Origin: a virus
Direction: 5' to 3' (one strand)
Length of the DNA stretch: 64,000 bases
Virus record (IMG/VR): IMGVR_UViG_3300040801_002290
Coordinates: 64,001-128,000 of that record
Below the pieces are notes generated by a model that saw only the letters and a program-made list of their open reading frames with translations, searched no databases and was not told where the DNA came from. This document shows, piece after piece, positions 1 through 64,000 of this stretch (position 1 is its first letter; the number at the start of each line of letters is the position of its first letter). A program made the position numbers and the translations under genes.

Positions 1-59
1 GTCAAAGGGGTATGCTAGAGAAGTGCGAGAGAAGATTAGTAAACTGATTGGAAAATAAC

Positions 60-1148
60 ATGGCAACAGCAGAGCATGTCCTAGAAGGACTTAAAACCGC
101 GCTAAAGATAACCAAAGAGGCACCCGTCATAGTGGAAGCTAGGTCGGGTAAACTCTTTATTGGTACACACAACGAGTATCACAGCGTTATTTTTGAATGC
201 CCCACGATTTGGGAGGATTTCAAAGCAGTTCTCAGCTTCAACATAGCAAAGGAAATACCGAGGTCAATCTCTGGTGGCAAAGTAAGCTTTGAGGTTCTCG
301 AAAATCACACGTTAAAATTCGTTTCTAAGGGCGTAAAGTTAAATCTAGCCCTCTTGGATAACTCGTCTCTTTCCTTAAGTACGTTGGTGAAGAAATATAT
401 CAAAGAAACCATGTGGGAAGTTAATGGAAAAGGCTTTAATGACGCACTAGAAAGGGTTAGACACGCTGCGAATGATAAGTCAATCGGGGATGTAGTTTTG
501 CGCGGTTACCACCTTAAAAAGAAGGGCGAAGCACTTGAGTTTATGGCCTCCAACGGAGCAACACTCTCGGTGTCTTCTGCCCAACTTCTAAATAAAGATG
601 AGGCAGTAGAGGGAACCCTTCTTCTTAACCCGGAATTTTCTCAGGTAGCTAATCTTTTGTTTGAGAAAACCAGAATAGGCTTTTCGGAGGACTCAATTAG
701 TCTTGAGTCTTCCTCAGAAGATAAGACTTTGCGTATGGTCAGCCTGTTGACAAAGGGAAAGCCTTTCGATTATGACACCGTGCTTAACAAAGTTAAAGGA
801 AACCCTATTAGGGCCTCCTTTGACGCAAAAACTATGGCAGAAGCCATTAAAAGAACGGACTTCTTCACAGACGAAGCCAATAAGAACAAGATACGCTTTT
901 TTATTAACAACAATGGTACCGCTTCCGTTCACTCCGGTAACCACTACGGTGAGTCCTCTATTCACCTGGAGACCATAGAGCATAATTTGGACAGCGACTT
1001 AGAGTTGGAGCTAAGCGGCACACACTTCCTTAATTACCTAACCAGTTTGAAGTCTAGCACGATTACCGTCTACATCAAGGACGACACCGTTCCCATAAGG
1101 ATTGAAGACGGCTTAACAACAGAAGTTATAGTATTGTTCCGTAAATAA
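60..1148 (+). CDS. dnaN: DNA polymerase III beta sliding clamp-like protein
   Basis: About 362 aa with the three-domain clamp pattern, e.g. 'FNDALERVRHAA..VLRGYHL...MASNGATL', 'GKPFDYDTVL', 'LELSGTHFLNYLTSLKS..I.V.IKDDTVPIRI'. ATG at 60 preferred over TTG at 48. Confidence 0.8.
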   Translation: MATAEHVLEGLKTALKITKEAPVIVEARSGKLFIGTHNEYHSVIFECPTIWEDFKAVLSFNIAKEIPRSISGGKVSFEVLENHTLKFVSKGVKLNLALLDNSSLSLSTLVKKYIKETMWEVNGKGFNDALERVRHAANDKSIGDVVLRGYHLKKKGEALEFMASNGATLSVSSAQLLNKDEAVEGTLLLNPEFSQVANLLFEKTRIGFSEDSISLESSSEDKTLRMVSLLTKGKPFDYDTVLNKVKGNPIRASFDAKTMAEAIKRTDFFTDEANKNKIRFFINNNGTASVHSGNHYGESSIHLETIEHNLDSDLELELSGTHFLNYLTSLKSSTITVYIKDDTVPIRIEDGLTTEVIVLFRK

Positions 1149-1157
1149 GGTTTTTTG

Positions 1158-1186
1158 TTGACAGCCTGCCAGTCTCCTGCTATAAT
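1158..1186 (+). promoter_or_regulatory. Consensus sigma70-type promoter
   Basis: TTGACA (1158-1163), 17-nt spacer, TATAAT (1181-1186), with extended -10 TG. Confidence 0.9.
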
Positions 1187-1243
1187 TGTATTTGTAAGGG
1201 TTAAAAGTTAGATTCTTACGAGTACACAAAAAGGAGACTGTAT

Positions 1244-1456
1244 ATGCCAAGAGAAGTATCACAAGCAACCGTCGCCCTTGAAGAAGCCGTGGCTAGATTC
1301 ATGGAAGATTTTGAGGGAGAATTTAGAAAGCAAAGGACGAAGACAAACCATTCATCCGAAAGAAGGATGAGAAAGCTTCTACGCTCTTTCCAGGAAAGGG
1401 TTTACGTTCCATACAGAGACGCAACTTTGCCCTCTAGGGACTCCGAACCGTTCTAA
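1244..1456 (+). CDS. Small helical protein, possibly histone H1-like Hc1 family
   Basis: SD AAGGAG; 70 aa; 'NHSSERRMRKLLRSF' loosely resembles the Hc1-like 'NKAAGTRARK' pattern; ends in DSEPF. Confidence 0.45.
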   Translation: MPREVSQATVALEEAVARFMEDFEGEFRKQRTKTNHSSERRMRKLLRSFQERVYVPYRDATLPSRDSEPF

Positions 1457-1548
1457 CCATTCACATCTTTGAAAGCAGTACAATAAAGCAAGATGTAGAC
1501 CATTAAGTTGCATGTGCAATAGAGCGGCTACAAAACTAAGGAGAAAAC

Positions 1549-2253
1549 ATGAATGAAGTCATAGTAAGTGGGATTATAAAAGGCGACTTCGAAGACGTTA
1601 GTAACGACGGAGTTAAGTTTCTGGCCCTAAATAAGGGTAGGAATGGTGAAAGTGAGGAGTTTATCTGCCTCGCATATGGTAACTCAGCCAGCTTCCTGCG
1701 CCAACACGCAGAGAGTGGCCGTCGAGTTGTACTTCAAGGCCGTCTAAGCAGCGAGAAGCTGGACACCGAGAACTATCATACTGCCATTACCGTAAGCAGG
1801 GTTCTGTCTATCACGGATAGCAGTCAGGGTATGGATTATACTCATGCTGTTATTAGCGGATTGGCCTCGTCCGATGGTCTTACCCGCCTAAACAACAAGA
1901 ATCAGACCCCCCTAATTAACCTGAACGTGGCTAATAAGAGGGAGTATAGAAACGCCGAAGGTGAGACTCAGGAGTACACTACTTACCTAGGTGGGACCAT
2001 CTGGGGCAGAACGGCAGAAGCGGTTGAAGAAGCCTATGAGTTCCCAATGAGCAACGTTCCCGTTGTGTTTGAAGGGATTCTAAAGCCCAGAACTTATGAA
2101 AACAAGGATGGAGACACCATTAACAAGATTGATGTGTGGGTCAACACCATTAACGTAAGCGGTCAAGCACCTACTTCCGCTGCCCCAGCGCCGAAGCGAG
2201 AAGAGAGACAAGCTCCTAGGAAGTCAAAGCCCCTTGAAGGCTCTCCCTTCTAA
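1549..2253 (+). CDS. ssb: Single-stranded DNA-binding protein with two tandem OB folds
   Basis: Two SSB-like units ('MNEVIVSG...CLAYG..A...GRRVVLQGRL' and 'HAVISG...IWGRTAE...VVFEGILKPRTYENKDG'), a P/A-rich linker and a C-terminal PF. SD AAGGAG. Confidence 0.9.
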   Translation: MNEVIVSGIIKGDFEDVSNDGVKFLALNKGRNGESEEFICLAYGNSASFLRQHAESGRRVVLQGRLSSEKLDTENYHTAITVSRVLSITDSSQGMDYTHAVISGLASSDGLTRLNNKNQTPLINLNVANKREYRNAEGETQEYTTYLGGTIWGRTAEAVEEAYEFPMSNVPVVFEGILKPRTYENKDGDTINKIDVWVNTINVSGQAPTSAAPAPKREERQAPRKSKPLEGSPF

Positions 2254-2272
2254 TAGACAGAGAAATTAATAG

Positions 2273-2302
2273 GTGGGAGGCTCAGTCCTCCCACTTTATT
2301 TT
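2273..2302 (+). terminator. Rho-independent terminator after ssb
   Basis: GTGGGAGG-ctcagt-CCTCCCAC 8-bp stem followed by TTTATTTT. Confidence 0.85.
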
Positions 2303-2314
2303 AAGGGGTATTGT

Positions 2315-2860
2315 GTGATAGTAGCACTTTCAGGTAAAAAGAGAAGCGGCAAAGACGAATTCTATAGAGTAGCCAAAAGCTACCTTGAAGCATTTTACGG
2401 GATTCCGGTAACCAGATACGCTTTTGCGGATAAAGTAAAGGAATACGCTAACTTATATTTTAACGTAGACATAGCTAATGAAACGGACAAGGAAAAGACT
2501 CGCTTCGTGTTACAGGGAATTGGACAAATGCTACGTGAAGAAGTAGAAAAGGATTACTGGCTAAATGTCATCAGAGACGAAATAGCTATAGACAACGAAA
2601 AGTACGGAGAGTTTGGGTTCGTAGGCTTCATAACGGACACTAGGTATCGGAATGAAGCAGACTGGGTTGTAAACAACGGCTACCCACTTCTAAGAATTGT
2701 TAGAAAAGGAATCATAGCTGACGACCCCCATCCAAGCGAGATGGAATTGGATGACTTTGTTTTTGAAAACACGTTCCAAAACATGGGAACGTATGAAGAA
2801 TATAGGGAGAGCGTGAGACAATGGGTGAACCAAAACGTATTGACATCACTGTCCCTCTAG
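2315..2860 (+). CDS. Deoxynucleoside monophosphate kinase
   Basis: 'ALSGKKRSGKD' P-loop, 'FADKVK', 'R..LQ..G..LR', 'ITDTRYRNEA', 'HPSE'. GTG at 2315 follows SD AAGGGG; the track start at 2273 lies inside the terminator. Confidence 0.88.
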   Translation: MIVALSGKKRSGKDEFYRVAKSYLEAFYGIPVTRYAFADKVKEYANLYFNVDIANETDKEKTRFVLQGIGQMLREEVEKDYWLNVIRDEIAIDNEKYGEFGFVGFITDTRYRNEADWVVNNGYPLLRIVRKGIIADDPHPSEMELDDFVFENTFQNMGTYEEYRESVRQWVNQNVLTSLSL

Positions 2861-3105
2861 TAAATGAGAATCTAGAGGAGAATGAAAACTCAAAAGACGT
2901 TATTAACGCCATGCTGGATGAGTCAAGTGAAGTTCACCTTCACATTCATATAAACGATAAGGAAATGATTCCCACGGCAATAGCATTGTCTATGAGCAAG
3001 AGGCATAATGTTCGTTATTACGCCACTATAGGGGACTTTCCGGGCAGAGAATATATTCACGGTTACCTTATGAGTGGTTACTTTGAAAAGGTGGAGATGA
3101 TATAA
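2821..3105 (+). CDS. Hypothetical protein
   Basis: Fills the gap in the operon; its stop overlaps the dUTPase start. Confidence 0.6.
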   Translation: MGEPKRIDITVPLVNENLEENENSKDVINAMLDESSEVHLHIHINDKEMIPTAIALSMSKRHNVRYYATIGDFPGREYIHGYLMSGYFEKVEMI

Positions 3106-3776
3106 TGTACCATTACATGCCGACAACCGTCGTCTTTGAGAGACTTGAAAGACCACAGCACCTACACGAAAGTTTTCCTTGGACCCCGGTTATGCCAAGC
3201 TACGATAACGACCTAGGAAATGCTGGAATTGACCTGGCTTCGGCAGCTACTGTAGTAGCTGAGGAAGTGGGTGCCTCTTCCAGGCTTCCATACGGGTACT
3301 TTGAAATTACCGGCTCAGACATGAATCAGGACGATATGCAGACGCTAGCCAGAGCCCTGACTGATATGGATGCCTCCGTAGATGTCTCTTTTATGGGAGA
3401 TTTAGCCCGTAAGAATGTGAGAATGGAGTACAGTTCAAACTCTCCCAAGCCCTTAAGGATGTATCAAGCGGTTATTAGAACAGGGCTTAGAGTAGCCCTA
3501 CCGACAGGGTTTCACATGAAGATAGCCTCTCGTAGTGGTTTGGGGTTCAAAAGAAACATTCTCGCCTTCCCAGGAATCATAGATAACTCCTATAGGGGAG
3601 AATTAATGATTAAGCTTTACCAGTTGACCAGCGATGAATCCCCATTTATAATCGAGGCAGGAGAGAGAATCGCACAGGGTATCTTATTCTCTACCCCAGA
3701 AATCTTCATTAGAGAGGGAGAAGTCTCTACCTCCACTCTAAGAGGAGAAAATGGTTTTGGTAGCACCGGAGCGTGA
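3105..3776 (+). CDS. dut: Trimeric dUTPase with a large insertion
   Basis: All five motifs present: AGIDL, SRSGLG, GIIDNSYRGE, ERIAQG, RGENGFGSTG. Confidence 0.95.
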   Translation: MYHYMPTTVVFERLERPQHLHESFPWTPVMPSYDNDLGNAGIDLASAATVVAEEVGASSRLPYGYFEITGSDMNQDDMQTLARALTDMDASVDVSFMGDLARKNVRMEYSSNSPKPLRMYQAVIRTGLRVALPTGFHMKIASRSGLGFKRNILAFPGIIDNSYRGELMIKLYQLTSDESPFIIEAGERIAQGILFSTPEIFIREGEVSTSTLRGENGFGSTGA

Positions 3777-3779
3777 TAT

Positions 3780-4049
3780 ATGGTTTACAATTACAAGTGT
3801 AGAAAGTGCGAAAACGTCTTTGATATAGACCACTCCATGAAGGTCAAGGACGCCGTAGAAGAACTTGGAGCGTCGTGTCCGAAGTGTGGTTCCACAGATA
3901 TTTTCAAGTATCTTGGTAATATGAAGACGGCACACATTCATTTCAAGGGTGTAGGCTTTGCCACAAATGACCTAGCCCTAGATAAAATCGGGTTTCCCAA
4001 ACATTACAAGGACAACCCAGAAGTACGAGAAAAGCTAAAGAATATGTAA
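3780..4049 (+). CDS. FmdB-family zinc-ribbon protein
   Basis: 'YNYKCRKCENVF...CPKCGS......HFKGVGF' pattern. Confidence 0.85.
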   Translation: MVYNYKCRKCENVFDIDHSMKVKDAVEELGASCPKCGSTDIFKYLGNMKTAHIHFKGVGFATNDLALDKIGFPKHYKDNPEVREKLKNM

Positions 4050-4063
4050 GATAGGAGGCCGAC

Positions 4064-5758
4064 ATGAGCAAAGTAGAAGAGATTATTGGGAAGCTAGATT
4101 TTTATGGCCTTGTTAGTAAAAAGACACAGTTAAAAAGGTTCAAGGGAGACCAATTCAGAGGTCTCTCTCCCTTTACAAACGAGAAAACTCCTAGCTTCTT
4201 TGTAAACACACACAACAAAACCTGGTACTGCTTCTCCTCCGGAGTTGGAGGGGGAGTGTTGGACTACGTGTCTAGAGTTGAGGGTGTGGGCAGAGATGAA
4301 GCCATACGCATTCTGGCCGACTACACGGGCATAGAATTAGAGGAAGAATCTGACCCTCACTATCACACCAAGAAGGCCCTGAAATTAGCCCTGAATTATT
4401 ACAGACAGAATACAGAGCCTTCTGTAGAATACATGGCGTCTCGTGGATTCAGCCTCGACACCGTAGAACACTATGAACTGGGGTATGCCGAGGATTCAAC
4501 TCACGGTTTATTCTCTTATCTACAAAAGAACGGAATTAAAGAAGAGCATATAGTCTCAGCGGGGCTTGGGTATAAAAGGGACGATGGAAAAGTAGTCCAC
4601 AGATACAAGAATAGAATGATGATACCAATCCGAGACGAGTATGGTAATCTCATCTCGTTTACTGGCAGGGATTTGACCGGGAATTCAAATGCAAAATATT
4701 TGCATGGACCGGTTAACGCATTGTTTCAAAAGAAAAAGGTTATCTGGGGGCTGAGAAACTCAAGAAACCTAATTTCCGAAAAGGACTATGTGATTGTCAC
4801 AGAGGGCCAACTAGACGCAATGGCCTTAGTGGACGTAGGAATTCCTGCTGTATCTATTCTAGGGGCGAATGTGTCAGAAGAACAAATGCTTCTTCTGTCC
4901 AAGCTCACTCAAAACATTTATTTTACCTTCGACAGTGACGATGCTGGAGACCGTGGTCTATTCAAGGCTTTCAAAATGGCAAAGGACCTGGATGTTGACT
5001 CCGTTATTTACGCCATTGTTCTTCCAAAAGGAAAAGACCCGGACGACTTCATTCACGAATTTGGAGCAGAGAAGTTCGACGCCCTTAGACAGGATGCTAC
5101 CTCTGATACCGCAGCAATAGTGCAGTCACTTATCAAGACACACTACAAAGATGGGGCTAGTAAAGCCTCCGTTGCAAAGAAGGTTCTTTCTGAGTTGAAG
5201 GATTCCTTTCAACAGACTTTTACATATAGAAGCATGGATTTGATTGAGCGTCTTTCTCAAGAATTCAGTATTAACCCTAAAGAGTTACAGGAGTGGATAA
5301 GAAAAGAGCCTTCTTTTAAGGGTGGAGGGGCTGTTGACAAGAAGATTGACGACATGTCCTTCCCAGCGCCGATTTATGAAAGAAGAATCCTTTACGCTGT
5401 ACTACAGGAACCTGGGCTAGTAAATAAGGTAGTTAACTCCCCGGTTTCCTTTGGTGATTTTACCTCACACCTGGTCTCTAAGACCCTATCCAATATAGAC
5501 CCCACCTGTTCACCGACCGAAGTTTTTGATATACTAAGAGACAAGCTAAATGAAGACGAGTATGATGCCGTCCTAAAGTTTTTCTCTACGGGCCTTTCCG
5601 GAGTTGACTTTGAGACTTCCTTTGACATTTTGAGGCTTAAGGTACTTCAAAGGGAGAAAGAAGCAAAGCTGGATTTTCTCGGAAGACCGGTAACGGCTAC
5701 AGAGAGCGAGCTAAGGAACGTGTTCAAAGAGATACTCGACTATAAGGAGCAGCAGTGA
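4064..5758 (+). CDS. dnaG: DnaG-type DNA primase
   Basis: N-terminal ZBD-like 'GLSPFTNEKTPSF...WYCFSSG.GG', 'RMMIPI', 'KYLHGP', TOPRIM 'VTEGQLDA', 'FDSDDAG', 'KDPDDFI'. Confidence 0.95.
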   Translation: MSKVEEIIGKLDFYGLVSKKTQLKRFKGDQFRGLSPFTNEKTPSFFVNTHNKTWYCFSSGVGGGVLDYVSRVEGVGRDEAIRILADYTGIELEEESDPHYHTKKALKLALNYYRQNTEPSVEYMASRGFSLDTVEHYELGYAEDSTHGLFSYLQKNGIKEEHIVSAGLGYKRDDGKVVHRYKNRMMIPIRDEYGNLISFTGRDLTGNSNAKYLHGPVNALFQKKKVIWGLRNSRNLISEKDYVIVTEGQLDAMALVDVGIPAVSILGANVSEEQMLLLSKLTQNIYFTFDSDDAGDRGLFKAFKMAKDLDVDSVIYAIVLPKGKDPDDFIHEFGAEKFDALRQDATSDTAAIVQSLIKTHYKDGASKASVAKKVLSELKDSFQQTFTYRSMDLIERLSQEFSINPKELQEWIRKEPSFKGGGAVDKKIDDMSFPAPIYERRILYAVLQEPGLVNKVVNSPVSFGDFTSHLVSKTLSNIDPTCSPTEVFDILRDKLNEDEYDAVLKFFSTGLSGVDFETSFDILRLKVLQREKEAKLDFLGRPVTATESELRNVFKEILDYKEQQ

Positions 5759-6651
5759 ACACAAAAAACTTCATATTTTCCGCCAGCAGCGTGAAAGAGT
5801 ACATGCAATGCGGATTGAAATTTAAATTCAATAGGATAGATAAACTCGAAAAGACAGATGTTTCCTCCCACCACAGGTGGTTTGGAACTCTGGTACACAA
5901 TCTAATCTACGCTTCTCTATCAGAGCCAGCAGAAGACTTGAAGAAGATGGTGCTGACCAACAAGATAAACGAAAAGTACCCTATGAAAATCTTTGAAACG
6001 GTCTGGAAAGAAAAGGAAAGCGAAGACCTGATGGTTCAGACCATAAGAAAAGATTTGGGAGAAAAACCGGTAGGTCGATTTATGAGGGGCAAGATAGTTT
6101 CCCTTGGAATAAACGACCCCGACATTACTCAGGCTCAGCTTGAGAAGGGCTGGAAAGCCGAAGCCAAAAAGATGGTCAAAAACGGCATCTCTGTGGTCAA
6201 AGAGATTCCAGAGATTGTTGAGCTAGAAAGAAAACTCTTCTGGATTTTTCAGAACAGAAAGTTTTTGGGTTACGCAGACATTCTAGCCAAAGATGAGAGT
6301 GGAAGATATACCTTCTACGATTTTAAGACCACCTGGGACAAACCCGGAAAAAGACTTGACGACGATTTTCAGTTCTTTTCCTACTCTCACGCATTAAAAT
6401 CTTACTACAACCTAGATTATTATCCAGTAGGAAATTACGTACACCTAAGAAGTGGTGACGTTATACCTTACGAGGTTACACCAGAGATAATTTCCAATAT
6501 GAACAGAAAAGCCAAGAAAGCCTTTGATAACATGGAAGCAAATATCTTCTTCGATGATTACGGTGGCTCCCTCTGTCCCTATTGTGACTTTAGACATATA
6601 TGTTACGGGAAAGATTCTGACGTGTGGAAGAACTCTTCCTTTGGAGGCTGA
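5755..6651 (+). CDS. PD-(D/E)XK exonuclease, AddB/Cas4-like, with probable Fe-S cluster
   Basis: 'SASSVKEYMQCGLKF', 'GYADIL...YDFKT', C-terminal 'CPYCDFRHIC'. GTG start overlaps the primase stop. Confidence 0.85.
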   Translation: MNTKNFIFSASSVKEYMQCGLKFKFNRIDKLEKTDVSSHHRWFGTLVHNLIYASLSEPAEDLKKMVLTNKINEKYPMKIFETVWKEKESEDLMVQTIRKDLGEKPVGRFMRGKIVSLGINDPDITQAQLEKGWKAEAKKMVKNGISVVKEIPEIVELERKLFWIFQNRKFLGYADILAKDESGRYTFYDFKTTWDKPGKRLDDDFQFFSYSHALKSYYNLDYYPVGNYVHLRSGDVIPYEVTPEIISNMNRKAKKAFDNMEANIFFDDYGGSLCPYCDFRHICYGKDSDVWKNSSFGG

Positions 6652-7109
6652 TTAACATAGCAATCATCATACACTTACCAGACGAACAAAAGAGCGTTTC
6701 GGTACCGGATTGTAGCAATCTCCAGGAGTTGGGCTCTCACAAAAGCAAGTCCCTACAGCGGGTCGCTTTTAGCCACATATTTTTCCAAAAGATTTTTGGG
6801 TATATGGAGCTTATCAATACCGGAGAGTTAACTCACGAACAGGCTCAGGAACACATTAAAGACTTTGCACAGGCGTATAACGCTAACATACTAGACTTTG
6901 ACTCGGAGCCCGATGATGATATCTCAAACAGAGTTTTTGATATTATGAAGAGCGATGAGTTTAGCGAAAAGTACCAGACGTTTCTGCAAGTGGTCAGCGG
7001 AGAAATATTCAGGCTATTTGCTAGCGGTGCCATGTCTTACGAGGAAGGAGACACGGAGTTGGGGATTATGCCTTCATACATGACTTCCTTGATTCCTACA
7101 AAAGCATGA
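6624..7109 (+). CDS. Hypothetical protein (start uncertain)
   Basis: Fills the operon gap; a GGAGG at 6644-6648 suggests a later start. Confidence 0.6.
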   Translation: MEELFLWRLINIAIIIHLPDEQKSVSVPDCSNLQELGSHKSKSLQRVAFSHIFFQKIFGYMELINTGELTHEQAQEHIKDFAQAYNANILDFDSEPDDDISNRVFDIMKSDEFSEKYQTFLQVVSGEIFRLFASGAMSYEEGDTELGIMPSYMTSLIPTKA

Positions 7110-7534
7110 TAAAACTTAAAAGTGATTTAGTAAGCATAGAAGTAGACCCATCCAACCCTCTTTACAGCGTTTTGGCTAAGTTTGTTGGCGAGGTCTTCTT
7201 CGTACAGTCAACAGAAGAGAAAAAAGAGGAGAAGCCAGTAAGGGAAGCTCCTAAAAAGAAGAACACTATAAGTCACCCAACCGAGGGTGTCTCGGTCAAT
7301 ATAGCAGAGTACCTTTTTGAGCTAGACAAACTCTTTCCTGACGAGAAGAGCGTGACCAAGAGCATTCTAAAACAGCACGCTGTGAGATTCTTTGGGGTTT
7401 CAGAAGGAGTTAAAACAGGTAACTACGCGGCTATCTCACCATTCTCATCTGACCAGTATGTAACATGCGTTAGGATGTTGGACGACACGCCAGCCTATCT
7501 AACCGTACCTATGAAATGGATAACCACATTATGA
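7106..7534 (+). CDS. Hypothetical protein
   Basis: ATGA overlap with the previous gene; 142 aa. Confidence 0.7.
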   Translation: MIKLKSDLVSIEVDPSNPLYSVLAKFVGEVFFVQSTEEKKEEKPVREAPKKKNTISHPTEGVSVNIAEYLFELDKLFPDEKSVTKSILKQHAVRFFGVSEGVKTGNYAAISPFSSDQYVTCVRMLDDTPAYLTVPMKWITTL

Positions 7535-7749
7535 AAGCAATGGGAGTAGGAAGATATGTAGCAATAAAAATATCCTCTGTTAATGAGGATATAGGTGAGT
7601 CCATGCAGGATGTAGAAGAGTTGAGTATTTCTTCCGGAGACACAATCTTTTTTAGCCCGAGTGGAATAACTTTACAGGGGGACAACAAAGAAATCTTTAC
7701 TTTCGTAAGGCCAGAGGACATCTACGGGATAGTTACTGAATTATCATAA
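7516..7749 (+). CDS. Short GroES/Cpn10-like protein
   Basis: C-terminal half 'ISSGDTIFF..SG.......FTFVRPEDIYGIV' matches the GroES 'VKVGD.V.F....G......Y.I..E.DI.AIV' pattern. Confidence 0.5.
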   Translation: MDNHIMKAMGVGRYVAIKISSVNEDIGESMQDVEELSISSGDTIFFSPSGITLQGDNKEIFTFVRPEDIYGIVTELS

Positions 7750-7783
7750 TTCTCATTTAATAATATTGTATAGTGTTGTTACT

Positions 7784-8134
7784 ATGAAAAACACATACAT
7801 ATCAGAAGTCAGAACAGAATTAAAGGGAACTCCCGGCTCAAAAGATTTAGACCTCTCGTTCTCTGTAAATTATTACGATAGAGACGGGGAACTAGCTCTT
7901 TATATATTTAGTGACTACAGCGACGAAATAACAATCTTTTCTTTCAAGCCAGCGTTACGGTTAGAGTTAGCAATACCATTTCTTCACTCGTGGCATATTT
8001 ACGAAGATATAAACCAGACTATAATGACCTGTAAAGTACCCGCTGGTAAAAATTTCTTTGAGGAAGACTTTTCTGTTCTAAATTCACTATTAGGATTTGA
8101 ATACAATAGGGATTTTATATTCAATAGATGGTAG
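7784..8134 (+). CDS. Hypothetical protein
   Basis: ORF in the operon; ATG at 7784 has no SD (track start is TTG 7766). Confidence 0.6.
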   Translation: MKNTYISEVRTELKGTPGSKDLDLSFSVNYYDRDGELALYIFSDYSDEITIFSFKPALRLELAIPFLHSWHIYEDINQTIMTCKVPAGKNFFEEDFSVLNSLLGFEYNRDFIFNRW

Positions 8135-8143
8135 GAGGATAGT

Positions 8144-8605
8144 ATGAACTACACAACTGAGCAAGTCATAGACTACATTAAAACAACTTCACCACAGACC
8201 AAAATCTACGTAGGTTGTGACTCAAGACAATCGGGCAAAAACACCATCTTCGTAACAGTAGTAGTAGTACACTTGGACGGAAATAAGGGAGCTAAGGTTT
8301 TTCCTTTCATTGAAACCGTCCCCAGGATTAAGTCACTAAAGTGGAGACTAATTCAGGAGACACACTACGCTACCTACAAGGCACTTGAGGTTAAGGAAGC
8401 GGTTGGAGACAGGGAGTTTTACGTACACCTAGACTATCACCCATCCGATAAGCACAAGTCCAACACAGTTGTGAAAGAAGCAATCGGTTTCGTTGTGGGT
8501 CAAGGTCTAGACTATGAGTTGAAGCCATACGCTCACGCAGCGTCATCAGCCGCAGATTATTTAGGAAGACACGGTGGTGTGTTCAGACACCCGCTAAACG
8601 CATAG
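8144..8605 (+). CDS. YkuK-like RNase H-fold protein
   Basis: 'IYVGCDS', 'VVVVH', 'L..ET', 'VHLD', 'KPYAHAASSAAD'. SD AGGAGG. Confidence 0.85.
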   Translation: MNYTTEQVIDYIKTTSPQTKIYVGCDSRQSGKNTIFVTVVVVHLDGNKGAKVFPFIETVPRIKSLKWRLIQETHYATYKALEVKEAVGDREFYVHLDYHPSDKHKSNTVVKEAIGFVVGQGLDYELKPYAHAASSAADYLGRHGGVFRHPLNA

Positions 8606-8639
8606 AAAAATCCCAGGGTTAATCCCTGGGGTTTCTCTT
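8606..8639. terminator. Bidirectional terminator between convergent early and late blocks
   Basis: AAAAAT-CCCAGGG-ttaat-CCCTGGG-GTTTCTCTT. Confidence 0.8.
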
Positions 8640-9092
8640 ATCATATTCTTCTTTGTCTTTCTTAAGAAGCTCCTCTAGTTCATCTAGTCGAGCTTCTCTT
8701 TCTTTGTCCTCGTCCGAAGGTACCCACACTTTTATCTTATCCTTATTCTCATTTACTATTCTGTTAACTTCCCTCTCAACCAATTCCTCTATAAGTTTTG
8801 CCAAGCTCTCCTGGTCTATCTCCACGTTAGTACCTGGGGCTGGTTTGAAGTTTGAGAAGAACTTACTAAGACCCCCCAAAAGACCAATGATGAGAGGCAG
8901 ATTCTTTAGTATAAGAGGCAGGGTTGTTAGGAGCAAGGAAAGAATGCTCGTAACTCCAATGGACTTTGGAATCTCTGGTACATTGGAGGAAACTATAATT
9001 TCCTCTGACTCGACCGGCTCTTCGTGTACTAGCTCTACTTCTTCCTTCATTTCTTCGAATAGAGCATCAAACTCTTCTCTATTATCTGACAT
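8619..9092 (-). CDS. Membrane-anchored coiled-coil protein (lysis-associated?)
   Basis: SD AGGAGG; acidic N-terminus, hydrophobic segment 'ILSLLLTTLPLILKNLPLIIGLLGGL', charged helical tail. Confidence 0.7.
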   Translation of the reverse strand: MSDNREEFDALFEEMKEEVELVHEEPVESEEIIVSSNVPEIPKSIGVTSILSLLLTTLPLILKNLPLIIGLLGGLSKFFSNFKPAPGTNVEIDQESLAKLIEELVEREVNRIVNENKDKIKVWVPSDEDKEREARLDELEELLKKDKEEYDKRNPRD

Positions 9093-9104
9093 TGTTACCT
9101 CCTA

Positions 9105-9137
9105 ATAAAAAACGGGGCTGCTTTCACAACCCCGTTT
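9105..9137 (-). terminator. Rho-independent terminator
   Basis: AAACGGGG...CCCCGTTT stem with an A-run on the + strand (U-tract on the minus strand). Confidence 0.7.
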
Positions 9138-9154
9138 AAAACCTCATAGGTTTA

Positions 9155-9589
9155 TTACTCTTTTACTTCAAGCTCGTGTAGTCTCTTGGCAGCAGAGGCG
9201 GCAACCTGACGGTCAGCCTTGGCCATACCGTTAGAGCCTAGGAAAGCAACTGCTACTAGGAAAGCAGCCTGTAGTGCGCCCTGTAGACCGGAAACTCCTG
9301 CTAAATATCCTAGGGAGAAGTATCCACCCACACCGGCAATAATTACTGCCACACCTAGAGAGAGCCACTGAGTTGCCTGACCGTCGGTGTTAAACCAATC
9401 CTTACCAAGAGCGGTAAAGATTTTGGTAATCCACGGAACGATTAGGGAAGCGGCGATTAGAACACTCTCAGCACTGGTAAACCAGGTTGAGGGGTCAAAC
9501 ACGATAACATCCTGTGCAATTCCTACGCCTACTAGAGTAAACGCTAGAAGAGCGGAGAAGAAGGTAATCATTCTTAGTTTCATAGTCAT
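9155..9589 (-). CDS. Multi-pass membrane protein with signal-peptide-like N-terminus (holin-like)
   Basis: 'MKLRMITFFSALLAFTLVGVGIA|QD' followed by about three hydrophobic helices; lies in the lysis region. Confidence 0.6.
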   Translation of the reverse strand: MTMKLRMITFFSALLAFTLVGVGIAQDVIVFDPSTWFTSAESVLIAASLIVPWITKIFTALGKDWFNTDGQATQWLSLGVAVIIAGVGGYFSLGYLAGVSGLQGALQAAFLVAVAFLGSNGMAKADRQVAASAAKRLHELEVKE

Positions 9590-9603
9590 ATTTAATCTCC
9601 TAC

Positions 9604-10524
9604 TTACTGACGCTTGTATCCAGTACCGTATGCGTCTGCGTTGGTGTAGCTCACTCCATCAATAGATACGGTGGGTGCCTGAGGTTCTGCCATATCGCCA
9701 GCATCGGTATCGTAGAAGTATCCATCCCTAAGAAGAGCATCGCCACTACGGTTGATTGGGGCCATTGCTTCGGAAGGAATTCCGCCGCGCCAGCGAAGTA
9801 GACGGCTAGGAATCTGCATAACGTTGCTATCCAAATCAGTTACGTCGGACTGCATGTAGATGAAATCGAATAGTGGACGGTCATTGTTAATGTACATGGG
9901 CTCAAAGTACACAACCCCGCTGACAACAGGTGCGTCATTTACATCGACCCAATCACCGGAGAGGCTGTGAAGTTCGCTCACCTTAGAGCGGGAAACTCCA
10001 CGAGGTAAAACGAACCCGTACCTGTTAAAGCCCTTTACAGGAAATGCCTGTACGTATTCAGAGAAGCTACGAACCTTTCTGGAAAGGTCTGGTGCCAACA
10101 TGTCTAGGCCCAACTGGCTTCCAATCCCAGTCAAATCTTCTCCTGGGTCAGAAAAGCCGACGGCAGAGGAAGGTACCTGAACAAGAATACGCTCTTCTTT
10201 AGTCCCGCTTACGCTGTAATAGTAAAGAAGGTGTACAGGAAGGACTTGAGGAACTACAATAGTACGCTCATGTACCTGTACGCCGATACCATAAGCACCA
10301 GGGTCGTATCCCTTGTCGGTAGTATCGGTTCCAGTTACAAAGGTTGCCCACTCGCGCTGGAAGGTCTCTGGGTAGGTAGCGGCAGAGGTACCAGCGGGGG
10401 TAATCTGAGCCGTACGTGGCATAGAGTGTTTGCCGGGTAGGTAGGTTTCCGTAACTTCGAATTTTCCGGTCTGGACGTATGCAGTAGTTAGATAGTCAAA
10501 CCAGACTTGTCCTTGGTCTGTCAT
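9604..10524 (-). CDS. Hypothetical protein, probably highly expressed
   Basis: 306 aa; SD GGAGG; C-ending codon bias resembling the capsid and sheath genes. Confidence 0.75.
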   Translation of the reverse strand: MTDQGQVWFDYLTTAYVQTGKFEVTETYLPGKHSMPRTAQITPAGTSAATYPETFQREWATFVTGTDTTDKGYDPGAYGIGVQVHERTIVVPQVLPVHLLYYYSVSGTKEERILVQVPSSAVGFSDPGEDLTGIGSQLGLDMLAPDLSRKVRSFSEYVQAFPVKGFNRYGFVLPRGVSRSKVSELHSLSGDWVDVNDAPVVSGVVYFEPMYINNDRPLFDFIYMQSDVTDLDSNVMQIPSRLLRWRGGIPSEAMAPINRSGDALLRDGYFYDTDAGDMAEPQAPTVSIDGVSYTNADAYGTGYKRQ

Positions 10525-10663
10525 AATTTGTTTCCTCCGTTAAGTCTTTTTGATGGCTTAACCATCGCACAGACCGTATTTTTACCCCGACCAACACTTC
10601 TGACGGGTATGGGTGCGATGTCACTTATAAAGTCAGCATAGCATATTTTTTTTGAAAACTCCA

Positions 10664-11116
10664 CTAATTCTCGACAATGAATCTTTTTTCCAAATCCATG
10701 CAAATAATTAGTTTTATGTAGCGCCAGAATGAGTATACTGCCAACATGGTATAGATTGGCACAGCGGTGTTTTCTGGAGACGCAAAAGCGAACATAACAG
10801 CAACAAAAACCCAAAATGCTATGTGAAAGAACACCATTAACTTTCTTAAAAAATAAGATTGAGTTCCAGCAGCTATTATAGTAGTCAATCCCAGGAATAA
10901 AGCCCAAAGACCCCAAATGCATTCAGGAGCTACTGACAAAAAAGCAGAAAAAACGGGTAATGAAAATGTGTCCCAAAATGGCAAGAGAAGCCAGAATCCC
11001 CAAGAAGCAGCGAAGAGTCCTAGTATAAATTCACCTATCTCAGCGTGTTTTTTAATTATAAAAAGAGTAGCAGCTTCTAACATTTCTTCACCCTTCCTTA
11101 ATTTTATTATACTCAC
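10664..11116 (-). CDS. Putative holin (about 4 TM)
   Basis: Four hydrophobic segments; ATGA-coupled to the amidase stop. Confidence 0.6.
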   Translation of the reverse strand: MSIIKLRKGEEMLEAATLFIIKKHAEIGEFILGLFAASWGFWLLLPFWDTFSLPVFSAFLSVAPECIWGLWALFLGLTTIIAAGTQSYFLRKLMVFFHIAFWVFVAVMFAFASPENTAVPIYTMLAVYSFWRYIKLIICMDLEKRFIVEN

Positions 11117-11811
11117 TTCTTCACGGCTATGTAAAGTTTATCGCCTACAATGCTCATTCTCTCTATGGAAAGTTGTGTTTGTACCCCGTCTTCTATAATA
11201 AATACGCGCTGAAATGGGGTACTAAATGCTGGAAGCTCGTCGTTGTCTATGGCTCCACCGGCATCACCGGTTATACCCAAGTACTCTTTTACTCCCAAAA
11301 GAAGTAGGTTAGCAAACTCAAGTCTAGCTTCTACCGAGGAGTCTGCTCTGTCAATTCTATCTACCTCTACTAGAATAGAGGGACATTTGTTGTCGTCAAT
11401 ATAGAGTCTGCCAAACCTACTAGAGGTGGAGGGTCTTAAATCCCCGGTCTTCAAATGCTTGTCCACTGCCTCCGCTAATTTGATACTATCTGCACGAATC
11501 TTTTGGTTTTGACCGGCAAAATAAATCATTCTTCTTCCGCCGATATAACTATCAAAGTGAATTGATATGAACAAGTCACCCTCTTTAGCAAACTTAGTTC
11601 TCTCAGTAAGGGGGACAGTGTATTCGTCATGCTCTCTAGTTAGAACTACATCAAACCCGGACTTCTCAAAAATCTCTTTAACCGCCTTAGAATAAATCCA
11701 TGTGTAATAAGACTCAATCTTTTTCCCATCAGCAGTGACTACGCCTGGGTCTCCCTTAGGAGGCTCTGGACGCCAAACTCCACCGTGTCCTGGGTCAATG
11801 ATTATTCTCAT
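11113..11811 (-). CDS. Endolysin, N-acetylmuramoyl-L-alanine amidase (Amidase_3)
   Basis: 'IIIDPGHGG', 'IES', 'FISIHFD', 'ILVEV' zinc/catalytic motifs. Confidence 0.9.
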   Translation of the reverse strand: MRIIIDPGHGGVWRPEPPKGDPGVVTADGKKIESYYTWIYSKAVKEIFEKSGFDVVLTREHDEYTVPLTERTKFAKEGDLFISIHFDSYIGGRRMIYFAGQNQKIRADSIKLAEAVDKHLKTGDLRPSTSSRFGRLYIDDNKCPSILVEVDRIDRADSSVEARLEFANLLLLGVKEYLGITGDAGGAIDNDELPAFSTPFQRVFIIEDGVQTQLSIERMSIVGDKLYIAVKK

Positions 11812-12206
11812 AAATCAGGCTCCTTTGGCCAAGCCACATCACAGGGGAAACCTGGTTGCTTTGTTATGTCCCTAAGTGACTGCCTGTATTCTTTCCAAGC
11901 AGATTTAAGTTTTTCTGGTACGTCAGAGGTTTGAGTCCAATCAGAACTGAGAAGAAGTCTGTTTCTATGATACCTAATTTCCTCTGATAGCTCCTCTTCC
12001 GATGGTGCTGAGTATGGTTCTACTATTATTTTTCCAGACTCTGCAAGTGATTTTAGATTAAAAAATAACTCTTTTCCATACTCAACATCGTCATAAGGAG
12101 TTGCATGAAACGGAATCCAGCCATATTCTTCGTGCAAAACATCACAGGAGATAGTACCTAAGTCAGTGTATTTAAAGTTTTTTGCTTCAAGTATAGGACT
12201 ATGCAT
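11808..12206 (-). CDS. Tail fibre assembly chaperone
   Basis: 'I.CDV.HEEYGWIPF.ATPYD...G..LF', 'R..RN.LL..SDWTQ..DVP...WKEYRQ.LRDIT.QPGFP..V.WP..P'. Confidence 0.9.
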   Translation of the reverse strand: MHSPILEAKNFKYTDLGTISCDVLHEEYGWIPFHATPYDDVEYGKELFFNLKSLAESGKIIVEPYSAPSEEELSEEIRYHRNRLLLSSDWTQTSDVPEKLKSAWKEYRQSLRDITKQPGFPCDVAWPKEPDL

Positions 12207-14842
12207 TAACTTACCCTAACCCACAAAGTGTGTACATCATTTCCCCAAGTACCGCTAAGGTTCCGTGTCCACCCCTGGCATCTCCAAGAGCCACTTGACA
12301 AGGAACTACTCCTTACAGTAGTAGCACCAGCATTTTGATAAAACCCCGCTGGATAAAGAAGTGCGCCAGAAATTATTCTCCCTAACCAAAACTCCTCACT
12401 TACGTTTGCCCCCTTCCTGGTAGCCCAAACATACGCACCAATTCCCGTGGTAGAAGCTACTCCAGCAGAAGAGTCATCCACGTAGCCCTTTGTTGCGACA
12501 GTATCACTTGAGTCACCGCTAGAGGTGGCCGCTGCCCTAAACTTACCAGAGGAATCTCTTCTGACAAGAGTATTAGCTGTAGAAGCATTTGTGCTGTTGG
12601 TTCTAATCCAATTAACATTAACTATTTGAGTTGAAGTAGATGTAGGACCGTTAACAGAAGTACCAACATTTGAATTTGCAGCCCCATCCCTAGCCATAAT
12701 TGTACTTAGTGAGGCAGAAGAGGTGGCACCGTGAACAGCAGTTCCTGTGCCATTTACGTGTGTATCAAACTGGGACTTTGGTACAGCATCATTGGGGTCA
12801 GAAGCTGTAGCAACCCTAAGCCTTCCACTGCTGTCTCTTCTTGCTAAGGTATTGGCAGTTTGAACGTTTGTAGAGTTTGCTCTAATCCAGTCAACATTTA
12901 CAATATCCTGAGAAGTGCTTGTTGGGTTATTGGTAGAGGTGCCTACTTGGGCACGAGCATTTGTGTCTCTAATTATAATTCTGCTGGCCGTAGCGGTGCT
13001 TCTGGCGTCGTGAACATCTGTGGCATTTACGTGGAAAGAGATGTCCCCGCCAACTCCACCAGCTACTGAATCCACATAACCCTTAGAAACCAAAACATTT
13101 GCTGGGGTGCTTGGACCTAAGGCGCTGGAGATTACAGAAGAATAAGTTATATTACCTTCTATATCTTGTAAGGCTATCGGTCTTGTGCTGTTAATCCACG
13201 AGCCCCCAGAGTACCTTAGAAAATTATTTTCCGATGGGGCTACAATATTAGTGTCTAGAAGAGCAGAAAGTGTATAATCAGAACCAATAAAGTCAGTCCC
13301 CAGTGCGTTTCTCAGTAGTATCTGGTTTGGGCCTACAGAGCCAATATCATTTAGGTCTGCAAGTCCAATGGTATCAACAATCTTAAATGCTTGGTTCGGG
13401 TCAAAGGTGCCAACAAAACCAACGTTTCCTGCTTCGTTTGCAGTTAGGAATGTGTGGTATGTTTCGTTTGTTCTGTTAACGGGGAAATACTCAGAATCCA
13501 AAACGTCTCTGTTATACCAGGAAGATGGGTTCTGCTCAAGGAAACACCTTACTTCTGTGTTTGGAACTGCGGCAGACTTAACTAGACCCAAATGAAAATA
13601 GAACTGGAACGTGTCTGGCTTATATCTGTTTCTTTGAACCTTTTCTAGTTCCTCAGAGTTTGGAACCGCATAGTACTTTATACCCAAGACTACCCCGTCT
13701 GTATACCTACCGTTAACATCCTGGAGAAGTAAGTCTCCAATGCCGCTAAAGTAGTCACTTTGAGGAATTTCTCTTACAATGTTGTTATTTCCATCAAAGA
13801 TGTATTCCGCCAAAATTGCATCTTGAGATTCCCCATTGTAGACATTACCATATCTTGTGTAGTAGTACTGAACTCCACCTACATTTTCTTCCCGTAATTG
13901 CTCAGCAGAAATTACTGTAAAATTCAACTCTGTGTCTAAGTCGGTGAAGGTTTCTCCGTCAAATACAAGAGTTTGAAGCTGAGCATTGGTGATGTTCAAC
14001 TTAATAATTCCTTTACTGTAATCTAGAACTTTGAAAGTGCCGGAAGCTACGTCCTCTGAGCTACTTAAATCCTGAGGTATGTAAGAGAATTTATTAGACC
14101 CAGAAACACTTCTCCAAAGAATAACGTGGGCTCCAAAATCTAGAGAAAAATTAGTGTGTTCAAAGGTAAGAGTGCTATCATAATTGTTTCGAAAATAAGC
14201 TCTAGTAATCGTACTATTTTGAGGGTCTATGAAGTTACCATCGTATCTACCGTCTTTTATTGGCAATGGACTCTCTGCCCCCAGTCTTAGCAAAGAGAAA
14301 GTTACGCTCTGACCTGAAAAGTTCAAACCGTCATAGGGATAAACAATCGAGTATTTATCTGGCTCTTGAAAAATCCCGTTAAGTCTAATATCCAAATACC
14401 CATAGGCGTAGTCATCAAAAAAATCTTTGTAAATCGGCCTGTAAGGGAGTTGTCTTTCCGCTGCACTAAGATTTTCAAAAACTATTGTCTGTGTATTTCC
14501 ACTTGAGTTCTCGGTAGCAAGCGTGGTCCACTTATACACCTGGGGCTCTACCGCTCCGTCATTAGTTAAGACGTTAAACCTAAAGTACTCGGTGTCTAAG
14601 CGGCCAAAGAAGTTACCCTCCTCCTTTCCAACCGGAGTGAAAAAGACCGACTCGTTTCCACCGGCACCTGTTCTAGTGTCGTAAAGGAAGTTATCGGCGT
14701 CAAAGAACCCACCTTCATTAGTGAGGGCGTTGGTGGAGAATCCAAAGTTGGCCCCCAGGAACCCACGAATATAATCCATGAAGTCACTGAAATTGCTTCC
14801 ACCAATAGGTACACCCTCATAGGTGTTAAGTTTAGTTATCAT
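12206..14842 (-). CDS. Tail fibre protein with internal repeats
   Basis: Follows the baseplate genes and precedes the chaperone; duplicated 'IVNV.WIR.NSTN..TANTL.RRDSSG' units and 'KGYVDS' motifs. Confidence 0.85.
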   Translation of the reverse strand: MITKLNTYEGVPIGGSNFSDFMDYIRGFLGANFGFSTNALTNEGGFFDADNFLYDTRTGAGGNESVFFTPVGKEEGNFFGRLDTEYFRFNVLTNDGAVEPQVYKWTTLATENSSGNTQTIVFENLSAAERQLPYRPIYKDFFDDYAYGYLDIRLNGIFQEPDKYSIVYPYDGLNFSGQSVTFSLLRLGAESPLPIKDGRYDGNFIDPQNSTITRAYFRNNYDSTLTFEHTNFSLDFGAHVILWRSVSGSNKFSYIPQDLSSSEDVASGTFKVLDYSKGIIKLNITNAQLQTLVFDGETFTDLDTELNFTVISAEQLREENVGGVQYYYTRYGNVYNGESQDAILAEYIFDGNNNIVREIPQSDYFSGIGDLLLQDVNGRYTDGVVLGIKYYAVPNSEELEKVQRNRYKPDTFQFYFHLGLVKSAAVPNTEVRCFLEQNPSSWYNRDVLDSEYFPVNRTNETYHTFLTANEAGNVGFVGTFDPNQAFKIVDTIGLADLNDIGSVGPNQILLRNALGTDFIGSDYTLSALLDTNIVAPSENNFLRYSGGSWINSTRPIALQDIEGNITYSSVISSALGPSTPANVLVSKGYVDSVAGGVGGDISFHVNATDVHDARSTATASRIIIRDTNARAQVGTSTNNPTSTSQDIVNVDWIRANSTNVQTANTLARRDSSGRLRVATASDPNDAVPKSQFDTHVNGTGTAVHGATSSASLSTIMARDGAANSNVGTSVNGPTSTSTQIVNVNWIRTNSTNASTANTLVRRDSSGKFRAAATSSGDSSDTVATKGYVDDSSAGVASTTGIGAYVWATRKGANVSEEFWLGRIISGALLYPAGFYQNAGATTVRSSSLSSGSWRCQGWTRNLSGTWGNDVHTLWVRVS

Positions 14843-15587
14843 AGTAAATCTCTCCCTTACTTCCTCCCGCTCCGGGCTCCCTAATTATAACCCGGTCAAC
14901 ACGAATACCGGCAGCGGAAATATCATTTATTAATGAGCGGAAACTATCTGCCCTAAAAGCCTCTAAAAGTCTATCAAAATATAAGTTTTTAACTCTTCTC
15001 CACTCAACATTTGGTGGGTAAATAAACTCCTCCATTGAGAATGTATCAAAGTTAAATATATCAACTTTTCGGTAAAGAACATTTCCATCAGAATCTAAAA
15101 CCGGAACAGAGGCATCGTAACTTTTTGGAGAAATGACAATAGAAAGTCCGTATAGAAGAGTACCTTCCGGTTCTCTTATGGGAACATCGAAGGTAGAAGA
15201 AGTACCATCAAAAGCAGTGCTAAAGCTCTCTCTGATTTCAACATCGGCTTCTATTCCATAGGTGTCCATCAATCTAGCAATGCTTCTTGAAATACCGCCG
15301 CGAGTAGCACTCTGTCCGATTGAGAAAAGAATTCTTCTTCTATACTCCTTGTCATTTTCCCCGACATTTCTTAGAACCCCAAACATGTCTCCAAGTAGGT
15401 CTAGGTAACTTCCAGAGGATTCTGGATTTATATTTGGAAAGTCCCCGTCATAGATAAGCGGAGTTTTACTACTACTTTTCTCCTCATTTATTAGATATAG
15501 ATTTGGAAGGAGGTTTCTTACCGCTGTTTTTAAAAGAGTAATACCGGAAGAAAATCCCCTGGTGAAAAAATAGAGTATTTCTCCCAT
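14832..15587 (-). CDS. Baseplate wedge protein (P2 gpI-like)
   Basis: 'SGSYLDLLGDMFGVLR..GEND.EYRRRI' motif and position. Confidence 0.7.
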   Translation of the reverse strand: MGEILYFFTRGFSSGITLLKTAVRNLLPNLYLINEEKSSSKTPLIYDGDFPNINPESSGSYLDLLGDMFGVLRNVGENDKEYRRRILFSIGQSATRGGISRSIARLMDTYGIEADVEIRESFSTAFDGTSSTFDVPIREPEGTLLYGLSIVISPKSYDASVPVLDSDGNVLYRKVDIFNFDTFSMEEFIYPPNVEWRRVKNLYFDRLLEAFRADSFRSLINDISAAGIRVDRVIIREPGAGGSKGEIYYDN

Positions 15588-15588
15588 A

Positions 15589-17091
15589 TTACTTAGACCT
15601 TCCTATGTCTTCAAGAGAGAGAAAGTATGGTGGATATTTAGAATAAATGAACTCCACATCCTCTTCTAGATACTTCTTTAGTGCTTCATAGTCTGTAGTA
15701 ACTCTCATATAGACAGATGGAAGGAGTTGATTTACAGGGACGTTATTCTTTTTTAGTTGTCCTGGGTATGTCTCTCTAAATTCGCTAGACACCGTTGTGT
15801 AGCTTAGGTGGAAAAAAGAGTAGTCAGATTTTATAGGAAAGTCTGGTAGAAAGTTTGTGTTTATTTTTAGATAAACCCCAACATAATCCCCAGGAGCCAA
15901 AACAGGAATTCTTGTTACTGTATTTCCAGGAGTAAATGTTTGAGAGCGGAGGTCAATACCCACACCAGACCCATCTGAGTTAAAGTTTGAAACGTTCCTT
16001 ACGGGGGAAAATAGGTAGCTTACTGAAATTTGATTGAACATGGAGGTTTTTGAACGGCCATCAGTAATTATTTCATCTCGGTTATCTAACAAAACACCGT
16101 ACCTAGACTCCTCATCTTCAAGAAAGAACCTATTCTCAAATATTTTTTTATCATCTATCGTGTATGTAGAGCCACCGTCAACCCAAAAATCTATGTTTCT
16201 TCTTTCTAGAAAAGTAGAGTCATTGCTTATGTAAAAAGCTCTATAGAATGTTTTTGAAAACAAAGCATCGCTAGACGGGATATACCTGTCCATAAGGCCA
16301 ACAACAGGGGAGTAGGAAAAATCGGCTCTTGATTCGTAGGTAGAGGAGGGCAGTCTTGGATAATAGTTCTGTGAGGAGGCTAAGTAATCTTTAGTTATGT
16401 CTCCACCATAGATAGTGTCTGCCCTTTTAAACCTAATAGGGTCTATTATGTCTCCTCTGACTCTTAGGGGGTATATGTATAGGTTGTCTATAAACCCAGA
16501 AACATTAATATCTACATTTCCTGGGGAAACTTCCGGGTCATAAAACTCACCCTCTAAAACCTCTGTAATTATCTCGTTTCGAAAGTCTGTTGATGACGGA
16601 AAAAATGAAAAATCGGAGAACTCCAACAGACGTATATCAACCCTCGGTATTATTGGGTAAACCTCAAATGAGTTAATAATGTTAGGCGATATTTGTCTTC
16701 CGGTTATAGTTGGGTTGAATATTTCAAAAGAGTCAAGCAAGTCCAAACTAGCCGCTCTACCAAAAACAGAGGAAATGTCATAAAAATTAGCAGAGTCAAT
16801 AAGGTTTGGAGAAAACGAAAGCTCAGTTCTTATTACATCGTATACTTCTGACTGGTCGATTATCTGAGTTTCAATCTCTTGTGGGTATGAAACTAGGGGA
16901 AGAAATACAACTCCACTCGGTAGGTATTCAATAAGGACAGGGTGTCCAGAAACACTACCATTTGCGGTAATGTAGTTTTCAAAAAAAGTAAATTCCTCTT
17001 CAAAAAAAGCAACAGAAACTATCTCCCCACCCGTGACAGAGGGGGCAAAAAAGCTTTCTGAATCTAGTAATTGAAGAGAAATATCAGCCAT
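15589..17091 (-). CDS. Baseplate-associated structural protein
   Basis: 500 aa in the baseplate operon; no specific motif recognised. Confidence 0.55.
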   Translation of the reverse strand: MADISLQLLDSESFFAPSVTGGEIVSVAFFEEEFTFFENYITANGSVSGHPVLIEYLPSGVVFLPLVSYPQEIETQIIDQSEVYDVIRTELSFSPNLIDSANFYDISSVFGRAASLDLLDSFEIFNPTITGRQISPNIINSFEVYPIIPRVDIRLLEFSDFSFFPSSTDFRNEIITEVLEGEFYDPEVSPGNVDINVSGFIDNLYIYPLRVRGDIIDPIRFKRADTIYGGDITKDYLASSQNYYPRLPSSTYESRADFSYSPVVGLMDRYIPSSDALFSKTFYRAFYISNDSTFLERRNIDFWVDGGSTYTIDDKKIFENRFFLEDEESRYGVLLDNRDEIITDGRSKTSMFNQISVSYLFSPVRNVSNFNSDGSGVGIDLRSQTFTPGNTVTRIPVLAPGDYVGVYLKINTNFLPDFPIKSDYSFFHLSYTTVSSEFRETYPGQLKKNNVPVNQLLPSVYMRVTTDYEALKKYLEEDVEFIYSKYPPYFLSLEDIGRSK

Positions 17092-17094
17092 TCA

Positions 17095-17535
17095 TTACAG
17101 CCTAAAGATGTAACCGTTCCCACCATTCCAAAGAATAGTTATGTCCCCTCCGTTTGGAGTCACTGGCAATCCAGAAATTGCAGAGTCAATATAAGCCACA
17201 AGCACGTTATCATCTTCGTTTGCAGTACCGTTATCTCGATAAATTACTACAGCAGAAACTTCGGCTCCGGTAACAGTAGAGAAAACAGTGTTAGTTGCCT
17301 GGGCGATTCCCTCGGTGGTAGAAGAGTTTCCAACCAGCGGAGTGACATCAACCCGAGCCCCAACCGGAATATCAGCCAGGGAAAGATGGGTCACATCGTG
17401 TGTGTAAAGCGTAGTGTCGATAAGAACGACTCCAAAGCTGTCGGCCTCCCAGTCTATCTGGCCCGTGAATGGCGTCGTTCCCTGGGTTATGGAGGTTAGG
17501 AACCCTCTTCTTCCAATATCATAAAGTGAAGACAT
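17095..17535 (-). CDS. Conserved phage virion/baseplate protein
   Basis: 'LYD.GR..FL...IDW..D...VL.D...H..L.DIP.GAR...VVIY.D.G.....L.AYID...GLP.TPNGGDITI.W....IF.L', a recurrent phage family pattern. Confidence 0.75.
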   Translation of the reverse strand: MSSLYDIGRRGFLTSITQGTTPFTGQIDWEADSFGVVLIDTTLYTHDVTHLSLADIPVGARVDVTPLVGNSSTTEGIAQATNTVFSTVTGAEVSAVVIYRDNGTANEDDNVLVAYIDSAISGLPVTPNGGDITILWNGGNGYIFRL

Positions 17536-17547
17536 TTTTTCTCCTTA

Positions 17548-19782
17548 TTAAATAAACTTGATTCCAACTATTGTAGTTGGTTGAGTACTTAGACTAATTG
17601 TTGATGGCCTGAAAATTTCTACTTCGGAGGATTCGTAGTCTCTAATAACATTGTAGTTAATAAAGTCTGGTTTTAGCGGGTAATTTTCCGGAGCTAGAGT
17701 TTCAATTGGCTCTCCGAGAATGTAGGAGAGAAAGTACAACTGGTCATTAAACGTAGTTCCAAAAGAGTCTAGATAGGAAGAAATAACAGAGCTAAAATAA
17801 TCTACCGTAATAGCATCTTCATACCTCTCAATCAGTGCTTCATAAAGATTATACAACACTTCTGCATTTCCCTCAAGAACTTCAAAATTACTACCATCTA
17901 TAACGTTGTAAAGAATACCTGTGGCGTCTCCTACCCCAGAGGCGGTAATGTAGGTAATATCGTCTATATCCTTTTTAATATAAACAGCCTGGCCTCCTGG
18001 TGCGTAAGGAGTGAATGAGTGTGCTTGGTTTATCTCTAACACTCCTGAGGTTGACGCCTTAGAAAGAACTTCCTCATCATAAGAAGCCTTATATTCAACG
18101 TATGTTTCATCCGTAAGATACTTAGACAAAACCATGTTGAAAACGTTGGAAATTCCAGTTATGTCACTAAGCGCCCTCAGTAATTCTGAGTACCTTACAG
18201 AGTCACCGGGGTTAATCAACTTTAAGTATTCCTCTACGGTTACTGCGGATTGCTGATAGATTGAATTCTTTGAAGTGCCAGCATCTAGACGCATAGTAAG
18301 AGTAGTGTTTAGTCTTATAAGTTCTGGCTCTCTGACAATTAGGTTTATTCCAGCGGCTTTCCACTCGTCGTTTAGAAACTGCCTAATAGTTCCTCGTAAA
18401 CCACCTGGCAAAGTACCATTCTCGTCTGACGCAAGCACCACAGCAGAGCCACGAGGAGTCAAGGTTGAAGGTAGAGTTTTTGCAAAAGACACACCAGGAA
18501 TTTGTAGAGTACCAGCCTCCAGGGAGGTGCTGGTAGCCCTCGCCAGACTTCCAAGATACTTTCTCAGAGACTCTCGATACTGAGCATCAGTATCCTCATC
18601 CGACGCCCCTCCTACCGCAGCAGAGTCAATGATTCTATAGTCCGAAGTTAAAACACTATCCGGGTCAAAAATCAACTCGTTGCTGATTTGGTCTGGTCTC
18701 TGCTGGACTCTTAGACCGTCAACAAGGTTTGTCTCTATAAAGCTTCTAAGAGAAGCAACAGTCGGAGAGGGGTAGACGGTGTCTTTGTAATTGAATGACG
18801 TGAGAGTTAGTTCAACAACCGTATTATTGTCCAAAACCTTAATTGAAGGAAGCTTATTTAGGGAGTTTTCTATGGGCAAGGCCAAAGTTATATTTGAAGT
18901 ACTGGCGTCAATATATTCAAAGATAAGACCAGCAGTTCTATTTATTGTTCCACCATCTGTATAAGTTGCAACGATAGAATTTTCTTTCGTAACATCCCCA
19001 GTTATTTCCACAAAGCCCGTTTTAGAAAAGTTAAATGCATTCAATGTGGAAAGAGAGCTAGTAGCATTATCGTAATCTAAAATCTCTGTAAATCGACTAT
19101 AGAACGGGGCTCCAGAAACCGCCTGCTGAGAGGAGAAGAAAATAAGTCCTGGATTCTTTGTGTTAAGAACACCAGTCAGACCGGGTGGAGGGGAAGGGAA
19201 GGAATAAATGCCGCCCTCACGAATGTTTGTCTTGCTCCCCTTATTTACAGAAGCTACAGGTAAAATCAAAAACTGAACAGCCCTATCTATGTAGATAAGC
19301 CTGTCTGTGTTTCCGGGGTCCACAAAAGGAAGAAGGACATCTGTGTTTCTTGGAGCTATTAGAGAAAATACTGTACCCTCTTCTCCCTGTAGGTTATACC
19401 CAACAAACTTGGTAGAACTTTGTACACCGCCGGTAAATTCTCCGGTTTCGTGATTATAGTCGGCATATCTCAGTTCAATACCCTCTGGGTTTGTCAAGGG
19501 AGAGTTACCGTATACCACAACGTACCCGGTAGCCCTAGTGGACGGACTTCTCTCTAGCTGAAAGGTTCCCTCAATTAACTTATCCAGATACTCTCCGGTC
19601 GCCGTTGCTACGTATGCCTGTCTACGAATTTCCTCAAGCTCGCTGTACACCCTCTCAAGAGAGGAGGAAAAGGCGTAAAAAATACCACCAATTACCGAGC
19701 CTATGGAGAAATCTGTAATTCTATTCTGAATAGCAGAATAAAATGAAATTATATTTCTTCTAATTTCGCTAAGAGTTTTCAT
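17548..19782 (-). CDS. Baseplate J-like protein
   Basis: 'DFSIGSVIGG...', 'ATATGEYLDK', 'GGASDEDTD..YR..L...LARAT..SLE', 'AAGI'. Confidence 0.88.
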   Translation of the reverse strand: MKTLSEIRRNIISFYSAIQNRITDFSIGSVIGGIFYAFSSSLERVYSELEEIRRQAYVATATGEYLDKLIEGTFQLERSPSTRATGYVVVYGNSPLTNPEGIELRYADYNHETGEFTGGVQSSTKFVGYNLQGEEGTVFSLIAPRNTDVLLPFVDPGNTDRLIYIDRAVQFLILPVASVNKGSKTNIREGGIYSFPSPPPGLTGVLNTKNPGLIFFSSQQAVSGAPFYSRFTEILDYDNATSSLSTLNAFNFSKTGFVEITGDVTKENSIVATYTDGGTINRTAGLIFEYIDASTSNITLALPIENSLNKLPSIKVLDNNTVVELTLTSFNYKDTVYPSPTVASLRSFIETNLVDGLRVQQRPDQISNELIFDPDSVLTSDYRIIDSAAVGGASDEDTDAQYRESLRKYLGSLARATSTSLEAGTLQIPGVSFAKTLPSTLTPRGSAVVLASDENGTLPGGLRGTIRQFLNDEWKAAGINLIVREPELIRLNTTLTMRLDAGTSKNSIYQQSAVTVEEYLKLINPGDSVRYSELLRALSDITGISNVFNMVLSKYLTDETYVEYKASYDEEVLSKASTSGVLEINQAHSFTPYAPGGQAVYIKKDIDDITYITASGVGDATGILYNVIDGSNFEVLEGNAEVLYNLYEALIERYEDAITVDYFSSVISSYLDSFGTTFNDQLYFLSYILGEPIETLAPENYPLKPDFINYNVIRDYESSEVEIFRPSTISLSTQPTTIVGIKFI

Positions 19783-20315
19783 TGTCTGTCCTCAACGGCA
19801 AGAGAAATACTGATTACTTCTCTTTGTGCAGTAATTGGTATAACCGAGCATGTAACTTCAACCGAGGTGGGTGTAGAAAAAACTGCTCTCACTTCCGCTA
19901 CTTCTTTTGTTCTCCTATCTTTATACAACTCTTCTGTTATGTCAGCAACAAGTCTAGATGTTATTACGCTTTTCGAAGCATAACTTTGTCCTAAGTAGTT
20001 TCTCCACGGAACACCAAAAAACCTGTCCTCAGGGTGAGTACCCCTATCGGTCACAAGCCTGTGGGTTATAGCTTGAGCATAATTTAGAAGTCCACTTACT
20101 TCGCGCAAATCACCGGAGGAGAAAAACTGCCTCTCGTTAATAAATAAGTCTCCTTCGGCAAACATAAGTAAATCTGTGCCATAAAGCCTTATATTTTCCT
20201 GGCTTCTGGCATAAAGGGCTTCTTTTTCCACGCCATCAGCAGTAAGAAAATCCTCTCTTGAGGAATTTAATATAGCCCCGTTAATAGAAATAGTTGCCTT
20301 GGTCGTCGTTAACAT
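19779..20315 (-). CDS. Baseplate wedge / sheath initiator (gp25-like)
   Basis: 'GDL....G..N..QAI.HRL.T..G.HP....FG' and 'DRR..EV' motifs. Confidence 0.75.
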   Translation of the reverse strand: MLTTTKATISINGAILNSSREDFLTADGVEKEALYARSQENIRLYGTDLLMFAEGDLFINERQFFSSGDLREVSGLLNYAQAITHRLVTDRGTHPEDRFFGVPWRNYLGQSYASKSVITSRLVADITEELYKDRRTKEVAEVRAVFSTPTSVEVTCSVIPITAQREVISISLAVEDRQ

Positions 20316-20321
20316 AAAAGT

Positions 20322-20350
20322 ATTCTACCACAGTTAAAAATCATTCTCAA
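20322..20350 (-). promoter_or_regulatory. sigma70-like promoter, probably giving a leaderless mRNA
   Basis: TTGAGA-17-TAGAAT with extended TG; the ATG at 20315 is 6 nt downstream and has no SD. Confidence 0.7.
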
Positions 20351-20872
20351 TCAACTATACCTGTCAATAATTTCCTGAGCATTTCCACCTATCTGACCGA
20401 AGAGCTTCCCAATTCTGTCTATAGTGGCAGCAGTACCGCCATCCCCACCAACGATGAGAATAATTGCAGCGACAGACTCGTCTCCACCCCCTGGACTTCT
20501 ATCTGGTAACCCAGAACCTAGCTCACTCGATATTTCTCCGCTCATTCCGTCTATTCTTCCTACGTAGTTAAAATGATAAATTCCAGAAGCACTAAGAGCA
20601 TCAGCTAGTTGACTCGTTAAACCCTTAGCCTCGTCAAGGATAGCGTTAGCTTGAGTTAATACATTCTGAGCATTATTAGCGGTTGCTTGGGCCTTGGTAA
20701 GCTCTTGTTGAACACGAAGAGCCTTTTGTTGTAGAGCCTCAACACCCTTTTGCTTATCTTCCAAGAAGGACTCTACCTCAGCAGACTTTTCTTGCAATGT
20801 AGCTGCCGCTTCATTAAGACCAGGAGCTAAATCAGAAAAAGAAATTTTACCCTGATAAATTAATTCGGCCAT
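20351..20872 (-). CDS. Coiled-coil baseplate-associated protein
   Basis: SD AAGGAG; long heptad region; lies in the tail operon. Confidence 0.65.
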   Translation of the reverse strand: MAELIYQGKISFSDLAPGLNEAAATLQEKSAEVESFLEDKQKGVEALQQKALRVQQELTKAQATANNAQNVLTQANAILDEAKGLTSQLADALSASGIYHFNYVGRIDGMSGEISSELGSGLPDRSPGGGDESVAAIILIVGGDGGTAATIDRIGKLFGQIGGNAQEIIDRYS

Positions 20873-20881
20873 AAATTCTCC

Positions 20882-21178
20882 TTAAACAATATTTACATTC
20901 CCGCTGTTTGCAACAACGGTGTGAGTAGCATCGCAACTAGCCCTGTCTCCGTTTACAATGACACCCTGCCCGTTAACTCTAATTGTGCCCTGACTAGCTA
21001 TCATGGTTGGGGAAGTATGAGTTGGAAATAAAAATCTCGTATGCGTTGGTATAACATCCCCGTGGACAACAACTGTTCTTCCATTAATTCTAACATTCCC
21101 TGTTTTAGAAATAATAGCAGGGCTAGGGGACCAGGGGGAGGTTATAACACCGTCGCCAGAAAGGGCAATTGCAGGCAT
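20882..21178 (-). CDS. PAAR-repeat spike tip protein
   Basis: 'V.INGR.VVVHGD.I..H', 'VNG..V..NGD.ASC..TV..GNV', with His/Cys metal ligands. Confidence 0.9.
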   Translation of the reverse strand: MPAIALSGDGVITSPWSPSPAIISKTGNVRINGRTVVVHGDVIPTHTRFLFPTHTSPTMIASQGTIRVNGQGVIVNGDRASCDATHTVVANSGNVNIV

Positions 21179-21186
21179 ATTTTCTC

Positions 21187-23421
21187 CTAAGCGTCGAAGT
21201 CGATTGAAGCGCCAGAAACTGTTACTGCTCCGGTTGCCGTTAGACCAAATGTAGACCCGCTTGTCAAATCAGCAGCGCCGACACTCTCCATTAACAAAGT
21301 TGACCCATTAATAATTACAGGTGAGGTACTGTTACCCAACGTTATCGCTCCGGTTCCAACATCGTTTCCAACGTTAATCGTGAAGCCAGCCCCCGCCGCC
21401 TCCCTCATTACATCTACGGTGGATTCATTCTGTAAAATCCTTGAGGCTGGAGCCCCGCCCAAATACTTAATCGTCTCTATCTCTGTTCCAGTTACATTCA
21501 AATCAGATGCTGGAACTCCACCAATTAGGACATTTACAGTGGCAGAAGGGGTCAAGGCATTCTCTGTGTGAACTACCGAAGGAACACCAGCATTATACAT
21601 GGTGGTTGTAGTTGTAAAAACAGAACCGTCTTCTACTCTATCTATAGCTGGTACACCGGCTGTAAGAATGTTTGTTGTTATGGAAGGAGTGGAACCATCT
21701 TCCGTTACAATAATCTGATTAAGGTTGGGTAGAGTGGTGGTCTTTCTAGACATCGCGGTGTTCGTTCCGGTTATGGTTTCTAGAGTCTCAATAGTATCCT
21801 CTCCAACCCTTTCCAGAAGAGTTGTTTTGGTTACCTCGGAACTAGACACAGTTACGGTTTCAGTGTATTCATGTGGTACAGCGGGGTTATCGTGCTTAAG
21901 TATGTTGGTTTGCGTTACGGCTGTCCCATCCATTTCTTGTCTAATTGAGGAGGACTGTACAGCCCCGTCAAAACCAAGATTTTCCTGGGCCGTCTCAACA
22001 ACCAAGTTAGTACCGCTTCTGTACATAGAGTATGACTGAGCAGCAGTGTCAGGGTCTGTATTACTCCTCATGTAAATTCCTGGGGAGCCAGCACTATTCA
22101 CCAACGAGTTCATTCCAGAAGAAAGCCTGCTATTAATTTCCCCTATGATTCCTGCTGTACTAACCATGAGAAATTCCTGATTAGGAACATCATCTTTAGT
22201 TAACCCGGTTTTAGTTCCAAACTCCGTTTGAGAGTCTCCGAAGTTAGAGCCGTTGCGAATGTAGGTAAATTCTCCCACATCTTTTACTCCACCCTGCTCA
22301 ATCACCTGTCTGTTAGCAGTCCAGGAGATAACCCTAGGAGCCTCTGGATTAGCTTCTAATAAGACTCCTTGACCTAGGTGGTCTCTTACTCGCACCTGAC
22401 TCTTATCTGCATTATGCACAACGGTGAACCCAGAGTCATACTGGTTCTTAAGGGTTATCAGAAGTTGCTCACCGTCACCATACTGGTCCTGAATCAGAAG
22501 CTTGTTGTTTCCCCTTAAGGCCACCTGGTACTCTTCTGCCGCTGGTAATTCTCGTTCAAACTCAGCTTTATCTAGGTAATCCTTGTCTAGAACGGGTTGA
22601 TAGGAAACGTAGTTTTTGTTTTTCAGTACTAATTTCTCTTTTTTGGGCTTCCAGCCCGAAACCTTTTCTTCAAGGTCATAGTGGTCTGCTGTAAACCTAG
22701 TATCCATAGGCTCATTTAAAACATTTATATATGTGTAATTCTCGTCCTCTTCTATTTCAGACGGAACATTAAGAGGGTTGGGGTATAGACCTTGGTCAGC
22801 CTCTAGGTCCCCACCGTACCCAACATAAGCACCAGATTCTACAAGGTATTCATCGCTTACGTTTCCGCCAATGTCGAAAACTGAGTCCCCACGAACAGCA
22901 AATCTTCCTTTAGAAAGATTACTCCTGTAAAAACTTCTAAACCTATACCCAGTAATAGACCTTACATACTTCTTTACAAAGTTGGAATTAATAGTGGCGA
23001 AAAACTGCTTATTGTGGTCTCTATGTGTTCTAAGATGACCGTAGTCGCCCGAGAATGACCCCCACTGAGGCACTGGGGATTGACCAACAATGTTTTTAGG
23101 GTCAGGAGTACTGTTGTAGGTAGAATACTTGTATATAGGATTAGCTCCGTACTCTCTCCTGCTCTCTTCAATCCAAACAACATCCCCAACCTGGGGAACC
23201 TTGAATGAACCAAGTACATCCTGTGGAACAACGACATTTAACGCTATTCCACCGCCACCCCCACCGCCAAGTTTAAAAACACCGAGGTGAAAGTTCCTTC
23301 CGGTCTGAGGGGACATTTTTTCAATGACGCCCTCTTCCTGCAAGTCATTAAGACTTCCATTGTGGTCAACCCATGCAACATAAGCCTGAAAATGAGAGCT
23401 ATAAATTCCGAACTCATTCAT
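21187..23421 (-). CDS. Baseplate central spike (gp5/VgrG-like)
   Basis: OB-fold-like 'VPQVGDVVWI' and a T/V/S-rich beta-helix-like C-terminus, directly upstream of PAAR. Confidence 0.75.
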   Translation of the reverse strand: MNEFGIYSSHFQAYVAWVDHNGSLNDLQEEGVIEKMSPQTGRNFHLGVFKLGGGGGGGIALNVVVPQDVLGSFKVPQVGDVVWIEESRREYGANPIYKYSTYNSTPDPKNIVGQSPVPQWGSFSGDYGHLRTHRDHNKQFFATINSNFVKKYVRSITGYRFRSFYRSNLSKGRFAVRGDSVFDIGGNVSDEYLVESGAYVGYGGDLEADQGLYPNPLNVPSEIEEDENYTYINVLNEPMDTRFTADHYDLEEKVSGWKPKKEKLVLKNKNYVSYQPVLDKDYLDKAEFERELPAAEEYQVALRGNNKLLIQDQYGDGEQLLITLKNQYDSGFTVVHNADKSQVRVRDHLGQGVLLEANPEAPRVISWTANRQVIEQGGVKDVGEFTYIRNGSNFGDSQTEFGTKTGLTKDDVPNQEFLMVSTAGIIGEINSRLSSGMNSLVNSAGSPGIYMRSNTDPDTAAQSYSMYRSGTNLVVETAQENLGFDGAVQSSSIRQEMDGTAVTQTNILKHDNPAVPHEYTETVTVSSSEVTKTTLLERVGEDTIETLETITGTNTAMSRKTTTLPNLNQIIVTEDGSTPSITTNILTAGVPAIDRVEDGSVFTTTTTMYNAGVPSVVHTENALTPSATVNVLIGGVPASDLNVTGTEIETIKYLGGAPASRILQNESTVDVMREAAGAGFTINVGNDVGTGAITLGNSTSPVIINGSTLLMESVGAADLTSGSTFGLTATGAVTVSGASIDFDA

Positions 23422-26400
23422 TTTCTACTCTCCCAAAAGTTTCAAAATTTCCGCTTCTTAAAAACGCTTTTTGCTCCCCGTTAAGACCGAGGACATCATC
23501 TGGAATACTTCTAAAGTTGTCTCTTATGTACTCAGATACCTCAGGTATGGTTGGCTTTTCTGGAGAAACAAAACGCCTATAATTTTCCAGAAGAGCGACA
23601 ACTTCAAGATAAGCATTTCTGCTATTAGGAGTTTCTAAGTCTGAGTCGATGGCCATGGTTGTTCTTACATTGCCCAAAAATCCATCTCTCCATACTATAT
23701 AAGCATCGCTAAGCGGGGGAACTATAATTTCTGTCCCCACAACACCTCTGCCTAACTCCCTAGCTGACCTTTCGGTTGTCTGTAACGTCTCAGACTCGCT
23801 TACGTCTGGGGGCTCGTAAGACAAACCAGTATCAATTGGGTCATAGAAGTTAGCCAACTCATACATGTAATTCGAAGAATTTCTAAAGTACTGAGAATTG
23901 TGTAGGAAAGAAGCTTCTTTATACTTTTTATCCTCTTGAAACTGGTTTATGTACATGTTCTGCATAGCAGACCTCTCGGAGAGGTATTCTTCCCATAAAT
24001 CCTGCTGAAAAGTGTCGTCGTAACCAATTTTCATCTTCTTTTCGATTGATATGAATCCTATTGGTAAAAAGCTCTTAGGCTCTAGAAGAACAAGATTGTC
24101 CTGACCGTAGTTAAGATTTAGTACCGTTTCAGCGGCAGCAGCATAGCTAAACCTGTGAGCTACCCCCTCTATGTAGTAGGAGGAGGCCCTAAAGTTCTGA
24201 AACTTTACAGCATTAATGATGCCTTGGTTTCTATCAAGAGAAAGTAGTTGATTAATAACCTCTTTTGATGAAGCATACCCATAGGTAGCAGACTTAATCA
24301 GGGTACTGTACACGTCTATTATTTCCTGGTCTTTTATATTCCCCTGGTCCCAGTTTTTAAATCCTCCAGGAAGTTTTTGGTGATACCAGTAGGTGGTAGG
24401 AAAATACTCTGGAGTAAATACATTTATATTGGGTATGGAGTCTCTCAGAAATTCAAATGTTCTTAAAAATGCATTGGCTACAAATTCGTGTGGATTTCTA
24501 TTATATAAATCGTACATGTCTGTGTTGGGAATAGGCAAAATACTTTCACCGGTAGTATAAAAATATGAGTCTTTTCCGGGCTGTAAGAATCTTTTCTCCA
24601 CTCCAATGTACATTTCTAGAAGCTCTTGGTCTGTCAGTATATAGTTCAACCACTCAATCATCTTGTTTACATCAAAGACTGTTCTAGAACGCTTCTTATT
24701 CTTCTGCAAAGAAAGAAGCACTGTCTCCCCCGCTCTAAACGAGGTATTGTTTCTCAACCTTACGGTAGCCTTCTTTAGGGGCTTGCCATAAAACATTCTG
24801 TAAAGGTGAGCCTTTCTCTTGGCCCCGCCCCTCTCTGACTGATACAAATCCTGAATTTGCATGGTTCTAAGACCATATTTGAACAATTCAGGGGCAAGAC
24901 TTTCCGGTGGAATGTCCTCCTCTATGCTGTCAATAGGCATTTTTCCAGAAGGAGGAACACTTCTTCCAATAAAAGCTAGACCACCAAAGGTAGTTACCTG
25001 TCTAGTGAGGATGGGAGACACGTCTACAATGGTGGACAACTGAGAGTCATCAACGGAGAAGGAAGTACCACTGGCCATTATCTCATAGTCCTGAATAATA
25101 GGGGTAACTCCCGTGTCCGGAGTTCTTTCTATAGCCTCAAATTTTAGGCGATACCTAAACCTACCAGACTCATCAACAAACATTTCGTAAAAGTCAGCAA
25201 CCCCTCCTACGCGACGTAGGTTATTCATAATGCTTTCTCTTCCGTTTATGTTTTGAGCAGTATTGATAGCCCCTTCTACTGTAGGGTCTCTATAAGACTT
25301 GTCCAGAGTTGTTGACATCTCTCTAATTCTAGTTATATCTAGATAATTAATAGGAGAAAACACCCTAAGAAACTCTGGTTGTTCTGACTCCGCTGAATTA
25401 ACGTAATCTGAATACACAAATGTTCCGCGAATTGGAACGTTACCGTCTTCCTGGCCGGGAAACTTGGGGTTAAAGACGTTTTGTTCTGATTCATCTGTGT
25501 CTACCGGGTCTTCGTCTCCGTACGCCTTCCTTAACCATAGACTTCTATTAAACGCCAAAATTGAATAGGAGGTTGGTTTACCGAAAACAACCTGTCTAGC
25601 AGCCCACCTTGAGATAATCTGTTGAATAGCTCTGGGTGGGGACATGTTCATATAGACGGTGTTGTAGTCTGTTAGTGGAGCATAGGTGGCTTCCGGGTAG
25701 AGTAAGTCCTCATAAAAAACCTCATTCGACGTGAGAACCTTTTCATAGCCCGAGCCAGAAAGAGTAACCAAATAGGTCCCGTCCGTTGTTCCTATAGACG
25801 TAGAAATGCTAGAGACAACTCCCTTTAGGGCTAGGTACGGAGTTTCTCCGTGGGCTCCATTAAGTAGAACCTTTCTTCCGTTACTGAACACCTGGGAAAC
25901 AGTTGTCTGTCCCCTTCTGGCGAGGTAGTTATTAGCGTACGCTCTGGCTTTGTCATTTACGCTATTTTTTAAAATGTTTAGAGAAAGTATTGCCTTATTT
26001 GGGTCTTCAAAACCAAGTTCACGGAGTTTAACTAGCTGAGTGTTTAGAACATCGGCTTCGTCTGTAGAGTCCAGAAGTAAAAAATCTCCAGTAGACTGGT
26101 CAACCTCTAGATTCTGTATTACAGAATTTAAAGTATTTATTCTCCCCTGAAAAGCAGGAGCTTCTGGGGATAGTACGCCAACTGGAATATAGGTGGCTGG
26201 GTCAATTCTTCTTAGAGTAGCCAGAATATCCACTATGTACTGTCTCTGTGTTTCGTCCGCTTCCGGGAAGGAAGCCGCTACATAGTCCTGAATCTTTACA
26301 TAAGCAGTCTCAGGCAAGACTCCGGTGCCAGCTTCTTGAGACATAACCAAAAGAACATCGGATAGGTTTTCCTGAGACACAGTATTTATTTGGTCTATAG

Positions 26401-27250
26401 GATTAACATCTTCTTCCTCTGATGCCCCTAAGTTTACCGACTCTAGCTCAACAGCCTCTTTAACAATATCGTTAACAAGTCCTAGGTTAAAAAGCATCGT
26501 TTCATCGAAGTCTCTTTCGCCAGTAGAAAACTGGTTCTGTCTGTCTCCAGAACCTATAATACCCTTTATTTCATTACTTTCATTTTGAAGAAAATCGTCG
26601 TTATCAAAAGAAGGAACATCGTCCTTTAGATAGAAGTCCTGGGGGTCATGATAAATCCAGATGGTGACAGTATCATTAACATCTACCAAATCTTCCACAT
26701 TGAAGGCAGACTGAGAGCCAGAGATTCTATATCTACTTAATCCCAAGTCGTCATCTTTTACATATTTCCAGTCAGCTTCATTACTACCATCTGGACTTAT
26801 TGGGTCCAGTAGTTGTGGAAGTGCATTTTCAAAATCAGATTCAATTAAGTCGTTTCTTGAAATAGGAAGACCGGTGGCATATCTAAAAGCAGACTCGCTG
26901 CCCTTGGGAAGAACCAAAAGCAAGTCGTCCAAAGTAAACGCTACAGAAAAACCAGAGCCTCCATTTACAGAAGTAGAGGTTTCAACTCTAACAACGTTTA
27001 GAGGAAGGATTTTATAATAGCCCTGTTTTTCCTGGTAATCCTCTTCGCTAGCAACCCCAACGGTGTCGTTAACTCCTGGCCTAATGGTGGATTTATACGG
27101 TTTGGATTCTGCCCCGATAAGAGACATGTCTGCATCATTGGGGGATAACTCCGTGCCTTCCGGGTTTGGCCACACAGATTCTATCGCTACTATAGCGAAA
27201 GCTGAGTATTGAGGTGCGTTTCCTTCATATCTCATTACAAAGAGCCCCAA
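23414..27250 (-). CDS. Baseplate hub protein (large)
   Basis: 1278 aa between the tube-initiator-like gene and the spike; 'FYEMFVDESG...R', 'YG.R..', 'YYIEGV.H.F'. Confidence 0.7.
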   Translation of the reverse strand: MGLFVMRYEGNAPQYSAFAIVAIESVWPNPEGTELSPNDADMSLIGAESKPYKSTIRPGVNDTVGVASEEDYQEKQGYYKILPLNVVRVETSTSVNGGSGFSVAFTLDDLLLVLPKGSESAFRYATGLPISRNDLIESDFENALPQLLDPISPDGSNEADWKYVKDDDLGLSRYRISGSQSAFNVEDLVDVNDTVTIWIYHDPQDFYLKDDVPSFDNDDFLQNESNEIKGIIGSGDRQNQFSTGERDFDETMLFNLGLVNDIVKEAVELESVNLGASEEEDVNPIDQINTVSQENLSDVLLVMSQEAGTGVLPETAYVKIQDYVAASFPEADETQRQYIVDILATLRRIDPATYIPVGVLSPEAPAFQGRINTLNSVIQNLEVDQSTGDFLLLDSTDEADVLNTQLVKLRELGFEDPNKAILSLNILKNSVNDKARAYANNYLARRGQTTVSQVFSNGRKVLLNGAHGETPYLALKGVVSSISTSIGTTDGTYLVTLSGSGYEKVLTSNEVFYEDLLYPEATYAPLTDYNTVYMNMSPPRAIQQIISRWAARQVVFGKPTSYSILAFNRSLWLRKAYGDEDPVDTDESEQNVFNPKFPGQEDGNVPIRGTFVYSDYVNSAESEQPEFLRVFSPINYLDITRIREMSTTLDKSYRDPTVEGAINTAQNINGRESIMNNLRRVGGVADFYEMFVDESGRFRYRLKFEAIERTPDTGVTPIIQDYEIMASGTSFSVDDSQLSTIVDVSPILTRQVTTFGGLAFIGRSVPPSGKMPIDSIEEDIPPESLAPELFKYGLRTMQIQDLYQSERGGAKRKAHLYRMFYGKPLKKATVRLRNNTSFRAGETVLLSLQKNKKRSRTVFDVNKMIEWLNYILTDQELLEMYIGVEKRFLQPGKDSYFYTTGESILPIPNTDMYDLYNRNPHEFVANAFLRTFEFLRDSIPNINVFTPEYFPTTYWYHQKLPGGFKNWDQGNIKDQEIIDVYSTLIKSATYGYASSKEVINQLLSLDRNQGIINAVKFQNFRASSYYIEGVAHRFSYAAAAETVLNLNYGQDNLVLLEPKSFLPIGFISIEKKMKIGYDDTFQQDLWEEYLSERSAMQNMYINQFQEDKKYKEASFLHNSQYFRNSSNYMYELANFYDPIDTGLSYEPPDVSESETLQTTERSARELGRGVVGTEIIVPPLSDAYIVWRDGFLGNVRTTMAIDSDLETPNSRNAYLEVVALLENYRRFVSPEKPTIPEVSEYIRDNFRSIPDDVLGLNGEQKAFLRSGNFETFGRVENE

Positions 27251-27891
27251 ATTCTGGCCTTATTACTGGCCCTGTGAGAGTAGTCCTGTAGAACTATCAT
27301 TCTTAAATCTGCGCTTAAGGTCGTGTTCGAATCTGACCTTTGCTGCATATCTAAGCTTTCGATAGTTACCTTATACTTACCTAGGTATTTTTCTGTACCG
27401 TCGGAAAAGTTGTCGTATCCCAACAAATAAAGCGAGCCAAAATACCTACCTTGATTAGCAGAAAGGTAAGATATTGCTTCTAATCCATTAACATAAGACT
27501 CCCAAAGCCTCCCGGCCTTGATAATCTTTATATTTAGGCCAACCTTTTTGATTCCAGCACCAAACGTGGTCACAGAGTTGCCACCCAAAGTGTGATATTG
27601 AACAATTTTATTCTTTATCTGTGGGGTGTACTCTTGGGCAAGGGCCACATTGGTATTAAATGGAAGAATTAGGGTTGAATTATAGCCAACCCTCACAATC
27701 TCTTCTGTACTAAAGTCATTTGGGTCATAGGAGGATGTCTCAAGAGTAAGATTAGCCTTGTCTTTTTCGTCCCCTACGTACTTCTTCTTCTCACCAATGA
27801 CATAGATTCTAATCTTCCCGTTTATGGTAGCCGGGAAGGAAGGTTGCCACATTAATTGATATCTTTTTAACTCTCTACCACTTGTAGCCAT
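27235..27891 (-). CDS. Tail tube initiator / baseplate protein
   Basis: Position after the tape measure genes; 'LPFN.N....Y...I....TLGG' pattern. Confidence 0.5.
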   Translation of the reverse strand: MATSGRELKRYQLMWQPSFPATINGKIRIYVIGEKKKYVGDEKDKANLTLETSSYDPNDFSTEEIVRVGYNSTLILPFNTNVALAQEYTPQIKNKIVQYHTLGGNSVTTFGAGIKKVGLNIKIIKAGRLWESYVNGLEAISYLSANQGRYFGSLYLLGYDNFSDGTEKYLGKYKVTIESLDMQQRSDSNTTLSADLRMIVLQDYSHRASNKARIWGSL

Positions 27892-27895
27892 AAAG

Positions 27896-30301
27896 TCAAG
27901 CCCTCACGAAAGACGATTGAAAATGTCTAGCAAAATCCCCTGTTCTTATACCGTTGATTTCAAGGTCTATATTAACATAGTTCGGGATTATTTGCGAGCT
28001 TCTTCTACCTATAGGTGAGTACGTTCCACCGGAGATTTGCCCACCAACAGAATTGAGCCTTCCTAGAATCAAACGAACATAGTCTTTAGTTTCCTTTGGA
28101 GCATACTCCAACCAGTCTTCCCCGTAATTCTCTATGGCCCGGTTTACATTCCCAGGCCCCCAGTTGTAAGCAGCCAACGCTTTCTTTATATCATTATCAT
28201 ACTCTTCTAACATTGCCTGTAAATAGTCCTGACCAAACCTAATGTACTCTGCCTCAGATTGGTCTTTTAGTGGAGCAACACCGTAACCAGGGGATTCGCC
28301 GGTAGCTACCATAACCTGTGTAATACCGCGAGCCCCAACCGGGGATTCCAACAAAGCTCCAGAAGAAGTTCTGTGTACCCCTCCAGACTCCTGCTGAATA
28401 AGAGAATTAAACAATCTAGTAAATTCGTCACTGGAGGGCTCAGATGTAACTACCCCTGGGTCCAACCTAGCTTCATTGGTAGAGCTAGCCCTTCCACCAG
28501 AAGAGCCATCTCTTTGCAGCCCTAAGGCATATCTAGAAGTTCTTTGGCTGGTAGAGGTAATTGTCCTTTGCATTTCAGGCAGCATGATTGGAGCTAATTC
28601 CTTGGCTAACTTAAGAATCGCCCTATCCATCTTAACCATGACATCAGTATAGGAAAATAGTACATCTGTCAATACCCTTGAGCCCTTAGTCCATGACTTT
28701 GCAAGACTAGTTATTGAGTACTCAGGGTAATCCTCTGCGGCGTACTCTTCAAAAGCATCAGCGTAAGCCCTACTTACATCCTCTCCTCTAGCCCCCTGCA
28801 CAAATCCACGATAGGCAACATAGGTCGCCCTTTGAGTTGCTTGGTCCATACCCAGACCGTGCTGAGAATAAGCCATGAATCTCTCCATGTCTTCATCGCC
28901 CAATTCTCCTTCGCTATTAAAATCTGTGTTTCCTATGCCTAACTCTAGATACATACCATACAAGAATTTCTCTAGGGTCTCAGGCTGTGAGGTGACACCA
29001 CCAAGGGCTTCTCCACGAGTAATACCAGTTCTCGCCATAATCATTGACATGTGAGGACTTGTTCCCAAAGCCCCCTCTTGAAGCACGGCATCAAGACCTG
29101 TAACAAGAGTCTGAGTTGCTTGAGTCGTCTGCCTATCCCCTAACATTGGGTTAACGAACGCATGAGTTCTAGCTAGATTGCTAGCACCATCTTCTAGGTT
29201 AAGCCTTCCACCAACTACATAAGATTCTGCGAAAGAGGACATTTCATCTACAAGGGCAAGCTGTGACAGGTGAAGTCTTCCGTCGGAAACCATAGAGGAG
29301 AAGAACTTTTGAAATAATCCGCTTGCTTCGTCTACATCTCCACCTAGGTTAACCCTACTCATTGTGGCTAGAGTTCCGGTCATGTCTCGCCCATACAACC
29401 CGCTCATCTGTAGAGACCTTTCGGTGTAACCAAGATAGGTATTTCTGTCTATGATGGCAGAGGTGTTTATCTGTGCGGTTGTGTTTATAGCGTCGGAGTA
29501 ATTTCTTCCAAACATTTCGGGAGAAACACCTCTGTACTCAGATGTTAAAATATTCTCCATGGTTGGGTAAACATTATACCCTCCCTCTTGCATAAGATAA
29601 GTTCCTTGGTAAGCAGAGTAGTCTTGCAAAAGAGTGTCGGGCTTCATAATCTGAGGCGCAGCAGACTGAATTGCCAATCTAGTGGCACGCCCTTCCATCA
29701 GGGCTTCTCCAGCTTTTTGTGCAGCAAGACCTATGGCCTCCCCAATGGCAAATTGAACAACGGCCCACAGAAGTCCAACACCGGTCATGGCCGCACCGGA
29801 GGACACTGCTCTAGAAATTCTAGTAAAGGTTGAGACGTTCTTCAACGCTTTAGCAACACGAAATGCCCTTATTAAAGCGTTAGACGTTAAGGCGAGATAG
29901 TACACACTTTGAGCCGCCTGCCTAGCCATCGTCCCATACTCATACTGTAGCTCTTCCTTGGTAGACAGTATGGAGCCTATGACTTGACCATACCCGTCAA
30001 CTGTTTTTGCTGCCGTTTCTATTGCTGGGGAGCGAAAGAATTTATACTCTTCCGAAATCTTTAGCTGGGCACTAAAAGTACCAAGAGCATAACCAGTAGT
30101 AGGAAGAGTTTCTCTTTGTAAATCTTTTAATTTGTCTTCTAACTGGCTTTCGGTTAACCCGCTGCCGCCGCCCAAGTCTTTCCAAGAGGACTCAATAGAG
30201 TTTTTTGCTCTGTCGAAATAATCATCTCCAAGACCGAAGATAATGACTCGCATATCATCGGTAAGCCCCTTTTCTACTAGTTGCTTAAGTGAAAAAGACA
30301 T
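27896..30301 (-). CDS. Tape-measure-like protein with C-terminal lytic transglycosylase (SLT)
   Basis: 'QESGG', 'GARGITQVM', 'YLQAML..Y......ALAAYNWGPGNV', 'ETKDYV'; helical A/G-rich body. Confidence 0.85.
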   Translation of the reverse strand: MSFSLKQLVEKGLTDDMRVIIFGLGDDYFDRAKNSIESSWKDLGGGSGLTESQLEDKLKDLQRETLPTTGYALGTFSAQLKISEEYKFFRSPAIETAAKTVDGYGQVIGSILSTKEELQYEYGTMARQAAQSVYYLALTSNALIRAFRVAKALKNVSTFTRISRAVSSGAAMTGVGLLWAVVQFAIGEAIGLAAQKAGEALMEGRATRLAIQSAAPQIMKPDTLLQDYSAYQGTYLMQEGGYNVYPTMENILTSEYRGVSPEMFGRNYSDAINTTAQINTSAIIDRNTYLGYTERSLQMSGLYGRDMTGTLATMSRVNLGGDVDEASGLFQKFFSSMVSDGRLHLSQLALVDEMSSFAESYVVGGRLNLEDGASNLARTHAFVNPMLGDRQTTQATQTLVTGLDAVLQEGALGTSPHMSMIMARTGITRGEALGGVTSQPETLEKFLYGMYLELGIGNTDFNSEGELGDEDMERFMAYSQHGLGMDQATQRATYVAYRGFVQGARGEDVSRAYADAFEEYAAEDYPEYSITSLAKSWTKGSRVLTDVLFSYTDVMVKMDRAILKLAKELAPIMLPEMQRTITSTSQRTSRYALGLQRDGSSGGRASSTNEARLDPGVVTSEPSSDEFTRLFNSLIQQESGGVHRTSSGALLESPVGARGITQVMVATGESPGYGVAPLKDQSEAEYIRFGQDYLQAMLEEYDNDIKKALAAYNWGPGNVNRAIENYGEDWLEYAPKETKDYVRLILGRLNSVGGQISGGTYSPIGRRSSQIIPNYVNIDLEINGIRTGDFARHFQSSFVRA

Positions 30302-33273
30302 TATACGTAATTAAGCCTATTTCTGACTATATAATCTTCCGTTACCCTTCTAGCGGTATCCTGAATATCTTCTGGGGACATCCCATGAATTTTCATGGTC
30401 AAATAAGTTACATTGCCCTGTCCAGAAGACACGGAAGACTCAGAAACGGTTTCTCCAGATTGAATTCTGTTTAACACATCTATATTGTTTGATACATTAT
30501 TGGAACTAATAACATACTCACCCGCGTGTACCATCCCCGCGACTTGATGTCTTCCCCCCATACCCGTAAATCCACCAGAGGAAAAACCCTCACCTTCCGT
30601 GTCTCCAAAGCCAGGCACAGAAAGACCATGAGTCCCAAATAACTCTCTCAAAGACTCGTTCATTGTGTCCCTGTTTGAGATAGCCGCTGTTAGACCCTCT
30701 CTAAAATTCTCATCTTCTATTCCCTTGGACATGATATCCCAGTATGCCGCAGTATCAGTTCCACCTAGAGCATCAACAAATTGGTTATAATTTCTAGTTT
30801 CGTGAAGGCCGCTTCTTAGCTCAGCAAACTCCCCTGGGTTCATTTCTCGGGAAGCTTGGTGTCTCATGTGAGCGTCCTCTACGGCCCTTCTCTCTGCCGC
30901 TTCTGCCCCCCTCTCGGCAAGACCCTCAGAAAGCCCAGAGACTCTATCCGAGCTTTGTGCAAGGAAATCACTCATTATAGTAGCAATATGTGAGTTCCCT
31001 AAAAATCCAGTTAGAGACTCTTGTAAGGTTTTTAACTCATCAATTAAACCACTTGATGTAGTCATAAACTCGTCTACCTGTTCAGACATGGTAGAAGAAA
31101 TTTCGGCAAGCGGACTGCCTCCCAGGGCATTGATTCTTTTGGCCATGTCTTCGTCCATGGCTCCCATGTCAATGGCTCCCTTTTCGTCAAACAGGGTTCC
31201 CTCCATGGCTAATTCGGTTAAAGCAAGCAAATCCTGAGGAGAAATTCCAGTGAATAGTCCCTGTAGAACCCTCATGGTTCCTATTCCCTGCATACTGCCT
31301 AAAAATTCATCCGGAGAGCCAAACTCTTGACCCGCTAATCCAGATTGGTTTAAAACAAACTGCATTCTTCTGTCCGCAACAGAAGCTCTGCCCATGAAAA
31401 TGTCCGCAAAGGAACTGCCGAGGGACATGTCCAAAGCTGCCATAGCAGGGTCTTCCATACCCATTGAGGCGCTAGCCTGCAAGCCTGTCAATAGCCTTCC
31501 GAGTACTTCCGGGTTTGCTTTTGCCAACTCCCCAAGCCTTGTTTCGCTCTGAATTACTGTTCTACCGAAGGTGGTAACCTCACCAGTCAACTCTTCAGTT
31601 GTCCTGGCAAGGTTTCTCATCGCCATGCTCTCGGTTACTTTCAACAATGCTGGTACTAGAACAGACATTGAATAGCTGCTGATATCTCCATCTTCTTCGG
31701 CAAAAACACCAGCATATTCTTTATATGTTCCTACGGCGTCTTGACTTCCAAATCTCTGAGCCGTTTGCATAGCAGAAATCGCGGCCTCGTCACCTATACC
31801 GTATAGGCCCCCAACTTCTCCAGCAAATGCCCCCATTGATGCGAGCCCAGGACCAGTATCACGGAGGGACAATGCGGACTGGGAAAGAAGTGCGCCTAGG
31901 GATTCACGGTTGTATCCCAGTGCCCTGAGAGTGCTTACGCTTCTTGCGTTTCCACCCTCGTCAAGAAGTGCTTCTCCCTGTGGGCCATAAAGATTGGTCC
32001 TGCTAGTTAACATTTGGTCTAGATATGTATTCCCGGTTAGCCCTTCGCCACGAGTACCCTCGGTTTGATACCCCATGTTGTAGGAGGAACCGGCACCCAC
32101 AGCCAAAAGACCAGCCCTTGAGACCTGGAATTCATTTAGAAGTCTACTTGGGTCTGAGAATTGTTTTGCTAGAGCCTGACCTAGAATCTCATCTTCCGGA
32201 GTACTGAACCCTGCTCTTCTCAGCGCATCATCCCCCACCCCGGCGACTCCCATTGCACCTAAAGATAAGCCGCCAGCAAGAAGCGCACCCCCCGCAGCCT
32301 TTTGCCAGACATTCGCCCCGCCAACCAACATAGAAGCACCAGCAAAGGTACTACCTACACCAGCACCAAACATCATTTGGTTTAATTCAACGTTATAGGC
32401 TTCCAACTCACCGAAAGCAGAGCCCATAGCAGCACCCATCTGACCTTGCTGCCCCATAATCTGTAGCTGTGGCTGAGTCTCAAACCTGTACGGCTCACTA
32501 ATCGCAAATCTGCTAATAGCCTGAGAAACACCAAGAGAAGTAAAAATCGTACTGATTGTTCCTAAGGCTGTGTTCCAAGCACTACGCTGTTGCTGTGCGT
32601 TTAACTCAAATAGATTAACTATTTCGGCTTTTAATCTGTCTGTGGTTACAATTCTGCGAGAGAAATCTTCAAGCTTTCGGATATCTGCTGCATCGCCCTT
32701 GGAACGCTCTTCCTCATACCCTTTTCTCAGGGTTTCAGAATGCTCGGCAAGCTGCTCTCTAACATCAGTTTTTAATCCACCGTAATCTTCTGGTAGTTGA
32801 CCAGAGCCTTGTAGGCTTCTACCTACACGAACGTCTGCCCGCACTCTTTGAATATCATAATCAGGTCTAGGGACTCCATATCTCTCATAGAAATCCCTGG
32901 GACCAGTTTCTCTTTTTGGCTGACCAGATGCCGCTGCCGCATTTCCAAGTCGTGCAATAGCTCCAGCGTCTTTAGTTGGCATATCAGAAGCGTCTGCAAG
33001 AATCTGTTTTACCACCTGAACTACTTCATTACTTAACTCAGTTTCTAATGTGGTTAAAACTGCCTGCTTAGCTTCATCTAAGCCACCCATAAACTTAGAC
33101 ATTTCTCTCAGAGACTCGACCTGAACCTTATGCTCTTGCACGAATTTAGTTAGTTCTGCAACTGTGCTACTAGCATCCTTTGTTACAGTGCTATAAATCT
33201 GTGCAGCCCTATCGGACTCCAGATATCTTCTGCTGGTATCTGCTGCATTTACTACAGGTCTATCTTCTGGCAT
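30301..33273 (-). CDS. Tail tape measure protein
   Basis: 990 aa, helical, follows the chaperone; C-terminal 'FSSGGFTG.GG..QVAG.VHAGEYVI' motif. Confidence 0.85.
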   Translation of the reverse strand: MPEDRPVVNAADTSRRYLESDRAAQIYSTVTKDASSTVAELTKFVQEHKVQVESLREMSKFMGGLDEAKQAVLTTLETELSNEVVQVVKQILADASDMPTKDAGAIARLGNAAAASGQPKRETGPRDFYERYGVPRPDYDIQRVRADVRVGRSLQGSGQLPEDYGGLKTDVREQLAEHSETLRKGYEEERSKGDAADIRKLEDFSRRIVTTDRLKAEIVNLFELNAQQQRSAWNTALGTISTIFTSLGVSQAISRFAISEPYRFETQPQLQIMGQQGQMGAAMGSAFGELEAYNVELNQMMFGAGVGSTFAGASMLVGGANVWQKAAGGALLAGGLSLGAMGVAGVGDDALRRAGFSTPEDEILGQALAKQFSDPSRLLNEFQVSRAGLLAVGAGSSYNMGYQTEGTRGEGLTGNTYLDQMLTSRTNLYGPQGEALLDEGGNARSVSTLRALGYNRESLGALLSQSALSLRDTGPGLASMGAFAGEVGGLYGIGDEAAISAMQTAQRFGSQDAVGTYKEYAGVFAEEDGDISSYSMSVLVPALLKVTESMAMRNLARTTEELTGEVTTFGRTVIQSETRLGELAKANPEVLGRLLTGLQASASMGMEDPAMAALDMSLGSSFADIFMGRASVADRRMQFVLNQSGLAGQEFGSPDEFLGSMQGIGTMRVLQGLFTGISPQDLLALTELAMEGTLFDEKGAIDMGAMDEDMAKRINALGGSPLAEISSTMSEQVDEFMTTSSGLIDELKTLQESLTGFLGNSHIATIMSDFLAQSSDRVSGLSEGLAERGAEAAERRAVEDAHMRHQASREMNPGEFAELRSGLHETRNYNQFVDALGGTDTAAYWDIMSKGIEDENFREGLTAAISNRDTMNESLRELFGTHGLSVPGFGDTEGEGFSSGGFTGMGGRHQVAGMVHAGEYVISSNNVSNNIDVLNRIQSGETVSESSVSSGQGNVTYLTMKIHGMSPEDIQDTARRVTEDYIVRNRLNYV

Positions 33274-33275
33274 CT

Positions 33276-33659
33276 TTATTCACCTCGGAGGAATTGTTCC
33301 TCGTTTATTTCTTCAAACAAATCCTCTTTAATATTTAAGTCTCCAAAACCTTCCCCTTCCATAAGCTCCTGAATCTTACTCAACCAGTTCGGGTCGCCGC
33401 TGTCAACAAGTTCCTCGGCCTGACGAGCAATATCCATTTCCTTAACCTCTTCTTTGCTAAGCTCTTTTCTGTTTCCAAGTGCAAGCTCTACAAGACCGTA
33501 GAGTGAGTAATGGTCATCCGTCCACCTATCAATGGGAGGGGCAAACGGAAGAACACCTTTCTTACGCTTTCCTAACAAAGAATCCCCCTCTTCGTTACCA
33601 GAATATTTAACCCAAGCGTCTAATATATTCTGCCACCGATAGGTTTTTAGGAGTTTTTT
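33276..33659 (-). CDS. Tail assembly chaperone frameshift extension (gpT/GT-like)
   Basis: The -1 frame is open from the slippery heptamer (33653-33659) to the stop at 33276: KKLLKTYRWQNILDAWVKYSGNEEGDSLLGKRKK... Confidence 0.8.
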   Translation of the reverse strand, partial: KKLLKTYRWQNILDAWVKYSGNEEGDSLLGKRKKGVLPFAPPIDRWTDDHYSLYGLVELALGNRKELSKEEVKEMDIARQAEELVDSGDPNWLSKIQELMEGEGFGDLNIKEDLFEEINEEQFLRGE

Positions 33660-34153
33660 ATATCATCCTCCGAAACCTTTGTGCTTTCATTTATCCAGTT
33701 AGCGTGAAGAAGGATAACTTCTGAAACGAAAGTTTCTTCTGAAATTCCCTTATCGTAGATTTCTTGCATAACATACTTTTCGAACAGGCTCTTGTAATCA
33801 AGCTCCTTCTCACGGTCAAAGGTATATTCGGAATACTTCTTACCGGCGAGTTTTATAGCCCCGGAAGAATCTTCGATGTAAATCTTATTTACAAAAGCGT
33901 TTAGTGTACCCCAGTATCTAAAGAAAAATAAAAGCTGCGGGTCGTCATCCTCTGTTAGCTCAAGTTCCTTTAGTTTTCTAGAGGCCCATCCCCTTTGTCT
34001 GAACTTATCGACCATCGACGGGCGCTTAAACACTAATTTTACCTTGTATTTATCCACCTCAAAAGGCTCGCTAGGCTCATTGGTCAATGCAGCCATCACA
34101 AAATCTTCTGTGGCTTCTACTTGTTCTGGAGTTAGTTTCTCGTTATCTGGCAT
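33647..34153 (-). CDS. Tail assembly chaperone (gpG-like)
   Basis: Lies between tube and tape measure genes; ends GAT ATA AAA AAC TCC TAA. Confidence 0.85.
   Translation of the reverse strand: MPDNEKLTPEQVEATEDFVMAALTNEPSEPFEVDKYKVKLVFKRPSMVDKFRQRGWASRKLKELELTEDDDPQLLFFFRYWGTLNAFVNKIYIEDSSGAIKLAGKKYSEYTFDREKELDYKSLFEKYVMQEIYDKGISEETFVSEVILLHANWINESTKVSEDDIKNS
33653..33659 (-). other. Programmed -1 ribosomal frameshift site A AAA AAC
   Basis: X XXY YYZ heptamer in the correct phase, one codon (TCC) before the stop. Confidence 0.8.
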
Positions 34154-34176
34154 ATAATACCCCTTTCATGTTCTTC

Positions 34177-34205
34177 ATTATACACTACTCTGAAAATATC
34201 CACAA
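34177..34205 (-). promoter_or_regulatory. sigma70-like promoter for the chaperone/tape-measure unit
   Basis: TTGTGG-17-TATAAT; SD AAAGGGG downstream. Confidence 0.7.
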
Positions 34206-34232
34206 TAAAATGGCCCCGGTTTCCCGAGGCCA
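34206..34232 (-). terminator. Terminator after the tube genes
   Basis: TGGCCTCGG-GAAA-CCGGGGCCA (GNRA loop) followed by TTTTATT. Confidence 0.85.
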
Positions 34233-34252
34233 GATGTTTTTGATTAAAAACT

Positions 34253-34960
34253 TTAGTATCTGTATCCGAAGAGTACGCTGTTAACGATATCCCTCATGCC
34301 GTTCGTGGAATCTCCGTTGCGGGCGTATGCCTGACGAACTGCCTTGGTAAACCAAGTTCCAGTTAGTGGTCTGGCGATTGCCTGTACAGAGTCCATGATA
34401 ATGGCCTGCTGAGAGGACATGCTAATGCTGGCGCTTTGTAGAACACAAGCGTAGATTCCGAAGCTGTTACTTCTTGCCTCTCCACCAGAAACCGCTACTG
34501 GCTGGTTTTCGGTGTTGATATTAGACTGGCTGTAGCTGTTTGACACTCTGTTCTTAACCGCGAGAACAAACATGAATGGGTACATACCCTCGTTACCGCC
34601 GCTCTCAGCTAGTGCGGGCTCATTCATAGCCCCGGTTGCTGTTCCTAGAGTTACCAGGTTAGAGTCCAAGTAGGTACGCCCTACGTGAGCCCATAGAGGG
34701 TTAAACGCCCCGAGGTTTCGGAAATCGGCACCATCAATGGTCGCCTTGTCAATACTGATATTGGTTACTTGATATCCTGGGGCAAGAACTGGAAGCGGAG
34801 TTCCAATTACATTCTCTGCCCTGGTTCCGAAGTTATCATCTACCCTAAGGTTCTGAGCCATACCTACGGTTTTTAGGCGAGCGGTCTTATTGCCCGCCAA
34901 AACCTCGTAATCACTTGGAGGAACAATTACTTGTAGTGTAGCAAAATGTGAAACTCTCAT
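34253..34960 (-). CDS. Tail tube-like protein 2
   Basis: 'TVGMAQNLRVDDNFGTRAENVIGTP', paralogous to the upstream tube gene. Confidence 0.75.
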   Translation of the reverse strand: MRVSHFATLQVIVPPSDYEVLAGNKTARLKTVGMAQNLRVDDNFGTRAENVIGTPLPVLAPGYQVTNISIDKATIDGADFRNLGAFNPLWAHVGRTYLDSNLVTLGTATGAMNEPALAESGGNEGMYPFMFVLAVKNRVSNSYSQSNINTENQPVAVSGGEARSNSFGIYACVLQSASISMSSQQAIIMDSVQAIARPLTGTWFTKAVRQAYARNGDSTNGMRDIVNSVLFGYRY

Positions 34961-34962
34961 GA

Positions 34963-35616
34963 TTACACCACCCTATCCGTTATTGTTTCGTTGATTAGGT
35001 TGGTGGTATCGAAATAAGCTTCTTCATAGCTGTACTTGAACCCGGTTAGGCTAACGTTGTGAGCAATCATAACGTCATTGTTGGAAATTGCACGCTGAGA
35101 AGTTCTTGGCATCAAGGCGTAAATATCAGTCCTTAGACTATCCGTCCTGACTTCTTTACTCTTTACAAATAGGAAGGTGTAAAGAAGAACATCATCAATT
35201 CCAATTTCCCTCTGAACACCGTCAGAGTACCAGTACTCCGGACGAGTAATGTAGTGGTTCAAATCCCTTGTATCTAGCTGAATTCTTTCCACAGTTACGT
35301 TAGCAGAGAAGTTGTTAGGGACGATTCTGGGACGTGTTGGGGCTCCGATTCCGTAGATGTTCTGAGTACCAAAGTCCTCGTCAATTCTAACGTTTCTAGC
35401 GATTCCTACTGTCCTGAAAAGGGGCTCGCCATTAAAACTGTCTGTATTTTTTAAAGACTGCAACTCCGCAGGAGAGTTAATCTTTTCTCTCATAGACTCA
35501 AGTGCCTGTGATACAGTGCTAGAGGTTATTTGGGAGGTTGTTCCAGCCGTTTCATAAAGAACAGTAGCCAGAGAAAGCACCTTAATTTCAGCTAGTGTGC
35601 TTAGACGAATTGCCAT
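34963..35616 (-). CDS. Tail tube protein 1
   Basis: Directly downstream of the sheath gene; 'TVGIARNVRIDEDFGTQNIYGIGAP'. Confidence 0.8.
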   Translation of the reverse strand: MAIRLSTLAEIKVLSLATVLYETAGTTSQITSSTVSQALESMREKINSPAELQSLKNTDSFNGEPLFRTVGIARNVRIDEDFGTQNIYGIGAPTRPRIVPNNFSANVTVERIQLDTRDLNHYITRPEYWYSDGVQREIGIDDVLLYTFLFVKSKEVRTDSLRTDIYALMPRTSQRAISNNDVMIAHNVSLTGFKYSYEEAYFDTTNLINETITDRVV

Positions 35617-35674
35617 TACTTACTCACCTCCCCTTTAGTATTATGTTGATTATTTTTGGTCATCTTCTATTTCC

Positions 35675-37597
35675 TTATGCTAGGTTGTAAAGAAGCTTGT
35701 TGGTTACAGGGATGAAGTCGATTTCTGTGATTGGCTGGAAGTCGTACTCGACGTAGTAAATGGTCTTGTCGTTATCGTCAGCGTACGCTCTTACATTTGC
35801 GTAAGTAACCAGAACCTCTTCTCTTACAAGTCTGTCTAGAAGCGCACTTACAAATTCAGAAATTCCTGCTGCTGTTTCTGCACCGCGTGACTTGCGACCA
35901 ATGAAGTTCTCTTCAAGGTTCTTGTACACGAAGGTGTTCATGTAATCAACTATACGACGAGTGATAAACAATTGCAAGCCACGGCTTGAGGCACCAGTGA
36001 AGCTGGTGTAGTTGTGAGCAGCTACGTACTCGATTGCTCCAACAGAGTTACGACGCTTCATTACGAAGGCTAGGCTACGAGTGTACAACTCGTCTTTCTG
36101 AGCCTGGTTAAAGGCAAACTCTAGACCGTCGGTGAAGATACCGGCAATCTGGGCAAAGGTTAGGGAAGTAGCAACCTGTCTGGAGGCATGTGCGCCCACT
36201 GCGAAGCTGGCGAGCATGTCCGCTCCGTAATTTTCTAGTCGGCTGCTAAATGCTCGGCTCTGGAACCCACCGGCCCATAGCTGAATCCTGTCGTTGTTAA
36301 TCAATCCGCTAATCTCTTCGACTGCATCCAAGAAATCCTGAGCAGTTCCATTAACCGTGCTTCCAGTCTTGTAGTAAGGAAGTCCAGCAATCATGGTGCG
36401 GAACTTTCTGTTCGCAATATTAGACATGGTGTTAATGTGTGCAAGGAACTTGGGCATCAAAGCCTTGAAGAATCCGTACCTATTTGCCCACTCAAATGTG
36501 GTTGATAGGCTTCCGTCAGAGTTCTTCTTGTAGTTGAATAGATAAGCAGGCTGAATGAAGTTTACATCCTCGTCTTCCATCACGGCTAGAGAGGTGTCCC
36601 AGACATCAGTAACGCCTGCGGTTCCGTAGGTGATGTTGTAGTCCATGTCGCCACTAACATCGTCTAGAATCCCGTAGAAGTTGGTTCCATCGTCACCATT
36701 GTTTCCACCGGACATCTGAACAAACGGGTGAGTTAGAAGCTCGTCTGCGGTGGCCGGGTCGTAGGTGTATCCTTCAACTAGAAGGTCTTCTACAGCCGGG
36801 TCCAAATCAGTTAGCTGCACTAGGGAGGAAGGAGCCTGTCCCAAACCACCGTTATTAAGAACAGATGCGATTAGAGCAATAGGATAAGGGTTGGTTCCTG
36901 CTCCGTAAGGGAAGGGTCCAAGCAAATCCTCTGTGGTGGACTTCAAATCCTCTACCTTCTCAAGGAAAGCATCCTCATCGGCATTTCCGAAAGTCCAAGT
37001 GTTAGGAATTTCTCTAATTACCCCGTTTTCCCTATCACGTAGGACGTAGTAGTCCCCCGTGTTTGCGGCCCAATAAAGACCAGTTCTATCAGGGACGTAT
37101 CTAGGAACAACAAAGGTTTCTCTAATATCATTTCCACGGGAATCTACGTACTTGATTCTGATAGCGTAGTTGTCGTCCCCAGTAGCTGGGGTACCCTGGT
37201 CCTGCTCTTCTACAGCAATGAAAATGTTGTTACCCAACGTTCCCTTTTCTCTTGCGACGAAGGTGTAATCCTTTGTTGGGTCTGCACCAGCAGCTTCGAT
37301 AGCAGTTAGGCTTGCTCCTGAGGGGTCACCGGTACGAACACATACTAGTTGGCTAGCTCCACCTACGTAAGCGGCTAGACCATGACGAACAAGAGGTCCG
37401 TCTCCGAAAGTTTCTACAAGTTGAGTGTAACCGTTGATTGTTACAGCTTTGTTAACCGGACCTTTTTCAGCTAGACCGATAACTCCGATGACGCCGCTGG
37501 CTACACCATTGATATCTACTAAGCCGGTAAGGTCAGTTCTGATGTAAGCCCCAAACTGCTTAAGCAGGGCACCACCAAAATTGATTTGCTTTGCCAT
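35675..37597 (-). CDS. Tail sheath protein
   Basis: 640 aa; 'IGVIG.AEKGPVN..V.I..Y....E.FG.G', 'A...G..GN.I', sheath-like C-terminus 'RR..DY....V...L...FIG'. Confidence 0.93.
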   Translation of the reverse strand: MAKQINFGGALLKQFGAYIRTDLTGLVDINGVASGVIGVIGLAEKGPVNKAVTINGYTQLVETFGDGPLVRHGLAAYVGGASQLVCVRTGDPSGASLTAIEAAGADPTKDYTFVAREKGTLGNNIFIAVEEQDQGTPATGDDNYAIRIKYVDSRGNDIRETFVVPRYVPDRTGLYWAANTGDYYVLRDRENGVIREIPNTWTFGNADEDAFLEKVEDLKSTTEDLLGPFPYGAGTNPYPIALIASVLNNGGLGQAPSSLVQLTDLDPAVEDLLVEGYTYDPATADELLTHPFVQMSGGNNGDDGTNFYGILDDVSGDMDYNITYGTAGVTDVWDTSLAVMEDEDVNFIQPAYLFNYKKNSDGSLSTTFEWANRYGFFKALMPKFLAHINTMSNIANRKFRTMIAGLPYYKTGSTVNGTAQDFLDAVEEISGLINNDRIQLWAGGFQSRAFSSRLENYGADMLASFAVGAHASRQVATSLTFAQIAGIFTDGLEFAFNQAQKDELYTRSLAFVMKRRNSVGAIEYVAAHNYTSFTGASSRGLQLFITRRIVDYMNTFVYKNLEENFIGRKSRGAETAAGISEFVSALLDRLVREEVLVTYANVRAYADDNDKTIYYVEYDFQPITEIDFIPVTNKLLYNLA

Positions 37598-37600
37598 TTA

Positions 37601-38266
37601 TTATTCCTCCTGATTAGCCTGTACGTCAACCCTTTCTATGCAATCAACGATTTGTCCTATTAGGTGTATTTTATAGCGTTCGTAATCGTTATCGCTCGTA
37701 GAGTGATAGAATGGGGCTATTAGGTTGTAAACTAGACTGCCAATATAGATAGGCCCGTTTCGATATATTTGGGAATTCACACCTTCGTAAGCTCGGATGA
37801 ACCTAATGGCAAAAATATCTTTGTCAAAAAAGAAAGGAAGTCCCAGTTCTATGCTCCCAGATTTGATATCCTGCTCCAATTCTAGCATCCAAAGCTTGAT
37901 TAATTCCACTATATTGTCTCTGTCTTTAGAATCTGGTGACCAGATAGAGATTTCCATGTTGTACAAATCAGCCCAACCAAAAACCTCGTGAAGTTCTAAG
38001 TCGTCGTCGTCAAACTCTCCACTCACCAATTGACCAAGGGCATACCTCTCTACGGTGTTACTCATTTGTCGAACGACGATGCGTCTTTTTATTCTTCTTG
38101 ACTCAGCGTCGTGGTCGTATGTTTCTCTGGACGGGTAATCTGTTGTAATGTCAAACCCTTGCCTAAGATTACCCTGTTCGGCAATCTTCTGCTCTAGCCC
38201 CCGAATCAAAATCTCCTTCGGGTTTCGTATTCCTAGTACATCTAATTCTTTACCTATGTTGGCCAT
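37601..38266 (-). CDS. Tail terminator / neck protein
   Basis: Position immediately upstream of the sheath gene; 'ISIWS..S..RD.I..LIK'. Confidence 0.6.
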   Translation of the reverse strand: MANIGKELDVLGIRNPKEILIRGLEQKIAEQGNLRQGFDITTDYPSRETYDHDAESRRIKRRIVVRQMSNTVERYALGQLVSGEFDDDDLELHEVFGWADLYNMEISIWSPDSKDRDNIVELIKLWMLELEQDIKSGSIELGLPFFFDKDIFAIRFIRAYEGVNSQIYRNGPIYIGSLVYNLIAPFYHSTSDNDYERYKIHLIGQIVDCIERVDVQANQEE

Positions 38267-38275
38267 AAACAAATT

Positions 38276-38304
38276 ATTTTATCAGCAAAAGCTGGACTAA
38301 GCAA
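38276..38304 (-). promoter_or_regulatory. sigma70-like promoter, near-leaderless
   Basis: TTGCTT-17-TAAAAT with extended TG; the ATG at 38266 is 9 nt downstream and has no SD. Confidence 0.6.
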
Positions 38305-38725
38305 ATCTTCTAAAGGTTTCTCGGAACTTAGTCAAGTAAAGTTTCATTAGATTAATGATTCTATTTGACGAATACCTATCCAAAAGGCTCTGGTCTACGG
38401 CTTCTTCTTCATGCACCTGTACTAGGTTCGCCTCAGCTATCGCGCTGTCTATCATCATGTGCATGTCTAAGTAGTCAGGGGGTCTATGCTTCCAAATAGT
38501 TTCGTTGGATATAGGAACGAGACTGCATCTGCAATTCTCGTGAAAAACCTTAGTGTGGTATTCACCGTATGTTTCAAGCCCAGCATTTAAGGTGTTAGAA
38601 TCGTAGTAATTTCCCTCAAAGGAAAAGGGGAACTCAAGTCCCCCCTCTTCCATAGCATAAGCTTCTATTGCTTTGCAAAGCTCGCTAGACCTCTCGTCGT
38701 CTATTCTCAACACCATATACTTCAT
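38297..38725 (-). CDS. Small protein with MuF/gp7-like HxNCRC motif
   Basis: 'FHENCRCSLVP' at 38525-38542. Confidence 0.55.
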   Translation of the reverse strand: MKYMVLRIDDERSSELCKAIEAYAMEEGGLEFPFSFEGNYYDSNTLNAGLETYGEYHTKVFHENCRCSLVPISNETIWKHRPPDYLDMHMMIDSAIAEANLVQVHEEEAVDQSLLDRYSSNRIINLMKLYLTKFRETFRRFA

Positions 38726-39225
38726 TAGTAGTTGTTCCTTACTCTAATTATCTGATAAATGCTTCCGGAGTTAATGAACGGTTGCACGGTATCGTCGTCA
38801 AGGTAAAGGGTCTCAATAATTTCCCTGGAACCATCAGGCTGACAACATCTACCCAAAAGCTGGAACTTATCCCTAAGAATCCTTCGTGCCGAGTCATTGT
38901 TCCTGGGCTTCATTAATTTAATATCTAGGTTGCGGGGTACCGAGAGCGTCTTATCTCCTCTGATAAATCCCCCAGACCCATCTGGTACAAACTCGTTGGA
39001 CTTATCTGAGTAAACTCCCTTGATAAATCTGGGGGAAGCGTAGACTACGCCCTCTCCACCACAGATGGGACACTCAATCCAGGAAGAGCCGCGAGACTCG
39101 TCGTAACATGGGTTACCGTCGTCACGTACATAAGGACAGAAAATAGCTTTATGCCAAGCTATGTCTGAACCCCCAAGCCTAAGTGCTGAGTCGGCTATTA
39201 GTTTGCTAATTGGAAATAAGTCCAT
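38725..39225 (-). CDS. Head closure / neck protein with Cys motif
   Basis: 'W.KA..CP......PC........CP.C.G.G..Y', as seen in SPO1/Twort-like neck genes. Confidence 0.65.
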   Translation of the reverse strand: MDLFPISKLIADSALRLGGSDIAWHKAIFCPYVRDDGNPCYDESRGSSWIECPICGGEGVVYASPRFIKGVYSDKSNEFVPDGSGGFIRGDKTLSVPRNLDIKLMKPRNNDSARRILRDKFQLLGRCCQPDGSREIIETLYLDDDTVQPFINSGSIYQIIRVRNNY

Positions 39226-39226
39226 G

Positions 39227-40264
39227 TTAATATCCAGTCATAACAAGCTGGTAATACGGGTGTAGCAACTCGTCTGCTTCGTCCTTATAACGCTGCATAA
39301 CGTCTGCGTAAAGTCCCTTACCAAATGCGGCAGAGAATCCCTGCACGGAATAGCTCATCATACCCTTTGTGAAGGCGATGTTTACCAGTTCAAAGGTTTT
39401 AATCGCGGAATAAAGAGCAACTGCGTCTTGCAAATCCTGAGGAATTTCCTTTAACCCGAATTCATAATCCACAGCAATAATTTGAGGCATGTTTGGAACT
39501 ACCAACCCATACCCAGATGAGGCAATCATGTTGCTAGCACCAGTGGCACTAATCTTTGCCTGTGCTGGGAAGAGAATAACAGCCCCTTCCTTTTGGTAGA
39601 GAAAGTACTCGTTAGGGGCGTAAGTACGGTTCAGGTAAGGAATTCCAAGTCCCTGCGGGTCCTGAATTTCAAGAGCAAGCTTGTGAATCTTTGTTACGTA
39701 TCTTTCATAAAGCTTAATATAGCTTCTTCCCTTACCGTCGATTCTTTCCTCATTCTCTATTTTATTAGGCACAAAAATTACTTCTCTGGCGAACTCTTCC
39801 TTTTGTTCCTGAGTAAGCAAATCCCAAGGCAGGGTTCCTGGCGAGTAAAGCGTGGAGTCGTTATTGTACTGAGCCTGTTGGTCAGAAGATAAGTCGCTCC
39901 AAGTAGGATATTCTTTGGAAGAAGGGGTAATGAAGGAATCCAGTCCACCAAAACCGTACTTTACCCTGTCCTCATAAACCTCTTTCGGGGTCTGAGCAAA
40001 GTTGGTTTTTCTTCTTGGGTAAAGGGATAGCTTAATCTTATTTTCTACTCTAGCGACACTTCTCTGAATAGCTCTAAGCATGATTGCCTTAAAGCCAGGA
40101 AGGGATGAGGAGCCATCACTACACCTGGCTTCGTCTGGAAGACAGTCGTCGCTAGTGAGGTTTCCAAGGCCAAGTTGTTGAAGCCCAAAGATTCTATCTT
40201 CGGTGGCCTCAATCATTAGTTGGAGTTCTTTTCCTCGTAGTCCTAAACCCCTACTGAATTCCAT
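39227..40264 (-). CDS. Head-tail adaptor (neck) protein
   Basis: 'P.....DY..G...IP.DL..A.', 'G..SYSV.GFS.....' C-terminal motifs. Confidence 0.7.
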   Translation of the reverse strand: MEFSRGLGLRGKELQLMIEATEDRIFGLQQLGLGNLTSDDCLPDEARCSDGSSSLPGFKAIMLRAIQRSVARVENKIKLSLYPRRKTNFAQTPKEVYEDRVKYGFGGLDSFITPSSKEYPTWSDLSSDQQAQYNNDSTLYSPGTLPWDLLTQEQKEEFAREVIFVPNKIENEERIDGKGRSYIKLYERYVTKIHKLALEIQDPQGLGIPYLNRTYAPNEYFLYQKEGAVILFPAQAKISATGASNMIASSGYGLVVPNMPQIIAVDYEFGLKEIPQDLQDAVALYSAIKTFELVNIAFTKGMMSYSVQGFSAAFGKGLYADVMQRYKDEADELLHPYYQLVMTGY

Positions 40265-40274
40265 TTAATCCGCC

Positions 40275-40736
40275 TTAGAGAAGACCAGTTTCTTCTCGAT
40301 ACTTTCTTAATGTAGTAGTAGTAATTTTTAGATGATTAGCCACAGCAGACCAAGTACCGAGAGAGTCATACAAATCCTGAATTTCCTGAGCCGTTAAAAC
40401 CCCATCCTCAGTTTCCTCAACATCTGCTACAACATTGACGTGAGCCACTACTGCTTCTTCTGGCTCTTCCTCAGGTTCCTCCGCAACAGCCTCTTCCTCA
40501 ACAACAACTTCCGGAGCTTCTTCTGCAACAGGAAGCACTGTTTCTACAACTACAGGGACCTCAGCGGGAATTTCCTCTACTGACGCGATAAACCTTAATT
40601 TCTTAGCATTATCAGCGGTTTCTTTACTGGACACGTAAGCAACACCGTCCTGAAAGAGGACGAGCTTGCCTTTTATGTTTACGGGGTATCTACCCGAAAC
40701 CTTATACCTTTTATCAAAAACGAGTCTATATCTCAT
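40275..40736 (-). CDS. Hypothetical protein with acidic linker and C-terminal HTH-like segment
   Basis: SD AGGAGG; E/V/A-rich linker; 'TWSAVANHLKITTTTLRKYR'. Confidence 0.65.
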   Translation of the reverse strand: MRYRLVFDKRYKVSGRYPVNIKGKLVLFQDGVAYVSSKETADNAKKLRFIASVEEIPAEVPVVVETVLPVAEEAPEVVVEEEAVAEEPEEEPEEAVVAHVNVVADVEETEDGVLTAQEIQDLYDSLGTWSAVANHLKITTTTLRKYREETGLL

Positions 40737-40757
40737 GACTCCTCCTATCGAAATCTT

Positions 40758-40787
40758 AGTATATCATATCTAAGAAGTTAAACACAA
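40758..40787 (-). promoter_or_regulatory. sigma70-like promoter for the neck genes
   Basis: TTGTGT-18-TATACT with extended TG. Confidence 0.6.
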
Positions 40788-40814
40788 TAAAAAAGGCGGG
40801 GAATTAACCCCGCC
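40788..40814 (-). terminator. Terminator after capsid/decoration genes
   Basis: GGCGGGG-ttaatt-CCCCGCC followed by a TTTTTTATT tract. Confidence 0.85.
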
Positions 40815-40834
40815 CTTACTTTAGTTAACTAATT

Positions 40835-41251
40835 TTAGTCAACGTTAATTACGGTGAAGGTAATGCTTCCGGAGACAGAAGGTGAGTAATCACTGGTTGC
40901 AGTGATAACCGTAGTTCCTACTCCAACGGCAGTTACAGTTCCAGCAGCAACGGTGGCAACTCCTTCGTCAGAAGAAGACCAGGTAACGTCCTCTGCGGCT
41001 CCACCCTGAGCAACGACAGTTGCGGTAACCACCTCGTCAGCATCTGTAGCGCCAGTACCTACTTCTAGCTCTGTGTCAGCGGCTTCTAGGGAGACGCTAA
41101 GCACGCGGGGTACTTCTCCATCAAGCTGGTTTACGACTCCAACCAACTCTTCAAAAAGTGCAAGAATAGGGCTGGAAGGAAGGTCGGTACCGGCGTACGG
41201 TACCTGATTCCTTAGGAGTTCCTTTGCTCTTTCGCTAATTGTGATAGCCAT
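40835..41251 (-). CDS. Ig-like (Big_2) capsid decoration protein
   Basis: 'VTWSSSDEGVATVAAGTVTAVGVGTTVITATS'; directly after the major capsid gene. Confidence 0.85.
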   Translation of the reverse strand: MAITISERAKELLRNQVPYAGTDLPSSPILALFEELVGVVNQLDGEVPRVLSVSLEAADTELEVGTGATDADEVVTATVVAQGGAAEDVTWSSSDEGVATVAAGTVTAVGVGTTVITATSDYSPSVSGSITFTVINVD

Positions 41252-41298
41252 GTTATCTCCTCTGTAGAGGAGGGGGGAGGGTTACTCCCCCCTCTTCA

Positions 41299-42714
41299 TT
41301 AGATTACGTTTTCCTGCGCTACGTTAACGATTAGGAAGTTAAATTCCGGGGCGCGTGAGAACAAGGAGGATACGTGGCGGATAGCGAAGTCGCGGTTTAG
41401 GGTCTGGGGTAGCGGAACCTGCTCAAGCGGAATCCACTGTGCAAGCATGGTGGTCATAAGGTCTACACCAACTACGAATCCAGTTCCGGGGACCTTGCGG
41501 TAAGTAAAGGTACCGTAAGCTGAAACAAGGGTCTCGTGTCCGTCGTCAACTACGTTGACAGTTCCACCAGCGTATACAGGAACCTTCTTGAGGAACTTGA
41601 AGTCGCCGCCAGCGTCGGAACGGTAAACAATTAGCCACTTGGCACCGGCAGGAACAGTTGCTACAGCAAGCTGAATCTGCTGTCCAGCAGTTGGGGTTAC
41701 GGGTGCGCCAGCTTCTACGGCTTCGGACTCTCCGTTGAAGTTAGCTGCCTTTACCATGTAGTTATACTCGATTGCCTCAAGACCGGCGTTTCCAGCAGCG
41801 TTGGCCTGAGCGGTCAAGGTTACTGCGGAAGGTGCGGCTGGACGTGCGAATTCTCCACCAGTGTTACCGAAGCCCTGGTCAGTGAACTTGTGCCAGTCAC
41901 CAAGGAAACGGTCGGTTACTAGCTCGGTCTCACCGTAAGCAGAGATGTAGGTCTGGGCATCGGTTCCGAGTACGCCAGCTACGCGGTCTGCCTGGGTGGT
42001 ACGAGCAATCTGGTAGAAGCTCTGCTGTAGGTTAATCTTGTCAACAGGTGACATCATAACTACGTTCGGGCGAGCAAGTCCCTGGGTTAGGTAGACCTTG
42101 TTCTCTGCGGCCCATAGAGCGTTTAGAGAAAGCGGGCGTCCACCCAAGTCAGTTACGTTCTGCGGGGCACCGCGCTTGACGATGTTCTCAAGGCCGTCGA
42201 ACTGTAGGTTCTGCGGGCTGGAGAAATCGGTTGAACCGAAGCGGCGGTCTCCGTGGAAGAGTAGGTACTCGGTTTCTTCCATGACGGCAACCATCTTTTC
42301 GGTGCGGGCGGTCTGCTCGGCGGTCTGAACACCGGCACGGGTGGTGGCAACAGCCAATTCCGTGATGGTGATGCGGTGTCCGAGTAGGGTAGGTAGGGTG
42401 CGCCTACGGGCTACTTCTACTTCGACGGTACGAGGAACGCCACCGTCGCGGTATGCGGCGTAACCAATCTTGTCCTGACGGCTGGTTACGACGTTGTACT
42501 CATGCTCGTAAGCAGTGGCCTGAATCTTCTGGAGCCTGTCGTAGAACGGGGTTTCCAAAATGTTTAGACGCTCTAGTTCACCTTCTAGGTCCTGACGCTC
42601 CAAGCTCTGGGCAACCTGGCTGGTTCCGTCAATGGCCTTAAGAACATCTAGGGGCAGATGCTCTAGGTAATCTAGGTGGTCTGCGTAATTTCTCTGAACG
42701 ACTTCTTTAGACAT
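41299..42714 (-). CDS. Major capsid protein with FN3-like insertion
   Basis: Follows protease/scaffold; 'L.RQDL...L......TPFY..L.K..A....HEY', 'LF.GD', 'FDGL'; strong codon bias; SPO1/Twort-like pattern. Confidence 0.92.
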   Translation of the reverse strand: MSKEVVQRNYADHLDYLEHLPLDVLKAIDGTSQVAQSLERQDLEGELERLNILETPFYDRLQKIQATAYEHEYNVVTSRQDKIGYAAYRDGGVPRTVEVEVARRRTLPTLLGHRITITELAVATTRAGVQTAEQTARTEKMVAVMEETEYLLFHGDRRFGSTDFSSPQNLQFDGLENIVKRGAPQNVTDLGGRPLSLNALWAAENKVYLTQGLARPNVVMMSPVDKINLQQSFYQIARTTQADRVAGVLGTDAQTYISAYGETELVTDRFLGDWHKFTDQGFGNTGGEFARPAAPSAVTLTAQANAAGNAGLEAIEYNYMVKAANFNGESEAVEAGAPVTPTAGQQIQLAVATVPAGAKWLIVYRSDAGGDFKFLKKVPVYAGGTVNVVDDGHETLVSAYGTFTYRKVPGTGFVVGVDLMTTMLAQWIPLEQVPLPQTLNRDFAIRHVSSLFSRAPEFNFLIVNVAQENVI

Positions 42715-42736
42715 AATCTTCTATATCCTCCTGGAA

Positions 42737-44395
42737 TTATAACTTGCCTTTATCAGCCATCTTGACGAAGTGCTTGAATTCTGGCTCTGAAAGGTTTAGG
42801 GTTTTTTGGGCCTCTTCCACAATGCGGGCGCGTTGCTGAGCATGTGCCCCAGTGTGTCCAATGATTGAGCGGTACTTTTCAGTGAATGACTTAAGTACCG
42901 TCTTGTCGTACTGTCTCTCTTCCCCGTCCTCAGTCACAGCCTTGATAACATCAAGCTTGGCTACCTCTGCGGCTTCTTCACCAGTTACAGAAGCACCTGG
43001 ATGTACTATTCTAGGCGATTCTTTTGAAGATGTCACGCTTTTGGTAACGATAGTGCTTTCTTCGGACAGCTTAGTGACAATACTTGCTGCGATTCTCTCT
43101 TCCATGTCGGCAAAGCCGCTCTGGAAAATAGACTTTAGGGCCTCGCCAAACTGAGTTGCAGAGTCTTCTGAAAGACTTACGGTTAGAGAGTCGAGGGATT
43201 CCTTAATGACCGACTTGATTATATCGGTTGGGGGTTCCGTAGTTACTTGCTCTTCGACAGGAGCTTCTTCCATCATTTCAGTAGCCTGAGAGGAGTCCGT
43301 TAGCTGCATGACCAAATCAATAAGGGTATCAACCTTATCCAATAGCATCTGAACGGAGGCATCCCCGTCTCCTGCCATTGCGTCAACTTCCTGACCTTCC
43401 TCAGAAGTTACTAGGCTGTCTAGCAAACCGCCAGCATCCTCTTCTCCTGCCTCAGCAGCACCTAGTTCTGCCATTTCCTCGGCTCCACCCTCTTCCATAG
43501 CGCCTTCTTCCTCACCAGCGAATGGTGCCTCAGCAGGGGCTTCTTCCATGGGTGCGCCTTCGGCTTCTGGAGCGGCTCCCTGAGCCTCTTCCTCTTCCAC
43601 CGGAGGGGCAGCTTTTAGTACAACTTTAACATCTTCTGCCATAGCGTTTCTAATTTCCTCCTTAACGTTTACATACGATTCGAAAACGTGAGTGGTTCCG
43701 TCCCCACCCTGAACGGTTGATTTTATAACCAACCTATCGTTTTCTTGGTCAAACAGCACGGAATCTGGTGCGATTGTGTGGTACTGAACTTCTTTTGTCT
43801 CCTCTTCATCGACCAGCATACTCTTTAGCACAGACGCCCAAGTCTTTGTGAATGGGTTTACGGGCTCCGGGGTCATAGACACTTCGTAAAGAAGAAGCTC
43901 TGGCAAATAGGTAACGTACTTACCCTTTTTGACATCGTACTCCCTACGAGGACTACCAAGATATTTAGCACCGATGGAGAGGCCGATTTGGTCGGCAAAG
44001 CTTGTGTCCTTGTTAGTAAGGAACTCCTCCCACATCTTTCTTGCCATCGGGTGAGACTTATTGAGAATTCCCTTGATGTATAAACCTTCTGGTCTAATCT
44101 GTGCATCAAGGGGCTTTCCAATTGGGGTCTTTAGACTTAGAATTTCGTCCTTGGAAAATCCGTACTTGCCCAACCAGTCATCATTCTTCTTAGCGTAATC
44201 GTGGTCGAAGTATATCTTTCCGTTGGACTTGAAAAACTCTATGGTCTGGGAGAAACTTTCTGGGTATACAACCTCACCGAATAAATCTACATCGGCGGTA
44301 GAAGCAATGCCTTCAAAGACCCAAGGCTCTTCTTCATTAGCTGAAAAAGATTTGGTAATGTCTACGGGCATGTAAAAATGAAAATTTCTATCCAT
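42737..44395 (-). CDS. Prohead protease (HK97-type) fused to acidic scaffold
   Basis: 'FEGIAST..VD..GE', 'YFDH', 'IGKP', 'GLYIKG', 'GLSIG', 'LYEVS.T..PVNP', followed by a long acidic region. Confidence 0.9.
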   Translation of the reverse strand: MDRNFHFYMPVDITKSFSANEEEPWVFEGIASTADVDLFGEVVYPESFSQTIEFFKSNGKIYFDHDYAKKNDDWLGKYGFSKDEILSLKTPIGKPLDAQIRPEGLYIKGILNKSHPMARKMWEEFLTNKDTSFADQIGLSIGAKYLGSPRREYDVKKGKYVTYLPELLLYEVSMTPEPVNPFTKTWASVLKSMLVDEEETKEVQYHTIAPDSVLFDQENDRLVIKSTVQGGDGTTHVFESYVNVKEEIRNAMAEDVKVVLKAAPPVEEEEAQGAAPEAEGAPMEEAPAEAPFAGEEEGAMEEGGAEEMAELGAAEAGEEDAGGLLDSLVTSEEGQEVDAMAGDGDASVQMLLDKVDTLIDLVMQLTDSSQATEMMEEAPVEEQVTTEPPTDIIKSVIKESLDSLTVSLSEDSATQFGEALKSIFQSGFADMEERIAASIVTKLSEESTIVTKSVTSSKESPRIVHPGASVTGEEAAEVAKLDVIKAVTEDGEERQYDKTVLKSFTEKYRSIIGHTGAHAQQRARIVEEAQKTLNLSEPEFKHFVKMADKGKL

Positions 44396-44411
44396 ATATT
44401 CACCAGAGTGT

Positions 44412-44441
44412 ATAGTATCATAAAAAAAGAGGAAAAATCAA
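44412..44441 (-). promoter_or_regulatory. sigma70-like promoter for protease-capsid
   Basis: TTGATT-18-TACTAT with extended TG. Confidence 0.55.
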
Positions 44442-44464
44442 TGTATTTCGTCTGTGTTTATATT

Positions 44465-46558
44465 TTACTTCTGTGGCTGTGAAAAACTCAACCCAGGGAT
44501 AAAATTAGAGGACTTTTGTGCGTTCCCGAAAAACTTTAGAACCTCAACCATGTCTGCTTGTTGTGGTCTGCCGCCTTTTTCTGCCATAAAAAGCCTACCG
44601 TTGTCTTTTCCGCGAAGAAGAGTGATAGACTTAGCTCCGTCTGAGACCTGGAATGCAGAGCCTGGAACAACAGTGTTTACCTGTAGCCCCCTTTCTTTTA
44701 CAAAGTCTGTGAAGTCTGTTAGGAAAGGAGTATCATCCTTATGAATAAAATCCTTAAACCCAAATACTCCTATTTCAGGAGTGGGCTCCTCTGACTCTTC
44801 AAGATTATTTTCGATAACCTTTCTGGCCTCGCGCAAAGCCTTCATTCTAGCCTTTACCGCACTTTCTCTGTCACTCGTCTTCTGAACGAAAACCTCTCCA
44901 ACCTTAGCTCCCTCTGGAGAGAATACCGGCCAGGTTCCACTTGGGTCTGGAGTAAGCTTCCACCCTTCGGGTGAAATGAAGGAGTCTCCAACCTTCTCAA
45001 AACCATGCATTGCTACGGGCTTCTTTATCTCGCTTGGGACCTCTAATTCCTTCTTCGGCTTTTCCTCTGGTCCCTTGGGCTTATGATACAGTTTAAGAGT
45101 TCTGTTCTTGTACATAGCCCGCTGTCTAGACTCATCATCAATGATGTTTCCTATTAGGTCTGGACCTTCACCCTTTTGTCTACCGGTGTTAAGAGAGGCG
45201 TCCTTCCACTTATTCTGAAAAGACCTAGCAGATGGATTTTCTTCATTAAGTAGGGAAAATGCGTGAATACCGTCGATTCTTCCCAGTCTGGCAGCTATCT
45301 CTTTCATGGCCTGGACTTTAGCCTGGGTAGTTCCGTTACTGGCTTTTGCCGCAAAGCGAAGGATTTCTTCCATTTCTTGTTCTATATCAACAGACATTCC
45401 GAGAGTTACTTTTCTCTGGTACACAGAGGAAAACTCAGACTTATGAATGGCATGAAGACCCTTAGACCCGTCACTCAATTCGGAAGCAACCATAGCTCTA
45501 TCCTTCTCTGGAATAGAGTCGTATAGTCTGGCTAGGGTGTGAAGAGCAACTCTGTTTGCACCGGCAGCAGGGGAGTTTTTAAAAGCCTTAAATACACCAT
45601 AAAGAGCGGTGGACTCTTCCCTCGTATATTCATCAGGAAGTTCCTGTGGAATACTTTCTCTGCTCATAGTGCTTTCTGCCATAGGCTTCATCGGAACAAA
45701 GGTTTCTTTGCCGGTGGTAAAGTCTTGATACATCATAGAATACTTAGAGTCCAACATCTCAGATAGCTGAGAAAATGACTCGGTGTTATTCCTCATATTT
45801 TCTCGTAAATTCTTAAGACCCAATATGATGTTCGCATCGAAGAAATATTCTCTTCCATCCGGTCTGTATTCTTTATACCGGTCGTTTAGATGCTTTTTGA
45901 GGGTCGGGTAATTCTCTTCAAGTTCTTTTTCGAGAATTCCCTTTAGGCTGATTTTAGAAGGACTCGCCCCGTCCCTTGCCAACTCCGATGCACGGACCAT
46001 AAGAACATCAAAAGCCTGAATTAGAAACCACTCGACAGAGTTTGGTTTAATGTCATTCTCCTTAATTATTCTCTCTGTGTATCCTTTAAGGTAAGACTCC
46101 CACCCCCTGTCGGGTAAATTCTTTCTGGGTACAGTTGACTCCTTATTGGCTTCGTAAGTTTGCTTTCTTTTTTCATGTAAAACGTGTGAAGGTACACCCT
46201 GCTGCTGGGCTTGATTCTCAAGAGCCTGCTGGTAATACTGCTGGGCGTGCTGATAATATTGTTGCCTTTGCTGGTTGAAGGCTTCTTCATATTGCTTTTG
46301 CAATTCTGGGCTTATTTCTGCCGCCCGCTCAAGCACATCTAGCTGGTCCTCAATCTGGTTAAGTTGGGTCTGGTCAGCAGGGTCAATCTCTACCCCCTGC
46401 TCTAAAAGCCATTCGGCATATTCCTCGGCGGTAACCTGAATAGGGGTTACTTTTCCGTTGATATTTCTGAATATGACGTGCTTACCGGAATCATCTAAAT
46501 AAAACTCATCCGTTGCACGAACAGATTTTAGTATTCTAAGTGACTCTATAATGTTCAT
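44465..46558 (-). CDS. Large hypothetical protein (putative internal head protein)
   Basis: 697 aa; N-terminal 'ILKS' and 'KHVIFRNINGKVTPI'; Q-rich stretch. Confidence 0.7.
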   Translation of the reverse strand: MNIIESLRILKSVRATDEFYLDDSGKHVIFRNINGKVTPIQVTAEEYAEWLLEQGVEIDPADQTQLNQIEDQLDVLERAAEISPELQKQYEEAFNQQRQQYYQHAQQYYQQALENQAQQQGVPSHVLHEKRKQTYEANKESTVPRKNLPDRGWESYLKGYTERIIKENDIKPNSVEWFLIQAFDVLMVRASELARDGASPSKISLKGILEKELEENYPTLKKHLNDRYKEYRPDGREYFFDANIILGLKNLRENMRNNTESFSQLSEMLDSKYSMMYQDFTTGKETFVPMKPMAESTMSRESIPQELPDEYTREESTALYGVFKAFKNSPAAGANRVALHTLARLYDSIPEKDRAMVASELSDGSKGLHAIHKSEFSSVYQRKVTLGMSVDIEQEMEEILRFAAKASNGTTQAKVQAMKEIAARLGRIDGIHAFSLLNEENPSARSFQNKWKDASLNTGRQKGEGPDLIGNIIDDESRQRAMYKNRTLKLYHKPKGPEEKPKKELEVPSEIKKPVAMHGFEKVGDSFISPEGWKLTPDPSGTWPVFSPEGAKVGEVFVQKTSDRESAVKARMKALREARKVIENNLEESEEPTPEIGVFGFKDFIHKDDTPFLTDFTDFVKERGLQVNTVVPGSAFQVSDGAKSITLLRGKDNGRLFMAEKGGRPQQADMVEVLKFFGNAQKSSNFIPGLSFSQPQK

Positions 46559-46827
46559 AGATAATCCAAGTTAGTTGCTGGGAATCCAAACCTCTGTGCC
46601 TCTACTTTCAACTCTTCAATCCATTCGATTAGCTCTGCTTCTTCTAGGGTGGGATATTCTCCCTTTAAGGCATAGAAGGATTGTAGGAAGTCAAAATACT
46701 CGTTGAATAGGGTGCCTTCCGGGTCAGAGATTTCTTTGGGCATGTGATGAGTAACTACGTCAAAGTCTCTTTGCGCGTACAACTCAGTAAGTGTTCTTAA
46801 CGCGAAGCGTCTCTCTTCATCTATCAT
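46555..46827 (-). CDS. Hypothetical protein
   Basis: ATGA overlaps at both ends. Confidence 0.65.
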   Translation of the reverse strand: MIDEERRFALRTLTELYAQRDFDVVTHHMPKEISDPEGTLFNEYFDFLQSFYALKGEYPTLEEAELIEWIEELKVEAQRFGFPATNLDYL

Positions 46828-49800
46828 AGTCGTCCCGCCTCTTCCTCTCTAATCCTCGGTCTGTATTGAGACATTCTCTTCAAGAAGGACATTGCTTCCT
46901 TCTCGTCAATATCATCTTCTTCCTCAGAAGCACCAGTAAGAACAGCGCCCCTGGTCTCAAGCTCCATCTTGCGCTTCTTCTGTTCTACTTCCCTCATATA
47001 TTGACATATACCATCTGGAACTACAACTGTTACCAGATTTTCTTGGCTGGGACTTCTATGGAATCTGCCCTCATACTGACCAGCCTTGGCTGAATTCCAT
47101 GTAGCAAGCCTAAAGCTTCTGGTAGAAGGAAGAGAAAGTCCGTAAAGTCCAGCGGAGGTAACGATAGTAATTACTGGTCTACCAGTTTCTGTCTGGTGCC
47201 TCTTCTGCTTCACGCTAACTTCTTCCGCTGGAGTGTCACCGTCAATAATCTGAATGACTGCCTTATCCCCGTATTTTTCTAGAAGCTTTCTATACACAGC
47301 GTTCATGGCAACCTTTGAGAACCCGGCCACACCAATTTTCGGAGGCTCTCCGGGAACTTGGTTAACAATCTCTGTCTCAATTCCATCTACAATAGAATCA
47401 AGAATTGGAGCATCCCACGAAAATACCGCTCTGTCCATAGCCGCTCTGGATGTTTCACTGAAAACAGCATTGTAGACAGCATTTCTTTCATTTACATCGC
47501 CCGACTTAGGCAAAATTCCTACACCAAATGACTCTTCGGTAACCTGGTTTCTGAATTCAAGCAATTCTTCACGGAATTTTACGTAGTCCTCTGGCTTTAG
47601 AATCTTAGACACTGAGTCCATCAATTCTCTCGCGCCCAAATCGTACTCTATAATTCTGGCTGGGCTCACAGCACCAAGCGAGGCTTGAGTTAGAACACTC
47701 ATTAGACCTAGAGCTTTTCTCATCTTCTTAGCTTCCGCTAGAGCCTGTAGCTTTCTTTCAGCGGCGAGATAAACTTTACCCCAGGTAGAACCCAACTCTG
47801 AGCCTATGTCAGTAGTTCTAGCAAGACCGTACTTATCTCCAGCGATTGTTTGTCCATCCAGAGTATAGATTTGCGGTCTAAACGTAGAAGTAAAGTCATT
47901 CATTCTTCTGACATCCTTCCAGATTCTTCGCCCCAAATCCTTAGATGCTCTAGTTTGCTGAGCATCGTGGTCCTTTTTAGTGTATTCATGCACCACAGTG
48001 TTGTAGTTATCCCTAACCAACTTATTTATAAAGGAAACCTCGGACACCGTATCACTAGCTGAGTTACCAGAAATATCACCGTTAAGGCTCCAGGTCAATC
48101 CTCCACCCTGATAAGTGGACTCAATAATCTCATGCAAAGCAGTATGTCTGGAGGAGCCTGGGTTTACGTATTGGCCCGACTCATCTATTACTATAGCGGA
48201 GACATGTCCCCCAGCTACGGGCTTTTCTCTATAAGAGCCCCCCAAGGCAAGAAGCTTCATGTACTGAGCATCTAACCCTAGCAAGTCTTCTTCCTCACCG
48301 GAGGTGTATCTGAACTTGGAGCTACCCAAAACAATCATGTTGGGTAGGTTACCAGTCTGGGCTCTGCTAATCAAATCTTCCCACTGGGCGGTGCGGGTCT
48401 CTCTGTCTCCATCAATGACAATAGCGTCTTCGTTTCTGAATTTAGCAATTTCGGACTGCCAAACATAAACATTCTTGTTTGGAGCAGTAACAATGGTTAC
48501 TTGCTCTCCAACCTTGAATCTACCTCTGTTTCTCATAATGGCGTCAGCGGCAGTTACGATAGCTGTCTTTCCAAGTCCGTAGGTAAAGTTTAGAAACTGA
48601 CCATGCCAACCCTGTGGTCCACCATAAATCTCATACTGAGACTCTTCGGTAAGTGCAAGTATTCCTGGACGCTGATAGTCAAACGGCTCCATAACGAAGT
48701 TTGCATAAAGTCCGTGCAAGTCATCCAGGGGAATCTTACCGGCCTCTTTTGAGATTTCATGTCGCCCGGTAACTTCGTTATACTCAGCCGTCATTGCCTT
48801 TATCTTCTTCATGTTCTCAGCGGCTAGTTTATACTTCTCTACGTACTCGGCACTTCTAGCCAGGTCCAGAGTCAGGCGTGTAGATGACATCTGATTAATC
48901 TCCATGTTGCCCTGGCCCGGAAGTGAAAACTTAAATCCGGAGGAAACATCTAAATTCTTTTCCGTCTGAACTACTCCACTCTCAAGACCTGTGATTAACT
49001 GAGGTGTCAACCCCGTGATAGAGGCATACATTTCTCTATCTGATTCATCAATGCCTAGGGTATCAAAAACATACCAAGAAAGTTTCTCGTACCCCTCGAT
49101 GGGCGGTGGCCAGTTCTCTGAGAGTAGTGCATACCCCGTAGTTGGAGAATACATAATTCTTCCGGGGGAAAGCGAGGTAGGTGTTGGGGCTTCTGGAACA
49201 ATTTCTTCTTCCCGTGGTTTCATTACCTCAGAAAGACGCTTACCAGATTGAGGCTTGAAATCAGTGTAATAGTACTCGCCTTCTTTTCTCTCTTCGTAAA
49301 CCTTCTCGTCTGCTCCGGGGTGGTATTCCTGAACATACATGTCCATATTTTCTTTGTCGGATTGGCGTTCTTCCGGAGACATATTTTCATAGGGGTTTTC
49401 TACTAAAGTCCAATCGGCATCTTCTTTGTCGATATTAGCGTTTATCCAACCACCAGCGGCGATAGTCCTTCCGTCTGTATGGACGGCTATATACCCTGTA
49501 GGCACACGCCTCACGATTCTTTCGCCCTGAGCATTATTATAAATATCACTAGCGGACTTGGTTACAAGAAAACCTAAGTCTAAAAGATTAATGGATTTAT
49601 GGGTTTCGTTGACAAAGCGGCAGTTATACCCCTTCCAAGAAAGAATCTCTGGCAATGCCTCTAAAAACTCTATTGTGTTCGGATAGACAACCAAAACACC
49701 ATCAGCAAAGAAGTTGGGACCAAAGCGGCCCGGAGCAAGAATGTACGCTTCGGTTGACATTAACCGCTCTATATGCTGCTTCATCTTTACATTGTCGCTA

Positions 49801-49901
49801 TAGACAGAGGTAGTAACAGTACCATCCATCTGATTGTATGGAACAATCTCGGCGGTACTCTTATCCATTGAATCGTTTATTAGGCTGACTTTATAGTACA
49901 T
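46824..49901 (-). CDS. Diverged SNF2-family (SF2) helicase/ATPase
   Basis: 'LNFTYGLGKT', 'VTAP..NV..W..EI.KF', 'IDESG', 'IIDGDTP', 'TSAGLYGLSL', 'QYEGRFHR'. Confidence 0.8.
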   Translation of the reverse strand: MYYKVSLINDSMDKSTAEIVPYNQMDGTVTTSVYSDNVKMKQHIERLMSTEAYILAPGRFGPNFFADGVLVVYPNTIEFLEALPEILSWKGYNCRFVNETHKSINLLDLGFLVTKSASDIYNNAQGERIVRRVPTGYIAVHTDGRTIAAGGWINANIDKEDADWTLVENPYENMSPEERQSDKENMDMYVQEYHPGADEKVYEERKEGEYYYTDFKPQSGKRLSEVMKPREEEIVPEAPTPTSLSPGRIMYSPTTGYALLSENWPPPIEGYEKLSWYVFDTLGIDESDREMYASITGLTPQLITGLESGVVQTEKNLDVSSGFKFSLPGQGNMEINQMSSTRLTLDLARSAEYVEKYKLAAENMKKIKAMTAEYNEVTGRHEISKEAGKIPLDDLHGLYANFVMEPFDYQRPGILALTEESQYEIYGGPQGWHGQFLNFTYGLGKTAIVTAADAIMRNRGRFKVGEQVTIVTAPNKNVYVWQSEIAKFRNEDAIVIDGDRETRTAQWEDLISRAQTGNLPNMIVLGSSKFRYTSGEEEDLLGLDAQYMKLLALGGSYREKPVAGGHVSAIVIDESGQYVNPGSSRHTALHEIIESTYQGGGLTWSLNGDISGNSASDTVSEVSFINKLVRDNYNTVVHEYTKKDHDAQQTRASKDLGRRIWKDVRRMNDFTSTFRPQIYTLDGQTIAGDKYGLARTTDIGSELGSTWGKVYLAAERKLQALAEAKKMRKALGLMSVLTQASLGAVSPARIIEYDLGARELMDSVSKILKPEDYVKFREELLEFRNQVTEESFGVGILPKSGDVNERNAVYNAVFSETSRAAMDRAVFSWDAPILDSIVDGIETEIVNQVPGEPPKIGVAGFSKVAMNAVYRKLLEKYGDKAVIQIIDGDTPAEEVSVKQKRHQTETGRPVITIVTSAGLYGLSLPSTRSFRLATWNSAKAGQYEGRFHRSPSQENLVTVVVPDGICQYMREVEQKKRKMELETRGAVLTGASEEEDDIDEKEAMSFLKRMSQYRPRIREEEAGRL

Positions 49902-50796
49902 GTCCGTAGTCCTTAAGTATACCTTCGATTAGGTCCAACTTCTCAGGAAAAGCTCTTTCAAGATACTTTTGATTGGTGAAGTAAAGAGCGAATAACTCAG
50001 CGAAGTCATCCATTGGTGTGAACTTACTAGCCTCGGTCTTTACCCTTTTCCCCAGACCGCGCTTCCAAACAGTCTCTTCGTTTACGTACTCAAGATAACC
50101 AGCCTGAGTGTTCTCATTAGATTCATGCTTAGACCAACCACTGAATTCTAGTAAAGAGCCTAACTGCTTTATCTTACCATCATGCATGAGTCTTGCAAAC
50201 ATTAGGTGTCCAAGGGAATGAAAAACAGAGTAAGCTGCAACACTAAGTCCCTGGTCTAGCCCTGGAATTTTCCCTATTAGAGGGGCAGAGACATACTTAT
50301 AAAAACTAGGGTAGACTATCAGCTTTCCGGTAAATCCGTTTCCGGAGGTGTACTGAGCCTTGATTACGGTTTCTCCGTAAATAGACAAAGCATCCTGTTC
50401 TTCCCTAGTACCAGCATCCACATAAGATAGACCCAAAGACTTTATGAAACTATCTCTTCCATCAAGAACATCTACCAAGACGGCTGATGAATATTTAGGA
50501 ACATTGGAGTTGATGTGAACCCCGGAAATTTCTGGAGTCCAAGCTTCCAGCCTCTTCTCGTCAACATTTCCTGCATCATCATAAATAGGTAGTTTTTTAG
50601 ACACAAGTCCAGCATTGTCAGCCTGAGCCAAAGAAAGGCTTGACAATTCGTCCATTGTAGGGGCGAACTGACCACCACGGTACACACCGCCGCCCGGTGT
50701 GGGGTCTCCAGGCATAATAGGAGAACCTGGTTCTCCAATTCTGGTTCTAAGAAGCCTTTTGTCAATTTTACCAGTTTCAGGCATCTTTATCTCCAA
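49891..50796 (-). CDS. Zincin-like metallopeptidase-fold protein, catalytic Glu absent
   Basis: 'VFHSLGH' at the HExxH position plus downstream 'DDFAELFALY'; N-terminal 'GGQFAP'. Confidence 0.55.
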   Translation of the reverse strand: MEIKMPETGKIDKRLLRTRIGEPGSPIMPGDPTPGGGVYRGGQFAPTMDELSSLSLAQADNAGLVSKKLPIYDDAGNVDEKRLEAWTPEISGVHINSNVPKYSSAVLVDVLDGRDSFIKSLGLSYVDAGTREEQDALSIYGETVIKAQYTSGNGFTGKLIVYPSFYKYVSAPLIGKIPGLDQGLSVAAYSVFHSLGHLMFARLMHDGKIKQLGSLLEFSGWSKHESNENTQAGYLEYVNEETVWKRGLGKRVKTEASKFTPMDDFAELFALYFTNQKYLERAFPEKLDLIEGILKDYGHVL

Positions 50797-51124
50797 AGCT
50801 GGAAAGAACGTCGTATAGAGTTTTCTCTGCGTTTGGAATCTTCATATTCACAGAGGAAATCTTTTCCTGAAAGTATTTAGCTAAGGACTTTGCGTCGTTG
50901 TCATTGTACACCCTGACATCTCCAAGCCCTAGGTTAGAAAATAATAAATTCTTAGAACCGTCGATTATATCGTCCAGAGAAAAGTTATGAAGAATAGGAG
51001 TGTACCCATCGCTCTTTCTGAGTACATAGGTAACCTCTCCGTCTGAAACGTAAATTTCCTTAAGCTCAAACTTATTGTCTTGATTATACATAACACGAGA
51101 AGATATCTTTAGCATTTCATTCAC
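50777..51124 (-). CDS. Hypothetical protein
   Basis: Overlap-coupled ORF within the cluster. Confidence 0.65.
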   Translation of the reverse strand: MNEMLKISSRVMYNQDNKFELKEIYVSDGEVTYVLRKSDGYTPILHNFSLDDIIDGSKNLLFSNLGLGDVRVYNDNDAKSLAKYFQEKISSVNMKIPNAEKTLYDVLSSFGDKDA

Positions 51125-52605
51125 CCCACGATAATCTTTCTGGCTTTTTCAAAATACCGCTTGATACCTTCAAACTGGTATGGGTAAGAGGACAGGTCCA
51201 AGTTGTAAGAAGCTATCTTAGTTTTAACATTCTCTGGGACAGAGTTTATCATTGAGGAGAGAACCTCTGGATTAGTCACAGAAAAGAAGGTTTGAAAGGA
51301 CTCGGGCGAAAGCTCTCCAAATTCTCCTAGAGAAAGTGTGTCCAATACACCTTCATCCATCGTAAAGTAATCTAGAGAGTGGTTACTGAAAACCTTTCCG
51401 GAAACACTATCCACAGAGAATGAGGACGGGCTGAACCACATGTTTCCAAGAAGAAGTCCGTCTATAACAACCAATGTTGAGATACTAGCCATCAGGTTGG
51501 AAGAAAAACCAGAGGAACGCTTTGATGAAAACACTCTATTAATAATGTCAAGAGTTTCACTAAACGTAGCATCTGAAAATTCAGCCGGGTAAAGTTCTGT
51601 CATCAATGCAATTGTGTTCCTAAAGTCCTTTATTTCTACGACCTCAGGGAAAACTACTTTGGTGCCTTGCAATAAGTCCATCTTTACTTTAGCGGCTATA
51701 GAGGAAAGTAAGTACTTGTTAACCATGTAAGGCTTGTTTACATCATCCTCTACAGCCTTCATGCTATAGCGAGTTTCGCCCTTCTCAAAAATTGCTTTTT
51801 CTGAGAATGGGAAGGTTAGCTGGCTGGAAAGTCTATAGCCCTCTTTGTAAATATCTACCATAGAAACACCGTCAATTATGGTGTTATACCGGGAGGACTT
51901 TTTAAGTATTCTTCTTAGGGCGTTGTAATTGATTACATAACCCGCAAATTTATCATCAGAAACTCTGGCCAAAAGAACGTCTAGGTTTCCAGTTGCAGCT
52001 AAAGAGTCTGCATCGTGACCAAGTGTTTTTGCAAGGGCGGAAATCTTAGAAGCAACTCCGTCTTCTAAGAAAACATGGGCAGAAGATTCATCAAATGAGA
52101 GGGTGGCAACCTCTTTAAATAAAGGAGCCCTACCCGTCATCTCAATAATTCTCTGTAAGTCTCCGTTTACCAACCAGTACTGGTTTGCTTCCTTCCTTAT
52201 TTGCCATCCCTTTAGAATCATCTGCTCTGAGTAAAGAACAATTTCCTTATCTGTCTTGCCATCTAAGTCCTTGTCCTTAAGGTAGTGAAAAATTCCCATA
52301 TGATTCTCAGAACCGAAAATGTTTTCTAAAAGAGCTTGTCTATATCTACTAGCATACCCTAGAGTAAGTAATTTGGAAGCAACATAGGGCTGTAGTATCT
52401 CTTCCAAACTGTCGCTATACAAAGCTACAAACTCCTCTGTAACTATATCTGGTAGAGGAGCTAGCCTATTGGGGTCTCCAAGAGTAGCATAGACAATCTG
52501 CTTCTTTTGGGCCTTTTTGGGTTTGGAGTTTTTAGCCCTCGGTGAACTCTTCGTCACAGTTGGCTTAATGTTATCAAGTATTTTGGAAAAGTCTAACTTT
52601 AGCAT
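51121..52605 (-). CDS. Protein with degenerate HipA/PI3-4-kinase-like C-terminal domain
   Basis: 'YSMK......MVNKYLLSSIA...FPEV' and 'IDGLLLGN......VD...GKV..NHSL..F'. ATG at 52605 with SD AGAGGA; the track's TTG start lies in the promoter. Confidence 0.5.
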   Translation of the reverse strand: MLKLDFSKILDNIKPTVTKSSPRAKNSKPKKAQKKQIVYATLGDPNRLAPLPDIVTEEFVALYSDSLEEILQPYVASKLLTLGYASRYRQALLENIFGSENHMGIFHYLKDKDLDGKTDKEIVLYSEQMILKGWQIRKEANQYWLVNGDLQRIIEMTGRAPLFKEVATLSFDESSAHVFLEDGVASKISALAKTLGHDADSLAATGNLDVLLARVSDDKFAGYVINYNALRRILKKSSRYNTIIDGVSMVDIYKEGYRLSSQLTFPFSEKAIFEKGETRYSMKAVEDDVNKPYMVNKYLLSSIAAKVKMDLLQGTKVVFPEVVEIKDFRNTIALMTELYPAEFSDATFSETLDIINRVFSSKRSSGFSSNLMASISTLVVIDGLLLGNMWFSPSSFSVDSVSGKVFSNHSLDYFTMDEGVLDTLSLGEFGELSPESFQTFFSVTNPEVLSSMINSVPENVKTKIASYNLDLSSYPYQFEGIKRYFEKARKIIVG

Positions 52606-52623
52606 GTGTTGTCCTCTTTGAGG

Positions 52624-52653
52624 ATTATACCACAGAACTTTAGCGGAGTCCAA
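52624..52653 (-). promoter_or_regulatory. sigma70-like promoter
   Basis: TTGGAC-18-TATAAT with TGTGG extended -10. Confidence 0.7.
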
Positions 52654-52655
52654 AG

Positions 52656-52684
52656 AAAAAGCGGGATTGAAGCCCCGCTTTTAT
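52656..52684 (-). terminator. Terminator (possibly bidirectional)
   Basis: AAAAGCGGG-attgaagc-CCCGCTTTT flanked by A/T tracts. Confidence 0.8.
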
Positions 52685-52702
52685 TATAGACTTTAATTTA
52701 TT

Positions 52703-54688
52703 TTATGCCTTATCAGCATCTACAAACTTGCCCTCAGCAGTGACCGTGGTTCCCCTCTTCGGGTGACCTGGTTCGTTTGCGTATTCTTTAGAAGTAAGAA
52801 TTGTATGGGGTGCCTTTTCCTTCATAGCCTTGCCCTGGGCATCAAGAGAATCCTTTCTCTTTTTGTCATCAGGCCAACTGCCAACGTCCGGGTTGTAGCC
52901 TTTTAGAACATCCTCTACAATTTCTGAAACAGACTTCTTGCTATCGTCAAGTGTGGAAAGTACGCCAGAAACGATGTCAAGCATAACGGACTTTAGACTT
53001 TCTCCCGAAAGAATCGCCGCTCTTACCTTGCTGCTAGACTTCTCTTCCTTAGGCTTTGCTTCCTTCTTTTCCTTACTAGCCAGGTACTTATCCTCTCGGT
53101 TAATTACCTTATCTTCCCAGAACTTGGACTTCAATACTTCCTGAACAATGTCTGAGACAATGGACTTAGCTACCTTCTTTACCTTTGGAGTTTGTGGAGA
53201 GTCGTCGGAGTAATCATCGTCGTCGTTATCGTCATCGTCCTTTCCTCCCCAATGGCTGTCGAAGTATGCTCTACCATAAATTCCGCTATCCCCAGGAATT
53301 CCACCACCGGAATTCTTATCATACGCTTTTCGTAATTCCTTCTGGCTCTCTTCTGAGTCTGCAAAACCAGAGCCATCAGAGCCGTGAGAGTGAGGTGGTT
53401 GAACCATAGATTCGCCCTTTGGACCCTTGTATCTGTGGGCTAGTACTGTGGCTGGGTTTTTTCCTGCTGCATCAAGTTGCTCATCCATGTGCTTGGTTGG
53501 GTTCTTAACATCGTGAACAACCGTGTCCTTGGGCATTAGTTTCTTGTCCCCACGAAGAGTGTCCTTCTTGGGGTTGTACTTAGCTCCCTTCACAACACGG
53601 TTTCCGAAAGCACCAACAGCCTCTCGCTGAGGAATTTCGTCAACGATAAAGCGCATTCTAGGACCAAACTCTCTTCTCTCTGAGGTTGTGGTGGGACGAA
53701 CCTTATAAAGACTAGGGTCTGGGTTGTTCCAAGCGCGTGCCTCACTTAGGGACTTAAAAACAATTCCCTTCTTAGTGCCGTGCTTCTTGTCCCAGTTTCT
53801 TGCTGCTTCTGCATCAGTTTTTCCATAATCTAAAGCCGCATCACTCATGCCACCAACCTGTCTCTTTGGCTTCTTGGCATTGAATTCAGCATCGCTCATT
53901 TCTTCTAGCTCTCTGTCCTTTGCGGCGTGGTAATCATAATCCGCTTTCTCGTAGTCAGCGTCTGAAAAAGCCTTTTTAGCGTCTTCCTCCTTAAGGTCTT
54001 CTTTCAGGGGCTTGTTTGTAGCTACTGCATTGTCAATTTCGGCTGCTCTTGCGCCCTGAGGAGCAAACTCACCAAACTTATCGTAATGGTCCTGATAGGG
54101 GTTGGTCTTTGGCATTTTAATGCGAGCCTTCATAGTGTCTGGCTCTTCTGCGGACTTCTTGGTGTCCTTACCCTTACCCTTCATCTTCTTTGCTTTTTCA
54201 TCTACCATTTTTCCAGCGGCGTCATCGTCACCCTTTTCTGGTTTTGATGTGCCCTGAACATCGTCATCCATCTTTGTTTCTTTCGGGGAGAGGTTCTTCT
54301 TGATAGTCTCTCTGACTGACTTGGACACAAGCTCATTGATAGGCAAGTCACTTCCAGAGGACAATTCTTCAATAACCTGTTGAACAATAATGGAAGCTAA
54401 TTTTCTGCCGTGCTTCTTGTCATCCCAGTCCTTAGGGTCAATACCATCAGCGTTTTCAAGCTTTTCTTTCATTGGGGCATTTTTCCCGCTGTGCCCTGGG
54501 TGAGTTCTGGATGGGATTGAATAAGGCTCCTTGGGAACAGTAGATACTGGACGGCCCTCTGAAATAGCTTCATGGGTGGCGTCCATATCCCCCTTTTCAT
54601 AGTCAGGTTTGGCGACGTAACCAGCCAGCTTTACGTCTTCTGACTGTAGAGCCTCTAATAGACTAGTTTTAAGAGCTTCGTAGTCCAT
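52703..54688 (-). CDS. Highly charged, low-complexity putative prohead core protein
   Basis: 661 aa, K/D/E-rich, many xxKS motifs; SD GGGAGG. Confidence 0.75.
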   Translation of the reverse strand: MDYEALKTSLLEALQSEDVKLAGYVAKPDYEKGDMDATHEAISEGRPVSTVPKEPYSIPSRTHPGHSGKNAPMKEKLENADGIDPKDWDDKKHGRKLASIIVQQVIEELSSGSDLPINELVSKSVRETIKKNLSPKETKMDDDVQGTSKPEKGDDDAAGKMVDEKAKKMKGKGKDTKKSAEEPDTMKARIKMPKTNPYQDHYDKFGEFAPQGARAAEIDNAVATNKPLKEDLKEEDAKKAFSDADYEKADYDYHAAKDRELEEMSDAEFNAKKPKRQVGGMSDAALDYGKTDAEAARNWDKKHGTKKGIVFKSLSEARAWNNPDPSLYKVRPTTTSERREFGPRMRFIVDEIPQREAVGAFGNRVVKGAKYNPKKDTLRGDKKLMPKDTVVHDVKNPTKHMDEQLDAAGKNPATVLAHRYKGPKGESMVQPPHSHGSDGSGFADSEESQKELRKAYDKNSGGGIPGDSGIYGRAYFDSHWGGKDDDDNDDDDYSDDSPQTPKVKKVAKSIVSDIVQEVLKSKFWEDKVINREDKYLASKEKKEAKPKEEKSSSKVRAAILSGESLKSVMLDIVSGVLSTLDDSKKSVSEIVEDVLKGYNPDVGSWPDDKKRKDSLDAQGKAMKEKAPHTILTSKEYANEPGHPKRGTTVTAEGKFVDADKA

Positions 54689-55914
54689 TATTCCTCCCTT
54701 GCAGGAAGTAAGTCTTCTACTACCTCGTCAATGATGGACTTTAGAATCTGCTCGTCGTCCAACATGCTCTTTAGTGCGTCTACTTTCTTAGCCCTGGCTT
54801 CTACGGCATCGGTGCCACCGTCATCGGACACAGACTCTGGAGCGGTAAGCCCCTGAGTCCTCTTATCGGCTTCGGTGGAAGTAGCAGACTTTAGAGAGTG
54901 TTCGTACCACTCAAAGCGTCCACGAACTACGTACTTAGCGTCTTCACCAAAAAGCTTTCTTTCGCTTTCTGAAACAGGAGCCACCTGGTAAACACCGATA
55001 TCTGGGTTCTTCCAAGCACGGGCTTCATCTACTGACTTGAAGGTCATGTACATGTAATCATCGGCGTCTTCAACGCTCTTACGGGCAGTATTTCCGGGCT
55101 GGGCTAGAACTTCCTTACCTGAGTTATGGTCAGCTTCGTGAGTTGCAGAGTCAACTGCCTCGTCACTTACTGCCTCGCCGTCCATTTCTGGGTCGCGTAC
55201 ATCTGCGGCGGGGGCGTCATGCTCAAACCCGGCCTTAGCTTCTGCGTCAGAAATTGCCTCGTTGTCCCTTAGGGCATGTCCAAAGTCAGCGTTTTCAGTA
55301 GCTTCACCCATTGAGGCGAGAGCTTCTGAATCCTCAAGAGCCTTCATTACCGTCTCTAGGGACTTGATAACCATTTCCGCGTCGGTACTTACTTCACCAT
55401 CGAAATCGTAGGTGTATTCTCCAGCGGACTTTAGGGCGTCCTTCAAAGCTGAGGAAATGTAGTCCTTAACCATCTTATGCCACTTCTCAGTTAGGCACGG
55501 TCCAAAGGAGTCTACTTCCATGTAACCCTTGTCCATCATTACCTTGATAATTTCTCCAACGTCGCTCTTCTTTAGAACATTAACAACGGGGGACAAATCT
55601 TCTTCCATGATAACGTGGCTAGCACTTGGCATTGGGTTAACCGGTGGCAACCCAAGCGGGTCCATGAGGCTACCGTAGGACTTTAGTGTTTCAGTATCTA
55701 CAACCTTGGCATTTGGGTACTTAGAACGCATGAGACGAGCCCAGTCTTCCGCACCAGCAGAAGTCCTCATGCTCTTTAGGACTATAGCTTTCTTCGTCAT
55801 TTTAACTCCTTTTTTGGCCTTTTTGATGGAAGCCTGACAAATAGCCCAAGCGGAGGATTCATCGTGACCCTCGTCCATGAGCTTCTTGACGCATCTGTCT
55901 AGTTTTTCTGGCAT
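54688..55914 (-). CDS. Putative prohead core protein
   Basis: N-terminal 'MPEKLDRCVKKLM..G..ESSAWAICQ' small domain; ten KS motifs; acidic. Confidence 0.75.
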   Translation of the reverse strand: MPEKLDRCVKKLMDEGHDESSAWAICQASIKKAKKGVKMTKKAIVLKSMRTSAGAEDWARLMRSKYPNAKVVDTETLKSYGSLMDPLGLPPVNPMPSASHVIMEEDLSPVVNVLKKSDVGEIIKVMMDKGYMEVDSFGPCLTEKWHKMVKDYISSALKDALKSAGEYTYDFDGEVSTDAEMVIKSLETVMKALEDSEALASMGEATENADFGHALRDNEAISDAEAKAGFEHDAPAADVRDPEMDGEAVSDEAVDSATHEADHNSGKEVLAQPGNTARKSVEDADDYMYMTFKSVDEARAWKNPDIGVYQVAPVSESERKLFGEDAKYVVRGRFEWYEHSLKSATSTEADKRTQGLTAPESVSDDGGTDAVEARAKKVDALKSMLDDEQILKSIIDEVVEDLLPAREE

Positions 55915-55931
55915 ATTTAACACCTGTGGAC

Positions 55932-55960
55932 ATTATGCCACATTTTAGTGGAGTCCACAA
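55932..55960 (-). promoter_or_regulatory. sigma70-like promoter flanked by an inverted repeat
   Basis: TTGTGG-17-CATAAT; TGTGGAC (55925-55931) / GTCCACA (55953-55959). Confidence 0.6.
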
Positions 55961-55961
55961 A

Positions 55962-56363
55962 TTAAGACTCAAGAAACCTTTTGAATCTTTCTACCTCGGA
56001 TTTAGAGGGAACATACTCCTTCATATCCGGTGAAGATAAAAATGCCGCGCTTCTTCCGCTTATTTGCATAAGTTCCTTCTTTCCTAGGTATTTCAGTTTA
56101 TGAGTTCTAGTAAAGATGGACAATAGAAGCTTGTCTTTCTTTGAGAGGCTTCCCTTTACTTCTACATATGTTCCGTATGAGGGAAGATAAAAATCCGGTA
56201 GATAGCTTAGACTCTTAGAGAAGAAGAACCTTCTGGGCTCATACATGAAGTATATGTCTCCGTATAGTAGTAGCTTGGCTACGTATACTTCCCATCTACT
56301 TCTGTATTTTATTCCTCTATAGGTAGTTTCAGAACCCTTTTTAAATACTCGTTTTAAAGGCAT
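55962..56363 (-). CDS. PD-(D/E)XK endonuclease (T7 endonuclease I / resolvase-like)
   Basis: 'YRSRWE..VA..L...I...YEP......Y.PDF.LP....YVEVKG'. Confidence 0.85.
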   Translation of the reverse strand: MPLKRVFKKGSETTYRGIKYRSRWEVYVAKLLLYGDIYFMYEPRRFFFSKSLSYLPDFYLPSYGTYVEVKGSLSKKDKLLLSIFTRTHKLKYLGKKELMQISGRSAAFLSSPDMKEYVPSKSEVERFKRFLES

Positions 56364-56402
56364 ATTCACCAGAATAACAAATCCTGATGAATATTTCTAT
56401 GA

Positions 56403-57071
56403 TTAGTATGTATTTTTTCCCGTTGCGTACGGACCAAAGTGGTCGTACTCAGATTTCGGAGTAGCTCTGCTAATCTCATATTCAAGCATAGCAAGCTGCT
56501 CTGTTGAATACATATCAGATAGTTGAGGCTTGTCTACGATTCTGTCGGACACAGCCCTAACCCCATCAGCAACAGCAAGGGGTAGGGGGTCTACACCATT
56601 GTTGGTAACTCGGTCATAAACTTCTTGGTTATAGAAGGCGTCTGGATTTTCATACGTGCCGCCGCTTTCACTCATGTATGGTGAAACTCTCGGAGCATCA
56701 ATACGAATTTCTTCTCCATCACTAATAATTCCACTAATGTAGGCAGAGTCCTCTACATTAATAGTTTCGCTTTCGGTGCTGTACAGGTAGAACTTAATAG
56801 CCTCCTGTAAGCGTACCGCGTCTTCTGGAGAATATGCAGGAGCAGAACCAGCAAAATCGGTTCCCTCGTAATATAGGTCCCAAGCGGTTGGGTAAAGAGT
56901 AACCATTTCATCGTAGGCTTCTTCACTGCTTAGGTCGAACTCTACTACCTTCCTGTACCTCTCGCCAAGAGAGTCTACAGGGGTATCCAAAGTGATTTTT
57001 GCAGCCGGTACTGGCTGATAAGTGTTTAGGGTATCTAAATCGGTGACACCACCGTATTCATCTCTTGCCAT
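56403..57071 (-). CDS. Hypothetical protein
   Basis: SD AGGAGGAGG and an upstream TATAAT; acidic. Confidence 0.75.
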   Translation of the reverse strand: MARDEYGGVTDLDTLNTYQPVPAAKITLDTPVDSLGERYRKVVEFDLSSEEAYDEMVTLYPTAWDLYYEGTDFAGSAPAYSPEDAVRLQEAIKFYLYSTESETINVEDSAYISGIISDGEEIRIDAPRVSPYMSESGGTYENPDAFYNQEVYDRVTNNGVDPLPLAVADGVRAVSDRIVDKPQLSDMYSTEQLAMLEYEISRATPKSEYDHFGPYATGKNTY

Positions 57072-57095
57072 AGGAATACCTCCTCCTAAAGTTTA

Positions 57096-57125
57096 ATTAT
57101 AGCGCAAAAAAACTGGTAATGCGAA
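57096..57125 (-). promoter_or_regulatory. sigma70-like promoter
   Basis: TTCGCA-18-TATAAT. Confidence 0.55.
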
Positions 57126-57139
57126 CTCTTTAGAGATAT

Positions 57140-57439
57140 TTAATACTCTCTCCAGGGGTCTACGTCTCCACGTCTTTCAACAGCCCTGGCGTTTAGGTAT
57201 TCCACAAGAGCGTTAATTGCCCTAAGGGACTCCGCTAAAACCATTTTATGAACAGAGTCTTTGGGGTTTACCAGTCGTTTTTGTATCGCTCGGCTTATCT
57301 CTGTCCATCTCCTAGCTTCTTGCTCTAGTTTTAGAGTTTCGTCTTCCTCGCAGTTGCAGGGGGAAGAAACAACCGGTAGTCTCCAAATTTTTTGCACTTC
57401 AACAGGAATTTCCTTAGTTCTCTCCTTTATTTTTATCAT
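57140..57439 (-). CDS. Hypothetical protein
   Basis: SD AAGGA; 99 aa. Confidence 0.65.
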   Translation of the reverse strand: MIKIKERTKEIPVEVQKIWRLPVVSSPCNCEEDETLKLEQEARRWTEISRAIQKRLVNPKDSVHKMVLAESLRAINALVEYLNARAVERRGDVDPWREY

Positions 57440-57452
57440 TTTAATTCCTTTC

Positions 57453-57839
57453 TTAATTTATTGTTGTACATGTAGCCCCTGCTGACGTACCAAAGTACCT
57501 TGGGGCAACGTTCCCTGGGTCAAGTTGAATGTGAAGTTGACTACCAGAAACCCAAATGGAGCCCTGAGTTGTAGCAGAAAAAGAGGATAGATTACTTGGT
57601 CTAGCGTCGGCGTAGTAACCGTTAGCCGGTGAGAATCCACAAAATTGCCATAAATTGGAAATGTAGTCAACAAACACTTCACCAGCAACCACTGTTGTGG
57701 GCCAATCCGCCGGTTTGGTGGTAGTAAGGGCGGGCTGAGCTTCTGTTGCCGTGCCTGTAGAACTATCAAACATTATATGCCACCTACATTGTGATAATAT
57801 ATATATTCTTTTCTGCCAATATATCTCTCCTGCTGCCAT
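57453..57839 (-). CDS. Hypothetical (fibre-associated?) protein
   Basis: SD AAGGAG; 128 aa, beta-rich. Confidence 0.65.
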   Translation of the reverse strand: MAAGEIYWQKRIYILSQCRWHIMFDSSTGTATEAQPALTTTKPADWPTTVVAGEVFVDYISNLWQFCGFSPANGYYADARPSNLSSFSATTQGSIWVSGSQLHIQLDPGNVAPRYFGTSAGATCTTIN

Positions 57840-57852
57840 AATAAAAACTCCT

Positions 57853-58575
57853 TTACTTAACAGGTATAACTAAAGTTCCACTAACATTAAGCCCAGCCTG
57901 TGCATATACCAACCCGTTTGTATCTATTTTTATACCCTTGCTAGCGGTTCCACCGCGAGCGCCGAAATAAGCATCATTTCCATCAGCATAAATTCTGGTG
58001 GTACCCCCGGTTGCCCCGTTAAAGGTTATTCCCCCGTTGGCTCCGGTGGTGCCAATGCTGAGAAATCCGTTTGAAAGACTAGTAGTACCTAGACCCATAC
58101 CCTCACTAGTAATCCTAGCTCTTTCTGTTCCTCCGTTAACGAAAAGAGTTTCTCCACCGCGATATATTCTAATTTCTCCGGAGATTGTAGCTGCATCAGC
58201 GTTTCTATGAAGAAAGCGGGCGGACCCGTTTCCACTCATAACATCTACAAGAGCCTGGTCATTTTGGCCAGCGGCGGACTGGTCCGACCTCTTTACCGAA
58301 ATTGAGGTATAGTTTGACCCATTATCTGTAGTTAAAGACCCCGTTAAAGTTCCTCCGGTAAGGGGTAGAAAATCTCCTCCCCCGGAAATCTCTTCCCACG
58401 CGGAACCACTCCAAACCTCAAGGTAGGGAGAGGTGCTGTTGAATCTGATGTACTCAGAGGAGCCAGAGCCCAACCGCATAGTTCCGTCAGCAACGGTAGG
58501 CTGCTGCAAAAAGAAATTATTCGTTGCAGTTGCACTGTCGCCTATTTGTATTTTTTTGGTTTTAACTAGACTCAT
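57853..58575 (-). CDS. Short fibre-like protein
   Basis: 'MSLVKTKKIQIGDSATATNNF...DGT.RLG.G', 'FLPLTGGTLTG', 'TERARI...G.G.GT'. Confidence 0.7.
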   Translation of the reverse strand: MSLVKTKKIQIGDSATATNNFFLQQPTVADGTMRLGSGSSEYIRFNSTSPYLEVWSGSAWEEISGGGDFLPLTGGTLTGSLTTDNGSNYTSISVKRSDQSAAGQNDQALVDVMSGNGSARFLHRNADAATISGEIRIYRGGETLFVNGGTERARITSEGMGLGTTSLSNGFLSIGTTGANGGITFNGATGGTTRIYADGNDAYFGARGGTASKGIKIDTNGLVYAQAGLNVSGTLVIPVK

Positions 58576-58583
58576 GGTTTTCC

Positions 58584-58793
58584 TTATTCGATATAGGGGT
58601 ATCTAGCTTTTATTTCTTCTACTTTTATGACCCACTCTTCTTTCTCTATCTCTCCCCTTTGATATTTAAAAAACAGCGGGTCTGCTTCAAGCTTATACGC
58701 ATCCATTCTAGCATATTTCTGATTCTGATTGTAATTGGCCAGTTTTTCGGCCTCAATGTCTTCCTTTTTCTTTAGCTTGGTCCAATCAATCAT
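58584..58793 (-). CDS. Small tail fibre assembly protein
   Basis: 'MIDW.KLK', 'R..AY..EADPLFF..QRGE....W..KV.EIKARYP'. Confidence 0.7.
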   Translation of the reverse strand: MIDWTKLKKKEDIEAEKLANYNQNQKYARMDAYKLEADPLFFKYQRGEIEKEEWVIKVEEIKARYPYIE

Positions 58794-59094
58794 CTTGTAT
58801 TCCACCTTCCGGTAGTCTGATTATACCATCTTTTGGGTTTTCTATTGGGGTTGGAAACCTAGCTTCATAGGGTGCGTCTTTTCCATGGGGGAAAATCAGA
58901 TGTATCTGTAAAGCCCCGTTTTTTCTTGTAACATCATGCTCCAAGAATTCACACCCAACAGCCTCTCTCGGAAGGATGTCACCCTCCTCTACGGGGGAGA
59001 AATCATACTCTTCTCCGTTTACTGTCAACACTTCTCCTGACTTCTCAAGCGAGAGTTTTCCTTTTCTTCTTTGGGGCGAAAGATATATTATCAT
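58786..59094 (-). CDS. Tail fibre-associated protein
   Basis: 'MII.LSPQRR...L...G.VLT.NGE.YDFS...G..LP..A..C.....V.R..G.L...L..PHG..A...ARFP'; ATGA overlap at 59091-59094. Confidence 0.75.
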   Translation of the reverse strand: MIIYLSPQRRKGKLSLEKSGEVLTVNGEEYDFSPVEEGDILPREAVGCEFLEHDVTRKNGALQIHLIFPHGKDAPYEARFPTPIENPKDGIIRLPEGGIQDD

Positions 59095-59576
59095 TGTTCG
59101 TACCACCTTCCTATGGCTATTAATGAGTATGTCATGGAGTTTATTGTGCCCCCGTAGGAGTACCCGGCGCGAAGCGCAAAGCTCCAGTGAGTTAAATTGT
59201 CGGTATCAACCCTGACACCCGCAACTGGCCACGAGTCATACCCGGCAGCACCAGTTGTGGAAGAGGTGTTTCCTCCATCAACCCCTATGGGAGTGCTAGA
59301 AAAAGAAGCTGGAAAGGGGACGGGAACTCCTGCACTGGTTCTGTAGACTACAGAGTCATTGCTAAATACGTTGCCAACACTCCAGTGTGTCCCGGACCCG
59401 TTAACAGTAACGGAAGAGGCATCGCTGGGAGAAACTGTCCTCCAACATATCTGAACACCATTTCCAAACCTAACATACTTGCCGTTAGAGTTTTCTCCGT
59501 ATTCAATTACTTTATAGCCTCCCTCAGTAGCATCTGGAGCATAGATTTTACCATCACCAGTAATTGTAATAGGCAT
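59091..59576 (-). CDS. Fibre-tip domain protein (gp53-like C-terminal fold)
   Basis: 'EYGENSNGKYVRFGNGVQICW...FP..F...P...AIGRW'; TAATG-coupled start at 59576. Confidence 0.7.
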   Translation of the reverse strand: MPITITGDGKIYAPDATEGGYKVIEYGENSNGKYVRFGNGVQICWRTVSPSDASSVTVNGSGTHWSVGNVFSNDSVVYRTSAGVPVPFPASFSSTPIGVDGGNTSSTTGAAGYDSWPVAGVRVDTDNLTHWSFALRAGYSYGGTINSMTYSLIAIGRWYEQ

Positions 59577-60529
59577 TATTTCCACCTGCCCATAGCAAAC
59601 AGGTTAAAACTGGCGGCACTTACATTAGACTGGGAATACCCGCACCTAACGGCAAAGCCCCAATTGCTTGCGTCCCCAGTTACACTACCCCAAACATCGT
59701 TCCCAGCGGCGTTTCCTGAAATTCCAACAAAAGTAACTGGGTCCTCAATAAATGCGGCGGGATAGGATACTGCTACACCACTTGATGTTCTATAAACAGA
59801 AGATTCTGACGAATACCTGTTGGTTATTTCCCAATTTGTACCGGAACCATTGGTAGTTATTGAAGTTAAATCACTGGGGGAAACCTGTCTCCAACAAATC
59901 TGAGTTCCGTCCCCAAATCTAACATAGTTACCAGTAGCACTAGTAACATCTTCTTCAATAATCTCTATTCTATCATCCCCGAGATAAAGGTTGTTGAATA
60001 TAACCCCGCTGTCACCAATTTCTATCGGGTCAGTGTATGTGAGGGGGGTTCCAGAGTCGCGCCAACCAACAACCACTAGGGAGTAGTCGTTATTATCCTC
60101 ACCACTATGGCTTCTTCCTGAGCGTATGGAGTAGCTTGCAGCGGAGGTGCTAGAAATTCCGGTAGAAATCCAGTCATCATACCCGGCAGGAGAGCCCCGT
60201 CTACCGCCTGAGCTTACCATATAACTGGTAGAAAAATAAGTTAGCGGTAGGGTTATACTAGCCCCTACGGAAGTCCTGTAAACAGCAGAGTTTGTGCTGG
60301 CTCGGTTGGTAACTATCCAAAAAGTATCTGTATTAAGAAACTCTGCAATACCGCTAGTAATACCATTACCCCGAGTAATTGGTTTCCAACTAATAGTAAG
60401 CCCAACAGATGTGATGATATACTCCCCGTTTAGATTACTTCCATACTCTATAATAGATACACCCCTATCCAGAAATGCTCCTAGTAGAGTTGAGTGTATT
60501 CCACTTGACGGGTCTAGAGTTATGGCCAT
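59576..60529 (-). CDS. Protein with two tandem fibre-tip domains
   Basis: 'EYGSNLNGEYI...LTISW' and 'GNYVRFGDGTQICW...AMGRW'. Confidence 0.7.
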   Translation of the reverse strand: MAITLDPSSGIHSTLLGAFLDRGVSIIEYGSNLNGEYIITSVGLTISWKPITRGNGITSGIAEFLNTDTFWIVTNRASTNSAVYRTSVGASITLPLTYFSTSYMVSSGGRRGSPAGYDDWISTGISSTSAASYSIRSGRSHSGEDNNDYSLVVVGWRDSGTPLTYTDPIEIGDSGVIFNNLYLGDDRIEIIEEDVTSATGNYVRFGDGTQICWRQVSPSDLTSITTNGSGTNWEITNRYSSESSVYRTSSGVAVSYPAAFIEDPVTFVGISGNAAGNDVWGSVTGDASNWGFAVRCGYSQSNVSAASFNLFAMGRWK

Positions 60530-60774
60530 TGGGGAGTTCTTTCTTTAGCCGCCGCTAATTTAGCTGGTGTTCTAGCGGCCATGACTATTGCTATACTATC
60601 CTCGTCCAGACGACTCAAGTCGGGGGAGTCGTCTTCGATGTTTATAACATATCTGTGATAAGTTCTAGCTATGACCTCTTCACCCTTAACCACTTCTTTT
60701 GCCTCTCTAACCTGTACAGTTCCGTCTCGTAAAACTTCTAATTGGTCGATAACAATTCTTTCTGTAATTTCCAT
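60520..60774 (-). CDS. Small fibre-associated protein
   Basis: 'E..VIDQ.EV..DG.VQVR....V.K....IAR.YHR.V'. Confidence 0.7.
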   Translation of the reverse strand: MEITERIVIDQLEVLRDGTVQVREAKEVVKGEEVIARTYHRYVINIEDDSPDLSRLDEDSIAIVMAARTPAKLAAAKERTPQWP

Positions 60775-60776
60775 AG

Positions 60777-61220
60777 TTATAACCTCACTACAGCGTTAAG
60801 GATTATATCAAAATAAGTGGTTCCTTGCATAGTTCCAGTTACTACGTCCCAACCAGCAGCGGGACCGCTCTGATAAAGTGCTAGAGAAGTGGTATTTGTA
60901 CACCAAAGACCCAAAACAGGCTTAGAGGAAGTTAATTGAACTCCCAAATACATCTCAACAGAACCAGCTACCTGACTCTGGGCGAAGGCAAATGGAAAAC
61001 CAGTTATAGTTATAGATGAACTACCTCCGCTAGGTGTTCCAGGTATGCGAGCCCACAAGTGCAAAATCTTACCTATTCTTATGTACTGCCCAGCCCTATT
61101 TCCGCCATATGAAATAGTCCCACACCCATTTAAAGAGGGGGTCCATGTTCCCTCTTCATAGTCCTTAAAAGAGTCTCCACCAAAACTAATTCCATCTGTA
61201 CCACTTAATGTAATAGGCAT
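60777..61220 (-). CDS. Fibre-tip protein
   Basis: 'MPITLSGTDGISFG...DYEEGTWTP.L....G.Y.RIG'; TGATG overlap with the fibre stop. Confidence 0.75.
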   Translation of the reverse strand: MPITLSGTDGISFGGDSFKDYEEGTWTPSLNGCGTISYGGNRAGQYIRIGKILHLWARIPGTPSGGSSSITITGFPFAFAQSQVAGSVEMYLGVQLTSSKPVLGLWCTNTTSLALYQSGPAAGWDVVTGTMQGTTYFDIILNAVVRL

Positions 61221-64000
61221 CAAACCACCGTCCAAGTAGAGCCAGAAGGTACCGTAACAGTAACGCCGTTGGCCACAGTTACCGGACCCGCTGTCATAGC
61301 GTTTTTATTTGTAGTAATTGTGTAGTCAGTAGTTATAGCAACATCATTTTCCCAGAAAATTTGGTCAGACCCACCACCCGTAGCTCCGAGGTCTTCCAGT
61401 CTAGCAAAGGTTCCGGTAGCATCGGGTAGTGTTAAGGTTCTGTCTGCTGTCAAAGTAGCAGGAACTAAAAACACTGTGCTGCCGTTAGACGCAACATCAT
61501 TACCTTGGATATTAATAGCATCTCCAGCGGCATTTTTTCTAACGGTCAAACCACCGTTAAGACCTATTAAAGCTCCTGCTGTTGTGCTTTGAATTAATTG
61601 GCCGACTGTAAATATATTTGCACTAGTTGATAAGGCAACGGTGCCAGAGTCGTTTGGTAGAGTCAAAGTTTGCGGACCAGTTAATGAGCCAGGAGTAATT
61701 GTAACCGCATAACCGTTAGTCCCCCCAGCCCTACCGGAAATAGTTACGCCATCCTGACTAGCAGAAGCTCTAACAGTTTGAGCGGCTAAAAATGTTTGTG
61801 AATTGTTTACACTAACCCAATTTTCCCAACTGGTTCCATTAAAAAGTTCAACGTAGGGGAATGTATCCTTAACTCTAAGCCTTTCAACCGGGGAGGTGGG
61901 ATTGTTTGTGTAAAATTGAAATCTACTTCCATAAAGGCGCATATCTTCTTCTGCCAGGATAAAAAGCCTACCAAGAGTAGACCCAACGTCATATGCAGCA
62001 ATCCTACCAACATTATTAACAGTGCCAGCAAAAAATGTCTGGTTGTTAGAGCTATCGTGGAACCCTATATTTGCGCTGTCCCCACTTGGGTCTTTTATAA
62101 TAACACTTTCAAATCCAGCCGTGCTACTGCCGGTATTAGAGAAGGTTTTTTCCCCGGTAATAGTTTGGTCACCGGTTAGTTTAACAGCAAAACCGTCTAC
62201 CTCTGTTTCTGTATAATACCTAGAGTCAAATCCGGTGTAAGTAGAAAGTGCTGTATTTTCTACGTTATTTATAGAAAGGTCTGTTTTTACTTCCGAAGCA
62301 GTTCTTTTTTGCAAAACCCCAGTTGCCGACGCGGTAACGAAGTCTCCAGTAGCGTTATCTATTGTTCTGGCCCGAATTCTTCCATCAATATCTAGCTGCT
62401 CTGATGGTACAATTCCCCCCACGGCTAATTTTGCGTTAACAACACGAACATCAGTGTCTCTAAAGGCAATAGTAGAGTCTGCAACACCGTCCTTTAGTCT
62501 CTTTAAGTTGCCTACTCCGTTATCAAGAAGCTCAAACCCAAGTTGATATATGGAAGTATCAGTTCCTTCTCTTTGTACCCTGATAGAGCGAAAAGCCGTC
62601 CCTCCATCGTTTGCATCGACTAGCAGGCTGTTTCTAAAGGTCTTAGCACCATCAATTGTCTGGTCTCCGGTCAATTTAACCGCGAAATTATCAACTTCAG
62701 TCTCGGTGTAATACCTAGAGTCCAACCCCGTATAGCTGGAGAGGTTGGTAATGTCTGTAGTTGTATGAGTGTGAGAGGACGCTGCCGCCCCTACGGTGTT
62801 ATAAGAAATAGTCCTAGCAGTAGTTCCGTCAAAGGTAGTGCCAGAAGCAGCGCCCGCGCCTCCATTGTTAAATGTAGCAGCAGCAAGGGTTAGGGCGTGA
62901 GTGTGTGAAGTTGCTGTCACACTGTTTGTAGTAGCCCCGGTAATTGTTCCTGGGGTGCCCAGTGTCACAGAACCAGACCCAGTAATTGTCGTAAAGTCTA
63001 GACCATTCCCTGCGGCTACAGAAGTGACCGTACCTGTCGTGGAGCTAGTACCAGCACCAATAGCACTTCTAAATGTAGCAGCGTCTAGTGCCGAGACGCT
63101 ATTATCTGCATTGATTCTAATGAAGCGAATTGCGCTAGGGTTTGTAAGCTTAACGAGATTTTGACCAACTGTCGTTGAGTCGTTAATTGTAGAAACCGGG
63201 GTAGAAAGAGTCCCACCCAGAGTAAGATTACCAGAGCTTGTGACTGTACCAGAAAGAGTAATTCCAGCAACAGTTCCCGTTCCACCAACAGAGGTTACAG
63301 TTCCTACGGTAGAGCTTGTTCCAGCGCCGATATCCCCTCTGAAATCTGCTGCTGTTCTAGCTGTTACGGTATTATCCGCATTAATTCGGATAAATCTTAT
63401 TGCGCCGGGATTAGCAAACTTTACAAGGTTCTGACCCAAAGTAGTAGAGTCAGAAACCTCGGAAACCGGGTGAGTGTGAGACGAGGCCGCTGCACCAACG
63501 TCCCCGGCGGTTAGGGTCCAGGTTCTGTTAGCCTGTAAATTTTGTGTTGTTCCATTTATGGTTATGCTTCTATCTGCTCTTACGGCAGAGGTAGAGCCAG
63601 TGCCCTGAGTTGAAAGGGTTATATCCCCAGCAATAAGCTGTAAAGTACCTTGACCTAAGGTTCCACTTCCACCAGAGGCTAGTATACGAGCATCAAAGTC
63701 AGTTAACGAGGTCCCAGAGTGAAAATCAATAAAGGGGGTACTAGCTGTCCCGTTAACCAAGCCCAGTTCTATATTTGGGTTTCCAGTGGACCCTTCAATC
63801 TTTAAAGAACCAGAACCGCCAGTAGGTATCAGGTTTACGTTACCAGTAAACGTAGCTCCAGAGAGATTAGCTTTTCCATCTAAGGAAGTCTGTAAATTGG
63901 TTATTTCACTAATTGGGTGGGTGTGACTTGAGGCAGAAGCACCAATGTCAGAAAGAGTTTCGGCAGCGGTGCGCTTTTGTAAAACCCCGGTGGCAGAAAC
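61220..64000 (-). CDS. Long fibre protein, 5'-truncated by the window edge
   Basis: Frame is open from 64000 (VSATGVLQKRTAAETL...); T/G/S-rich with 'SHTH' and duplicated modules; C-terminal 'GGGSDQIFWEND...VTVPSGSTWTVV'. Confidence 0.85.
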   Translation of the reverse strand, partial: VSATGVLQKRTAAETLSDIGASASSHTHPISEITNLQTSLDGKANLSGATFTGNVNLIPTGGSGSLKIEGSTGNPNIELGLVNGTASTPFIDFHSGTSLTDFDARILASGGSGTLGQGTLQLIAGDITLSTQGTGSTSAVRADRSITINGTTQNLQANRTWTLTAGDVGAAASSHTHPVSEVSDSTTLGQNLVKFANPGAIRFIRINADNTVTARTAADFRGDIGAGTSSTVGTVTSVGGTGTVAGITLSGTVTSSGNLTLGGTLSTPVSTINDSTTVGQNLVKLTNPSAIRFIRINADNSVSALDAATFRSAIGAGTSSTTGTVTSVAAGNGLDFTTITGSGSVTLGTPGTITGATTNSVTATSHTHALTLAAATFNNGGAGAASGTTFDGTTARTISYNTVGAAASSHTHTTTDITNLSSYTGLDSRYYTETEVDNFAVKLTGDQTIDGAKTFRNSLLVDANDGGTAFRSIRVQREGTDTSIYQLGFELLDNGVGNLKRLKDGVADSTIAFRDTDVRVVNAKLAVGGIVPSEQLDIDGRIRARTIDNATGDFVTASATGVLQKRTASEVKTDLSINNVENTALSTYTGFDSRYYTETEVDGFAVKLTGDQTITGEKTFSNTGSSTAGFESVIIKDPSGDSANIGFHDSSNNQTFFAGTVNNVGRIAAYDVGSTLGRLFILAEEDMRLYGSRFQFYTNNPTSPVERLRVKDTFPYVELFNGTSWENWVSVNNSQTFLAAQTVRASASQDGVTISGRAGGTNGYAVTITPGSLTGPQTLTLPNDSGTVALSTSANIFTVGQLIQSTTAGALIGLNGGLTVRKNAAGDAINIQGNDVASNGSTVFLVPATLTADRTLTLPDATGTFARLEDLGATGGGSDQIFWENDVAITTDYTITTNKNAMTAGPVTVANGVTVTVPSGSTWTVV
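62150..62745 (-). repeat. Diverged internal duplication in the fibre gene
   Basis: 'YTG(L/F)DSRYYTETEVD.FAVKLTGDQTI.G.KTF' occurs twice (about 62640-62745 and 62150-62250). Confidence 0.85.
63030..63460 (-). repeat. Diverged internal duplication in the fibre gene
   Basis: 'DSTT.GQNLVK..NP.AIRFIRINADN.V.A..AA.FR..IGAGTSST.GTVTSV' occurs twice. Confidence 0.85.

Follow-up and report, generated by a model that had tools for sequence, protein, structure and literature searches.

The block under study occupies positions 44465-55914 of a 64,000-nt window (the whole stretch of DNA analysed) in the 194-kb genome of an uncultured relative of Thermus phage phiYS40. Its eight genes, tightly spaced and all on the minus strand in one orientation, encode two acidic proteins, a kinase-like protein, a 112-aa protein, a zincin-like protein, an SNF2 ATPase, a 90-aa protein and a 697-aa protein, and are followed directly by the genes for the prohead protease and the major capsid protein, in agreement with an earlier note on this DNA that had described about 11 kb of co-oriented genes immediately upstream of protease and capsid. 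After comparison with orthologues, start sites were revised for the 411-aa ORF (from the ATG at 55914), the kinase-like protein (510 to 494 aa, start 52605), the 112-aa protein (formerly 115 aa, start 51115) and the zincin-like protein (301 to 297 aa, start 50784). No strong terminator-like hairpin was found inside the block; the first lies past the capsid and decoration genes at about 40,800 (10-bp stem, 40792-40817, minus strand), downstream of the Ig-like gene that follows the capsid gene. A scan for sigma-70-type promoters gave matches not above chance. The syntenic block is headed, outside the range given above, by a 135-aa resolvase/endonuclease-like protein (55962-56369, minus strand; phrog_9019, 2.2e-20). 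That the block might be a disguised terminase and portal was ruled out, since both are encoded elsewhere, the portal at genome positions 143,705-145,981, 30 kb away and adjoining a DNA polymerase gene, and TerL at 40,953-42,884, 66 kb away. Searches of the whole genome with the Terminase_6N, Terminase_6C and TerL_ATPase models gave zero matches.

Searches of deposited phages by tblastn, with the SNF2 and with the 697-aa protein, found no close relative, and the relatives' loci compared here came from IMG/VR (two) and from metagenomes (seven). The whole block is syntenic in five diverged relatives; its order next to protease and capsid is conserved in L005, L010, L012 and L013 and in part in L006-L008 and in phiYS40/TMA, with identities to the relatives of 69-85% for the capsid protein and 21-54% for the block proteins. 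A core made up of zincin, SNF2 and 90-aa protein, then protease and capsid, extends to the cultured phages phiYS40 and TMA, where genes 078-080 (orthologues of the 90-aa, SNF2 and zincin-like proteins) lie ahead of protease 074 and capsid 073 with order and orientation unchanged, the capsid protein being 51% identical. Unlike the present genome, phiYS40 carries a pair of giant proteins (1525 and 1744 aa) in the place of the 697-aa family, and the region examined in phiYS40/TMA holds no detectable orthologue of the acidic, kinase-like and 112-aa proteins. In all relatives examined, the protease and capsid genes come immediately after the block. This recurrence of the gene order, complete in diverged relatives and partial in phiYS40/TMA, ties the block to the head genes. 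Against a role inside the head, a late-expressed non-virion helicase would yield identical synteny.

The 1025-aa protein (46824-49901, minus strand) matched phrog_62 (3.5e-9) and is the orthologue of phiYS40 gp079 (E 3.6e-27). It consists of N-terminal domains, a linker, ATPase lobe 1, a long insertion and lobe 2. PF00176 was recorded on 9 among the 47 relatives listed, and the family profile matched the solved structures of Ino80, Rad54, ISWI and SsoRad54 over both lobes at E 1e-7 to 6e-4. Within the ATPase motifs (GLGKT, DE and the motif-VI arginines), G442, G444, K445, D573, E574, Q942, R946 and R949 were invariant in 28 sequences. On these motifs the protein is classed as a SWI2/SNF2 ATPase with intact motifs, the diverged SNF2 ATPase that the earlier note had recognized. 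One orthologue carries an intein. The SNF2 gene is always followed by that of a 90-aa acidic protein (46555-46827, minus strand), which corresponds to phiYS40 gp078 (E 3.6e-5). Adjacency is the sole ground to expect binding of the SNF2 protein to its neighbours.

An SNF2 protein at this place could act without entering the virion. It is possible, if doubtful, that the head components are limited to the acidic proteins and the 697-aa family, and that the SNF2 protein and its four partners form a late, unpackaged complex on replicated, branched concatemeric DNA, which by branch migration or by clearing bound proteins would ready that DNA for packaging, alongside the resolvase-like nuclease. The nuclease is syntenic with the block, with its position unchanged in L005, L010 and L012 (54-61% identity), the intein points to an essential, conserved ATPase site, and a role in place of UvsW has been proposed for the SNF2 helicases of large myoviruses (PMC7824862). 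The absence of cut sites from the zincin-like, kinase-like and small proteins, described below, is also consistent with such a complex. However, a separate SF2 helicase is already present in the replication region, which favours a role for the SNF2 protein in the head; the replication genes are on the opposite strand and 40 kb away; every relative has the SNF2 gene in the same position, flanked by head proteins; the synteny comparison did not find the nuclease in L013; and two K-S dipeptides are kept in the SNF2 linker. Phages of the phiYS40 type are not known to encode an RNA polymerase, and the SNF2 protein might be a RapA-like factor driving late transcription on the host enzyme, with the pseudo-enzymes as adaptors. 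A function of the RapA type has been suggested for SNF2 proteins of phages (PMC7824862), but the matches listed in the profile search are all eukaryotic and archaeal remodellers, with no RapA among them, no RNA-polymerase-binding domain was recognisable, and a late-transcription factor encoded inside the late operon that it must activate is awkward, so that this role seems very improbable.

The 297-aa zincin-like protein (49891-50784, minus strand), the orthologue of phiYS40 gp080 (E 1e-48), has an invariant Pro/Gly-rich N-terminal peptide and H-S-L-G-H in place of HExxH, with the downstream metal-ligand Glu motif kept. In the family, H-[SAT]-x-G-H is found in 22 of 26 members, four members having also lost a His, and the downstream D-D-F-[AS]-E is retained; the catalytic Glu of the gluzincin HExxH (ATLF, Peptidase_Mx) is thus missing, as the earlier note had seen. 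The metal-site region matched the Pfam families Peptidase_Mx (8/26 members, best 4e-4), Peptidase_Mx1 (8/26) and ATLF (4/26, best 2e-4), the best E per family ranging from 2e-4 to 1.5e-3 and all matches falling below the gathering cut-offs. The C-terminal motif gave a weak match to PPEP-1 (E 0.3). From its sequence the protein looks like a catalytically dead relative of zinc proteases in which the metal-ligand positions are kept.

The 494-aa protein (51121-52605, minus strand) starts with a Lys-rich segment that is disordered, continues with a helical half that is conserved and ends in a PI3/4-kinase/HipA-like fold. Its AF2 model (pLDDT 79, pTM 0.73) was matched by Foldseek to VPS34 (probability 1.0), PI3K, mTOR, ATM, PRPK and CtkA at E 2e-4 to 2e-3, and VIA gave Z scores of 11.7 for PI4K-II-beta (rmsd 4.0 over 210 residues), 11.0 for CtkA, 9.4 for actin-fragmin kinase (AFK) and 8.9 for HipT. 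As modelled, the protein has the bilobal fold of the PI3/4-kinase/HipA/AFK atypical kinases. The only conserved residues of the kinase half are L386, G387, D399 and F414, and the family alignment holds no conserved ATP-binding Lys in the N-lobe strands and no conserved catalytic Asp. Judged from alignment and model, with residues mapped from the model's secondary structure and not by superposition, the protein is a pseudokinase in which the catalytic residues (ATP Lys, loop Asp/Asn and metal Asp) are not conserved, in line with the kinase-like domain lacking its catalytic loop that had been reported earlier. Among the structure neighbours of the model are MuF- or ART-bearing phage proteins, to be taken as leads only. 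The 112-aa protein encoded next to it (50777-51115, minus strand) is syntenic, with orthologues in L005, L008, L010, L012 and L013, and has no family match in Pfam or PHROG.

The major capsid protein (41299-42714, minus strand; SU10_MCP, 3e-15; phrog_752, 1.7e-64) has a site L-K26↓A (the arrow marks the putative cut) that is conserved in 6/6 sequences, including phiYS40, ahead of a strictly conserved arm. This N-terminal site carries a short candidate cleavage motif, hydrophobic-Lys↓Ser/Ala (h-K↓S/A); the assembly proteins of TMA are reportedly matured by a trypsin-like cut. The prohead protease gene (42737-44395, minus strand) encodes a protease at about residues 1-220 (phrog_32465, 2.7e-21), the family profile of which matched no solved structure, and, fused to it, an acidic tail in which seven or eight K↓S/A sites are conserved (z 5.1 here, 4.6-8.0 in orthologues) and which is probably a scaffold. 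The two charged, core-like proteins of the earlier note are indeed related: the product of the 411-aa ORF (54688-55914, minus strand; 408 aa from the revised ATG) and its 661-aa charged paralogue (52703-54688, minus strand) have a 41-aa module in common (E 3e-11). These proteins have a pI of 4.7, with 19% acidic and 18% basic residues, and the 661-aa copy was seen only in this genome, relatives carrying a single gene there. The 411-aa product contains nine candidate sites versus 1.7 expected (z 5.5, the highest in the genome), its orthologues are enriched at z 2.4-7.1, and K50 and K296 are conserved in 5-6 of 6. This protein and the protease are the two most motif-enriched proteins of the genome, a result replicated in four other genomes.

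The mostly helical 697-aa protein (44465-46558, minus strand; AF2 pLDDT 80) begins with an 11-residue leader, closed by K11↓S, and finishes with a tail (683-697) that bears a motif of the same sort behind K682↓S; both ends are disordered in the model (residues 1-11 and 680-697). It belongs to a family of 646 to 1743 aa in relatives, in which h-K↓[SA] at K11 is invariant (26/26) behind a variable leader of 9-37 residues. In about seven members the leader and the C-terminal tail have N-[FIL]-[IL]-x-x-[LF]-x-[FIL] in common, and the two ends covary within a protein. The leaders of the protease and of the capsid protein resemble each other (P-h-D-h-x-K↓S/A). Under the inferred motif, and only under it, the 697-aa family would have the short N-terminal leader ending in a cut motif that is typical of capsid-targeted internal proteins of the T4 type. 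No family match (Pfam, PHROG) and no Atlas lead was obtained for the 697-aa protein, and the long relatives contain no Pfam domain besides one weak ParB_N match in an extension (1.1e-4, below cut-off). Structure searches on AlphaFold models, which the earlier note had put forward for each ORF, placed the kinase-like fold as described but no known fold in this protein, the model of which had no Foldseek match at E<=0.001; resemblance to transporter helical bundles, the best in the VIA-wide search (Z 7.4), was rejected because helical models reach such a score by chance.

The distribution of the motif over the block is uneven. Only the acidic proteins and the protease tail are strongly enriched. 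The SNF2 protein is not enriched as a whole, yet K102-S103 and K115-S116 lie in its otherwise variable linker, K102-S and K115-[SA] being kept in 27/28 sequences. The earlier note had most of the proteins carrying putative protease sites and being matured by the prohead protease; conserved candidate sites are present in four of the eight ORFs, so that maturation stays plausible for the acidic proteins, the 697-aa family and perhaps the SNF2 protein and finds no support in the zincin-like, kinase-like, 112-aa and 90-aa proteins, in which no h-K↓S/A site is conserved across orthologues. Avoidance of the motif, as expected of proteins beside an active protease, gave no clear signal, the observed/expected ratios of the SNF2 (0.92), kinase-like (0.83) and zincin-like (0.70) proteins being too weak to use against 0.98 genome-wide. 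Within phiYS40, enrichment of the motif is limited to gp073-075 and does not extend to gp076-081, which, like the four site-free proteins and the unenriched SNF2 protein, counts against packaging of the whole block. Because of the candidate maturation sites, we infer incorporation into the head for the acidic proteins, the 697-aa family and perhaps the SNF2 protein, and at least three block proteins look, from their sequences, as if they were built into the head and trimmed there.

Taken together, the best explanation, to which we give a probability of roughly 0.5 as a whole, is that the block is a lineage-specific head-interior module of phiYS40-like myoviruses, transcribed with the protease and capsid genes. 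The acidic protease tail and the 411/661-aa proteins would make up a disposable core, cut to pieces at hydrophobic-Lys↓Ser/Ala sites, and the 697-aa family protein would enter the prohead by short address peptides at both ends, trimmed at the same type of site. The SNF2 protein would be cut in its linker after the first ~115 residues and stay in the head, probably together with its always-adjacent zincin-like, 90-aa, pseudokinase and 112-aa partners, and would leave with the DNA, acting as an ATP-driven translocase on the incoming genome and stripping or blocking, for example, host DNA-binding or defence proteins. A more specific version, which we regard as tentative and rather doubtful, is that phiYS40-like phages load into the capsid an SNF2 motor of the chromatin-remodeller type, stably bound to a pseudokinase and to a zincin that is dead but binds metal, deliver it with the genome, and use an undescribed address system in which the same short peptide at both cargo ends is removed at Lys↓Ser/Ala.

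If the proteins are in the virion, a head-delivered SNF2 motor with no methylase partner and with two conserved pseudo-enzymes would widen the known range of phage-injected proteins, and the two-ended tag and K↓S/A code, if true, would allow the head cargo of this lineage to be predicted by rule. If the virion lacks them, the block speaks instead for a late step of DNA remodelling that is linked to the assembly of heads. The question is testable in the cultured relatives phiYS40 and TMA.

SNF2, lethal-factor-like zincin and kinase folds recur, as the earlier note stated, in polyvalent and Dar-type proteins, in which two to fifteen unrelated domains are joined in one polypeptide (Iyer et al. 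2017, PMC5512222). The overlap in domain repertoire, the late/packaging gene context, the weak ParB_N match and the MuF-/ART-bearing neighbours of the kinase model would all fit a true split polyvalent or Dar-type anti-restriction system, with all eight products packaged, protease-cut and injected against host defence. No block ORF or long 697-family relative has a Pfam or PHROG match to a methylase or MuF, however, and HExxH is missing, catalytic residues are degenerate in two of the three enzyme folds and half of the proteins are without sites, which makes such a system unlikely. Of the 'split, partly pseudo-enzymatic set' proposed earlier, the two degenerate enzyme folds stand, but 'split polyvalent protein' is an analogy and not a membership: no fused multidomain form was found among relatives searched at 563-1794 aa, all of which have separate ORFs, and the kinase fold is of the PI3/4K/HipA type and not the truncated Ser/Thr kinase of polyvalent proteins (PMC5512222). 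The block differs from P1 Dar/DarB in having no adenine methylase, MuF or single-polypeptide fusion and a zincin without the catalytic Glu, and resembles it in a SWI2/SNF2 ATPase and lethal-factor-like zincin encoded with head genes and in the proposed delivery with DNA (PMC5512222). The searches turned up no head-anchor domain of a known kind, MuF and Dar included, which also counts against the head-interior module.

Two other known systems resemble that preferred reading in the proposed handling of cargo. The phiKZ-like giant phages have processed inner-body/ejection proteins cut at a short motif, S/A/G-x-E. Here too, many putative head-interior proteins, paralogues included, are encoded together and would be protease-cut at a short motif, but the capsid lineage and the motif are different and there is no virion RNA polymerase. 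In T4, capsid-targeting sequences of the internal proteins IPI-III and Alt are removed by the prohead protease gp21, and the proteins are injected with the DNA. T4 internal proteins with such sequences are also cited in PMC5512222. The likeness would lie in a short N-terminal leader followed by a cut motif, in co-assembly with a core that is degraded and in injection with the DNA. In contrast to T4, the motif is h-K↓S/A and not L/I-x-E, the 697-aa family seems to be tagged at both ends, the genes form one fixed block before the protease, and the cargo would be much larger, including an SNF2 motor.

The phage genome, a 194,021-bp IMG/VR record estimated by CheckV to be 97% complete and covered by the window from base 64,001 to base 128,000, has as its closest cultured relatives the Thermus phages phiYS40 and TMA (51% capsid protein identity), and no DNA-level relatives were found among deposited phages. 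Eight minus-strand ORFs, with stops and starts that overlap or nearly abut, form a block at 44,465-55,923, with a prohead protease (552 aa) directly 3′ of it, followed by an SU10-type capsid protein (471 aa). A hairpin scan of the coding strand found no terminator-like hairpin with a 10-bp stem within the block, the first lying at 40,792-40,817, 3′ of the genes for the capsid protein and an Ig-like protein. The tail is contractile, its sheath, tube-like, tape-measure-like and lytic proteins being encoded 3′ of the capsid gene; tail-fibre genes lie upstream, and replication genes occupy the opposite strand at the beginning of the window. A portal or terminase hidden in the block was ruled out, as the portal maps to positions 143,705-145,981 of the whole record (PF04860, 5e-30; phrog_37955, 4e-150) and TerL to 40,953-42,884 (42% identity to phiYS40 TerL). 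The portal neighbour gene, at genome 146,109-148,250 (minus strand; L015:6610-8751 in the portal-region locus), encodes a family-A-type DNA polymerase (phrog_17, 8e-97), not a terminase, and in this genome the genes for the head, for packaging and for replication are spread out to an unusual degree.

Loci of relatives were collected with an SNF2 profile, and the gene-neighbourhood comparison proposed in an earlier note on this DNA bore out the linkage to head genes. The order nuclease, acidic protein, kinase-like, 112-aa, zincin-like, SNF2, 90-aa and 697-family protein, protease and capsid is identical in L005, L010, L012 and L013 and partial in L006-L008. Among block-bearing relatives, capsid proteins share 69-85% identity and block proteins 21-54%. 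In phiYS40 and TMA the zincin-like protein (gp080), SNF2 (gp079, 1,524 aa) and a small protein (gp078) are shared, located 5′ of two giant proteins that are followed by protease and capsid. Bacillus phage SP-10, a more distant capsid relative, has a plain portal-protease-scaffold-capsid order, which makes the block a feature of the phiYS40-like lineage.

The earlier note had read from the sequence a diverged SNF2 ATPase, a zincin-like domain lacking its catalytic Glu and a HipA/PI3-4-kinase-like domain lacking its catalytic loop, and all three were recovered. Profile similarity identifies the 1025-aa protein as an SNF2 ATPase: it matches phrog_62 (3.5e-9), PF00176 was found on 9 of the 47 metagenomic relatives listed (each about 1,030 aa), and both lobes of a 28-sequence profile match Ino80, Rad54, ISWI, SsoRad54, Rad5 and Fft3 (E 1e-7 to 6e-4). 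Since motifs I, II and VI show no variation in the alignment, the ATPase is probably active. Its orthologue P0017 (L005:8969-13186), encoded by a relative of 202 kb, has 1,405 aa and contains a LAGLIDADG-type intein (PF14528); the alignment is interrupted near the ATPase core. A late, non-packaged complex that remodels DNA in readiness for packaging is a real rival to a packaged role, one favored by the synteny of a resolvase-like nuclease with the block; a further SF2 helicase encoded among the early genes speaks against it.

Members of the 297-aa family independently matched Peptidase_Mx, Peptidase_Mx1 and ATLF in the metal-site region (best E values between 2e-4 and 1.5e-3, all short of the Pfam cut-offs), and the family profile weakly matched the C-terminal helix of Pro-Pro endopeptidase, marking the protein as zincin-like. 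The 26 aligned members lack the catalytic Glu of HExxH; 22 carry H-[S/A/T]-x-G-H, with both His and a downstream D-D-F-[AS]-E retained, and in one divergent branch the His residues are gone too. Conservation is highest in a Pro/Gly-rich peptide at the N-terminus, which is also present in phiYS40 gp080. An AlphaFold2 model of the 494-aa protein (14 sequences; pLDDT 79, pTM 0.73) predicts a kinase fold. Its Foldseek neighbours, a comparison the earlier note had suggested, were VPS34, PI3K, mTOR, ATM, PRPK, COQ8A and CtkA; VIA Z for residues 245-494 was 11.7 with PI4K-II-beta, 11.0 with CtkA, 9.4 with actin-fragmin kinase and 8.9 with HipT, and kinases were also among the matches in a viral structure library. 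Conservation in the family lies mostly in the helical N-terminal half; the kinase half conserves only L386, G387, D399 and F414, with no conserved Lys in the family alignment, and the protein is best read as a pseudokinase.

Processing was addressed by comparing observed and expected hydrophobic-K|S/A sites (the bar marking the cut) in every ORF of 120 aa or more in the whole genome, 166 in all. We infer from sequence that this motif is the maturation site; trypsin-like maturation has reportedly been described in a study of TMA. The capsid protein has L-K26|A before a strictly conserved arm in 6/6 sequences, including phiYS40, and the N-terminus of the protease has a leader resembling that of the capsid protein, P-h-D-h-x-K|S. 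A 257-aa protein encoded near the portal contains a second version of the capsid arm after I-L-R|A (27 residues at 56% identity, E 2e-5; genome 139,736-139,816; L015:237-317, minus strand). Enrichment was highest in the 411-aa protein (9 sites against 1.7 expected, z 5.5), followed by the protease (8 sites, z 5.1), and was repeated in orthologues from four other genomes (z of 2.4-7.1 for the acidic proteins and 4.6-8.0 for the proteases), for phiYS40 in gp073-075 only. Site positions are conserved at K50 and K296 of the acidic proteins and along the protease tail. In the SNF2 linker, otherwise variable and gapped, K102-S and K115-[SA] are kept in 27/28 sequences. The statement that most block proteins carry protease sites thus stood for the acidic proteins, the 697 family and the SNF2 linker, but not for the kinase-like, zincin-like, 112-aa and 90-aa families, which showed neither a conserved K|S/A site nor enrichment. 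Nor was there any clear sign that the motif is avoided.

As the earlier note had also proposed, the block includes two core-like proteins, of 411 and 661 aa, that are highly charged; a shared 41-aa module (E 3e-11) marks the two as paralogues. Relatives have a single gene at this position, and the extra 661-aa copy was not seen in the five relatives compared. The 661-aa paralogue (52,703-54,688) contains an Asp run and repeats S-[IV]-x-x-[DE]-[IV]-V-[EQ]-[DE]-[VL]-L, a peptide also found at the end of the 411-aa protein (54,688-55,914). Residues 1-40 of the latter form a Cys-containing module, K-L-D-R-C-V-x-x-x-M ... A-I-C-Q-A-S, common to L005; in L012 it is found on a separate 340-aa ORF, the behaviour of a mobile module. 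Together with the protease tail, the acidic proteins have the look of a degradable core.

At E≤0.001, an exhaustive profile search with the 697-aa family gave 34 representative clusters, and every match listed was to the family profile itself. Full-length members range from 646 to 1,726 aa (shorter rows look like fragments), with about 540 conserved N-terminal residues followed by low-complexity linkers and variable extensions. The AlphaFold2 model (pLDDT 80, pTM 0.44) is mostly helical with two disordered ends, and no convincing structural neighbour of it was found. K11 is invariant (26/26) after a leader of 9-37 residues, and in about seven members an N-[FIL]-[IL]-x-x-[LF]-x-[FIL] peptide occurs both at the leader and at the extreme C-terminus, there just past a K|S, the two copies within one protein being alike. 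The family looks like a tagged, trimmed head-interior protein. The sole other terminal match to the tag in the genome, N-L-L-P-N-L-Y-L at residue 25 of a 251-aa tail-region protein (14,832-15,587), may be chance. In the variable C-terminal extension of P0088, a long relative, residues 1003-1061 weakly match ParB_N (1.1e-4, below cut-off); 13 other long members had no Pfam match.

SNF2 itself may be trimmed once, and its packaging and injection, by analogy with P1 DarB, T4 Alt and T4 internal proteins (PMC5512222), are plausible. For a head role of its four partners the sole argument is fixed adjacency. The post-linker SNF2 segment, G-E-R-I-V-x-x-V-P-x-G-Y (49,500-49,560; residues ~115-135), resembles the N-termini of phiYS40 gp076 and gp077 (V-K-x-V-P-E-G); the profile match to gp076 in the phiYS40 locus is weak (E 0.02-0.04), and the two may share a docking module.

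The block does not qualify as a set of polyvalent proteins, since it lacks a multidomain polypeptide as well as MuF, a methylase and HExxH. In its working it is closest to a combination of tagged internal proteins of the T4 type with enzymes of the Dar or polyvalent type. Particular to it are the inferred K|S/A code, the two-ended tag, conserved pseudo-enzymes next to an intact motor, and the direct tie to Thermus phages in culture.
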